Below are positions 1 through 32,000 of a DNA stretch of 32,000 nt, one piece after another. This DNA is from Microcystis aeruginosa NIES-843 (GTDB lineage Bacteria > Cyanobacteriota > Cyanobacteriia > Cyanobacteriales > Microcystaceae). A model generated the notes under the pieces. It was not told the DNA's origin. It worked only from the letters and a program-made list of their open reading frames with translations, and ran no database searches. Each line of letters starts with the position of its first letter. Within the stretch, counting starts at the first letter, position 1. The stretch is taken from NCBI RefSeq assembly GCF_000010625.1, contig NC_010296.1:1230001-1262000 (forward strand). The letters run 5' to 3'. A program made the translations under genes and the position numbers.

Positions 1-280
1 TAGCTTGGGATTGGGGACAGGAATTTTCATAGATAAGATGACCGAGAGGATCGGAAATTAACAATTGCCAGACTGTGCCAAGAGGGGAAGAAGATGAAGA
101 TTTATAAAAATCCGCTTGCCAAATAGTCATAATTCAGTAAAAAGTCACCAGTAAAAAGTCAAAAAATGGTCAGGAGTAGAGGTCAACTAAAAATTTTACC
201 TTACCAAGACTTTTAAAATCTAGGAGCGAGACAAAAAAGGCTATATACTAGGGAAAGCTATAGCAAAAAATATCGAGACA

Positions 281-859
281 ATGGAAGAAAATTGGCTAGA
301 AATTGGGACAATAGTAGCACCCCAGGGACTGGAGGGAGAATTGCGAGTTTTATCGGTATCAGATTTTCCCGAACGTTTTCAGAAGCGAGGGATGAGGGGA
401 ATACAAGGACCCCAGGGGGGAGAAATCCGAGAAATTACTCTGCTCAGGGGACGTGAGCTACCGGGCAAAAATGTTTATGTTATCAAGTTAGAGGGGGTTG
501 AAAATCGGGAACAAGCCGAAGCTTTGCGCGGATATAAATTATGGGCGAATAAACTAGAAAAACCGCGCCTAAAAGCGGATGAATATCATGTTAGCGAGCT
601 AGTGAACTTAGAGGTTTATCATCACCTTACAGGAGAAAAAATCGGGGTTGTGGTAGATATTTTCTGGGCGGGTAATGACATTTTAGCAGTGCAACTAGAA
701 GCAAATCTCGCCTCTGTCAAGAAAAAAAGTCCATCCTCCGACTCAGAGGCCAGGGCCTTGGTCCCCTTCGTCAAAGAAATTGTTCCACTGGTGGATCTGA
801 AAGCGGCACGCATCGAGATTGCGCCACCACCGGGGTTATTAGAGATCAATTTATCCTAG
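281..859 (+). CDS. rimM: 16S rRNA processing protein RimM
   Basis: 192-aa ORF. The N-terminus 'WLEIGTIVAPQGLEGELRV' is typical of RimM, and the C-terminus 'LVPFVKEIVPLVDLKAARIEI' is PRC-barrel-like. Confidence 0.9.
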   Translation: MEENWLEIGTIVAPQGLEGELRVLSVSDFPERFQKRGMRGIQGPQGGEIREITLLRGRELPGKNVYVIKLEGVENREQAEALRGYKLWANKLEKPRLKADEYHVSELVNLEVYHHLTGEKIGVVVDIFWAGNDILAVQLEANLASVKKKSPSSDSEARALVPFVKEIVPLVDLKAARIEIAPPPGLLEINLS

Positions 860-936
860 TGGGACTTAAACGATCAACAAGAGTATAATAGAGTATAATC
901 GTTACAGAGTAAGCACTTGACGTTGAGAGAGCAGCG

Positions 937-1389
937 ATGAAAGAGACAACCCCAGCCGCAATGCCCCCATGCTTTGACCGATGGTGTCGGCGGTTTGACA
1001 ATTGCTTCAAAAACGAAGCGCAAAAAAACGGCTTCAGACAATATTTAGGAGGATTATTAGGGGAAAGTGAGAGGAAAAACCTCACTCAAATGGCCAATAA
1101 TGCCGTCGGAGTAGTTTATAACCGATTACATCACTTTTTGACCGAATCGACTTGGTCAGACCGTAAGGTAAATGAATGTCGGTTGCAAGTGATGAACCAA
1201 TGCCGCCAGACGGGAATCCCCCGAGGATTTGCGCTGATTGTCGATGACTCAGGACATCGAAAAAGCGGCAATCTGACCGCCGGAGTTGGGAGGCAGTACC
1301 TGGGAGAAATTGGCTCCCACAGACAAGGGAATAGTCACCGTCACTACCCATCTCTACGACGGGAAAAAAAGTTGGTAATGATTCGGTAG
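937..1389 (+). pseudogene. IS701-family transposase, N-terminal remnant (frameshifted and truncated)
   Basis: The N-terminus 'FDRWCRRFDNCF..QKNGFRQYLGGLL..ERKNLTQMA' and 'LIVDDSGHRKSG' match the IS701-type pattern. Around 1313-1325 the frame breaks: the alternative frame reads 'GIVTVTTHLYDGKK'. Only ~150 of the ~400 expected residues are present. Confidence 0.6.
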
Positions 1390-1576
1390 TAGTGGCGTAG
1401 CCCTCTTGCTTACCTGGTATGAATTGTGTAAAATATTTATTAATAAAAATAATTGCAACCCGCTCAGTCTTTAAACCTCTAGCTTGATCATGACTTTTCT
1501 AATAACTGGACTTCCCCGTTGACAAAAAGCCATAACCTATGCTGTAGGAGGGATTAAGAGAATTTCCAGCACCCCG

Positions 1577-1915
1577 TTACTGGGTACAAATCAGGGAAAC
1601 TCCCAATAAATCTAACGCTTTTTGTTGCAGTTGAGTCGGTCGAGTTATCTTAGAAAAACGATAACTTCCCTCTCTAATCGTACATTCCACTGTATTCAAG
1701 CAAATTGTCCCCAGGTCTTCCAACAAAGTCCGAAAACTATGCACAGGAAAGTTCTCTTGATTCCGTTTTTTTCTTTCCTTAGATTGCACCGATTCACTGC
1801 GACTCGCTTTAATCACATTCAGAGAACCATCATCAATTTCTTCATCCTCAAATAACAAAGGAGCCAAAGACTGTTTTAAATGCCATTCCACATAATAAGC
1901 CAACATACATAAAAA
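1577..1915 (-). pseudogene. IS1634/IS4-superfamily transposase, C-terminal remnant cut by ISL3
   Basis: The minus-strand reading runs 'FLCMLAYYVEWHLKQ...' directly from the ISL3 terminus at 1916. This is a typical C-terminal transposase motif, and no upstream part is present in the window. Confidence 0.5.
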
Positions 1916-3337
1916 GGCTCTTCGTTACCCTTTATGCTAAATCAACATACAAGATGCCAAGATAACATACTTCTAACCCAAAAATTCCGAAAGTTTCTCA
2001 AGCCATAGCCTCTCCGTTTTATTAGTTTAAGTTTATTGTTGATTCCCTCGACCACCCCATTCGTTGTCCTTCGCTCAAAATAACTAATGATTTCTCCAAA
2101 CCAGTTTCGGATTGTTTGACAACTCTTGGTAAAAACAATGGAGGATTTTGCCAACCATTCCGAGATGGATAGCAGTCCCTCTGTCGGATTCTTTGAGGTT
2201 TCATAAATCTTTCTGAATTCTTCCTTTAATTCCTGCATCTTTTTCAAATTTGGGAATTTTTCTTTGATAGCTTCTAGTTTAATTTTTTGGGGTTCCGTTA
2301 AATCTTCTTCATTTTTTAACAGGCTATATTTACTTCGCTTTAAAACTTCTAGCTTCGCTTCTTTTTCCGCTTTCTGTTTTTTATTTTTCTGCGCTTCTAC
2401 GGCTCTTTTTTCCGCTCTTCTCTGTTCGTCTAACTCTTGATTAATTTGTTTCATGACATGGAATCTATCGGCGACTACCTCGGCCGATGGCATCAATTCT
2501 TTCACCAAATTTTTATAGGGCAACCAAAGGTCTATGCTCACTTCTTCAATTTGCTCTAACACCTCTTTTCCCCACCCAGTAAGCGTTTCCCTCAACTCTT
2601 CTTGTGTTCGCTTCTCTAGAATAGCTATTAGTTTTCCCGTATCTAAATTTACTAAAACCGCACAGTAATTTTTTTGTCCTTTGACTAGAGCGATTTCATC
2701 AATTCCTAGTCTTTTTAATTCCGATAGGTCTGGCTCTGTAATTTCTTCGGCGATGTCCTCTATCATTCTTTGAATCTCTTCTTCCGTTACGTCATTTATT
2801 CGACTAACATTTAAAATATCTCCTTCTTTTAATTGTTCGAGTATATTTGCGGCTAGTCTTTTCGTATAGGTTCGTTTCTTGGCGACAAAATCTAACTCTT
2901 CGCTCAAGGGTTTCTGACAATTATCGCACTTAAATTGACGACGATTAACTTGTAGGTATACTGGTTGACCTGAGATTGGTAAATCTTTGACTAAATGTCG
3001 ATGATTTTGGTGGAGTTTATCGCTCTCTAACCCACAACGAGGACAGGTTGCTTTTTGATTTTTCGATTCGATTCGGCAAACTATACCGATATTTTCTAGG
3101 TGTAGATAGCCTTGAATACAGGTTCCTTTTAGGTTCAAAAATTTGTCAAGTATCATAAGTAAAATAATCTCGTTTTTGGCTATTATATCAAATCTTAACT
3201 CAATTGTCTATCTTTTGGTATTAACCTGTTTGTGCCTTAAGTCCTTCCCTGTATGGATTTCAGCTACTTTTGAGCGTAGGCGCTCTCATCGAATTTTATT
3301 TTAAGTTAATTATTTGCATAACAATTCCCGAAGAGCC
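1916..3337 (-). mobile_element. ISL3-family insertion sequence, copy 1 (1422 bp)
   Basis: The termini are GGCTCTTCGGGAATTGTTATGC (reverse-complemented at 3337) and GGCTCTTCGTTACCCTTTATGC (at 1916). It is near-identical to the copy at 17304-18725 and has no 8-bp target duplication. Confidence 0.9.
1942..3156 (-). CDS. ISL3 family transposase
   Basis: 404-aa ORF with an N-terminal zinc finger (CPRCG...CDNC) and a DDE_Tnp_ISL3-like C-terminus ('TNGVVEGINNKLKLIKRRGYG'). Confidence 0.95.
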   Translation of the reverse strand: MILDKFLNLKGTCIQGYLHLENIGIVCRIESKNQKATCPRCGLESDKLHQNHRHLVKDLPISGQPVYLQVNRRQFKCDNCQKPLSEELDFVAKKRTYTKRLAANILEQLKEGDILNVSRINDVTEEEIQRMIEDIAEEITEPDLSELKRLGIDEIALVKGQKNYCAVLVNLDTGKLIAILEKRTQEELRETLTGWGKEVLEQIEEVSIDLWLPYKNLVKELMPSAEVVADRFHVMKQINQELDEQRRAEKRAVEAQKNKKQKAEKEAKLEVLKRSKYSLLKNEEDLTEPQKIKLEAIKEKFPNLKKMQELKEEFRKIYETSKNPTEGLLSISEWLAKSSIVFTKSCQTIRNWFGEIISYFERRTTNGVVEGINNKLKLIKRRGYGLRNFRNFWVRSMLSWHLVC

Positions 3338-3381
3338 TGAATATGTCTCTACCGCTATAATGAAGTCGCAAAATAAAACCT

Positions 3382-3969
3382 TTGCTTGAACCGATGACGA
3401 CTTCCTTGACTGAGAGTCTCACCCTTGAAGATTTCCTCAAATTGCCATATTTGGAGGATTCTCCAGCATGGGAATACTTGCATGGAGTCGCAATTCAGAA
3501 ACCCATGCCTAAGACTCGACACTCTATCCTGCAAAAACGTCTTTTAGCTGAGGTTGACAGCCACACTGCTGATTATACAGCCTTACCTGAGTTGCGATGT
3601 ACCTTCGGCGGGCGTTCGATCGTTCCTGATGTGGCGGTAATTGCCTGGAATCGAATTAACCTAAATGAAGCAGGTGAACCAGAGGACGACTTTAGGGAAG
3701 CACCTGATTGGACTATCGAAATTCTTTCACCGGATCAAAAGGTAAACCGTGTAATTGACAACATTTTACATTGTTTAAAACACGGCAGTAAATTAGGATG
3801 GATGCTTGATCCAGATGATTATTCTGTTTTAATGTTTACTCCCCAACAAGAGCCGGAAGTTTGCAGAGGGGATCACCAACTTAAGGTAATTGCAGGGGTT
3901 CAGTTGACACTGACTCCACAACAAATCTTTGCCTGGCTAAAAGTTAGTCAAGCTAGACAGAGTAAGTAG
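3382..3969 (+). CDS. Uma2-family (DUF820) PD-(D/E)XK endonuclease
   Basis: The motifs 'IVPDVAVI' and 'APDWTIEILSP' fit the Uma2 D...E-x-S pattern. The start is ambiguous (TTG at 3382 or ATG at 3394). Confidence 0.8.
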   Translation: MLEPMTTSLTESLTLEDFLKLPYLEDSPAWEYLHGVAIQKPMPKTRHSILQKRLLAEVDSHTADYTALPELRCTFGGRSIVPDVAVIAWNRINLNEAGEPEDDFREAPDWTIEILSPDQKVNRVIDNILHCLKHGSKLGWMLDPDDYSVLMFTPQQEPEVCRGDHQLKVIAGVQLTLTPQQIFAWLKVSQARQSK

Positions 3970-4106
3970 AAGTCGGGGGAGAAGCACGAGGACTAACTTG
4001 GTCGTTAGACGGAATTCAATGCTTTTAAGGTTAAGTAAGTGGTTATAATTAAATTGAAGATAGATTTTGTCTTTGATCCCCCCTGCCTCCTTGATAAGGG
4101 TGGTAT

Positions 4107-4889
4107 ATGATAATTTTTAACACCTACCTACTTATGACGTTGAAAGAATTTTTTAAGCGGCGATTTGAAGAACTAGATGAGCAAGCATCCCAATTAGAAT
4201 CTTCTAAAAAAGTTCTCCAAAGAGAGATAATTGGCACTGGTGAATTTATCGATAGCTACTTACTTTTAAGCTGGAAGGTAAAAGTAAGAAACTTATTGTC
4301 TAAACTTTGTGGTGAAGATTCTCAGTACTTTAAACAATTTGAGCGGAAAGAGAACGGGCATACAACTTATGGGATGTTTAAGGCATTTAAAGCGGTATTT
4401 TTGGCAGCAAAAGAAGATTTTGAGGGTGGTTATCTCTCGTCTATTAAAACACTGGTTCAAGCCGAAGTTTTTGATTCTCAGCTTGAACAAGCAAATGAGC
4501 TTTTTTCTAGTGGTTATTATACCGCTGCGGCTGTGATTGCAGGAGTTGTGTTAGAGACGGCATTGCGAGAGTTATGTGATAGAAGTGGGATTCCGCATGG
4601 GAAGTTAGGGACTTGCGCTTTGATAATGTACCATTTATGGCTTGTCTGATTCTTCTACAGAGCGACTGTCTGGCTGGGATATTATTCCTACGCAGGTCCT
4701 TTAGATAAAATGAATTCCGACTTGGCAAAAGCTGGTGTATATAACAAACTTAATCAAAAGCGAATAACAGCGATCGCAGATATTCGTAATAGTGCTGCCC
4801 ATGGAAAACAGAATGAATTTACAGTTCAAGATGTTTCTGACATGATTAAAGATGTTAGCCGATTTCTTGCCGACTACCTTGTAGATTAG
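4107..4889 (+). pseudogene. DUF4145/HEPN-like protein gene interrupted by a 92-bp MITE
   Basis: The N-terminal part is 4107-4608 and the C-terminal part is 4705-4889, both in the same frame. Removing 4609-4704 restores '...IPHGKLDKMNSDLAKAGVYNKL...IADIRNSAAHGK', which carries an Rx4H HEPN-type motif. The insert contains a stop codon. The likely true start is ATG 4134. Confidence 0.65.
4609..4700. mobile_element. MITE, 92 bp, possibly IS5-mobilised
   Basis: The imperfect ~24-bp terminal inverted repeats are GGACTTGCGCTTTGATAATGTACC and GGACCTGCGTAGGAATAATATCCC (reverse complement). It is flanked by a TTAG duplication (4605-4608 and 4701-4704), which fits the YTAR target of IS5-type elements. 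Confidence 0.7.
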
Positions 4890-4946
4890 CTTGTCTAACA
4901 AGTGGGATAGGAAATTATCGGCATTGGGATTTTTCCCTATTGAATT

Positions 4947-5213
4947 ATGACTGAACTGCTCCAACAGGCGATCGCTAAAATCCCAGAACTCCCACCCGAT
5001 CAGCAAGATGCGATCGCCGCTCGATTTTTGGCAGAGTTGCGGGATGAGGAAAAGTGGGAAACCCGTTTTGCTGCCACAACAGACGAGCAAGGGGAGACGA
5101 TGGCAGCAATGGTGCGGCAGGAAATAGCGGAAGTTGACATACCCCACGCCGTTTACGACGTGGATTCTTCTCGCATCACTGCTGTGAATTTCTGGCTCAA
5201 CGAGTCCACTTGA
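4947..5213 (+). CDS. small hypothetical protein with an antitoxin-like N-terminus
   Basis: 88-aa ORF. The 'LLQQAIAKIPELPPDQQDAIAARFLAEL' pattern recurs in small cyanobacterial addiction-module-type proteins. No intact partner gene follows. Confidence 0.4.
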   Translation: MTELLQQAIAKIPELPPDQQDAIAARFLAELRDEEKWETRFAATTDEQGETMAAMVRQEIAEVDIPHAVYDVDSSRITAVNFWLNEST

Positions 5214-5554
5214 ATTAGATTCCTGGCGAAATCCCACCCAGAGGTGGTTCTCTCCTCAGACTTTCGCGACCTTACAGAAGCCTGTTTTCGGGGTCCCCTA
5301 CGATACAGTTCAAAACCTCTAAAATAATTGGTTTCTCTGGTACTTGACGCTGAGAGCTTTTACCTATAGGAGCACTCCCCTAGAGAACCCCATAACTCTA
5401 GTTTTCAAGGTGCGTTCATCGGTTGATGACTGGGTTTTTTAAGCGGTTGCTTACCCTGCCCCCTATTCTTAATAGCATACTAGAGCATCAATTTTGTTTT
5501 GAGGGATAAAAAAAGAGCTAATCTGGAAGAAGTTATCCAACTTCAGACAAAAAA

Positions 5555-6883
5555 ATGCCGAAGAAAAAATATATTGTAGAGCTAACAGACTCCGAAAGAA
5601 CTGAACTCGAGCAGCTAACCAAGAAAGGAAAAATAGCAGCTTACAAAATGAACCATGCCAGAATACTACTTTTAGCAGACGTCAATCAACAGGAAGGTGG
5701 TTGGGAGCATCTCACTTACGCGATAAGTAATTATACTTAGCCTAAAAGCCACTCTTAATCGTGTCTTGGAACGAAATAGAGGCTTTTAAAGACTGCGTAC
5801 ATGGAGAATTAAAACAAGAATTACCCTCGAAAAGCCTATTTTTCCACTAAGTATTTATGCTCATTGCAAAGGTGAGATGCTCCCAGGTGGTTGGACTGAC
5901 TCGAAAATTAGTGAAGCCTTAAATGTTGCTCAAGCCACCATTGAGAGAGTACGACAAAGATTTGTCGAGTCAGGAATTGAATCATCATTAACTCGAAAAA
6001 AGCAAGAACATCGCCGTGCCAAAATTATCGATGGGGAAAAGGAAGCAGATCTGATTGCCATCGCTTGTAGTGAAACACCAACGGGACGAGCAAAATGGAC
6101 ACTTCAAATGCTGGCAGATAAAATGGTCGAACTTGAATATGTGGAAAAAATATCACGAGAAACCATCAGAAAAACCTTAAAAAAAATGAATTGAAACCAT
6201 GGCTGAATCAATCATGGGTCATTCCCCCAAAAGAATCAGCGGAGTTTGTCTGTGCCATGGAAGATGTCTTGGATATTTATCATAGTGAGTATGACCAGCA
6301 AAATCCCTGGCTGTGTTTTGATGAGAGTTGTCAACAATTAGTCAAAGAAACAAAAGAGAAAATACCAGCCGAACCGAGAGAACCAGAAAGGTATGACTAT
6401 CAATATGAGCGTAATGGTGTAGCCAATATGTTTATGTTTTTTGAACCATTACAAGGTTGGCGACATGTAGAAGTTACACAACAAAGGACGGCGAGCGATT
6501 ATGCACACCAAATGAAATATTTGGTTGATGAGCGTTATCCGGATGCCCAGAAAATTAGAGTAATTCAAGACAACTTAAATACTCATGTAAAAGCCTCATT
6601 ATATAAAGCCTTTGAACCGGAAGAGGCCAAGAGAATTTTAGATAAACTCGAATTTCATTACACTCCCAAACATGGCAGCTGGTTAAATATGGCAGAAATT
6701 GAGTTGAGCGTTTTGAATCGTCAATGTCTCGAGCGTCGTATCCCAGACATGGATAGTTTAAAACAAGAAATTAAGGCATGGGAAGAAAATCGAAATGAAA
6801 AGTCAAATTCAGTTGACTGGAGATTTACTACTGCTGATGCTCGTATTAAATTAAAAAAACTCTATCCCTCAATTCAAACTTGA
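5555..6883 (+). pseudogene. IS630-family DDE transposase, split by a MITE and by a frame change at an A8 run
   Basis: Three ORF pieces (5555-5740, 5877-6194, 6191-6883) join into one HTH plus DDE protein containing 'CFDES', 'VIQDNLNTH' and 'LNMAEIELS'. This requires removing 5703-5892 and applying a -1 shift at 6179-6186. Confidence 0.85.
5703..5884 (+). mobile_element. 182-bp MITE, copy A (TIR GGGAGCATCTCAC)
   Basis: It has perfect 13-bp terminal inverted repeats and an 8-bp duplication AGGTGGTT (5695-5702 and 5885-5892). It reads as identical to the copies at 9397-9578 and 27652-27833. Confidence 0.9.
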
Positions 6884-7033
6884 CAGACTAATACATCAGA
6901 TCAAGTCGCCCTTTTAGGGCGAGGCTTTAAACCCAATTTTTCGGTAAAGTTTTGCCAAGGCAAAGATGAAGTCAAGTGTCACCAACTAGCCGAAGCTAAA
7001 ATATAGGGGCAATCTTGAAATCAGGGCAAGCTA

Positions 7034-7306
7034 ATGACAGTACGACAACGACGTTATCCCAAAGAAGAACTAGCCCGGCGCGGGCAGCAGCTTTATGAGT
7101 CTGGTATTCGCCAGCAAGTGGAAGCGGGCAACGAGGGCAAAATTGTGGCAATTGACATCGAAACCGGGGATTTTGAGGTTGATGAAACCGTTATGGGTGC
7201 AACCGAGCGCCTATTTGAGCGCCGGCCGGATGCCCAGCCTTGGGGAATTCGGATTGGGTATCCCGCCGTTTATCATTTTGGTTCGAGAAGCCTGAAAAAG
7301 AACTAA
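7034..7306 (+). CDS. small conserved protein upstream of the retropepsin gene (family uncertain, possibly DUF5678-like)
   Basis: 90-aa ORF whose stop overlaps the next gene's ATG (TAATG at 7304-7308). Confidence 0.55.
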   Translation: MTVRQRRYPKEELARRGQQLYESGIRQQVEAGNEGKIVAIDIETGDFEVDETVMGATERLFERRPDAQPWGIRIGYPAVYHFGSRSLKKN

Positions 7307-7674
7307 TGATATACGGAGTCGTAAATTGGCGGCGTGAAGCCACACTCCCTTTGGTAGTTGCTAACTCAATCGGGCAAAGAGAAGTCATAAAAACCGTTAT
7401 TGATACGGGATTCGATGGGTTTTTATCTTTACCATCAGAAATCATTGCTCGTCTTGAACTACCCTGGACTATCTCGAATCTAGCAACCCTGGGGGATGGT
7501 AGTCAAGTATTATTTGACTTTTATGCTGGCACTGTTATTTGGGATGGGCAGTACCGCACGATTGATATTGCAGAATCGGAGACAGAACCACTGCTAGGAT
7601 TGGCTATGCTCTATGGCTATCGCTTACAAGTCGATAATATTGAGGGCGGTATTGTTAAAATTGAAGAGCTATGA
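7306..7674 (+). CDS. clan AA (retropepsin-like) aspartic protease
   Basis: It carries the 'VIDTGFDGFLSLP' D-T-G catalytic motif in a ~122-aa single-domain protein. The start is taken as ATG 7306 inside the track ORF 7240-7674. Confidence 0.75.
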   Translation: MIYGVVNWRREATLPLVVANSIGQREVIKTVIDTGFDGFLSLPSEIIARLELPWTISNLATLGDGSQVLFDFYAGTVIWDGQYRTIDIAESETEPLLGLAMLYGYRLQVDNIEGGIVKIEEL

Positions 7675-7864
7675 TTCGTGGTGAGGCTTTGTCTAACTAT
7701 TCGCTGTACTTGGACGGACGAATGATCGCTGCCGGTGTTGAACGAGAGGGATCGCGTCCGCCCGTAAGCTCATGGCCGTTGATGACTTCTCTTGGGGTGA
7801 AGGGGATTCATCCATACCCAAACTAAACTGCGGCCAGTAAATTAGTAAATAAAATGTCAAAAAT

Positions 7865-8050
7865 GGTTCTTCGGTTGGTGCTATGCGATGGACGGAGTTA
7901 TAAGGGATGAAACCTTTATAGAGAAGGACATTGATGCGATTTTTGTCAATTGTTTTCGATCTAGAACGAACTAATCAATAGAACTCTTGCCAGATAAGGA
8001 TTTAGTCGATTTATGCCACCCTATTGAACCATACCAAGTAACGAAGAACC
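7865..8050. mobile_element. ISL3-derived MITE, 186 bp
   Basis: Its ends GGTTCTTCGGTTGGTGCTATGC and GTAACGAAGAACC resemble the ISL3 ends in this window. The 8-bp duplication is TCAAAAAT (7857-7864 and 8051-8058). Confidence 0.85.
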
Positions 8051-8147
8051 TCAAAAATTAAAAGTCCTCTGCGCTATCCAGGGGGGAAATCCCGGGCAAT
8101 TAAGCAAATTCTGCCGCAAATTCCTGTGAATATTAGGGAATATCGAG

Positions 8148-8335
8148 GGCTCTTCGGTTTGTGTTATGCAATGGACGGGGGTTATAAGGGATGAAACCCT
8201 TATATAGAAAGACATTGCTGCGATTTTTGCCAATTGTTTTCGATCTAGAGCGAACTAATCAATTAAGTCTCTTGCCAGATAAGGATTCAGTCGATTTATG
8301 CCCCCATATCGAACCATACTAAGTAACGAAGAACC
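8148..8335. mobile_element. ISL3-derived MITE, 188 bp
   Basis: Its ends are GGCTCTTCGGTTTGTGTTATGC and GTAACGAAGAACC. The 8-bp duplication is ATATCGAG (8140-8147 and 8336-8343). Confidence 0.85.
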
Positions 8336-9219
8336 ATATCGAGAACCTTTTTTTGGTGGGGGTTCTGTATTTTTTGCTGTTAAGCAACTCTTTGATCAAC
8401 AAATAAAAACCTATTGGATTAATGACTTAAATTATGATTTATATTGTTTCTGGCAATGCGCTCAAGAAAATATTGAGTTATTGGTAGCAAAAATAACAGA
8501 AATTAAACAGGAATATGATAATGGACGAGAATTATTTCAAGATTTGACAAGGGAAGATTTAAAGTTAACCGACTTTGAGAAAGCGGTGCGTTTTTTTATT
8601 TTAAATCGGATTACTTTTTCGGGAACAGTGGATTCTGGTGGCTATTCCCAAGCGGCTTTTACCAGTAGATTTACTGATTCATCAATTGCCAGATTAACTC
8701 AAATTGCGCCGTTATTAGCATCGGTCAAAATTACTAACCAAGACTACGAAGAATTATTATTTGCTGAGGGAAAAGAAGTTTTTATCTTCCTCGATCCCCC
8801 CTACTATAGTGCCACAAAATCCCGTTTATACGGCGTAAGAGGGAATTTACATACCAGCTTCGATCATCAACGTTTTGCCGATAATATGCGTCAATGTCAG
8901 GCTAAATGGTTAATTACCTACGATGATTGTCCAGAGATACGAAAACTCTTTGATTTTGCCCATATTATCGAGTGGAATCTTCAGTATGGCATGAATAATT
9001 ATAAACAAGGAGCGGCGGCATCCGGCAGAGAATTAATGATCAAAAATTATTAGTGCCAGATTGTAGTGGAGTATTTATCTACCATAATTTAGCCGGCATT
9101 ATTGATGAAGATTTGGAAAAATCCTCAGCAGCCTTGCTAAGTAGTCATGCAAAATTAATTACCCAAATAAAAAATTAAGAAGTATAATACATAAAAAAAC
9201 GAAGCAGCAGGAAAATACA

Positions 9220-10408
9220 ATGAGATTGATTAGAGACCTAAACCCCGAGAGCCAGAAAATGCTAGAGAGAATTTATCGAGCTAGTAAACATCATCAAGTA
9301 AGAGAGCGAGCGAAATGTATACTCTTAAGTTTTCAGGGAACCACGATAGAAGAATTGAGCGGAATATTTGGAGTTACGAGAAAGACCATCTATAATGGGA
9401 GCATCTCACTTACGCGATAAGTAATTATACTTAGCCTAAAAGCCACTCTTAATCGTGTCTTGGAACGAAATAGAGGCTTTTAAAGACTGCGTACATGGAG
9501 AATTAAAACAAGAATTACCCTCGAAAAGCCTATTTTTCCACTAAGTATTTATGCTCATTGCAAAGGTGAGATGCTCCCTCTATAATTGGTTGACGGCCTG
9601 GGAAGATAGAAAACTAATTGGTTTTTATAATCGTCGAGGAAGAGGGAGAAAACCTAAATTGACAGAAGCACAAGGTCAACAAGTTATTGACTGGGTAAAA
9701 GAAGAACCGAAAAGCTTAAAAAAAATCCAGATAAAAATTGTAGAAGAAGGGAAATTAACCGTAAGCAAAGACAAGATAAAAAGACTCATAAAAAAAATCA
9801 ACATGAGGTGGAAAAGGGTGAGAAGAGGGGTCGCCAAAACCCCTGATGAGTGGGAGCTTGAGGTCAAACTACCTATTTTAGAAGAACTAAAAAAACAGGA
9901 AAAAAGAGGAGAGATTGAGATAGGATATTTGGATGAAATGGGAGGGGATTCAAAGCCTTGTATTCCTGACGCTTGGCAAGAAGAAAAAACCACGATAAAG
10001 TTACCACCAATTGAAGGTAAAAGACTAAATATTTTAGGAATAATGAAACGAGATAATCAATTATTTTATGAGACACAGGTCGGAACGGTTACTAGCGAGA
10101 TAGTTATTAATTTTCTGGATAAATATTGCCAAAATATACAGAAAAAAACTGTCATAATAATTGACCAAGCTTCCATTCATACCAGCGAGGCATTTATGGA
10201 GAAACTTGAGGAATGGGAAAAGAAAAACTTGAAAATATTTTGGTTGCCCACTTATTCACCTCATTTAAATTTAATTGAAATATTATGGAGATTTTTAAAA
10301 TATGAATGGATTGAATTTAGCGCCTATAAAGACCGAAAGAGCCTCCTCGCTTACGTTAAAAAAGTGCTGGACAATTTTGGAGGCGAGTATGTAATTAATT
10401 TTGCCTAG
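9220..10408 (+). pseudogene. IS630-family transposase split by the 182-bp MITE
   Basis: ORFs 9220-9420 and 9551-10408 join in frame ('TRKTIYN|WLTAWEDRKL') when 9397-9586 is removed. DDE-type motifs present are 'YLDEMG', 'IIIDQASIH' and 'NLIEILW'. Confidence 0.85.
9397..9578 (+). mobile_element. 182-bp MITE, copy B
   Basis: Same sequence as copy A, with the 8-bp duplication TCTATAAT (9389-9396 and 9579-9586). Confidence 0.9.
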
Positions 10409-10783
10409 GTACTTAGGAAAGTCATACCAAATCCGTTTTTAATAGGATGATTAACTCCCAATCCAACTTTAAAAACCCGCTCCCCACTCTCCTATACTTT
10501 TTAACCCACTTTCCGCACTTCTTAACATTCAATTGATAATTTTTACTAATACATTGCTTACAACCCTTTGCCAGTAAAGATTGTAGCTACAAGGATCGAT
10601 TTTCATCAAGGTGAAGAATTGTAATTTGTTTTCTCAGAAAAAATCAATTATTGAAAATGTTCTCAATAGTAGTTTCTACAATGAAGCTTTTTCGTCAAAA
10701 CATCTTGGGGAATGTAAAAATATATAAAGGTATATGAAGATGTGCGGAATGTCGGTTTTAAATATGTGGCAGTTCAGGGGGAA

Positions 10784-10819
10784 CTGGAATAGGTGTACAA
10801 GCTGCCGCACCTATTCCAG
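10784..10819 (-). terminator. stem-loop directly after the cysteine desulfurase stop
   Basis: A perfect 12-bp stem (CTGGAATAGGTG / CACCTATTCCAG) with a 12-nt loop begins 5 nt after the stop codon. It has no clear U-tract, so it may be a terminator or an mRNA-stabilising hairpin. Confidence 0.45.
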
Positions 10820-10824
10820 TCAGT

Positions 10825-12546
10825 TTATTCGTGTTGCAAACGTTCCAACGCGGCCACCAGCGCATCCACCTCGGCTTTAGTATTGTAGAAAGCCAAGGAA
10901 GGGCGCACCGTTGCCTCTAGACCAAAGCGTCGCAGAATGGGTTGAGCGCAGTGATGGCCTGCCCGCACGGCAATCCCTTCCCGGTTCAGGGCCTGTCCAA
11001 TGACTTCCACATCAAATCCCTCCAGCACAAAGGAAAGCACGGCAGCCTTATCGGCTGCCGTCCCAATCAAACGCAGGCCCGGAATGGTTGTCAGTCCCGC
11101 AGTGGCGTACTCCAGAAGTTCATGCTCGTAATTGGCAATGGTGGTCAAACCAATCTGCTGAACATAATCCAAGGCCGTCCCTAAGCCAACGGCATCGGCA
11201 ATATTGCCCGTTCCGGCCTCGAAGCGAGTGGGAGCCGCCTGATACACGGTACGCTCAAACGTCACATCCACGATCATGTTGCCGCCGCTTTGCCAGGGAA
11301 CCGTGGCATTCAACAGGTCTTCTTGACCATAAAGTACCCCGATTCCTGTGGGACCAAAGACTTTATGTCCGGAAAAGACGAACCAATCACACCCTAATTG
11401 TTGAACATCGATCGGAATGTGGGAAACCGATTGAGCGCCATCTAACAAGACTTTGGCCCCGACCCGATGGGCTAAGTCAATGATTTGTTTGGCGGGAGTA
11501 ATGGTTCCCAAGGCATTGGAAACATGGGAAAAGGCCACCAGTTTTGTGCGGGAGTTGAGTAATTGTTGGTACTCTGCCAGTAAAATCTGCCCGTGGTCAT
11601 CCACGGGGACAACCCGCAACTTTGCTCCCGTTTGGGCGGCTAGTTGCTGCCAAGGCACAATATTGGCATGGTGTTCTAGATGGGTGAGGACAATCTCATC
11701 CCCCGCTTGTAGGGTTTGTTGTCCCCAGCTTTTTGCCACCAGATTAATGCCTTCCGTTGTTCCCCGCACGAAAATGATTTCGTTGGCAGATGAGGCATTG
11801 AGAAAACGGCGTACCGTTTCTCTGGCCGCTTCGTAAGCATCTGTGGAGCGAGCCGCTAATTCATGGGCGGCACGATGCACATTGGAATTTTCATGGCTGT
11901 AGAAATGAACGAGGCGATCGATGACTGCTTGGGGCTTTTGAGTTGTTGCGGCGTTGTCGAACCAGATCAGTGGTTTGCCATTCACCCGTTCTTGCAGGAT
12001 GGGAAAATCCAGGCGGATGGTATGAACATCAAAGAAGCTAGGTCTTTGAACGCTTCGCCCGCTGGCATGGGGGACAAAAAGGGGATCGATACCCGGGACT
12101 TGAACAAGCTGGCCCGGTTTGGCCACTACCGCCGGAAGGTCGGGGATTTTTGTTTCTAACTCCTCAATGAAGTAGAAAGAGGGGGTTGCTAAGGGTACAG
12201 CCAAGGGAACTGTGGGCCGTTCGCCCACAGCAGCTGGGGAGGTTGCGGGGGTAGCCGGCAAGTCCAGGGTTGGGGGAATCGCCGCGGCGGATGGCACCAG
12301 ATAATCCCGATCTGTACTCAACCCCTTCGCCACCTCGGCCTTAAGGTCGTGCCGTTGTAGTTCTTGAATTATCGTCTGGGCGAGATGCTCAAGAAGGTCA
12401 GGTTGAAATAAGGGGTTAAGAGAAATGTTCTCGACCTCAGTTGGGGCAGTGGTGGGCGGGGATAGAGCGGGTAGATTCCCCCCCGCCTTTTCAGGGATCA
12501 GTTCAGGGTTAGTCATAGTCGTAGATGTGGTATTGGTTGACATCAA
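10825..12546 (-). CDS. SufS/CsdA-type cysteine desulfurase with a long disordered N-terminal extension (putative encapsulin cargo)
   Basis: The C-terminal ~400 aa carry the PLP lysine motif 'SGHKVFGPTGIG' and the catalytic Cys 'RAGHHCAQP'. The first ~170 aa are Pro/Ala/Thr-rich. Alternative starts are TTG 12546, ATG 12543 and ATG 12516. Confidence 0.9.
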   Translation of the reverse strand: MMSTNTTSTTMTNPELIPEKAGGNLPALSPPTTAPTEVENISLNPLFQPDLLEHLAQTIIQELQRHDLKAEVAKGLSTDRDYLVPSAAAIPPTLDLPATPATSPAAVGERPTVPLAVPLATPSFYFIEELETKIPDLPAVVAKPGQLVQVPGIDPLFVPHASGRSVQRPSFFDVHTIRLDFPILQERVNGKPLIWFDNAATTQKPQAVIDRLVHFYSHENSNVHRAAHELAARSTDAYEAARETVRRFLNASSANEIIFVRGTTEGINLVAKSWGQQTLQAGDEIVLTHLEHHANIVPWQQLAAQTGAKLRVVPVDDHGQILLAEYQQLLNSRTKLVAFSHVSNALGTITPAKQIIDLAHRVGAKVLLDGAQSVSHIPIDVQQLGCDWFVFSGHKVFGPTGIGVLYGQEDLLNATVPWQSGGNMIVDVTFERTVYQAAPTRFEAGTGNIADAVGLGTALDYVQQIGLTTIANYEHELLEYATAGLTTIPGLRLIGTAADKAAVLSFVLEGFDVEVIGQALNREGIAVRAGHHCAQPILRRFGLEATVRPSLAFYNTKAEVDALVAALERLQHE

Positions 12547-13441
12547 CGTTCTCCAGTACGGCCGCCGCGTCGTCGGTCAACACTGCCAACGAACAGTAGA
12601 GGGAGACCAGGTAAGAGGCGATCGCCTTGCGACTAATCCCCATAAATCGCACCGACAAGCCAACTCCCTGTTGACCGGGTAAATTGGGCTGATAGAGACC
12701 GACCACCCCTTGACGGCTTTCTCCTACCCGCAATAACAAAATATTGGTTTTGCCTTGTTCATTCACAGCCAACTTATCGGAAGGAATCAAAGGCACGCCC
12801 CGCCAGGTAATAAACTGAGACCCGAATAATGACACCGTGGCAGGGGGTACACCCCGTCGGGTTGCTTCTCGGCCAAAGGCCGCGATCGCTTTAGGATGGG
12901 CGAGGAAAAATGCCGGTTCTTTCCACACCTTCACCAGCAACTCATCCAAATCGTCCGGCGTGGGCGCACCATTGCGAGGTTGCACTTTCTGGGAATCAAC
13001 AATATTGTTGAGCAATCCGTACTCATGGTTGTTGATCAACTCATTTTCTTGACGTTCCTTCAGGGTTTCGATCGTCAGGCGCAATTGTTCATGGATCTGA
13101 TCGTGGGGACTGCTGTAGAGATCGGACACGCGAGTGTGAACATCCAGTACCGTATTCACCGCACTCAAGAAATACTCCCGGGGGGTCTCTTCGTAATCCA
13201 CAAAGGTTTCGGGCAGCTCCCGCTCATCTCGTTCAGAGCAGGCCACCTCAACCCGGGAGGCATCCCTGACTTTATTGAGACGATAAATCCCCGCTTCAAC
13301 GGGTAGCCAATGCAAGAGGCGAACGAACCACCGGGGTGAAATGGTCAATAACTGAGGAACGGTCTTTGTGGCATTGGCTAACTGCCGAGCGGCAGCATCT
13401 CCCAAAGCCAGTTGCAATTCATGATCTTGGGTATAGGTCAT
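12509..13441 (-). CDS. srpI: family 2A encapsulin shell protein (SrpI-like)
   Basis: 310-aa ORF with no enzyme motifs, containing 'TISPRWFVRLLHWLPVEAGIYRLNKV'. It sits in the srpG-srpH-srpI-desulfurase order known from Synechococcus elongatus. A GGAGGA ribosome-binding site lies 8 nt upstream. The protein is too short to include the cNMP-binding domain of family 2B. Confidence 0.8.
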   Translation of the reverse strand: MTYTQDHELQLALGDAAARQLANATKTVPQLLTISPRWFVRLLHWLPVEAGIYRLNKVRDASRVEVACSERDERELPETFVDYEETPREYFLSAVNTVLDVHTRVSDLYSSPHDQIHEQLRLTIETLKERQENELINNHEYGLLNNIVDSQKVQPRNGAPTPDDLDELLVKVWKEPAFFLAHPKAIAAFGREATRRGVPPATVSLFGSQFITWRGVPLIPSDKLAVNEQGKTNILLLRVGESRQGVVGLYQPNLPGQQGVGLSVRFMGISRKAIASYLVSLYCSLAVLTDDAAAVLENVDVNQYHIYDYD

Positions 13442-13517
13442 TGAGTTAAATCCTCCAATTCAAAAAAAAGTAACAAAGCGACTGTTATGGCCGAACATTC
13501 ACAGTCAGGACAGCCCC

Positions 13518-14477
13518 TCAAATTCCAGAGCCGTCATCAAACATTTCCTGTCGTAGTTGCGCCTGGGAGACAAAACCCCCCGGCGGCACACTGCGGGTTA
13601 ACCAAACATTTCCACCAATGGTTGCGCCCCGACCGATAGTTACCCGACCGAGAATCGTTGCACCTGAGTAAATCACCACATCATCTTCAATAATCGGATG
13701 ACGGGCTTGACCTTTGATTAAACTGCCCGATTCGTCCCGGGGAAAACTTTTCGCCCCGAGCGTGACCGCTTGGTAAAGGCGCACGCGGTCGCCAATCACC
13801 GTGGTTGCCCCAATCACCACCCCCGTCCCATGATCGATAAAGAAGCTATTGCCGATCGAGGCGCCGGGGTGAATGTCAATCCCCGTTAAGGAATGGCCAA
13901 TTTCACTGATAATCCGCGCCAACAGGGGCGAGTCCAAACGATACAGGGCATGGGCAATGCGGTGATAAGTGATTGCCGTTACCCCGGGGTAACAAAACAA
14001 TACTTCATCTAAATTTCTGGCCGCCGGATCACCTCGATAGGCCGCGGTGATATCGGTTTCCAGTAGAGCTTTCAGATGGGGTAATTGGGTGGCAAAGGCT
14101 TGTACCGTCCCTTGGGCGTGTTTCTCAATCTGGTCTGACGACCAGTGCAACTGTGACCCCAGCAACCACTGTTCGCGACAAACCTGGTGATGCAGCAGTT
14201 GCAAGACTTCATTGAGGGTATGACCGATAAAATAGCGGCTGGATGTTTCGCCTAAATCGGGATTGCCAAAGTGATAGGGAAAAAGAACGGCACGCAGTCG
14301 ATCAACAATCCGAAATAAGGCCTCACGGGAGGGCAAGGGGAAATGGCTTCGTGATTGAGACCAACTGTGGAACGACTCGCCACGAGGTTTAGACAATTGA
14401 GTGATAATCTCATCGAGATCCAAGGACAGGGTCGATTGGGAGAGAGCGCTGGAACTGCTCGGATGCTCGCTCGTCAT
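13518..14477 (-). CDS. cysE: serine O-acetyltransferase (long form)
   Basis: Hexapeptide-repeat C-terminus ('[25 protein letters not shown]', '[15 protein letters not shown]'). Its ATG overlaps the cysK stop (ATGA). Confidence 0.9.
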
Positions 14478-15454
14478 GCCACTAACCCTTGCTCATTAAA
14501 TACCCCCTGGAACAGGATGGAACTCAAATACCGTTCTCCGGAATCTGGCAAAATCACGACAATGGTTTTGCCTTGGTGTTCGGGTTGTTGTGCCAAGCGA
14601 GCGGCGACGGCGACGGCGGCACCGCAGGAAATGCCGGAGATAATCCCTTCTTCCTTGGCCAACCGTTGGGCATAAAGAATGGCCTCTTCGTTGGAAACGG
14701 TTTCAATCCCATCCACGAGGGATAAATCCAGAACTTCGGGAACAAACCCCGCCCCAATGCCCTGAATTTTGTGAGGGCCAGACTTTAAGGGCTGACCTGC
14801 CCGGGCTTGGGATAGTATGGGGCTGGCTTCTGGCTCCACTGCTACCGATAAAATCGGTTTTCCCCGGGTCTTTTTGACATAGCGCGAAACTCCCGTAATG
14901 GTTCCGCCCGTTCCCACACCCGACACGAGAATATCGATCGCCCCGTCTGTGTCCTGCCAAATTTCAGGGCCGGTGGTTTCCTCATGGATGCGGGGATTGG
15001 CAGCATTGCGGAACTGTTGCAACAACACATAGCGATCGGGATTAGACGCGGCAATTTCTTCTGCCTTTGCCACTGCTCCGGTCATTCCCTTAGTCCCTTC
15101 TGTTAACACCAGATTGGCTCCATAGGCGAGCAACAGTTTGCGCCGCTCCAAGCTCATGGTTTCAGGCATGGTCAGGGTGAGGGGAATCCCCTTAGCGGCG
15201 GCTACAAAGGCTAGGGCAATGCCTGTATTGCCACTGGTGGGTTCCACCAGTTCTTTGCCCGGCCCCAATAGTCCCCGTTGTTCCGCATCCCAGATCATGG
15301 CCGCACCAATACGACATTTGACCGAATAGGCCGGATTGCGACCTTCAATCTTGGCCAGAACCGTGGCGTGAGTGTTGCCAACGACTCGATTAAGGCGCAC
15401 TAGAGGAGTCCGCCCGATCGACAAACTGTTATCTGCGAACCATTTCTTACTCAC
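14474..15454 (-). CDS. cysK: cysteine synthase A (O-acetylserine sulfhydrylase)
   Basis: It carries '[11 protein letters not shown]', the PLP-lysine region '[11 protein letters not shown]' and '[10 protein letters not shown]'. It has a GTG start with GGAG upstream. Confidence 0.9.
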
Positions 15455-15506
15455 AAAATGGCAACTCCATGATTAAAATACGACAGTTCACCAGATTGGC
15501 TCATCT

Positions 15507-15550
15507 TGAATTCATTTTAAATTCATTTTGAATCCATTTAAAATTCATCC
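15507..15550 (-). promoter_or_regulatory. four tandem 11-bp direct repeats upstream of cysK
   Basis: The units GAATTCATTTT, AAATTCATTTT, GAATCCATTTA and AAATTCATCCT lie 53-96 bp upstream of the cysK start. A TATTTT/TTTAAT -10-like box with a poor -35 lies between the repeats and the gene. Confidence 0.45.
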
Positions 15551-15810
15551 TAGCCTATGCACTATCAACCTCTGGTCAAGCTAAACAAATCTTTACAATC
15601 AAGGGGGGTGGGCGATCGCTGAGGTTGAAGAATCAAGGTATAGGAGGGCGGGAAGTGGAGATAAGGGAGCGGGTTTTTCAAGTTGGATTGGGAGTTATAC
15701 TTGAGACTAAATCCGTTGAGCATAGGCTAGTTATGAGGAGAGGCACTCATGCAAGAGGCACTCATGCAAAGGGGAGAATAAATAATCAGTTTTTAATAAC
15801 CGGATTTAGT

Positions 15811-15915
15811 ATGATATACGGAGTCGTAAATTGGCGGCGCGAAGCCACACTCCCTCTGGTAGTTGCTAACTCAATCGGGCAAAGAGAAGTCATCAAAACC
15901 GTTATTGATACCGGA
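15811..15915 (+). pseudogene. 5' fragment of a retropepsin-like protease gene (paralog of 7306-7674)
   Basis: 'MIYGVVNWRREATLPLVVANSIGQREVIKTVIDTG' is near-identical to 7306-7410. Homology stops at the DTG codons. Confidence 0.8.
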
Positions 15916-15945
15916 GAGGCCTGGGTGCTAATATCGAGGCATTGA

Positions 15946-17270
15946 TCATCGAAAATTTGGGTCTGAAACCCCGTCGTTCTACGACGGCTTTACTGTTAAA
16001 TATTAGAACATTTACGAAATATATGCTAGAATGTGAGACATGGAAAAAGCCTACTCGTTCCGATTTTACCCCACACCCGAACAAGAGTCGCTATTGCGGC
16101 GCACGTTGGGCTGTGTAAGATTAGTTTACAACAAAGCTCTCCACGAACGAACACAAGCATGGTACGAAAGACAAGAAAGAGTAGGCTACGCTCAAACTTC
16201 TTCAATGCTAACCGATTGGAAAAAGCAAGAAGAATTAGACTTTCTCAATGAAGTAAGCTGTGTACCTTTACAACAAGGGTTAAGACATTTACAAACAGCT
16301 TTTACTAACTTCTTTGCTGGTCGTACTAAGTATCCTAACTTTAAGAAAAAACATCAGGGAGGAAGTGCCGAATTTACCAAATCTGCTTTTAAATTTAAAG
16401 ACAGACAAATCTATTTAGCTAAATGCACAGAACCTTTACCTATTCGATGGTCAAGACAAATACCAGACGGATGTGAACCAAGCACAGTAACAGTCAGATT
16501 ACATCCATCTGGACGTTGGCATATCTCAATAAGATTTGATGACCCAACGATTAAGCCATTACCAGTAACAGATAAAGCCATTGGAATTGACTTAGGAATT
16601 AGTAGCCTTGTCATTACCAGCGATGGTGACAAAGTATCTAATCCTGAGCATTTTAACAAGCATTATCGGAGACTGCGAAGAGCATCTAAAAGTCTTTCTC
16701 GAAAACAGAAAGGGTCAAAAAATCGGGAAAAAGCGAGAATCAAAGTAGCCAAGATTCACGCTCGAATCACCGATAACAGAAAAGACCATTTACACAAGCT
16801 AACCACTCAATTAGTTCGTGAAAACCAAACGATTGTTGTTGAGAATTTAGCCGTCAAGAATATGGTCAAAAACCCGAAATTATCTCAGGCAATATCTGAT
16901 GTAAGCTGGGGAGAAATTACCCGACAATTAGCCTATAAATGCCGTTGGTATGGGAGAAATTACATCGAAATAGATAGATGGTTTCCTAGCTCTAAAAGGT
17001 GTAGTAATTGCGGGTATATTGCCCTTGAAAATGCCGTTAAATGTTCGAGAGTGGGACTGTCCAGACTGTGGGACTCACCATGACCGAGATATTAACGCCA
17101 GTAAAAATATTTTGGCCGCAGGGCTTGCGGTGTCAGTCCGGGTCGCGACTATAAGACCAGAACAGAGTAAATCTGTTAAGGCAGGTGCGAAAAATCCTTC
17201 GGGAAAGAAACAGAAACCTAAATCGTGAGGTTTGGGAATCACCGTCCGTTCACGGCGGTGAGGATGTCAA
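15946..17270 (+). mobile_element. IS200/IS605-family tnpB-only (IS1341-type) element, copy 1
   Basis: The boundaries are taken from where copies 1 and 2 diverge. There is a left-end hairpin at 15971-15987 (CCGTCGT-TCT-ACGACGG) and a right-end hairpin at 17240-17260. No tnpA gene is present. Confidence 0.8.
16040..17228 (+). pseudogene. tnpB: TnpB (RuvC-like RNA-guided nuclease family), with a frame break near 17018-17024
   Basis: RuvC motifs present are 'IGIDLGI', 'VVENL' and '[11 protein letters not shown]', with a zinc finger 'CSNCG...CPDCG'. The ORFs 16040-17083 and 17019-17228 need a +1 shift to join. Confidence 0.85.
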
Positions 17271-17290
17271 TCAATCGCCTCTACCTGAAT
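17100..17290 (+). ncRNA. putative omega RNA (reRNA) scaffold plus guide of TnpB copy 1
   Basis: By analogy with characterised TnpB elements, the RNA overlaps the tnpB 3' end and the right end. A UUCG hairpin sits at 17195-17204 and a terminal hairpin at 17240-17260. The guide would be the flank at 17271-17290. The 5' limit is not determined. Confidence 0.4.
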
Positions 17291-17303
17291 CCTAAAGATA
17301 TGG

Positions 17304-18725
17304 GGCTCTTCGGGAATTGTTATGCAAATAATTAACTTAAAATAAAATTCGATGAGAGCACCTACGCTCAAAAGTAGCTGAAATTCATACAGGGAAAGAC
17401 TTAAGGCACAAACAGGTTAATACCAAAAGATAGACAATTGAGTTAAGATTTGATATAATAGCCAAAAACGAGATTATTTTACTTATGATACTTGACAAAT
17501 TTTTGAACCTAAAAGGAACCTGTATTCAAGGCTATCTACACCTAGAAAATATCGGTATAGTTTGCCGAATCGAATCGAAAAATCAAAAAGCAACCTGTCC
17601 TCGTTGTGGGTTAGAGAGCGATAAACTCCACCAAAATCATCGACATTTAGTCAAAGATTTACCAATCTCAGGTCAACCAGTATACCTACAAATTAATCGT
17701 CGTCAATTTAAGTGCGATAATTGTCAGAGACCCTTTAGCGAAGAGTTAGATTTTGTCGCCAAGAAACGAACCTATACGAAAAGACTAGCCGCAAATATAC
17801 TCGAACAATTAAAAGAAGGAGATATTTTAAATGTTAGTCGAATAAATGACGTAACGGAAGAAGAGATTCAAAGAATGATAGAGGACATCGCCGAAGAAAT
17901 TACAGAGCCAGACCTATCGGAATTAAAAAGACTAGGAATTGATGAAATCGCTCTAGTCAAAGGACAAAAAAATTACTGTGCGGTTTTAGTAAATTTAGAT
18001 ACGGGAAAACTAATAGCTATTCTAGAGAAGCGAACACAAGAAGAGTTGAGGGAAACGCTTACTGGGTGGGGAAAAGAGGTGTTAGAGCAAATTGAAGAAG
18101 TGAGCATAGACCTTTGGTTGCCCTATAAAAATTTGGTGAAAGAATTGATGCCATCGGCCGAGGTAGTCGCCGATAGATTCCATGTCATGAAACAAATTAA
18201 TCAAGAGTTAGACGAACAGAGAAGAGCAGAAAAAAGAGCCGTAGAAGCGCAGAAAAATAAAAAACAGAAAGCAGAAAAAGAAGCCAAGCTAGAAGTTTTA
18301 AAGCGAAGTAAATATAGCCTGTTAAAAAATGAAGAAGATTTAACGGAACCCCAAAAAATTAAACTAGAAGCTATCAAAGAAAATTTGACAAATTTGAAAA
18401 AGATGCAGGAATTAAAGGAAGAATTTAGAAAGATTTATGAAACCTCAGAGAATCCGACAGAGGGAATGCTATCCATCTCGGAATGGTTGGCAAAATCCTC
18501 CAGTGTTTTTACCAAGAGTTGTCAAACAATCCGAAACTGGTTTGGAGAAATAATTAGTTATTTCGAGCGAAGGACAACGAATGGGGTGGTCGAGGGAATC
18601 AACAATAAACTTAAACTAATAAAACGGAGAGGCTATGGCTTGAGAAACTTTCGGAATTTTTGGGTTAGAAGTATGTTATCTTGGCATCTTGTATGTTGAT
18701 TTAGCATAAAGGGTAACGAAGAGCC
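17304..18725 (+). mobile_element. ISL3-family insertion sequence, copy 2 (1422 bp)
   Basis: Same termini as copy 1. The flanks AGATATGG and AAATATTA are not a duplication. Confidence 0.9.
17485..18699 (+). CDS. ISL3 family transposase
   Basis: 404 aa, differing from the 1942-3156 product at only a handful of residues. Confidence 0.95.
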   Translation: MILDKFLNLKGTCIQGYLHLENIGIVCRIESKNQKATCPRCGLESDKLHQNHRHLVKDLPISGQPVYLQINRRQFKCDNCQRPFSEELDFVAKKRTYTKRLAANILEQLKEGDILNVSRINDVTEEEIQRMIEDIAEEITEPDLSELKRLGIDEIALVKGQKNYCAVLVNLDTGKLIAILEKRTQEELRETLTGWGKEVLEQIEEVSIDLWLPYKNLVKELMPSAEVVADRFHVMKQINQELDEQRRAEKRAVEAQKNKKQKAEKEAKLEVLKRSKYSLLKNEEDLTEPQKIKLEAIKENLTNLKKMQELKEEFRKIYETSENPTEGMLSISEWLAKSSSVFTKSCQTIRNWFGEIISYFERRTTNGVVEGINNKLKLIKRRGYGLRNFRNFWVRSMLSWHLVC

Positions 18726-19011
18726 AAATATTAGGAGGTTCTGAAATTGAAAGCAGAAAATTGATGTGTCTAGATAAAACTGCCGGGATCAGTTTCGTCG
18801 TAGGTATGGTGCTAATCGTTATAATTGGGATGGATTCGGCGGGGTTTTTCCAGTTTCTGTGTGGAAACGATGTCTATAGTGATAGTTTATTGTGCAAAAT
18901 AGTCCTAAAAGTCTTGCCCAATAAGCATTTCACGATGCCATAATCAAAAATTATCACACACAGTCAAGAAGAGCCTCGCCGGTAGTTAACTTAACTAAAA
19001 AAGGAACAAGC

Positions 19012-20336
19012 TTGACATCCTCACCGCCGTAAACGGACGGTGATTCCAAAACCTCACGATTTAGGTTTCTGCTTCTTTCCCTTGCGGGGTTCCGCACCTG
19101 CCTTAACAGATTTACTCTGTTCTGGTCTTATGGTCGCTCTACAGACTGACACCGCAAGCCCTGCGGCCAAAATATTTTTACTAGCGTTAATATCTCGGTC
19201 ATGGTGTGTTCCACAGATTGGACAGTCCCACTGTCGAACATTTAACGGCATTTTCAAGGGCAATATACCCGCAATTACTACACCTTTTAGAGCTAGGAAA
19301 CCATCTATCTATTTCGATGTAATTTCTCCCATACCAACGGCATTTATAGGCTAATTGTCGGGTGATTTCTCCCCAGCTTACATCAGATATTGCCTGAGAT
19401 AATTTCGGGTTTTTGACCATATTCTTGACGGCTAAATTCTCAACAACAATCGTTTGGTTTTCACGAACTAATTGAGTGGTTAGCTTGTGTAAATGGTCTT
19501 TTCTGTTATCGGTGATTCGAGCGTGAATCTTGGCTACTTTGATTCTCGCTTTTTCCCGATTTTTTGACCCTTTCTGTTTTCGAGAAAGACTTTTAGATGC
19601 TCTTCGCAGTCTCCGATAATGCTTGTTAAAATGCTCAGGATTAGATACTTTGTCACCATCGCTGGTAATGACAAGGCTACTAATTCCTAAGTCAATTCCA
19701 ATGGCTTTATCTGTTACTGGTAATGGCTTAATCGTTGGGTCATCAAATCTTATTGAGATATGCCAACGTCCAGATGGATGTAATCTGACTGTTACTGTGC
19801 TTGGTTCACAGCTTTCTGGTATTTGTCTTGACCATCGAATAGGTAAAGGTTCTGTGCATTTGGCTAAATAGATTTGTTTGTCTTTGAACTTAAAAGCAGA
19901 TTTAGTAAATTCAGCACTTCCTCCTTGATGTTTTTTCTTAAAGTTAGGATACTTAGTACGACCAGCAAAGAAGTTAGTAAAAGCTGTTTGTAAATGTCTT
20001 AACCCTTGTTGTAAAGGTACACAGCTTACTTCATTGAGAAAGTCTAATTCTTCTTGCTTTTTCCAATCGGTTAGCATTGAAGAAGTTTGAGCGTAGCCTA
20101 CTCTTTCTTGTCTTTCGTACCATGCTTGTGTTCGTTCGTGGAGAGCTTTGTTGTAAACTAATCTTACACAGCCCAACGTGCGCCGCAATAGCGACTCTTG
20201 TTCGGGTGTGGGGTAAAATCGGAACGAGTAGGCTTTTTCCATGTCTCACATTCTAGCATATATTTCGTAAATGTTCTAATATTTAACGGTAAAGCCGTCG
20301 TAGAACGACGGGGTTTCAGACCCAAATTTTCGATGA
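19012..20336 (-). mobile_element. IS200/IS605-family tnpB-only element, copy 2 (inverted relative to copy 1)
   Basis: Collinear with copy 1 along its full length, with the same left-end and right-end hairpins. Confidence 0.8.
19054..20242 (-). pseudogene. tnpB: TnpB, with the same frame break as copy 1
   Basis: ORFs 19199-20242 and 19054-19263 show the same split point ('[12 protein letters not shown]...' versus '[18 protein letters not shown]'). Confidence 0.85.
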
Positions 20337-20643
20337 GCCAAGAAAAATCCTCTGATACTCATCGTCAATCTGTAACTGTGAAGCATAGTTGGAATGGAGT
20401 GGTCAAGCTACGTCCCCAACCTCCAAAGGCTTCCCAGACAACCCCTAAACCTAGTCCTAATCTAACAAATCCCTCGGCAACTTCAGGTGGTAATGGGTCT
20501 AGCAGCGCGGGTGAATCAGACAGTAGTAACTGATAACGTCCGAACGTCTGAACGTCCTCCCTACCCCGCTACGCACTCAGGGACTCATGGGGGTTTGTTG
20601 AAGACGGCTGTTGGCCAGGATCTCTTATAATGGGGAAGTCGGA

Positions 20644-20892
20644 ATGTTTTTTCTTCCTATGCCAGTAAGCGCTGAAGCTCTTAAGCAAGACTTGGATCGA
20701 CTGACTGATAATCAGCTTCAGCAAGTAGCTGATTTTATTGCCTTCTTAAAGTTTCGCAGTCAGCGTCATCAGGCTGTCCTCGATCCAATGCAACTGGCCG
20801 ATCTGTTTGCGGAGTTTGCTAATGAAGATCGCGCCTTTGCTGAAGAAGGTATGAATGACTATGCAGTAATACTCCATCAAGAAGACCAATGA
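20644..20892 (+). CDS. MazE/DUF2281-like antitoxin
   Basis: The small ORF ends in ATGA, overlapping the mazF-like start. It contains 'LTDNQLQQVADFIAFLKFR'. The start is uncertain (ATG 20644 or ATG 20659). Confidence 0.6.
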   Translation: MFFLPMPVSAEALKQDLDRLTDNQLQQVADFIAFLKFRSQRHQAVLDPMQLADLFAEFANEDRAFAEEGMNDYAVILHQEDQ

Positions 20893-21245
20893 TCACTAAT
20901 CCTCTGAAACGGGGTGAAGTCTGGTTAGCCGACCTCAATCCAACTCAAGGTTCTGAAGAAGCGGGCATTCGTCCCGTCATCATTTTCCAGAATGACCTTG
21001 TTTCCCAGTTCTCAACTACGATCATTGCTATTCCGCTCACCACCAACCAACGTCGCGCTGCTTTGCCTATATGCTTACTGATAGAACAAGGTAATGGTGG
21101 ACTCGGCCAAGATTCTGTTGCCCTATGTTTTCAGATGAGAGTGCTGGATAAAACTCGTTTGATCCGCACACTGGGACAACTGAGTCCCGAAATAATTGCC
21201 CAATTGGAAGAAGTGGTTTTGCTAACCTTAGGATACGAGTCCTAA
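20889..21245 (+). CDS. mazF: MazF/PemK-family type II toxin endoribonuclease
   Basis: 'RGEVWLADLNPTQGSEEAGIRPVIIFQND' and 'IIAIPLTT' form the canonical PemK/MazF N-terminal pattern. Confidence 0.85.
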   Translation: MITNPLKRGEVWLADLNPTQGSEEAGIRPVIIFQNDLVSQFSTTIIAIPLTTNQRRAALPICLLIEQGNGGLGQDSVALCFQMRVLDKTRLIRTLGQLSPEIIAQLEEVVLLTLGYES

Positions 21246-21385
21246 ATGTGGAATTAAATGGAATTCTTAAGCAATCCCAAGTTACAGTTGAGGAGTTTAT
21301 TGAGCATCTCTAGTGTCTAAATAGGTCTTGCGGCGGATAGCCTCAACACCCAAACCAAACTGCGGACAGTAAATTAGTCAATAAA

Positions 21386-22195
21386 ATGTCAAAAATTAAA
21401 AGTCCTCTGCGTTATCCAGGGGGGAAATCCCGGGCAATTAAGCAAATTATGCCGCAAATTCCTGTCAATATTAGGGAATATCGAGAACCTTTTTTTTGTG
21501 GGGGTTCTGTATTTTTTGCTGTTAAGCAACTCTTTGGACAACAAATAAAAACCTATTGGATTAATGACTTAAATTATGATTTATATTGTTTCTGGCAATG
21601 CGCTCAAGAAAATATTGAGTTTTTGGTAGCAAAAATAACAGAAATTAAACAGAAATATGATAAGGGACGAGAATTATTTCAAGATTTGACAAGGGAAGAT
21701 TTAAAGTTAACCGACTTTGAGAAAGCGGTGCGTTTTTTTATCTTAAATCGGATGACTTTTTCGGGAACAGTCGATTCCGGGGGTTATTCCCAAGCGGCTT
21801 TTAACAGTAGATTTACTGATTCATCAATTGCCAGATTAACGCAAATTGCGCCGTTATTATCATCGGTAAAAATTACTAACCAAGACTACGAAGAATTATT
21901 ATTTGCTGAGGGAAAAGAAGTTTTTATCTTCCTCGATCCCCCCTACTATAGTGCCACAAAATCCCGTTTATACGGCGTAAGAGGGAATTTACATACCAGC
22001 TTCGATCATCAACGTTTTGCCGATAATATGCGTCAATGTCAGGCTAAATGGTTAATTACCTACGATGATTGTCCAGAGATACGAAAACTCTTTGATTTTG
22101 CCCATATTATCGAGTGGAATCTTCAGTATGGCATGAATAATTATAAACAAGGAGCGGCGGCATCTGGTAGAGAATTAATGATCAAAAATTATTAG
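21386..22195 (+). CDS. Dam-like (D12 class) N6-adenine DNA methyltransferase, intact paralog
   Basis: 269 aa with 'LRYPGGKSR', 'EPFFCGGSVFF' and 'FLDPPYY'. Confidence 0.85.
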   Translation: MSKIKSPLRYPGGKSRAIKQIMPQIPVNIREYREPFFCGGSVFFAVKQLFGQQIKTYWINDLNYDLYCFWQCAQENIEFLVAKITEIKQKYDKGRELFQDLTREDLKLTDFEKAVRFFILNRMTFSGTVDSGGYSQAAFNSRFTDSSIARLTQIAPLLSSVKITNQDYEELLFAEGKEVFIFLDPPYYSATKSRLYGVRGNLHTSFDHQRFADNMRQCQAKWLITYDDCPEIRKLFDFAHIIEWNLQYGMNNYKQGAAASGRELMIKNY

Positions 22196-22266
22196 TGCGA
22201 TGCCGAAGGCACTGGGTAGCAGTAAGCTAATCTTATATGTTGGGTTGACGACTGTACTTCATCCTA

Positions 22267-23136
22267 TTAATTTAACCATTGGTGCAAATCTTCTAAATCC
22301 GAAAAATCCAATAAAGCAAGAGCTAAATTATCCAATTGATTAGGATTTAACTGTTTAATTTTTTGTTCTACCTTTAAAGGAATAGAACCTAGTTTTAAGT
22401 TTAGCTGACGCAAAATTAGGCTTTTTTTAGCCGATAATTCTCCTTCCTCTCTGCCTTCCTCTCTGCCTTCCTCTCTGCCTTCCTCTCTGCCTTCCTCTAA
22501 AGCTTCTTGATAAACCTTAGTTTCTCTTAAATCACTTAAACTAAACATAGCTTCTATCTCCTTACGGTTTAATTTCGGTAATTTATAAATGAGAATTGTC
22601 TCAATTAATTCTAGAATGTCCTGTCTTTTTAAAGACTCCTGAAATTGTTGTCTAACTTGTTGAATCAGTTCTTTTCCTTGGGCTAAGGTGTTTGGTTCCG
22701 ATTCCACAATTAATTGTAACACTTTTACCCCCAGAGAATCCCCCTCATCTAATTGATTCAGATAATAACAGTTAACCCGTCCTGACTCAAAGAATTCTTG
22801 ATAACGAGATTTGGGACTATTTTCAATTCCAGGATGAGGATGAATGATCACCCCTTGCCAATTGTTATTACTCTCACTTTGATGAAAATAGAGAAATATT
22901 TCACTAAAAAAGCGCGAGTAAAACCGTTCATCTTTTTGAAATTGTACCTCAACAAAGTAAATCGGTTCATTAAGGTTATCAGGAAGAAAGACCCCATCTA
23001 AACGAAAAGCGAGTTGTTTAACTTCTAGGGAGGAAAATTGATAATGATTGACGGTTTCAGGGGGAAGATTCAGCAAATCAAAGAAACTTTCAGGAAAAGT
23101 CTGAAAGAGACGATAGAAAATACTGTCCGTTTTCAC
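22267..23136 (-). CDS. Rpn-family PD-(D/E)XK nuclease/putative transposase (DUF2887-type N-terminus, DUF4351-type tail), paralog R1
   Basis: It has 'MKTDSIFYRLFQTFP', a 'LDGVF...YFVEVQFQK' core, an (EEGR)x4 linker and the tail '...LALALLDFSDLEDLHQWLN'. The start is GTG. Confidence 0.8.
   Translation of the reverse strand: MKTDSIFYRLFQTFPESFFDLLNLPPETVNHYQFSSLEVKQLAFRLDGVFLPDNLNEPIYFVEVQFQKDERFYSRFFSEIFLYFHQSESNNNWQGVIIHPHPGIENSPKSRYQEFFESGRVNCYYLNQLDEGDSLGVKVLQLIVESEPNTLAQGKELIQQVRQQFQESLKRQDILELIETILIYKLPKLNRKEIEAMFSLSDLRETKVYQEALEEGREEGREEGREEGREEGELSAKKSLILRQLNLKLGSIPLKVEQKIKQLNPNQLDNLALALLDFSDLEDLHQWLN
22443..22498 (-). repeat. 12-bp tandem repeat CTTCCTCTCTGC x4.7 (encodes the EEGR linker)
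   Basis: This direct tandem repeat lies inside R1. The copy number and Lys/Arg composition differ in every paralog. Confidence 0.9.
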
Positions 23137-23345
23137 TCAATTTTGTCCCTCAATGACTTGTGGTACTTGTTCAATATCTAAGTCTAAAGTTTGGGCAATT
23201 TGTTCTACACTTCACCCTAAAGCCAATAAACGGGGAATAGAGTTTAATTTAGCGGTTAATGCTCCTTCCTCTCTGCCTTCCTCTAAAATATCTTGATAGA
23301 TGACTGATTCTCTCATAATGTCACTCCGAAGGATTTTTTTTATCG
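23137..23345 (-). pseudogene. Rpn-family C-terminal tail fragment F1 (gamma-type tail)
   Basis: It reads 'RETIKKILRSDIMRESVIYQDILEEGREEGALTAKLNSIPRLLALG*SVEQIAQTLDLDIEQVPQVIEGQN' with an in-frame TGA. It has no N-terminal domain and ends immediately before the R1 GTG start. Confidence 0.6.
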
Positions 23346-24207
23346 TCTCTCGATTGTAATTCTTCGATCGCGTCGGGGGATAAATCAGTAAATCGGGCAA
23401 TTTCTGAGATAGGAAAACCAGCAGATAGCATTTTTAGAGCAATTTGTCGGGCTTTTTCTTCTTTACCTTCCTCTTTGCCTTCCTCTCTGCCTTCCTCTAA
23501 AATATCTTGATAGATGACGGATTCTCTCATAATGTCACTCCGAAGGATTTTTTTAATCGTCTCTCGATTTAATACTAACCCAGCGAGAATACTGGTAGCG
23601 GCGGCGAGATTGCTTTGCACCTGTTTTTGAGAGATAAGCTAAACGGCGCTTAACCTGCATGATCCAACAGCTATAACCCTTTTGGAGTCTATATCGGTGA
23701 TCCGAAGTAAAAGCCGTTTAGCTTAGTTTCTAGAGAACGGGACACCTGACTTAACACCTGTTCGGGATCATCGGTATTGCTGAGGACGGCAAAGGGTAAT
23801 AAACCGGGTTGATGGAAAAATTGTGGCGTATTTTCTTCCCAAAGACGGATGACTTGGAAGGAATGAAAGGTTTCCCCCAGACGGAAAGTATTTTCTTGCA
23901 CTAGCGGGGAATCACTACGTCGCAGATAAATTACCACTTGACGCATTGGTTTTTGGGGATGACGACGATAGACGCGAATGCGATAATCGAGCATTCGGAA
24001 AGGAATCTTGGAGTCGGGGTCGGTTTGAAACTCGGTATGGAGAATTAATTGCTCTGACTGCAAAAAAATCAGAGAATCGGCACGAATGGGGTCTAATTGT
24101 CATTCCGTCGGGTCGAGGACGGTTAAGGGGAGGGGAGAACCCAATAACCAAGTGGCTAGATCATCGGAGAAGTTTTCGGCAATAAATTTACAAATATTAT
24201 CAAACAT
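23321..24207 (-). pseudogene. Rpn-family nuclease paralog R2 (MFDNICKF type), with a nonsense codon and a MITE insertion
   Basis: Codon 36 is TGA (24100-24102), where paralog R3/R4 has TTA. An 87-bp MITE sits at 23637-23723. The core motif 'ILHTEFQTD' is present. Confidence 0.8.
23637..23723. mobile_element. 87-bp MITE with a TA duplication (IS630/Tc1-type target)
   Basis: It has 11-bp perfect terminal inverted repeats (AGCTAAACGGC / GCCGTTTAGCT) and is flanked by TA (23635-23636 and 23724-23725). Confidence 0.8.
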
Positions 24208-24391
24208 CGTCAGGGATTACTTTCCGTTTCTCCTAGGATACCCTCGGTCGCCGGTGTTCACATCCTGTATTCGCCGTAACTGTTGCCGAGGAGAATCGTA
24301 GCGCAGAATACATTATAGGCAAAATTCAATTCTACTCATCGACTAAATTGTATGGATATCGGCAAATTTGTCACATCTTCCCAGAAATTTC

Positions 24392-24420
24392 TTGACAATT
24401 GCTAGAGGAAAGGGTATATT
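24392..24420 (+). promoter_or_regulatory. sigma70-type promoter for the NHL-repeat gene
   Basis: TTGACA (24392-24397), a 17-nt spacer, then TATATT (24415-24420), lying 24 nt upstream of ATG 24444. Confidence 0.5.
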
Positions 24421-24443
24421 AGGGGCAGATTTTCTGAAGTTTT

Positions 24444-25472
24444 ATGTCCCTATCTAAAGTTATTAATCATGGGGGGCGGGAGAAGCGTAGCTTATCAAAG
24501 GCTCTGCTGAAATCCTTTTCCCTAGTCACGGCCACTGCGATCGGATGTATTAGTGTCGCCACCAGTGCCACTGCGGCCAGTTTTTCCTTCGCTTTCGGTA
24601 GCCAAGGTACGGGGAACGGTGAGTTCGAAAGCCCCCGTGGTATCGCCGTCAGTAGAAGTGGTGATATCTATGTAGCCGATACGGATAACAATCGGGTACA
24701 GGTATTCAACTCTAGTGGTGTCTTCCAGTCCGCTTTCGGTAGCTTCGGTACGGGGACCGGTCAGTTCCGAAGCCCCTACGGTATCGCCGTCAGTAGAGGT
24801 GGTAATGTCTATGTAGCCGATACGGACAACAATCGGGTACAGGTATTCGACTCTAGTGGTGTCTTCCAGTCCGCTTTCGGTACCAATGGTACGGGGACCG
24901 GTCAGTTCCAAGGCCCCTACGCTATCGCGGTCGGTAGCAGTGGTAATGTCTATGTAGCCGATACGTTCAACAATCGCATACAGGTATTCAACTCCACTGG
25001 TGTCTTCCAGTTCGCTTTTGGTAGCTCCAGCCCCTACGGTATCGCTGTCGGTAGCAGTGGTAATATCTATGTAGCCGATACGTTCAACAATCGCATACAG
25101 GTATTCAACTCCACTGGTGTCTTCCAGTTCGCTTTCGGTAGCCAAGGTTTGGGGAACGGTGAGTTCAATAGCCCCTTCGGTATCGCTGTCGATAGCAGCG
25201 GTTATATCTATGTAACCGATACGTTCAACGATCGCGTACAGGTATTCAACCCCAGTGGTGTCTTCCAGTCCACTTTCGGTAGCTTCGGTACGGGGAACGG
25301 TGAGTTCAGTCTGCCCTACGGTATCGCTGTCGGTAGCCGTGGTAATATCTATGTAGCCGATACGGCCAACAATCGCGTACAGGTATTCAGAACGCCCGAA
25401 CCTTCTAGTATTATCGGATTAGGCATACTAGGGGGGGGTTTAGTGGTGCGTCGCCTCGCTAAACGTGGTTAA
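24444..25472 (+). CDS. six-blade NHL-repeat beta-propeller protein with signal peptide and PEP-CTERM anchor
   Basis: It has six repeats of 'GIAV..SGNIYVADT.NNR(V/I)QVF..SGVFQ.AFG'. The C-terminus 'PEPSSIIGLGILGGGLVVRRLAKRG' is a PEP-CTERM signal. Confidence 0.85.
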   Translation: MSLSKVINHGGREKRSLSKALLKSFSLVTATAIGCISVATSATAASFSFAFGSQGTGNGEFESPRGIAVSRSGDIYVADTDNNRVQVFNSSGVFQSAFGSFGTGTGQFRSPYGIAVSRGGNVYVADTDNNRVQVFDSSGVFQSAFGTNGTGTGQFQGPYAIAVGSSGNVYVADTFNNRIQVFNSTGVFQFAFGSSSPYGIAVGSSGNIYVADTFNNRIQVFNSTGVFQFAFGSQGLGNGEFNSPFGIAVDSSGYIYVTDTFNDRVQVFNPSGVFQSTFGSFGTGNGEFSLPYGIAVGSRGNIYVADTANNRVQVFRTPEPSSIIGLGILGGGLVVRRLAKRG

Positions 25473-25860
25473 TCGGTGTGGAGTGGGGAGACGGTTAAAA
25501 TTTTCCTAATTCCCCACCCTTTGCGGTTAAAAGCTTTAATTGTCCTGCTGCCTTTGTAATTCCTCGATCGCGTCGGGGGATAAATCAGTAAATCGGGCAA
25601 TTTCTGGGATAGGAAAGCCAGCAGATAGCATTTTTAGAGCAATTTGTCGAGCTTTTTCCTCTTTGCCTTCTTGCAATCCTTCTTGTCGTCCTTTTTGTAG
25701 TCCCTTTTCCTCGCCTTCCTCTAAAATATCTTGATAGATGACGGATTCTCTCATAATGTCACTCCGAAGGATTTTTTTAATCGTCTCTCGATTTAATACT
25801 AACCCAGCGAGAATACTGGTGGCGGCGGCGAGATTGCTTTGCACCTGTTTTTGGGAGATA

Positions 25861-26810
25861 TAGTCATTTCAAATAAGTGTGAGACGAGGGAAAAATAAGG
25901 TAAAATCAAGAGAAACGAGCAACCCATACAGAAAAATGTCTTATAGCCTAGACTTGAGAAAAAAAGTAATCGATTATGTAGAGAATGGGGGAAGCATAAC
26001 CAAAGCCGCCGCTCTATTTAATATAGGAAGAGCGACGATATATAGATGGCTAGGTAGGGAAAAACTGGAAGCAACAAAGGTAAAACACCGTCAGAGAAAG
26101 CTGGACTGGAAAGCACTGTCAAAAGATGTCCAAGAAAATCCCGAGGCAAGATTAAGAGACAGAGCCGAGAAATTTGGAGTGAGACCAAGTGCCATTTGCT
26201 ATGCCTTAAAAAACATGAAAGTTACCAGAAAAAAGAAGGAACTTCGTTATAGAGAAAGAAACCGAGAAGAAAGAATGAAATACTACAGAGTGCTGAGAGA
26301 ATTGATTAAAATATATGGAAGTGAAAGCCTTGTATTTATTGATGAGTCAGGGTTTGAAGAATTTCAAGCCTGTTTTTATGCTTGGTCAAAAAAAGGGAAG
26401 AAAGTCTTTGGAGATAGACAAGGAAAACGAGGAAAAAGAGAGAACCTTGTCGCTGGTAGAAGAAAGGGAAAAAAAGACTTTATTGCACCGATGGTATTTA
26501 CGAGAAGCCTGAATGCCGAAGGTTTTGAAGGGTGGTTATCTTTATATTTGTTGCCCTCTCTAACCATAACATCAGTATTAATTATGGATAATGCACCAAT
26601 TCATCGGAAGACAGTCATTAAACAACTGGTAGAGGAAGCAGGTCATCAGGTCGTGTTTTTGCCAAAATACTCTCCTGATTTAAATGATATCGAACATGAT
26701 TTTAGTGCATTAAAGAGGGCAAGAATGTATGCTCCTGTGGGGACACCCCTTGATGAAATTATTCGTACTTATTGTGTCGCCTAGTGTCTCGTTCTTATTT
26801 GAAATAACTA
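25861..26810 (+). mobile_element. IS630-family element no. 3 (950 bp)
   Basis: The terminal repeats are TAGTCATTTCAAATAAG and TAGTTATTTCAAATAAG (reverse complement). The TA duplication is at 25859-25860 and 26811-26812. Confidence 0.85.
25936..26784 (+). CDS. IS630-family transposase
   Basis: It has the HTH 'ITKAAALFNIGRATIYRWL' and the DDE-type motifs 'VFIDESGF', 'LIMDNAPIH' and 'LNDIEHDF'. ATG 25936 is preferred over GTG 25879. Confidence 0.85.
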   Translation: MSYSLDLRKKVIDYVENGGSITKAAALFNIGRATIYRWLGREKLEATKVKHRQRKLDWKALSKDVQENPEARLRDRAEKFGVRPSAICYALKNMKVTRKKKELRYRERNREERMKYYRVLRELIKIYGSESLVFIDESGFEEFQACFYAWSKKGKKVFGDRQGKRGKRENLVAGRRKGKKDFIAPMVFTRSLNAEGFEGWLSLYLLPSLTITSVLIMDNAPIHRKTVIKQLVEEAGHQVVFLPKYSPDLNDIEHDFSALKRARMYAPVGTPLDEIIRTYCVA

Positions 26811-27286
26811 TAGTTTCTAGAGAACGGGATACCTGACTTAACACCTGTTCGGGATCATCGGTATTGCTGAGGACGGCAAAGGGTAATAAACCGGGATGAT
26901 GGAAAAATTGCGGCGTATTTTCTTCCCAAAGACGGATGACTTGAAAAGAATGAAAAGTTTCCCCCAGACGGAAAGTATTTTCTTGTACTAGCGGGGAATC
27001 ACTACGTCGCAGATAAATTACCACTTGACGCATTGGTTTTTGGGGATGACGACGATAGACGCGAATGCGATAATCGAGCATTCGGAAAGGAATCTTGGAG
27101 TCGGGGTCGGTTTGAAATTCAGTATGGAGAATCAATTCCTCTGACTGCAAAAAAATCAGAGAATCGGCGCGAATGGGGTCTAATTGTAATTCCGTCGGGT
27201 CGAGGACGGTTAAGGGGAGGGGAGAACCCAATAACCAAGTGGCTAGATCATCGGAGAAGTTTTCGGCGATAAATTTACAAATATTA

Positions 27287-28283
27287 TCAAACATCGCGAG
27301 CGTTCTGCCTTTGTAATTCCTCGATCGCGTCGGGGGATAAATCGGTAAATTGGGCGATTTCTGGGATAGGAAAGCCAGCAGATAGCATTTTTAGGGCAAT
27401 TTGTCGAGCTTTTTCTTCTTTTCCCTCCTCTTTGCCTTCCTCTTTGCCTTCCTCTAAAGCTTCTTGATAAACCTTAGTTTCTCTTAAATCACTTAAACTA
27501 AACATAGCTTCTATCTCCTTACGGTTTAATTTCGGTAATTTATAAATGAGAATTGTCTCAATTAATTCTAGAATGTCCTCTCTTTTTAAAGACTCCTGAA
27601 ATTGTTGTCTAACTTGTTGAATCAGTTCTTTTCCTTGGGCTAAGGTGTTTGGGGAGCATCTCACTTACGCGATAAGTAATTATACTTAGCCTAAAAGCCA
27701 CTCTTAATCGTGTCTTGGAACGAAATAGAGGCTTTTAAAGACTGCGTACATGGAGAATTAAAACAAGAATTACCCTCGAAAAGCCTATTTTTCCACTAAG
27801 TATTTATGCTCATTGCAAAGGTGAGATGCTCCCGGTGTTTGGTTCCGATTCCACAATTAATTGTAACACTTTTACCCCCAGAGAATCCCCCTCATCTAAT
27901 TGATTCAGATAATAACAGTTAACCCGTCCTGACTCAAAGAATTCTTGATAACGAGATTTGGGACTATTTTCAATTCCAGGATGAGGATGAATGATCACCC
28001 CTTGCCAATTGTTATTACTCTCACTTTGATGAAAATAGAGAAATATTTCACTAAAAAAGCGCGAGTAAAACCGTTCATCTTTTTGAAATTGTACCTCAAC
28101 AAAGTAAATCGGTTCATTAAGGTTATCAGGAAGAAAGACCCCATCTAAACGAAAAGCGAGTTGTTTAACTTCTAGGGAGGAAAATTGATAATGATTGACG
28201 GTTTCTGGGGGAAGATTGAGCAAATCAAAGAAACTTTCAGGAAAAGTCTCAAAGAGACGATAGAAAATACTGTCCGTTTTCAC
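27287..28283 (-). pseudogene. Rpn-family nuclease paralog R5 (R1-type N-terminus, beta-type tail), split by the 182-bp MITE
   Basis: It matches R1 from the start through 'RETKVYQEALEEG'. It then switches to 'KEEGKEEGKEEKARQIALKMLSAGFPIPEIAQFTDLSPDAIEELQRQ'. Its stop overlaps the R3/R4 ATG. Confidence 0.85.
27652..27833 (+). mobile_element. 182-bp MITE, copy C
   Basis: The 8-bp duplication is GGTGTTTG (27644-27651 and 27834-27841). The uninterrupted site is visible in paralog R1 at 22687-22694. Confidence 0.92.
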
Positions 28284-28643
28284 TCAATTTTGTCCCTCAA
28301 TGACTTGTGGTACTTGTTCAATATCTAAGTCTAAAGTTTGGGCAATTTGTTCTACACTTCACCCTAAAGCCAATAAACGGGGAATAGAGTTTAATTTAGC
28401 GGTTAATGCTCCTTCCTCTAAAATATCTTGATAGATGACGGATTCTCTCATAATCTCACTCCGAAGGATGTTTTTAATCGTCTCTCGATTTAATGCTAAC
28501 CTGGCGAGAATACTGGTGGCGGCAGCGAGATTGATTTGCACCTGTTTGTCGAGGACGGTTAAGGAGAGGGGAGTACCCAATAACCAAGTGGCTAGATCAT
28601 CGGAGAAGTTTTCGGCAATAAATTTACAAATATTATCAAACAT
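28284..28643 (-). pseudogene. Rpn-family derivative R6 with the nuclease core deleted (N-terminal 32 aa fused to a gamma-type tail)
   Basis: It reads 'MFDNICKFIAENFSDDLATWLLGTPLSLTVLD|KQVQINLAAATSILA...EEGALTAKLNSIPRLLALG*SVEQIAQ...'. The in-frame TGA is at 28359-28361, and the tail ends at the TGA adjacent to the R5 GTG. Confidence 0.65.
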
Positions 28644-29019
28644 TGCGAGCGTTCTGCCTTTGTAATTACTACCATCCACATCAATAAATTCAAGATTACT
28701 TGCTATCAATTCCTAAACAATTAAGCTAAATAAACCCCCGATCATTAGTAAAAGTCTTTGATTTCATGGTAATCTTTGACCCAAGCTTACGAAATATTAT
28801 ATCACCGATTAAGATAGATCATGATTTAATCTTGTTTTAAGTTCACAAACATAATTAACGGTAGCATGATCTGTCTTAATAATTAACTTTACTTCAGCCA
28901 ATAATTGACCAGATATATAGGTTTCATCTTGAATAGTTTCCTGAAAATTAGGTAAGGATTCCAGACAGGTCAAATATTTATGAAATAGGGGATGTTTGGG
29001 CTACATAAGCAATAGAAAG

Positions 29020-30288
29020 TTACCTTTTCTCTAAAATTAGTAAATATTCGGATTTCATGCCATCAGGATTTTTATTCTTGCGAGATTTGAATAATTGTCT
29101 GGTTTTAATTCTATCCTCAAAGACGCTATCAAAAATAAAGCCATTTTCCTGAAAATATTCCTGTAATATTCGCCAAGTTTCTACTTCCACCCCATCCACT
29201 TTCGGATTACCCACAAAAATGCAAGCTTTCCCAGCTTGTTTTAATTTTCTGGTGGCATTTTCTAAAGCATTGATAGTGTGACAAAAATAGGAATCGAGTA
29301 TTTTATGTAAATTCTCTTTCTCTAAACTCGATCTCACTTGATTTAAGGTTTCGGTTTCGATTAATCTGGTAGCCTGTCGGTAGGGAATTTCTAGCTTAGA
29401 GATTTTTTGCACTTCTTTTTCTGTATATCCTAACCAATATAAATCTAGTTTTGCTGTTCTGATATATTCCTGTGCTTGCAGATAGGGGGGGGAACTAATT
29501 AAACAATCTAACTCTAGATTTTGATCGATCTCAAAAGTGGCACTATCTACTCCCCCATAAAAAAGCACCTGATTACAATTATGCCAAGTGACGGCAATAT
29601 ATTGATTAACGCTGGTTAAAGTTTCAAAACTCATCTCTTTAATCGTTCGTTTTAATTCCTCTTGCCAATCTCTTTGTAATAGTTCTTGTATATCTGATTT
29701 TTTGTATTTCGATTGAAATAATTTAGGTTTGGTATGTTCTGCATAGGAAAACTGTTTACTAACTTTCACTAAAACCGCTTGAATGATCTGGGAATATAAA
29801 TCAGGTTCTAGATTTTTTTGACCTGCCCAAAGTTTCTGTAAAACTGCTAAAATATCCTCTGGATACCAATAGTTTAAATTTGACCACTGAGGGATAAATT
29901 TATCCTTGCTGGCAAAAACTTCTAAGATTTTTTTATCTAACTCTGAGTAACTCAATTGTTCTTGGTGTTCTGTGATCTTAATCGGTATAATATGGTTTAA
30001 AAGATAATTCAGGTCAGTTAAAACTGCATTTCTTTGACAAAGTTTAGCCTCTAAACCCACCGTACCAGAACCAGCAAAAGGATCGATAATCCAATCATCC
30101 TTTTTGGTGTAATTATCAAGACAAAATCTCACCACTTGGGGAATAAATTTGGCAGGATAATAATAGATGCCATGGGTTAGATAACTGGTGCTGGTGATTT
30201 CTGGTACTAAATCTCGAAAAGAAACTAATCGCGGGGTTCCCCGATTAAATTCTTCTAAATTATTAAAATCGAAAAGTTCTAACTGCAT
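29020..30288 (-). CDS. DNA methyltransferase (N4-cytosine/N6-adenine type), with no adjacent restriction gene recognised
   Basis: It has 'YYYPAKFIPQVV', the AdoMet motif 'IIDPFAGSGTVG' and the catalytic motif 'ISSPPY' about 190 aa downstream. Motif I precedes motif IV with a long intervening region. Confidence 0.75.
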   Translation of the reverse strand: MQLELFDFNNLEEFNRGTPRLVSFRDLVPEITSTSYLTHGIYYYPAKFIPQVVRFCLDNYTKKDDWIIDPFAGSGTVGLEAKLCQRNAVLTDLNYLLNHIIPIKITEHQEQLSYSELDKKILEVFASKDKFIPQWSNLNYWYPEDILAVLQKLWAGQKNLEPDLYSQIIQAVLVKVSKQFSYAEHTKPKLFQSKYKKSDIQELLQRDWQEELKRTIKEMSFETLTSVNQYIAVTWHNCNQVLFYGGVDSATFEIDQNLELDCLISSPPYLQAQEYIRTAKLDLYWLGYTEKEVQKISKLEIPYRQATRLIETETLNQVRSSLEKENLHKILDSYFCHTINALENATRKLKQAGKACIFVGNPKVDGVEVETWRILQEYFQENGFIFDSVFEDRIKTRQLFKSRKNKNPDGMKSEYLLILEKR

Positions 30289-30397
30289 GATTCGGCTATC
30301 AATTCTTCCTAGGGTAGGCCAGCCAATTAAAATAAAGATTAAAACCGTAGCTGATCAATATTCTAACTTATCGTCCCTTAACCTAACCGAGAACTCA

Positions 30398-30430
30398 ACT
30401 TTTTTACTTTTTACTTTTTACTTTTTACTT
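30398..30430. repeat. heptamer tandem repeat (ACTTTTT)x4.6
   Basis: This perfect tandem array lies in the divergent intergenic region between the methyltransferase gene and the dihydroorotase-like gene. Confidence 0.85.
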
Positions 30431-30477
30431 AACGTGATATACTGCCAGAGGAAAAAATGACGTTTTAATTAGTCTGC

Positions 30478-31749
30478 GTGAATAGCCAATCCTCGACGAT
30501 CATAGAACAGGTTAGAGTCCTTGACCCCCTGACACAAACCGATCGCATTGCCGATGTCTGGATTGAGGAGGGGGTAATTAAAGCGATCGAATCTCAGCTT
30601 CCCCCAAGAGAAAATAGTAACTATATTTCCGGTCAAAACTGTATTTTTGCTCCCGGATTAGTCGATCTCTACAGTCATTCTGGGGAACCCGGCCACGAGG
30701 ACAGAGAAACCCTTGCATCTCTGATCCAAGCTGCCACGGCCGGAGGCTGCACCCGGTTGGCAATTCTCCCCAATACTCTCCCCCCCCTCGATCACCCCGC
30801 ACTTATTAGCACATTACAGCAAAAAAGTCAAGGGTTTTTTGACTCAAAATCGACTCGTCTGCATTTTTGGGCAAGTCTCACCCTAGGAAGGCAAGGGCAA
30901 AAAATGACGGAATTAGCCGATTTAATGCCTGTAGCGGTGGGTTTTACCGATAATCGCAGTCTGGAAGATTTGGGACTGTTGCGGCGCTTATTGGAATACC
31001 TAAAACCCTTCGGTAAAAATATCGCCCTTTCCCCCGTAAATCAGCAATTAAAGGGTAATGGAGTCATGCGTGAGGGAGAAACCTCGATTCGCTTCGGTTT
31101 ACCGGGGGATCCTGCTATTTCCGAAACCACTGCTTTAGCCACAATTTTAGAAATCGTCGGCGAAATTAATACACCTGTTCACCTAATGCGAATTTCTACC
31201 CGTCGAGGAGTGGAATTAATTCGCGAGGCAAAAATGCGGGGATTGCCGATAACCGCTAGTGTGACGTGGTTGCATCTGCTCTTAAATACAGGATCGATCG
31301 CCAGCTATCATCCCAGTTTACACCTCGCTCCACCCTTGGGCAACGAAAGCGATCGCAAGGCGTTAATTGCGGCAATTAAGGAGGGAATTATCGATGCAAT
31401 CGCGATCGATCATCGTCCCTATACCTACGAAGAAAAAACCGTCTCTTTTGCAGAAGCACCCCCCGGCGCGATCGGGTTAGAATTAGCTTTACCGCTACTC
31501 TGGGAAAAATTAGTAATAACTGGGCAATTATCAGCTTTACAATTGTGGCAAGCGCTTAGTCTCAATCCCTGTCATTGTTTACAACAAAAACCGGCATCTC
31601 TCAACCCCGGTAATCCCGCAGAAGCAATTCTTTTTCATCCCCAAGCAAGCTGGAAAGTAACAGCAAATAATCTTCACTCCCTCAGTCACAATACTTTCTG
31701 GTTAAATCAAACAATTACGGGAAAAGTCTTAGAAATGTGGAATTTTTAA
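30478..31749 (+). CDS. dihydroorotase-like amidohydrolase with a degenerate metal site (PyrC'-type)
   Basis: It has a class I DHOase-like layout, but 'GLVDLYSHSGEPG' replaces the canonical D-x-H-x-H metal-binding motif. It has a GTG start. Confidence 0.7.
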   Translation: MNSQSSTIIEQVRVLDPLTQTDRIADVWIEEGVIKAIESQLPPRENSNYISGQNCIFAPGLVDLYSHSGEPGHEDRETLASLIQAATAGGCTRLAILPNTLPPLDHPALISTLQQKSQGFFDSKSTRLHFWASLTLGRQGQKMTELADLMPVAVGFTDNRSLEDLGLLRRLLEYLKPFGKNIALSPVNQQLKGNGVMREGETSIRFGLPGDPAISETTALATILEIVGEINTPVHLMRISTRRGVELIREAKMRGLPITASVTWLHLLLNTGSIASYHPSLHLAPPLGNESDRKALIAAIKEGIIDAIAIDHRPYTYEEKTVSFAEAPPGAIGLELALPLLWEKLVITGQLSALQLWQALSLNPCHCLQQKPASLNPGNPAEAILFHPQASWKVTANNLHSLSHNTFWLNQTITGKVLEMWNF

Positions 31750-31832
31750 AGGGTGGCCAATTTCTATCTTGAGACTCTCCTAGTTTTTTGGATAATGATC
31801 AGCTAGAATTCTAGAGAAAACTAGAGTAATGA

Positions 31833-32000
31833 CATGGAAAAAGAACTGGTATCGGAAAAGCGCGGTTATCTGCTTCGCACGGTGGCAGAAGCTAAAGAAA
31901 TTGTCCTTAATTGGTTGCGAGAAATAAATTTAGTTAATGCGATTAAATTAGGTTTACCAGAAGTGGATGACAGATATCATATTTGGCGAATTCCTCTATG
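31833..32000 (+). CDS. hypothetical protein, 5' partial (runs off the window)
   Basis: An open frame runs from ATG 31833 to the window end ('MEKELVSEKRGYLLRTVAEAKEIVLNWLREINL...'). No family was recognised. Confidence 0.35.

Follow-up and report, generated by a model that had tools for sequence, protein, structure and literature searches.

A family 2A desulfurase encapsulin operon in Microcystis aeruginosa, carried as a compact, compositionally foreign four-gene block

Microcystis aeruginosa NIES-843 carries four tightly packed genes that combine cysteine synthesis, a cysteine desulfurase and a protein without catalytic motifs, which raises the question of what these genes form together and how they came to lie where they do. 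We consider it very likely that the operon is the Microcystis copy of the family 2A desulfurase encapsulin, with the mechanism derived from its homologues and the history of a foreign four-gene block taken together as one reading. The operon is already catalogued and is no new kind of biology: in RefSeq the exact proteins of M. aeruginosa NIES-843 bear the names of a family 2A shell and its cargo, and Supplementary file 4 of Nichols et al. 2021 (PMC8049743) includes shells from Microcystis. The novelty implied by the initial annotation was thus overstated, and its expectation that older annotation would call the shell hypothetical applies to the 2007 GenBank deposit alone. The new point is the compact, compositionally foreign block.

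Operon layout and the shell gene

The operon lies on the minus strand at 10825-15454 of the window, i.e. the whole 32-kb stretch of DNA analysed, and consists of cysK, a gene for an EpsC-type serine O-acetyltransferase, the gene for a 310-aa shell protein and a cysteine desulfurase gene, all co-directional. The four co-directional genes, the ATGA overlap, the ribosome-binding site and the shell/cargo overlap of the initial annotation were all found where it had placed them; only the strand had to be corrected to minus. The same gene order, cysK-epsC-srpI-cyd, is annotated in pANL of Synechococcus elongatus, as had been proposed under the names srpG-srpH-srpI-desulfurase, and six more cyanobacterial loci share it (those of Limnospira, Planktothricoides and Synechococcus PCC 6312 and three further contigs). 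The arrangement is therefore not due to chance.

The first gene, cysK (14474-15454, minus strand), the srpG orthologue, has a GTG start and encodes an O-acetylserine sulfhydrylase / cysteine synthase A of 326 aa. The product passed the TIGR01139 equivalog model with 450.6 bits (cutoff 350.95) and also matched Pfam PALP. At the junction to the next gene, GGC ATG A, the cysE ATG overlaps the cysK stop in a 4-nt ATGA overlap. This second gene, cysE/epsC (13518-14477, minus strand; srpH orthologue), encodes a serine O-acetyltransferase of 319 aa with an N-terminal extension of ~130 aa. The enzyme passed the NF041874 EpsC model (162.7 bits, cutoff 150) but stayed under the cutoff of the TIGR01172 cysE model (167.9 compared to 210.65 bits), and is therefore of the EpsC type, as the pANL annotation has it.

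After a spacer of 76 nt follows the gene for the shell (12509-13441, minus strand), the SrpI orthologue. A Shine-Dalgarno sequence, GGAGGA, was read from the sequence 9 nt 5' of its ATG (13451-13456, minus strand) and is conserved in Microcystis strains. The initial annotation had recognised the protein as SrpI-like, and this was borne out: it matched Pfam PF19307 (SrpI-like) with 360 bits (cutoff 22.8) and the NCBIfam family 2A model NF041162 with 535.6 bits (cutoff 380) from end to end (model positions 1-295 of 295), and over residues 6-310 it is ~81 % identical to SrpI as solved by cryo-EM (6X8M; E=3e-167); the SrpI structure 6X8T was matched as well. The family 2B model NF041163 aligned over positions 210-449 of 450 only (429.5 bits), and the solved 2B shells, 470-477 aa in length, were matched only in their C-terminal halves. 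The protein has no cNMP-binding insertion, which places the predicted shell in family 2A and not 2B, and its homology to 6X8M points to an HK97-type capsid fold. No result spoke against the family assignment. The AlphaFold2 models were unusable (pLDDT 35 from the single sequence and 41.5 with a 40-sequence alignment), and the fold assignment therefore relies on sequence identity to a solved structure, which we rank as the stronger evidence anyway.

The 3' end of the shell gene reads ...TAT GAC TAA and overlaps the start of the desulfurase gene, cyd, for which three in-frame starts are available. A start at 12516, ATGACTAA, overlaps the shell gene by 8 nt and gives a product of 563 aa; the ATG at 12543 has GGAG 7 nt upstream, overlaps by 35 nt and gives 572 aa; a TTG is found at 12546. 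When aligned with other cyanobacterial cargos, the product fits a start at 12516 best, while public annotations are split, both 12516 and 12543 being in use. The gene overlaps (ATGA and ATGACTAA) suggest translational coupling. Beginning 4 nt past the cyd stop there is a hairpin with a 14-bp stem and no U-tract (10782-10821, minus strand; -23.2 kcal/mol, z = -4.26), a candidate terminator or RNA-stabiliser. None of 200 shuffles folded as well, and some strains have a degenerate left arm.

The cargo desulfurase and its possible role

The fourth gene had been taken for a cysteine desulfurase cargo, and its product, CyD, indeed passed the family 2A cargo desulfurase model NF041166 with 865.6 bits (cutoff 800). 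The model aligned with CyD from model position 214 onward only, and the N-terminal domain thus lies outside the alignment. The catalytic domain (10825-12045, minus strand) is that of a group II (SufS-type) cysteine desulfurase in which both catalytic motifs are intact, SGHK with the PLP lysine and RAGHHCAQP with the catalytic cysteine. CyD also matched TIGR01979 sufS (559 bits, cutoff 475) and Pfam Aminotran_5 (494 bits), and residues 167-569 aligned with 8KG1 (E=7e-192), FSGHK and RAGHHCAQP being aligned and conserved.

The N-terminal part (12046-12516, minus strand), ~157-166 aa long according to which start codon is used, is rich in P, T and A and is predicted to be a disordered cargo-loading domain, so that the shell gene adjoins a putative cargo gene for a desulfurase with such a domain. 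It retains the islands NPLFQPDLLEHLAQTIIQEL, PSFYFIEEL and IDPLFVP. The motifs LLEHLAQTIIQEL and ATPSFYFIEEL align with the cargos of S. elongatus, Limnospira, Planktothricoides and Synechococcus PCC 6312, and the islands correspond to the motifs defined as 'LARLANEFFS' and 'AASPYYFLDG' by Nichols et al. 2021 (PMC8049743). A 12-aa indel, AAAIPPTLDLPA, was present in this strain alone among the seven compared. With ~160 aa compared to ~225 aa in characterised homologues, the loading domain is the shortest among the cyanobacterial cargos compared, and it has one copy of the LExLAQ-type motif, not two; efficient loading is therefore an assumption.

From the characterised homologues we infer how the proteins would act in Microcystis. 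The 310-aa HK97-fold protein would self-assemble into a T=1 shell of 60 subunits, ~24 nm across, and the disordered N-terminal domain would draw the SufS-type desulfurase inside, its short conserved motifs docking on the inner surface of the shell. The enclosed enzyme would convert L-cysteine to L-alanine and persulfide sulfur, and the latter may build up in the shell as a protected store (S0/polysulfide). The genes are probably induced when sulfur becomes limiting, by analogy with Acinetobacter baumannii, in which elemental sulfur storage and ~10-fold induction under sulfur limitation have been described (PMC10836720). A literature search for expression or biochemical data on the operon in Microcystis found none. 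A sulfur-storing protein organelle would be of interest in freshwater cyanobacteria, since sulfate can be limiting in their habitat, and toxic blooms in fresh water are formed mainly by Microcystis.

It is also conceivable, if rather doubtful, that the main role is to remove excess or toxic cysteine or to confine persulfide in redox stress, with cysK and cysE as a general cysteine supply. Both alternatives were raised in the discussions of the experimental papers (PMC8049743, PMC10836720), and the sequence data fit storage and non-storage roles alike. However, crystalline elemental sulfur was observed directly in loaded shells of A. baumannii (PMC10836720), and genes for cysteine synthesis so closely coupled to an enzyme that consumes cysteine are easier to reconcile with a flux into storage than with detoxification.

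Block edges, mobility and missing partners

The operon forms a sharply bounded block of ~4.9 kb with a GC content of 0.527, compared to 0.412 for other Microcystis DNA, and the gene neighbourhood of the block varies from strain to strain. The 181 nt upstream of cysK (15455-15635, minus strand), a candidate promoter/operator, travel with the operon in all strains compared. This region contains a tandem array with an 11-nt period, ATGAATTYAAA repeated 4.4 times (15501-15548), and a weak -35/-10 match which does not exceed shuffle expectation.

The block is flanked on either side by a partial copy, facing inward, of a MITE-like repeat of ~100 nt that is specific to Microcystis. The 5' arm at 15657-15697 (minus strand) and the 3' arm at 10452-10492 (plus strand) together form an inverted repeat (I2) of 41 nt with 90 % complementarity. 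In other strains the 3' arm directly adjoins the operon edge. In NIES-843 a strain-specific MITE-like insert of ~250 bp (10505-10755) lies between the two; its terminal inverted repeats, CCGACATTCCGCAC.../...GTGCGGAAAGTGGG, and a duplicated TTAAAA were read from the sequence, and the insert is missing at the equivalent position in the other-strain loci (L002-L006).

Most likely, the Microcystis block was acquired horizontally and then reshuffled between genomic contexts at the flanking repeats. With its foreign composition, repeat-defined edges and variable location, it offers a concrete case for the movement of encapsulin operons between genomes. That the operon is a self-contained acquired cassette of ~5 kb, which ends in the two inward-facing, identically truncated MITE-like repeats and changes its chromosomal site through recombination or transposition there, seems unlikely to us, but if true, a mobile 'organelle cassette' could spread a sulfur-storage compartment among bloom-forming strains.

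The block contains no rhodanese, Crp-type regulator or sulfate-transport genes, which flank the operon in other cyanobacteria: other cyanobacterial relatives keep adjacent genes for a Crp-family regulator and a sulfate-binding protein, and pANL keeps a rhodanese. In agreement with the initial annotation, no rhodanese was found in the whole 32-kb window, either by tblastn with the pANL rhodanese or by Pfam scans covering every other ORF of 100 aa or more, and Pfam scans of ORFs revealed no Crp/CysR-type regulator gene in the window. Control by sulfur starvation is therefore an extrapolation here.

With only the four core genes in the block, a base composition that is still foreign, and IS630, ISL3 and TnpB elements surrounding it in a region rich in mobile elements, the operon might be a decaying or silent, stranded foreign cassette without its regulator, rhodanese and sulfate-transport partners. 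We regard this as very improbable. No strain examined has lost any of the four ORFs, all of which are intact, and the operon is under purifying selection, the vast majority of the changes that separate strains in cysK, cysE and cyd being synonymous (in the catalytic domain of cyd, for example, 30 codons differ synonymously and 3 non-synonymously). Hundreds of contigs encode the identical shell protein, although the strains compared show 8-15 silent nucleotide differences, the conserved upstream region moves with the block, and only ~50 % of desulfurase encapsulin operons have a rhodanese in any case (PMC10836720).

The idea that the shell is the major capsid protein of a remnant HK97-type prophage, by chance among sulfur-metabolism genes, draws on the fold common to encapsulins and phage capsids (PMC8049743) and on the mobile elements of the region, but is effectively refuted by the end-to-end fit to the curated family 2A model far over its cutoff, the 81 % identity to SrpI, the four-gene synteny conserved across cyanobacteria, and Pfam scans of the 32-kb window, in which portal, terminase, protease and tail genes were absent. 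As an encapsulin operon in stripped-down form, with neither an adjacent regulator nor a rhodanese and with the shortest loading domain compared, the Microcystis version could serve as a natural minimal system for cargo-loading studies.

Comparison with known encapsulin systems

Only for the homologues from S. elongatus, A. baumannii and mycobacteria have T=1 assembly and cargo encapsulation been demonstrated (PMC8049743, PMC10836720). The closest of these is SrpI/CyD of S. elongatus PCC 7942 (pANL; 6X8M/6X8T; PMC8049743), with identities of 81 % for the shell, 84 % for CysK, 61 % for the serine O-acetyltransferase (EpsC in pANL) and 63 % for the cargo. Both hosts are freshwater cyanobacteria, and both cargos have two domains with conserved N-terminal motifs. 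At the nucleotide level, identity to pANL is only ~71 %. The S. elongatus operon is located on a plasmid, whereas that of Microcystis is chromosomal (the exact proteins are found on a 5.84-Mb contig). In pANL a rhodanese gene, lacking in the Microcystis operon, lies downstream, and the shell and cargo genes are 234 nt apart, while those of Microcystis overlap. The N-terminal domain of the S. elongatus cargo has two LExLAQxxxQ copies; that of Microcystis is ~55-60 aa shorter and has one.

The system of A. baumannii 118362 (8T6R; Benisch et al. 2024, PMC10836720) also has a family 2A shell (E=9e-151), with the serine O-acetyltransferase (SAT) gene upstream and downstream a cysteine desulfurase (CD) cargo carrying an N-terminal disordered loading domain. 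The gene order differs, being rhodanese-AT-shell-CD in A. baumannii, whereas the Microcystis operon has cysK first and no rhodanese. It therefore corresponds to the AT-Enc-CD type of Benisch et al. with an added cysK. In their definition of the operon, shell and CD are obligatory and SAT and rhodanese optional; shell, CD and SAT are present in Microcystis.

The mycobacterial Mmp1 / Enc-CD system (8WOL, 9KSL, 8KG1; PMC11659603) shares the family 2A shell (E ~1e-129), and its desulfurase domain, 8KG1, is the nearest solved structure to the catalytic domain of the Microcystis cargo (E=7e-192). It differs in its actinobacterial host, its historic name 'major membrane protein I' and its operon context. 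More distant are the family 2B encapsulins (9BHU, 9BJE), which have an HK97-type core and match in their C-terminal 240 residues. Their shells contain cNMP-binding domains and their cargo is a terpene cyclase, whereas the Microcystis shell adjoins a desulfurase.

Gene identities and layout of the operon

The encapsulin system is a known one, with an existing annotation in Microcystis aeruginosa, and the cassette-like genomic behaviour of its operon is a modest side result. The exact shell (BAG01213.1) and cargo (BAG01212.1) are proteins of M. aeruginosa NIES-843, named in RefSeq 'family 2A encapsulin nanocompartment shell protein' and '...cargo protein cysteine desulfurase', while the UniProt name for the shell is 'Protein srpI'. 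Supplementary file 4 of Nichols et al. 2021 (PMC8049743) contains Microcystis shells, among them those of M. aeruginosa, M. novacekii and M. panniformis. The expectation that older annotation would call the shell a hypothetical protein proved correct, for the original deposit only.

Curated models settle the predicted identities of the four genes. The initial annotation had taken the third gene for an SrpI-like family 2A shell and the desulfurase for its cargo, and both assignments held. The shell scored 535.6 bits with the NCBIfam family 2A shell model NF041162 (cutoff 380, model positions 1-295 of 295) and 360 bits with the Pfam SrpI-like family PF19307 (cutoff 22.8), and it matched the SrpI structures 6X8M/6X8T over residues 6-309 with 81 % identity (E=3e-167). 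The solved family 2A shells of A. baumannii and mycobacteria were likewise matched. The family 2B model aligned to the shell only with its C-terminal half, and the cNMP-binding domain that defines family 2B is therefore absent. AlphaFold2 models of the shell had low pLDDT values (35.1 from the single sequence and 41.5 with a 40-sequence alignment), because the homologues are 78-94 % identical and the alignment is too shallow for a co-evolution signal. The desulfurase is predicted to be encapsulin cargo from its score with NF041166, the family 2A cargo cysteine desulfurase model (865.6 bits, cutoff 800); it also scored 559 bits with TIGR01979 SufS (cutoff 475). Its catalytic domain (residues 167-569) matched the cysteine desulfurase 8KG1 (E=7e-192), with the PLP-lysine motif SGHK and the catalytic-cysteine motif RAGHHCAQP kept. 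CysK scored 450.6 bits with TIGR01139 (cutoff 351). The acetyltransferase passed the EpsC-type model NF041874 (162.7 bits, cutoff 150) and fell below the cutoff of the classical cysE model TIGR01172 (167.9 bits, cutoff 210.65); the EpsC-type name agrees with the annotation of pANL, the S. elongatus PCC 7942 plasmid.

The tight co-directional packing of the four genes at 10825-15454, described initially, was confirmed by the ORF coordinates, all on the minus strand: cysK at 15454..14474 (GTG start, 326 aa ORF), the serine O-acetyltransferase gene cysE at 14477..13518 (319 aa ORF), the shell gene at 13441..12509 (310 aa ORF) and the cysteine desulfurase gene cyd, which ends at 10825 and has three candidate in-frame starts. 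The junction features that had been noticed are also present, i.e. the ATGA overlap of the cysK stop with the cysE start, a ribosome-binding site ahead of the shell gene (GGAGGA, 9 nt before the ATG and within the 76-nt cysE-shell spacer), and a cyd start inside the end of the shell gene. The ATG at 12516 (ATGACTAA) gives an overlap of 8 nt and a product of 563 aa, the ATG at 12543 an overlap of 35 nt and a product of 572 aa with GGAG 7 nt upstream, and the third option is a TTG at 12546. The ATG at 12516 is favoured because, in an alignment, the cargos of other cyanobacteria start with MT(N/T)P at this position; both 12516 and 12543 are in use among public records. The cyd stop codon is followed by a strong hairpin (-23.2 kcal/mol, z = -4.3). 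The hairpin and T-run between cysE and the shell gene were considered as an internal attenuator and rejected, the fold being no better than shuffles (z = -1.0) and without conservation beyond Microcystis. Rfam gave zero matches over the whole window at gathering thresholds, and thus no riboswitch or known leader was found upstream of cysK.

Cargo loading and proposed function

The N-terminal loading domain of the cargo is encoded at 12046-12516. By alignment, it contains counterparts of the two loading motifs of Nichols et al. 2021 (PMC8049743), NPLFQPDLLEHLAQTIIQEL and ATPSFYFIEEL, and a third conserved island, IDPLFVP, the islands being joined by P/T/A-rich linkers. No other cyanobacterial cargo in the comparison has so short a domain (~160 aa); it measures ~225 aa in S. 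elongatus and Limnospira and ~360 aa in PCC 6312. The LExLAQ-type motif occurs once in the Microcystis cargo and twice in that of S. elongatus. The domain is polymorphic in length within Microcystis: compared with the other Microcystis loci L002-L007, only the window strain has a 12-aa insertion (AAAIPPTLDLPA), and L004 has a different insertion of 10 aa, FDEAQGKQGK. Both sit in linkers between conserved motifs.

In S. elongatus the shell assembles into T=1 particles with the cysteine desulfurase CyD inside, and sulfate starvation strongly induces the shell (PMC8049743). The A. baumannii homologue sequesters elemental sulfur in crystalline form, the product of its enclosed desulfurase, and is induced ~10-fold under sulfur limitation (PMC10836720). 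Our search found no literature on the mechanism of the operon in Microcystis, and the mechanism proposed here is based on these two homologues. Cysteine would be made by the acetyltransferase and CysK, CyD within the shell would convert it to alanine and persulfide sulfur, and this sulfur would be kept inside the shell as a protected store. By analogy, the operon most likely works as such a sulfur store in Microcystis. Strain-to-strain differences in cysK, cysE and cyd were mainly synonymous, and an identical shell protein was found on hundreds of contigs; the zero non-synonymous count for the shell results from the loci having been picked by exact protein look-up. Judged from these comparisons, the genes are evidently under constraint.

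Composition, edges and genomic surroundings

By base composition the operon is foreign to its surroundings. The conserved block had a GC content of 0.527, compared to 0.412 +/- 0.031 (maximum 0.469) in 195 same-size windows out of 230 kb of other Microcystis DNA. GC3 of the operon was 0.54-0.59, compared to 0.29-0.43 for most neighbouring genes and 0.32-0.46 for the orthologues in Limnospira and Planktothricoides. In all cyanobacteria examined the operon was GC-richer than its flanks by 3-8 points, and the excess is therefore partly intrinsic to the genes; the operon coding span had a GC content of 0.534 vs. 0.404 for the window, a 13-point gap that is the largest among the cyanobacteria examined. 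No donor was found, the nearest non-Microcystis operon having just 81 % nucleotide identity and lower GC.

The block edges are sharp, from 10756 to ~15635 in the window, with 96.5-97 % identity between Microcystis loci. Its context differs in six other assemblies, with five upstream and two downstream contexts. The block was also seen in the Microcystis loci L002-L007, L010 and L016. The upstream 181 nt of the block include a tandem array with an 11-nt period (ATGAATTYAAA, 4.4 copies) at 15501-15548, 47-95 nt upstream of the cysK start, which is a candidate operator. It could not be called a conserved CysR-type operator, as other cyanobacterial cysK upstream regions share only a loose TGAA..TTCA-like similarity.

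The operon is bracketed by inward-facing partial repeat copies, the 5' arm at 15657-15697 and the 3' arm at 10452-10492, both truncated at the identical inner point. The full repeat unit is ~100 nt, with the core CCCAATCCAACTTNAAAAACCCGC and terminal inverted repeats of its own (ATACYAAATCCGTTT.../...AAACAGGATTTAGTAT). When one genome of each species was scanned, the core was found in Microcystis only (17 copies on 15 stretches of 9 genomes, 1-3 per genome), and only three of the 17 copies, on two of the 15 retrieved stretches, adjoin the operon. The repeat thus belongs to a low-copy dispersed family and was rejected as a terminal repeat dedicated to the cassette, most genomic copies lying away from the operon. 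In the window strain only, a MITE-like insert of ~250 bp (10505-10755; terminal inverted repeats CCGACATTCCGCAC / GTGCGGAAAGTGGG, duplicated TTAAAA) separates the 3' edge of the operon from the 3' arm. The repeat-bearing stretch L020 matches two operon-bearing loci in the outer flank and into the start of the arm, beyond which the similarity is lost; it is no clean empty site, since the breakpoint lies within the arm, the sequence past it is unrelated, and the stretch comes from a MAG. We read the block as a minimal cassette gained by horizontal transfer and brought to its present sites by recombination at flanking repeats, the genome being very plastic. It is possible that the cassette is actively mobile.

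The surrounding DNA is rich in mobile elements. Two inverted ISL3-family elements of 1,422 nt, 99 % identical (1916-3337 and 17304-18725), bracket a 14-kb segment containing the operon and could be an inversion substrate or a composite-transposon-like arrangement. One ISL3 copy is flanked by two IS200/IS605-type TnpB elements (15946-17270 and 19012-20336; inverted arms of 1,325 nt with 97 % identity, each with a TnpB ORF of 347 aa), and one TnpB arm starts ~250 nt upstream of the 5' repeat arm. Of three IS630-family (DDE_3) elements, the one next to the 3' arm (9134-10419) has terminal inverted repeats of 29 nt, that at 5877-6883 is in two ORFs, probably due to a frameshift, and the third is at 25879-26784. 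Other genes in the window include two D12-class adenine methyltransferase paralogues (8298-9053 and 21386-22195), which share 97 % identity over at least 300 nt, a PemK/MazF toxin gene (20889-21245) and repeated DUF2887 genes (22267-23136 and 27287-28283), of which one is split. An NHL-repeat beta-propeller gene (24444-25472) has an unusually high GC content of 0.52 and contains internal repeats of 141 nt.

Comparison with operons of other cyanobacteria

The order srpG-srpH-srpI-desulfurase, to which the operon had been likened, is borne out by pANL, annotated cysK - epsC - srpI - cyd - rhodanese; the present operon is collinear with the first four of these, at ~71 % nucleotide identity. The four-gene order was also found in Limnospira, Planktothricoides, Synechococcus PCC 6312, a Synechocystis MAG and two metagenomic contigs. 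As the initial annotation had stated, the window has no rhodanese gene (tblastn with the pANL rhodanese, Pfam scans). The same tblastn search found no rhodanese remnant between cyd and the IS630 element, giving only chance-level matches elsewhere (E at least 0.99). Only about one in two desulfurase encapsulin operons includes a rhodanese (PMC10836720).

In five loci of other cyanobacteria (L023, L024, L025, L027 and L028) the cysK-cysE-shell-cyd operon is directly adjoined by a Crp-family regulator gene (HTH_Crp_2 + Crp, ~195-200 aa) and by sulfate-binding or ABC transporter genes. CysR is a member of the Crp family. A large NAD_binding_9 oxidoreductase is encoded 3' of cyd in Limnospira, Planktothricoides and the cyanobacterial locus L026, and in Limnospira and L026 it carries a fused Lactamase_B domain. 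Compared with these operons, the Microcystis block is without the Crp regulator, sulfate-transport and oxidoreductase neighbours and consists of the four core genes and 181 nt upstream.

Follow-up and report, generated by a model that had tools for sequence, protein, structure and literature searches.

Do two copies of a tnpB element whose differences cluster at the 3' end of the gene carry a structured guide RNA there? The copies lie in a window of 32,000 nt of Microcystis aeruginosa NIES-843 (contig NC_010296.1, positions 1,230,001 to 1,262,000). Pairwise alignment of their 1325-nt repeat arms gives 35 differing positions, of which 16 (46%) fall within the final 130 nt of tnpB and 18 from 17099 to the right end, a strong enrichment in the tnpB 3' end (hypergeometric P = 2.5e-8). 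An earlier sequence-only reading had placed most of the differences there; the concentration is confirmed, "most" being slightly generous. The differences are grouped in blocks at 17139-17150 and 17190-17200, plus four single sites. We conclude that 17108-17270 and minus-strand 19174-19012 are very probably the omega RNA (reRNA) scaffolds of a TnpB-only IS200/IS605 element, an ordinary and well-supported example of the known TnpB guide RNA system.

The two elements, their genes and the insertion between them are as follows; a copy 2 coordinate equals 36282 minus the copy 1 coordinate.

15946 to 15949, plus strand: TCAT, the TAM/target motif of copy 1, outside the element, from empty sites L081-L086
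15950 to 17270, plus strand: copy 1, a TnpB-only IS200/IS605 (IS1341-type) element of 1321 bp (inverted repeat I2)
15971 to 15987, plus strand: left-end subterminal hairpin CCGTCGT-TCT-ACGACGG, read directly, flagged as a stem-loop and conserved among left ends
16040 to 17228, plus strand: tnpB of copy 1, which the frameshift breaks into two ORFs, 16040-17083 and 17019-17228
17262 to 17270, plus strand: 3' tail GGATGTCAA, nearly invariant in 72 sequences, its boundary set by the empty sites
17304 to 18725, plus strand: ISL3-family insertion sequence (Pfam DDE_Tnp_ISL3), separate from the TnpB system
19012 to 20332, minus strand: copy 2, the same 1321-bp element, convergent with copy 1
19199 to 20242 and 19054 to 19263, minus strand: ORFs of tnpB of copy 2, frameshifted as in copy 1
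Reverse complement of 20333 to 20336, minus strand: TCAT, the TAM of copy 2

Six metagenomic alleles (L081-L086) are empty sites that read ...GGCATTGATCAT/TCAATCGCC... across the insertion point of copy 1 (slash), and the comparison of occupied with unoccupied alleles reveals no target duplication. As in other IS200/IS605 (IS1341-type) elements, there is a fixed short 5' target, no target site duplication and no terminal inverted repeats, and subterminal hairpins are found at both ends (15971-15987 and 17240-17260). Of 25 family members, 24 have TCAT directly before the left end; the bases farther upstream are random. The right ends read ...GATGTCAA in all 72 relatives except L065 (...TAGTCAA), divergence starting immediately 3', and the last four bases of the tail, TCAA, are the cleavage tetranucleotide of the right end. 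The region 7290-7520, considered as a paralogous "empty site", was rejected because its divergence begins before the insertion point. The element family is abundant in Microcystis.

The ends resemble those of IS608 from Helicobacter pylori (PMC3201880), which has a subterminal hairpin with TCAA 10 nt 3' of its foot at the right end and inserts 3' of a fixed tetranucleotide without target duplication. The target is TCAT here and TTAC in IS608, and the distance from target to left hairpin is about 21 nt rather than 19 nt. Unlike IS608, the element has no tnpA gene inside it, and no TnpA partner was identified within it. By analogy with IS608, the left-end hairpin has a putative role in TnpA binding (PMC3201880).

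The ISL3 element has an inverted counterpart at 1916-3337 with 99% identity; L086 lacks the element and has 267 nt in its place. We also tested whether an inversion between these two ISL3 copies could explain why a target duplication is missing; the flanks do not agree with this, and L086 shows an adjacent 267-bp loss rather than such an inversion. The motif GGCTCTTC, present 33-34 nt past both right ends, was considered as a sign of targeted ISL3 insertion; we rejected this reading because its copy at 18970-18977 is native in L086 and no other locus has the motif.

Neither tnpB is an uninterrupted ORF. Compared with intact relatives, there is an extra base in the block 17022-17027 of copy 1 and at the equivalent place in copy 2: both copies (W1, W2) and L027 have GCCCTTGAAAATG, where intact Microcystis relatives have G-CTGAGAAAATG. 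The first ORF therefore stops at 17083, too early for HDRD (the last RuvC motif) to be read in its frame, and the frameshift deprives both copies of this motif and of half the zinc ribbon. Once repaired, the protein shows the domains of TnpB (HTH_OrfB_IS605, OrfB_IS605 and Cas12f1-like_TNB; Pfam PF12323, 6e-21; PF01385, 8e-31; PF07282, 1e-25), and its protein cluster, named RNA-guided endonuclease InsQ/TnpB, has a 395-aa representative and 4002 members in Microcystis. Programmed +1 frameshifting was rejected, as the site has no stop or slippery context and the extra base is missing in intact relatives. Given the shared frameshift, any activity of either RNA needs TnpB in trans, from intact paralogues.

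The sequence-only reading had proposed a covariation analysis of the right ends of this family. A search found 80 related loci, and 72 distinct right ends from cyanobacterial relatives with 69-95% protein identity were aligned (L004 equals L003 here and was hence omitted from alignment A2). Structure was judged by per-sequence folding and slid controls. The analysis recovered conserved sense-strand structure over the last ~163 nt (17108-17270), comprising six helices with covariation support. The scaffolds and their parts, including the variable hairpin H6, are:

17108 to 17270, plus strand: probable omega RNA scaffold of copy 1, about 163 nt, from RNA-level constraint and covarying helices
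17115 to 17121 with 17125 to 17131, plus strand: hairpin H1, within the AAGLAV codons, 99% of cells paired
17148 to 17186, plus strand: composite stem of H3 (17148-50/17184-86), H4 (17157-58/17180-81) and H5 (17161-66/17172-77)
17195 to 17204, plus strand: H6 of copy 1, UCC-UUCG-GGA allele, read from the sequence and alignment
17217 to 17236, plus strand: hairpin H7 with a GUGA (GNRA) loop that contains the tnpB stop, from covariation
17239 to 17261, plus strand: terminal hairpin H8 with bulged U17245 and a UUCA loop, from covariation; presumed right-end TnpA hairpin
19012 to 19174, minus strand: probable omega RNA scaffold of copy 2 (row W2 of alignment A2)
19079 to 19088, minus strand: H6 of copy 2, CCC-GCAA-GGG allele, read from the sequence and alignment

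In the curated structure 93.4% of cells are paired, compared with 35-48% when the partners are slid by 1-3 columns, and two-sided changes are seen in 250 cells compared with 23-53 in the slid controls; none of 500 shuffles reached the observed pairing or double-change values. Two-sided changes are present in 23 pairs of the model, and the top seven column pairs of a blind MIp scan, which was given no structure, are all Watson-Crick pairs of the model. The first two by MIp are the H1 pairs 38-50 (GC 38, CG 27, UA 6) and 41-47 (AU 48, UA 12, GC 11), and the changes in H1 are confined to synonymous third positions, the peptide AAGLAV being constant. The composite stem varies at pairs 71-107 (CG 51, GC 18, AU 2), 72-106 (CG 37, UG 17, UA 16), 79-103 (CG 70, GC 2) and 85-97 (CG 60, GC 7), and H7 at pairs 155-194 (UA 38, CG 16, UG 16), 182-191 (AU 53, GC 13, UA 5) and 184-189 (CG 56, AU 7, UA 4). 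The tnpB stop TGA (17226-17228) sits in the H7 loop, as it does in 58 of the 72 sequences. H8 varies at pairs 201-234 (CG 44, AU 19, GC 3), 210-230 (CG 38, GC 17, AU 5) and 212-228 (GC 32, CG 12); since H8 and TCAA are also the expected TnpA recognition module, this covariation is not purely an RNA signal.

Constraint on the nucleotides begins at the same place as the scaffold. Normalised synonymous codon entropy falls from 0.73 in the gene body to 0.35 from codon I357 on (P = 2.7e-10), abruptly at the ATT TTG codons 17108-17113, and relatives with a frameshifted tail (L035, L045, L076, L080) retain the downstream nucleotide sequence. As expected of an omega RNA, the scaffold has the same orientation as tnpB, includes the 3' end of the ORF and extends as far as the right end. 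The copy 2 scaffold is 90% identical to that of copy 1, and their terminal hairpins, CACCGTCCG-TTCA/TTTA-CGGCGGTG, differ only at loop position 17251, the single change already described from the sequence. The H7 of copy 2 carries one U-U mismatch, at 19048, and copy 1 deviates at 17139-17144 from bases that are at least 90% conserved; judging from these changes, both copies may be decaying.

Several other pairings were considered. RNAalifold alone recovered H1, H7 and H8 in part only, and its pairings GTCT/AGAC (17136-39/17154-57) and the closure 17088-93/17263-68, being invariant or one-sided, were left out, the former because it clashes with the covarying H3 and H4 and has no two-sided change. 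A local hairpin of copy 1, AGTC...GACT (17135-38/17148-51), fails in 18 AGT-variant relatives, which satisfy H3. Folding single sequences of 211 nt gives only a slight gain over shuffles (z = -2.5 and -1.9), and the fold of copy 2 favours UGCGG/CCGCA over CCC-GCAA-GGG, so single folds cannot settle H6. A pseudoknot adjoining the guide is conserved in TnpB and Cas12 RNAs. Candidate partners for GUC (-5 to -3) are GAC at 17155-57 or GAGAUAUU at 17087-94 (RNAalifold), all invariant or changing on one side only, hence no covariation is readable from them. A promoter scan was uninformative, with no promoter or processing site demonstrable.

The swap that first drew attention to this region, UUCG for GCAA, lies in H6. 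Direct reading agrees with the TCC-TTCG-GGA described for copy 1 at 17195-17204; the CCC-GCAA-GGG of copy 2 is right in sequence and occupies 19079-19088, the 19079-19089 first given being 11 nt with a fourth C added. When the copies are aligned, the hairpins lie 1 nt out of register, and the ORF translations contain the peptides AKNPSGKK (copy 1) and AEPRKGKK (copy 2), as reported. The UUCG allele is also found in L002-L005 and L027 and the GCAA allele in L001, L006, L007 and L037, and L009 and L061 have the CCC-GCAA-GGG hairpin with one base changed in the 5' lead-in. Both alleles thus pre-exist in other Microcystis copies, and the swap is therefore an exchanged block, not local or compensatory drift.

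The H6 insert is carried by 34 of the 72 right ends and missing in 38. Carriers almost always have a short C/G stem there, often with a GNRA or UUCG cap; 19 of 20 distinct variants are predicted to form a hairpin, 17 of these match or exceed the mean stability of shuffles, and the codon phase of the C-run differs among them. H6 shows few strict double changes among relatives because its stems are mostly CCC/GGG. On these alignments H6 is a facultative expansion, not a core element. It would be a dispensable, solvent-exposed stem that, where present, stays a stable capped hairpin and travels between copies as a block.

The guides predicted from the flanks are:

17271 to 17290, plus strand: predicted guide of copy 1, taken to be 16-20 nt long, from the empty-site match
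18992 to 19011, minus strand: predicted guide of copy 2, from empty site L083

The first is identical to the 20 nt after TCAT in empty sites L082, L084, L085 and L086, with one mismatch to L083 and two to L081, all at guide positions 15-16. For copy 2, the empty site L083 reads TCAT followed by GCTTGTTCCTTTTTTAGTTA on the minus strand, an exact match to the guide; the copy 2 target also has an allele with a 6-nt duplication. As in omega RNA guides, the copy-specific flank diverges straight after ...GTCAA in 72 of 72 sequences. Because the empty sites have TCAT directly followed by the predicted guide, they establish TCAT as the TAM and define the element's boundaries and both guides; the right end at 17270 and the guides that the sequence-only reading had placed at 17271-17290 and on the reverse complement of 18992-19011 thus stand, borne out by the relatives' ends and the empty sites. 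Its proposal of selection on RNA structure and of an omega RNA is likewise supported, by the covariation, the location at the tnpB 3' end, the variable flank and the TAM-adjacent match to empty sites.

Could the hairpins instead be single-stranded DNA signals for the Y1 transposase TnpA (a palindrome with a cleavage tetranucleotide) rather than RNA structure? The right end does have the IS608 layout, with the foot at 17260 and TCAA ending 10 nt on (PMC3201880), the left-end hairpin at 15971-15987 matches it, and G-T pairs are equally possible on the transposed top strand. However, such signals account for H8 and the tail only, whereas H1, H3-H5, H6 and H7 lie 35-155 nt inside, without known TnpA contact, and have the strongest covariation. 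We therefore regard TnpA signals as a decidedly unlikely substitute for RNA structure, although the two roles are not mutually exclusive. A second rival, in which the C-terminal tail of TnpB is disordered and lysine-rich and drifts or recombines freely, the tetraloop hairpins being incidental, seems highly improbable. In its favour, the peptide of the tail varies, 32 of the 34 carriers keep the insert in frame (in L076 and L080 it is one base longer and the ORF ends early), no lone hairpin exceeds shuffles by more than a modest margin (p = 0.003-0.1), and the copy differences come in blocks common to other copies, which suggests recombination. Yet synonymous diversity is halved over the same region, the covariation includes synonymous sites, 19 of 20 insert variants are predicted hairpins despite differing peptides and shifts in the codon phase of the C-run, and nucleotide conservation outlasts the tail frameshifts.

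That both copies are dead relics, with structure inherited from functional ancestors and neither RNA made or used here, is a serious possibility, although we lean against it. It is in keeping with the frameshift, by which both copies have lost half of the zinc ribbon and the final RuvC motif, with the U-U mismatch in H7 of copy 2 and with the altered conserved bases at 17139-17144 of copy 1. Apart from these changes, however, the scaffolds are intact, and the frameshifted lineage, of which two genomes together carry three or more copies (W1, W2, L027), has therefore spread since the mutation. The 4002-member Microcystis cluster makes TnpB in trans plausible.

An omega RNA at this place closely parallels ISDra2 of Deinococcus radiodurans (PMC8612924, PMC10097598), in which the RNA also overlaps the tnpB 3' end and stops at the right end, the guide is flanking DNA and the TAM is found upstream of the left end. 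The last stem of the ISDra2 scaffold (stem 4) has a UUUA tetraloop at -20 to -17 (PMC10097598), compared with the UUUA-type loop of H8 at -22 to -19, and H6 would be the counterpart of stem 3b of ISDra2, a flexible, dispensable internal stem. The present scaffold is longer (~163 nt versus 116 nt), has a different TAM (TCAT versus TTGAT) and, unlike ISDra2, has an additional hairpin on its 5' side (H1) and another, H7, in which the stop codon lies; sequence similarity between the two is not detectable, and the pseudoknot and triple helix of ISDra2 are not demonstrable here. Known many-copy, non-autonomous TnpB-only elements are also alike in that their omega RNAs were defined by covariance models, transposase and nuclease have a common TAM and the guide matches the empty donor site; they differ in host phylum and TAM.

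Rfam gave no match in the whole window at gathering thresholds, nor did the TnpB-linked families RF03065 and RF02998 (10.1101/2023.03.14.532601). At E <= 10 the scaffold region matched no family, the sole related weak match being HgcC (RF00062; E = 4.1), which has GGAAYC, a hairpin with a UUNA loop and GAGGAKGUCA over the terminal module but was described in archaea, unlike this cyanobacterial element. At 11 bits, compared with a gathering score of 50, the scaffold is not an HgcC member by the Rfam criterion.

Taken together, six sense-strand helices overlapping the last ~40 tnpB codons and reaching the right end are kept by compensatory change among the cyanobacterial relatives. The element inserts 3' of TCAT without duplication, and the 20 nt past each right end are the post-TCAT sequence of unoccupied alleles. 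In the mechanism that we propose from work on ISDra2 and in Geobacillus, the RNA would be excised from the tnpB transcript and then bound by TnpB; the flank-derived 3' guide would direct cleavage of the TCAT-adjacent empty site left by excision, and recombination after this cleavage would restore the element. UUCG-type and GNRA-type H6 caps co-circulate in one genome, and H6 might be an exchangeable identity module whose caps adjust how the RNA is processed, how stable it is or which of the co-resident TnpB sublineages it serves, an idea we consider unlikely. If it is true, TnpB-defective elements like these would persist as guide-only parasites of intact paralogues.

The finding leaves the understanding of how TnpB systems work unchanged. 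What it adds is a covariation-backed structure, a TCAT TAM, exact boundaries and guides for a family of TnpB elements that numbers thousands of copies in bloom-forming Microcystis, with relatives spread across the cyanobacteria and no curated RNA model that fits it. These results are helpful for annotation and suggest a candidate for a compact editor with a short TAM, in which H6 is a stem that could be deleted when minimising the guide RNA.

Repeat search recovered one insertion sequence in two convergent copies, as arms at 15946-17270 (copy 1) and 19012-20336 (copy 2) that are 97% identical. TnpB is encoded by each copy, and the repaired protein carries HTH_OrfB_IS605, OrfB_IS605 and a Cas12f1-like TNB zinc ribbon (Pfam). 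The exact ORF products of both copies fall in a 4002-member cluster (90% identity), all from Microcystis, whose source name is 'RNA-guided endonuclease InsQ/TnpB'. Between the copies, 35 of 1325 positions are different, and the final 130 nt of tnpB account for 16 of these (P = 2.5e-8). Apart from four single sites, the differences are grouped in the blocks 17139-17150 and 17190-17200.

A single scan, in which the repaired TnpB protein was the query against species-representative genomes, identified 80 loci (69-95% protein identity) in Microcystis, Planktothrix, Microcoleus, Limnoraphis, Calothrix, Nostoc and others. Nearly all of them can be aligned over the final 191 nt of the element and end in ...GGATGTCAA, with total divergence from the next base, which places the right end at 17270. 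Helices were picked by eye in an alignment of 72 distinct right ends and then counted, the controls being 3' partners slid by 1-3 columns and 500 shuffles.

Parts of the probable RNA scaffold in copy 1 (forward strand)
17115-21 / 17125-31, helix H1, within the AAGLAV codons
17148-50 / 17184-86, helix H3
17157-58 / 17180-81, helix H4
17161-66 / 17172-77, helix H5
17195-97 / 17202-04, helix H6, the variable hairpin
17217-24 / 17229-36, helix H7, GUGA loop with the tnpB stop codon
17239-48 / 17253-61, helix H8, bulged U and UUCA/UUUA loop
17262-70, tail GGATGTCAA, nearly invariant

Across the 72 sequences, standard pairs occupy 93.4% of cells versus 35-48% in the slid controls, 250 cells are changed on both sides (versus 23-53), and 23 pairs show both-sided changes (versus 9-14); none of the 500 shuffles reached the observed values. 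A model-free check scored all variable columns by APC-corrected mutual information; each of the top seven pairs is a Watson-Crick pair in the helix model, and the other high scores are adjacent bases inside codons. H1 is the cleanest case of covariation among the helices: third positions covary between two Ala codons (GC 38, CG 27, UA 6) and between an Ala and a Leu codon (AU 48, UA 12, GC 11), while the AAGLAV peptide is constant.

Evidence independent of the helix counts supports a non-coding constraint overlapping the end of tnpB. Normalised to codon degeneracy, the synonymous codon entropy of 42 intact genes averages 0.73 across the gene body, and from codon I357 on it averages 0.35 (Mann-Whitney P = 2.7e-10). 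It falls abruptly: synonymous variation is zero in the codons ATT and TTG (17108-17113), and the codons directly upstream vary freely. The downstream nucleotide sequence is kept in four relatives with a frame-shifted tail (L035, L045, L076 and L080). We set the 5' boundary of the constrained scaffold, ~163 nt long, at 17108. The sense strand is under structural constraint at the RNA level up to the right end. These Ile and Leu codons, ATTTTG (17108-17113), lie directly 5' of H1 and could be a processing site or a tertiary-pairing strand, for example with GGGAAU at 17234-17239.

Using both flanks of copy 1 as the search pattern, we found its site vacant in six metagenome contigs, with ...GGCATTGATCAT joined directly to TCAATCGCCTCTACC..., which delimits the element as 15950-17270 and places insertion 3' of TCAT without duplication. 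Four of the six contigs match the predicted guide (17271-17290) in all 20 nt following TCAT, and the other two deviate at its positions 15-16. Of 25 relatives that could be aligned, 24 have TCAT before the left end, and sequence further upstream is random. An exact vacant copy 2 site, TCAT followed by GCTTGTTCCTTTTTTAGTTA on the minus strand, is present in contig L083, the only one of four contigs with this site vacant that matches guide 2 (18992-19011) exactly. Both guides proposed in the sequence-only reading are thus confirmed as what lies next to the TAM in the vacant allele, the relationship that the homing model demands (10.1101/2023.03.14.532601), and these sites show a fixed TAM (TCAT) and a guide identical to its target. 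The other three contigs carry a 6-nt tandem duplication (ATAAGC) and a SNP in the TAM-proximal guide 2 target (L084 ~6024-6035, L085 ~1488-1499 and L086 2907-2918, compared with L083 7553-7590); this allele could be a cleavage escape or plain polymorphism.

Contig L086 is colinear with 13625-23636 of the window, three insertions aside. Between the two copies lies an ISL3-family element (17304-18725; repeat search and Pfam) without an 8-bp target duplication; on its right side, 267 nt of native sequence are gone relative to L086 (2359-2625), indicating insertion with adjacent deletion. An inverted copy, 99% identical, lies at 1916-3337. The motif GGCTCTTC at 18970-18977, 34 nt off the copy 2 right end, was rejected as an ISL3 end, being native sequence in the uninterrupted L086; that the real ISL3 end lies symmetrically to it, 33 nt off copy 1, is coincidental. 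The copy 1 left flank (15625-15945) holds the end of an ORF whose VIDTG motif resembles a retropepsin-type protease; a partial paralogue of this ORF at 7306-7410 is 96% identical, and divergence starts before the insertion point. Dense direct-repeat families (D1-D10, 22450-28700) and a duplicated gene segment (8051-9058 / 21343-22255, with a 269-aa ORF at 21386-22195 and a near copy at ~8050-9058) are as expected of a repeat-rich Microcystis genome.

The hairpin that first drew attention reads TCC-TTCG-GGA in copy 1 (17195-17204) and CCC-GCAA-GGG in copy 2, as claimed from the sequence alone, except that the latter is the reverse complement of 19079-19088, a range ending at 19089 taking in a fourth C. 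The peptides AKNPSGKK and AEPRKGKK were also read correctly, and the terminal hairpin does differ only in its loop, at 17251. H6 is a 15-28 nt insertion found in 34 of the 72 relatives and missing from 38, which read GGTGCTA-GAAGC. A hairpin is predicted at this place in 19 of 20 distinct variants, and 17 of the 19 equal or exceed the average shuffle in stability. The variants have stems of 3-6 bp, loops of GCAA, GUAA, GAAA, UUCG, CUAG or UCU, and compensated stems in L069 (UCCA/UGGA), L072 (CCUC/GAGG) and L074 (UCCCCU/AGGGGA). Strict covariation within H6 is scarce, most of its stems being CCC/GGG, and support for H6 is hairpin persistence, not pair statistics. The C-run shifts codon phase from one variant to another, and their peptides are not the same (EPRKG, KSPRG, KNPSG, KTRKG); this speaks against a peptide motif being the cause. 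Local compensatory drift between the two copies is rejected: the UUCG allele, confined to Microcystis copies (W1, which is copy 1, L002-L005 and L027), and the GCAA allele, carried by other Microcystis copies and Limnoraphis, both pre-exist elsewhere, so that the copies differ by exchange of existing alleles, which fits the block-wise pattern of all their differences. The analogy with ISDra2, whose stem 3b is unresolved (PMC10097598), leads us to infer that H6 sticks out of the complex and is dispensable.

An identical frameshift splits both tnpB genes (copy 1 ORFs at 16040-17083 and 17019-17228), and alignment with intact relatives identifies it as one extra base, present also in one M. ichthyoblabe copy (L027).

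The shared one-base insertion (GCCCTTGAAAATG versus G-CTGAGAAAATG)
17022-17027, forward strand, copy 1
19255-19260, reverse strand, copy 2
L027, the M. ichthyoblabe copy

The common lesion therefore indicates that a TnpB-defective lineage has multiplied, presumably mobilised and served in trans. Since the frameshift takes away the last RuvC motif, copies 1 and 2 would need the TnpB of intact paralogues. That they are inert relics is possible, if somewhat doubtful. Copy 1 departs at 17139-17144 from bases conserved in at least 90% of relatives (CCGGGTC versus CTGTGGA, a variant otherwise only in L035), and H7 of copy 2 has a U-U mismatch at 19048; both may be signs of decay.

By analogy with ISDra2 and Geobacillus elements (PMC8612924, PMC10097598, PMC10278001, 10.1101/2023.03.14.532601), the RNA would derive from the tnpB transcript, be bound by TnpB and direct cutting of TCAT-flanked empty sites, after which recombination would reinstate the element. 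The terminal module has the geometry of IS608 (PMC3201880), with the hairpin foot at 17260 and TCAA closing the element 10 nt on, so that H8 and the tail very likely serve TnpA as DNA in addition. Rfam gave zero matches at threshold in the window; a weak sub-threshold match to HgcC (RF00062; 11 bits, 17184-17283) covers GGAAYC, a hairpin and then GAGGAKGUCA in the terminal module, and hints at a right-end module common to archaeal elements. By every computational criterion applied except Rfam membership, the scaffold is a TnpB omega RNA, and it would work like one. Unlike ISDra2, whose scaffold is 116 nt, it spans ~163 nt, uses TCAT as TAM, and has H1, an optional H6 and an H7 holding the stop codon. 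Among the papers covered by our literature search, none describes the RNA of this TnpB family. It is an addition to the known TnpB systems that would not surprise a specialist, and its description is of use in annotation and perhaps in developing tools.

Follow-up and report, generated by a model that had tools for sequence, protein, structure and literature searches.

The Rpn genes of E. coli, RpnA-E and the plasmid RpnP2, are RpnL/RpnS toxin–antitoxin antiphage genes (Kingston et al. 2017, PMC5350276; Zhong et al. 2023, PMC10400941). The catalytic signature of the family, D..D..E-x-Q, has its counterpart in RpnA residues D11/D63/E82/Q84 (PMC5350276). Rpn toxin–antitoxin genes with a repeat linker, variable tails and tandem-duplication arrays have already been described, as have small rpnS genes that lie downstream and are sometimes fused to an N-terminal domain (Zhong et al. 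2023, PMC10400941). The same study gives a range of 8-20 amino acids between the internal Met and the first repeat and lists DUF4351 as an RpnS-type domain.

The locus compared here with these genes lies in Microcystis aeruginosa NIES-843, in a window of 32,000 nucleotides (positions 1,230,001 to 1,262,000 of NC_010296.1). Positions 22267-28709 of the window hold six related pieces on the minus strand, with two N-terminal types (T1 and T2) and three tails (alpha, beta and gamma) (Table 1). The locus is likely a partly decayed tandem Rpn array, in which tails were swapped by unequal crossing-over in the repeat tract and decay followed. A sequence-only reading had described it as six nuclease paralogs, and the coordinates, strand, gene order and peptide strings quoted there were all correct when the sequence was read again. 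The six related pieces stand; however, nuclease-domain sequence was found only in R1, R5, R3/R4 and R2, the exceptions being R6, whose nuclease core is deleted, and F1, a free-standing small ORF. Comparison of the window with itself documents the paralogy, with 97% matches between 22456-23363 and 27413-28497 (MITE insert aside) and between 23724-24209 and 26811-27296. Neighboring pieces abut or overlap, as had been noted. The R5 stop and the R3/R4 ATG overlap by 8 nt (27287-27294), an overlap also seen in NIES-102, and TGA-GTG junctions are present at 23139-23134 and 28286-28281, where the stops of F1 and R6 directly adjoin the GTG codons of R1 and R5, respectively. The divergent NHL-repeat gene has a putative PEP-CTERM-like C-terminal tail (PEPSS..., a hydrophobic stretch and RRLAKRG).

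Table 1. Features of the Rpn array and its surroundings, in positions of the window.
Feature	Position	Strand	Description
R1	22267..23136	-	289 aa, GTG start; T1 (DUF2887) nuclease domain, four REEG repeats, alpha (DUF4351) tail
R1 repeat tract	22442..22498	-	12-nt tandem repeat, 4.8 copies, 100% matches, encodes (REEG)n (TRF)
R1 anchor	22490-22500		TTAGAGGAAGG
R1 internal ATG	22546..22548	-	Met197, in frame; AAGGAG-N9 ahead; candidate start of small RpnS-like protein
F1	23137..23316	-	Free-standing small rpnS-like ORF; one REEG repeat, gamma tail
F1 breakpoint interval	23264-23298		
R2	23321..24207	-	T2-beta pseudogene
MITE-like insertion in R2	23637..23723		87-nt; 11-bp perfect terminal inverted repeats (AGCTAAACGGC); TA duplication
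NHL-repeat gene	24444..25472	+	Divergent from R2; Pfam NHL 4e-53
R3/R4	25536..27294	-	One T2-beta gene with IS630-family element inside
IS630-family insertion sequence	25861..26810	+	Transposase ORF 25879-26784
R5	27287..28283	-	T1-beta chimera with MITE inside; repaired ORF 268 aa
R5 breakpoint interval	27413-27469	-	T1 homology to R1 down to 27413; beta homology to R2 from 27469
MITE in R5	27652..27833		182-nt; 8-bp target duplication GGTGTTTG
R6	28284..28643	-	T2 gene, nuclease core deleted in frame (residue 32 joined to KQVQ...)
R6 breakpoint interval	28399-28431		
Beta-tail 3' remnant	28644..28670	-	Upstream of R6 (..ELQRQNAR); truncated edge of the array

Both N-terminal types pass the 52-bit cutoff of the NCBIfam model TIGR01784 'Rpn family' (T1 94-117 bits, T2 112 bits), which bears out their earlier assignment to the Rpn nucleases. 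The individual scores are 93.6 bits for R1, 116.8 bits for R5 and 111.8 bits for R3/R4. The D..D..E-x-Q signature is constant in 53 T1 and 50 T2 homologs; in R1 it is formed by D4/D47/E63/Q65, with no variation across the 53 homologs. R1 also matches the Pfam families DUF2887 (1e-76) and DUF4351 (4e-18). Foldseek returned only sub-threshold PD-(D/E)XK matches (best E=0.03; EndoMS with probability 1.0 at E=0.05), and the PADLOC 2023 model set contains no Rpn model. Membership in TIGR01784, the signature, a C-terminal domain homologous to RpnA-S (7TH0) and the arrangement in tandem gene arrays are all shared with E. coli RpnA-E and RpnP2. Outside the motifs, however, the cyanobacterial T1 (DUF2887-type) and T2 subfamilies have little sequence in common with the E. 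coli Rpn proteins.

The tails are genuine alternative C-terminal modules and not unrelated downstream ORFs, each recurring on intact genes in other Microcystis. The alpha tail is Pfam DUF4351. For the beta tail, close homologs are labelled PF27070 HTH_Rpn_C in their precomputed annotation, and the tail itself matches the E. coli RpnA-S crystal chain (PDB 7TH0) at E=1e-3. By hhalign, the gamma and beta tails are homologs (96.5%, E=9e-10), whereas no profile similarity could be detected between alpha and either of them (probability 3%). In other Microcystis, the T1 N-terminus (about 95% identical) occurs with an alpha, beta or gamma tail and T2 with a beta or gamma tail. Three tail classes circulate here among two N-terminal subfamilies of one species, which differs from the E. 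coli Rpn genes.

Nucleotide comparison of the paralogs placed every switch point in the EEG[KR] linker, as previously claimed, with the homology classes changing within the anchor and repeat tract. The exact 11-mer TTAGAGGAAGG, encoding L-E-E-G, is present in all six pieces (6 matches versus 0.04 expected from shuffles) and is followed by 0-4 copies of the 12-nt unit (TRF). In R5, for example, the overlap between T1 and beta homology consists of the anchor and 12-nt repeats. Between the two N-terminal types and the small rpnS ORFs that stand alone, nucleotide identity is limited to TTAGAGGAAGG and these repeats. The first repeat follows the invariant internal Met by 13 aa in T2 and 19 aa in T1, as measured for Met197 of R1. 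Homologs have anywhere between 0 and 8 repeats, and even the NIES-102 ortholog of R1, which is 99.3% identical, differs from it by four units. In the AlphaFold2 model of R1 (pLDDT 80.6) the repeats lie within one long helix (207-249), which is followed by three short helices. Twelve-nt repeats in a long helix, 13-19 aa past an internal Met and in strain-variable number, are likewise a feature of E. coli RpnA-E and RpnP2, and the hypervariable four-amino-acid repeat that Zhong et al. found in RpnL/RpnS genes is a fitting description of the EEG[KR] linker. The breakpoints fall on a domain boundary as well, and the pattern could owe something to selection for chimeras that function, and not to recombination preference.

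A small RpnS is probably produced from the internal Met, given the conservation of this residue, the SD-like AAGGAG/GGAG motifs and the free-standing ORFs. Met197 is the same residue in all 53 T1 homologs, and the internal Met of both N-terminal types is the exact start of free-standing small ORFs in other strains; in CP046973 such an ORF begins at the position matching Met197 (MFSLSDL...). A promoter scan gave scores no higher than shuffled controls. F1 has a T2-type first helix (MRESVIYQDILEEG), and its orthologs (61-70 aa), which immediately follow a full rpn gene, start at the position of the internal Met, in the manner of the E. coli rpnSs genes (ypaA/RpnE-Ss, RpnC-Ss). However, the small gene in E. 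coli groups with the tail of the gene just upstream of it, whereas the Microcystis small ORF downstream of T2-beta combines a T2-type first helix with the gamma tail of the downstream T1-gamma genes. R5 and R6 in turn have the appearance of an N-terminal domain that became fused to a small rpnS-like ORF.

R1 is the sole uninterrupted full-length gene of the six pieces, as had been stated. The others were inactivated by an IS630 element (once), by MITEs (twice), by nonsense codons (three, in R2 and both gamma tails) and by a single deletion of the core. R3/R4 without the IS and one TA is an intact 268-aa ORF, 97% identical to the intact protein P0121. Its IS630 element (Pfam HTH_Tnp_IS630 1.5e-45, DDE_3 1e-29) has terminal inverted repeats reported as 27 nt with the flanking TA counted in, and the TA target duplication lies at 25859-60 and 26811-12. 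The 87-nt MITE of R2 targeted the same TA. Two more 100%-identical copies of the 182-nt MITE of R5 lie at 5703-5884 and 9397-9578. In NIES-102 the sites of the IS630 element, the 87-nt MITE (CTAGAAACTATCTCCC) and the 182-nt MITE are all empty, and R5 is unbroken at this point; the NIES-102 copy has a different disruption, close to its 5' end. The splits of R3/R4 and R5 are attributed to mobile-element insertions, with recombination not the cause. R2 also has a nonsense codon (TTA>TGA at 24102-24100), and its ORF is 6 codons longer through loss of the normal ...SRDD stop, where intact orthologs end ...ELQSRDD*. The gamma tails of R6, which has zero repeats after the LEEG anchor, and F1 both contain an in-frame TGA (28361-28359 and 23214-23212) where intact homologs have Leu. 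The F1 allele is also present in NIES-102, and its ortholog at the same position in CP046973 is intact (63 aa). An uninterrupted 119-aa version of R6, P0241, occurs in other samples (99% identical, 11 member sequences). The beta-tail remnant upstream of R6 was recognized from a 96% match between 27199-27321 and 28548-28670.

Elsewhere in Microcystis the modules are found in intact genes that are arranged differently, have 0-8 repeats and show the IS and MITE sites unoccupied. CP046973 has the order [T2-beta][small gamma][T1-gamma]x1-3[T1-alpha] with zero-nt junctions, as expected under unequal crossover. There the NHL gene is duplicated along with the Rpn units, and it precedes each T2 gene in L001. 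The beta 3' end varies with the downstream neighbor, reading ..SRDD* ahead of a small gamma ORF, ..RQNA[RH]DV* where it overlaps the ATG of a following T2 gene and ..RQQ[DH]N* in terminal position, which is the signature of unequal crossing-over, or of duplication and deletion, among tandem copies. NIES-102 has a separate ortholog for R1 and for R5 (99.3-99.7%); therefore these chimeras are older than the strain split.

By homology to E. coli Rpn, a complete gene would encode RpnL, with the toxin, a PD-(D/E)XK DNA endonuclease, at its N-terminus and a small helical domain at its C-terminus, and the latter alone, made from the conserved in-frame internal Met, would probably be the RpnS antitoxin. 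RpnS would bind RpnL via the long helix bearing the four-amino-acid (12-nt) repeats. By the E. coli evidence, repeat number would set which RpnS silences which RpnL, and tail type may add to this. Judging by the comparisons, unequal homologous recombination or slippage in the tract duplicates or deletes the unit 'tail plus N-terminus of the next gene', giving tandem copies, tail swaps (T1-beta in R5, T2-gamma in R6) and altered repeat numbers. After the array had formed, all pieces but R1 were inactivated, five of the six.

Several other explanations were considered. The sequence-only reading had seen a recombining cassette array; its Rpn-family genes, chimeric N/C combinations and breakpoints in the tract were upheld, and the dedicated cassette array was not. 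Such an array would be programmed switching of the shufflon, phase-variable hsdS or antigenic variation type, in which R1, as the one expressed gene, exchanges its tail with silent donors at the linker at high frequency and so changes specificity. Three tails on two N-terminal types, with every junction in one short repeated tract, and near-identical pieces (about 99% identity) ordered differently between strains would suit such a mechanism, as would the speculation of Zhong et al. (PMC10400941) that such recombination may be started by RpnL itself. However, the locus and its flanks encode IS transposases but neither an invertase nor a recombinase of the tyrosine or serine type, nor a reverse transcriptase, and inverted repeats occur only in the IS element and MITE, all Rpn copies being direct. 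What would be silent cassettes in this reading correspond in CP046973 and NIES-102 to complete genes or conserved small ORFs, inactivation here was by insertions and nonsense mutations, and the R1 and R5 chimeras predate the strain split. Programmed switching is thus improbable.

It is more improbable still that an ISNCY-like or 'transposase_31' mobile element inserted repeatedly at this site and that the pieces are its transposases. In favor of this, older annotation labels the genes 'putative transposase', the region is very rich in IS elements, and the array was not found beside the Dam gene in 12 other Microcystis genomes. Yet no Rpn unit is surrounded by terminal inverted repeats or target duplications, the genes lie head to tail, abutting or overlapping, and the units share breakpoints within coding sequence and not at element ends; the published analysis also rejected this idea. 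Pseudogene debris, in which a selfish or junk family is neutrally duplicated and decays and the tails are not antitoxin domains, would account for the five broken pieces of six and for the many database relatives that are truncated gene calls. This is nevertheless unlikely, since the catalytic residues and internal Met are invariant in about 100 diverse cyanobacterial homologs, every architecture is found intact in other strains and the beta tail has an experimentally validated antitoxin among its homologs.

The array resembles other modular systems in part. Like the TAEL repeats in the type I restriction specificity subunit of EcoR124I/II, where copy number changes specificity, it has a 12-nt, four-amino-acid helix repeat, and modular domains are swapped between paralogs as are the specificity domains of hsdS systems. 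Unlike hsdS shufflons, which have inverted repeats and a dedicated recombinase, the Rpn copies are direct and a recombinase is absent. As in polymorphic toxin loci with orphan C-terminal/immunity cassettes (CdiA-CT, Rhs), a conserved N-terminal part is joined to alternative C-terminal modules, and orphan modules downstream can be recombined through a short conserved junction motif. However, in CdiA-CT/Rhs the toxin is the variable C-terminus, with a gene of its own for immunity, whereas in the Rpn array the N-terminus would be the toxin and the variable C-terminus would double as antitoxin.

On sequence grounds, this array is a member of a gene family already described as toxin–antitoxin phage-defence genes. 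The RpnL/RpnS toxin–antitoxin and defence roles proposed for it are carried over from the E. coli and C. difficile homologs, and R1 would be the only potentially functional toxin–antitoxin gene of the array.

The locus is an RpnL/RpnS array in Microcystis that is largely pseudogenised, and this kind of system is already published. Zhong et al. (2023, PMC10400941) showed that rpn genes work as toxin–antitoxin systems. An internal start gives the C-terminal domain alone, RpnS, which blocks the full-length nuclease, RpnL (PMC10400941). Four-amino-acid repeats sit in the long helix of the RpnS domain, from 8-20 residues past the internal Met, and the repeat number differs among strains and sets RpnL/RpnS specificity (PMC10400941). 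The same study derives rpn arrays from tandem direct duplication, finds that some rpn genes have a separate small rpnSs gene downstream (annotated DUF4351 in part of the cases), and reports that an rpnSs gene can fuse to an rpn N-terminal domain. The anatomy of the locus is already explained by the RpnL/RpnS literature (PMC5350276, PMC10400941). The sequence-only reading had taken the locus for a recombining cassette array of Rpn nucleases. Recombination at the repeat is upheld, but the locus is an instance of the published arrays.

Six Rpn-related pieces (R1, F1, R2, R3/R4, R5 and R6) combine two N-terminal nuclease types, T1 (DUF2887-type) and T2, with three C-terminal tails, alpha, beta and gamma. 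The strings and coordinates first read for these pieces were all correct by an ORF listing and a direct reading of the minus strand, and the observation is non-random. Self-BLAST of 22000-29100 gave three classes of paralogous segment, which are listed in the table. The Rpn genes abut (TGA-GTG) or share an 8-nt overlap, and their closest database relatives are Microcystis aeruginosa proteins of 96-97% identity.

The genes of the locus belong to the Rpn family. R1 matches Pfam DUF2887 (1e-76) and DUF4351 (4e-18). The NCBIfam model TIGR01784 ([quoted passage not shown]; COG5464; cutoff 52.1 bits) scores R1 at 93.6 bits, repaired R5 at 116.8 and repaired R3/4 at 111.8, while R6 reaches only 32.6 bits, under the cutoff, because its core is deleted. 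The Rpn signature D..D..E-x-Q is invariant in both types: D4/D47/E63/Q65 in 53 homologs of T1 and D3/D44/E59/Q61 in 50 homologs of T2. The residue roles are taken from RpnA, in which D11, D63, E82 and Q84 are essential (Kingston et al., PMC5350276). The AlphaFold2 model of R1 (pLDDT 80.6) has an alpha/beta core, a long helix (207-249) across the repeats and then three short helices. Foldseek found no match to this model in the PDB at E<=1e-3; the best E was 0.03, and the top weak matches (E >=0.03) were mostly PD-(D/E)XK nucleases.

The pieces switch modules at a single place. The exact 11-mer TTAGAGGAAGG, which encodes L-E-E-G, is present in all six pieces (6 matches vs 0.04 expected from shuffles) and nowhere else in the 32-kb window. 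Between 0 and 4 copies of a 12-nt unit (CA[GA]AGAGGAAGG or a variant of it) come next, and TRF detects them as arrays of period 12. T1 and T2 diverge right upstream of this anchor, and the tails diverge right downstream of the repeats. For example, R5 is homologous to R1 down to 27413 and to the beta tail of R2 from 27469, and the 57 nt common to both homologies coincide exactly with anchor and repeats. The overlaps in F1 (23264-23298) and R6 (28399-28431) likewise consist of anchor and repeats. A check for breakpoints outside the repeat linker was negative for R5, F1 and R6, in agreement with the placement first proposed.

The tails follow the RpnL/RpnS design. The beta tail aligns over 37 residues with RpnA-S as crystallised (7TH0; E=1e-3), its close homologs carry PF27070 HTH_Rpn_C in precomputed annotation, and gamma is homologous to beta by hhalign (probability 96.5%, E=9e-10). 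The assignment of beta and gamma rests on these annotations, 7TH0 and hhalign, by which the beta tail is judged homologous to the RpnS antitoxin domain. Alpha had no similarity to beta or gamma detectable by hhalign; it is a DUF4351 tail, and DUF4351 is named as an RpnS-type domain (PMC10400941). The T1 and T2 alignments (53 and 50 homologs) share an invariant internal Met at residue 197. The repeats begin 19 aa (T1) or 13 aa (T2) past it, inside the published range of 8-20, and AAGGAG (T1) or GGAG (T2) lies 7-9 nt upstream. In addition, free-standing small ORFs in other strains start at the internal Met. These features indirectly suggest that RpnS is translated separately from this site. A promoter and terminator scan was not above shuffled expectation and did not support internal promoters, and an Rfam scan of the window gave 0 matches. 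By analogy with the published systems, the Microcystis Rpn proteins would be toxic and subject to neutralisation, and may have a role in defence. The context for such a role is suggestive, as the array is flanked by a PemK/MazF toxin and two DNA methyltransferases. PADLOC matched no Rpn model in the window; apart from methyltransferases, its one result was a weak match of the NHL repeats to PD-T4-6.

The orthologous comparison used FD4 (CP046973) and M. viridis NIES-102, both reached via protein matches, since the Dam-anchored loci gave none: in 0 of 12 Microcystis loci was an Rpn array found beside Dam, and homology to the window ends at ~22198-22255. In CP046973 the modules are intact. One type of unit has an NHL gene on the opposite strand and then T2-beta, whose product ends in ...ELQSRDD*. 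Behind T2-beta come a small ORF of 63 aa (MRESVIYQDILEEG...gamma), T1-gamma in one to three copies and finally T1-alpha, and the junctions in this series are of zero nt. A separate unit consists of T2-beta, a 70-aa small beta ORF and T2-beta, with the same 8-nt overlap as in the window. F1 had been counted among the nuclease paralogs. The intact 63-aa orthologs at the same position in CP046973 identify it instead as the canonical small ORF of the unit, and on the same ground the idea that F1 is what remains of a chimeric nuclease gene after decay was rejected. In NIES-102 the order is small gamma, T1-alpha, T1-beta and three T2-beta genes; the pieces are 99.3-99.7% identical to those of the window in a different order. 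The T1-alpha gene of NIES-102 (99.3% identical to R1) has four repeats fewer than R1, and repeat number among cyanobacterial homologs ranges from 0 to 8.

In Microcystis as a whole, one and the same T1 N-terminus is joined to an alpha, a beta or a gamma tail, and T2 to beta or gamma. Across cyanobacteria, T1 matches have mostly a gamma-like or alpha tail, and most of the T2 matches that could be classified have a beta-like tail. By this pairing, T1-beta (R5) and T2-gamma (R6) are the chimeric architectures.

If the repeat tracts of two successive genes cross over unequally, a unit made of the tail of the first and the N-terminus of the second is duplicated or deleted, and small ORFs could join the crossover in the same way. 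This model predicts T1-gamma runs, chimera junctions located in the repeats, beta 3' variants that track the neighbour and rapid change in repeat number, and all four were seen. In the T1-gamma runs each gene abuts the next GTG. The beta 3' end follows the downstream neighbour: it reads ..SRDD* if a small gamma ORF comes next, ..RQNA[RH]DV* if it overlaps the ATG of a following T2 gene and ..RQQ[DH]N* if it closes an array. The paralogy, breakpoints, insertions and strain differences were observed directly, as were the family membership and the homology of the beta tail to RpnS; the enzymology of the recombination is inferred. A broader proposal, which we consider improbable, is that TTAGAGGAAGG with the 12-nt tract is a preferred hotspot, possibly stimulated by Rpn itself, at which T1, T2 and small rpnS ORFs would keep trading antitoxin and specificity modules. 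The array would then generate diversity in toxin–antitoxin specificity, and core-deleted mini-Rpn forms (R6 and its database cluster P0241; Nostoc cluster P0265) would be kept as antitoxin-only decoys.

Other readings of the array fit the observations less well. A programmed cassette-switching locus, in the manner of a shufflon, a phase-variable hsdS or a DGR, is unlikely. There is no recombinase or reverse transcriptase at the locus, and the 32-kb window holds only IS630, ISL3 and IS605-type transposases. The Rpn modules are all direct repeats, inverted repeats being confined to IS and MITE ends. Silent promoterless cassettes would be expected under switching, but CP046973 and NIES-102 carry the modules as complete genes, and R1 and R5 each have a separate NIES-102 ortholog. 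The idea that the Rpn units are themselves an insertion sequence or autonomous transposon fails, because no unit is flanked by terminal inverted repeats or target-site duplications and the genes abut or overlap instead; the published analysis also argues against it (PMC10400941). Two observations contradict the view that the array is pure junk: the catalytic residues are invariant, and each architecture exists in an intact version.

R1 is, as first stated, the only intact nuclease gene; in R5 and in R3/4, a single insertion is all that separates the split gene from an intact one. R3/R4 is a single gene that holds a 950-bp IS630-family element with inverted repeats of 27 nt as reported and a duplicated TA; removal of the element and one TA gives an intact 268-aa ORF. 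In R5 the interruption is a 182-nt MITE, bordered by an 8-bp duplication (GGTGTTTG); once the MITE is removed, R5 too is an ORF of 268 aa. Both sites are empty in NIES-102, where the sequence runs uninterrupted (GGAACCAAACACCTTAGCC and CTAGAAACTATCTCCC). The MITE ends are imperfect terminal inverted repeats of ~45 nt (73% complementary), with 8-bp target duplications. Its three copies in the window are 100% identical, which implies that transposition was probably very recent; no copy was found in ~270 kb of other Microcystis loci. R2 has a nonsense codon (TTA>TGA, codon 36) and is also interrupted by an element of 87 nt whose terminal repeats are perfect over 11 bp. No second copy of this element was found in the window or other Microcystis loci, and its putative mobility rests on terminal inverted repeats, TA duplication and empty sites. 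The 87-nt element and the unrelated IS630 element occupy the identical TA of CTAGAAAC-TA-TCTC in paralogous T2 genes, which suggests an insertion hotspot.

In R6, residue 32 is fused in frame to “KQVQ...” and the whole nuclease core is missing. Other samples have an uninterrupted copy of 119 aa, cluster P0241 with 11 member sequences. Core-only in-frame deletions that keep the N-terminal 32-55 residues and an RpnS-type C-terminus are seen in Microcystis and in a Nostoc T2 protein (P0265); the two arose independently and may be antitoxin-only derivatives. Both gamma tails of the window read LLALG-TGA-SVEQ vs LGLSVEQ in intact homologs. The same TGA is found in NIES-102 (5864-6025 of its locus) and in the cluster P0266 (17 contigs), other strains having Leu. 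Since these share the codon, the shortened allele is widespread. Cells may tolerate it, or it may even work as an RpnS reduced to helix 1.

Features of the window (Rpn array, insertions and neighbouring genes)
Feature	Position	Strand	Remarks
Gamma tail + T1 N-terminus	22456-23363; 27413-28497		97% identity
T2 N-terminus	23724-24209; 26811-27296		97% identity
Beta tails	23354-23636; 25554-25860; 27311-27469		88-91% identity
IS630-family element	25861-26810		25859-26812 as TA-flanked site
IS630 transposase ORF	25879-26784	plus	HTH_Tnp_IS630 1.5e-45; DDE_3 1e-29
182-nt MITE	27652-27833; 5703-5884; 9397-9578		first copy in R5
87-nt element	23637-23723 (23635-23725 as TA-flanked site)		in R2
R2 nonsense codon	24102-24100	minus	
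Gamma TGA	23212-23214; 28359-28361	minus	
Core-deleted R6	28284-28643	minus	
NHL-repeat gene	24444-25472	plus	putative PEP-CTERM-like tail; divergent, upstream of T2 gene
D12-class Dam methyltransferase	21374-22255		
PemK/MazF toxin	20889-21245		putative antitoxin upstream
TnpB/OrfB_IS605, near-identical inverted pair	16040-17083; 19199-20242	plus; minus	flank ISL3 transposase
ISL3 transposase	17485-18699; 1942-3156		first copy between TnpB pair
Another IS630-type DDE_3 gene	9551-10408		
Second Dam-like methyltransferase	8298-9053		
573-aa class-V aminotransferase (cysteine-desulfurase type)	within 10825-15454	minus	long N-terminal extension
Type 2A encapsulin shell protein, SrpI-like	within 10825-15454	minus	7e-108
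Hexapeptide transferase	within 10825-15454	minus	
PLP-dependent enzyme	within 10825-15454	minus	Pfam PALP family

The surroundings of the array were also noted. The Dam gene has 92-97% nucleotide identity (blastn) in 12 Microcystis genomes (L004-L015), its downstream flank is different in each, and synteny extends to the PemK/MazF gene in only part of the genomes, which points to a rearrangement-prone island. The NHL gene lies divergently upstream of T2 in every CP046973 Rpn unit (6851-7888, 10976-12064 and 16764-17246 of locus L001) and has apparently been duplicated together with the array. It holds 141-nt internal repeats of its own, and the repeat-level PD-T4-6 match is its sole one to a defence database. 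Further away, a four-gene block of 52-55% G+C against ~40% G+C for the genome resembles an SrpI encapsulin operon for sulfur metabolism, and its composition suggests horizontal acquisition.

The locus shows no new kind of system. It extends the “antitoxin within a toxin” design of RpnL/RpnS to bloom-forming cyanobacteria, in which these genes are abundant and unstudied. R1, repaired R5, repaired R3/4 and the small gamma ORF provide concrete constructs with which antitoxin specificity can be probed. The mechanism behind tandem arrays, repeat-number change and tail swaps was left open by Zhong et al. (PMC10400941), and the locus is a clear natural case of how a 12-nt tract can give rise to all three, the swaps being of whole tails from one subfamily to another.
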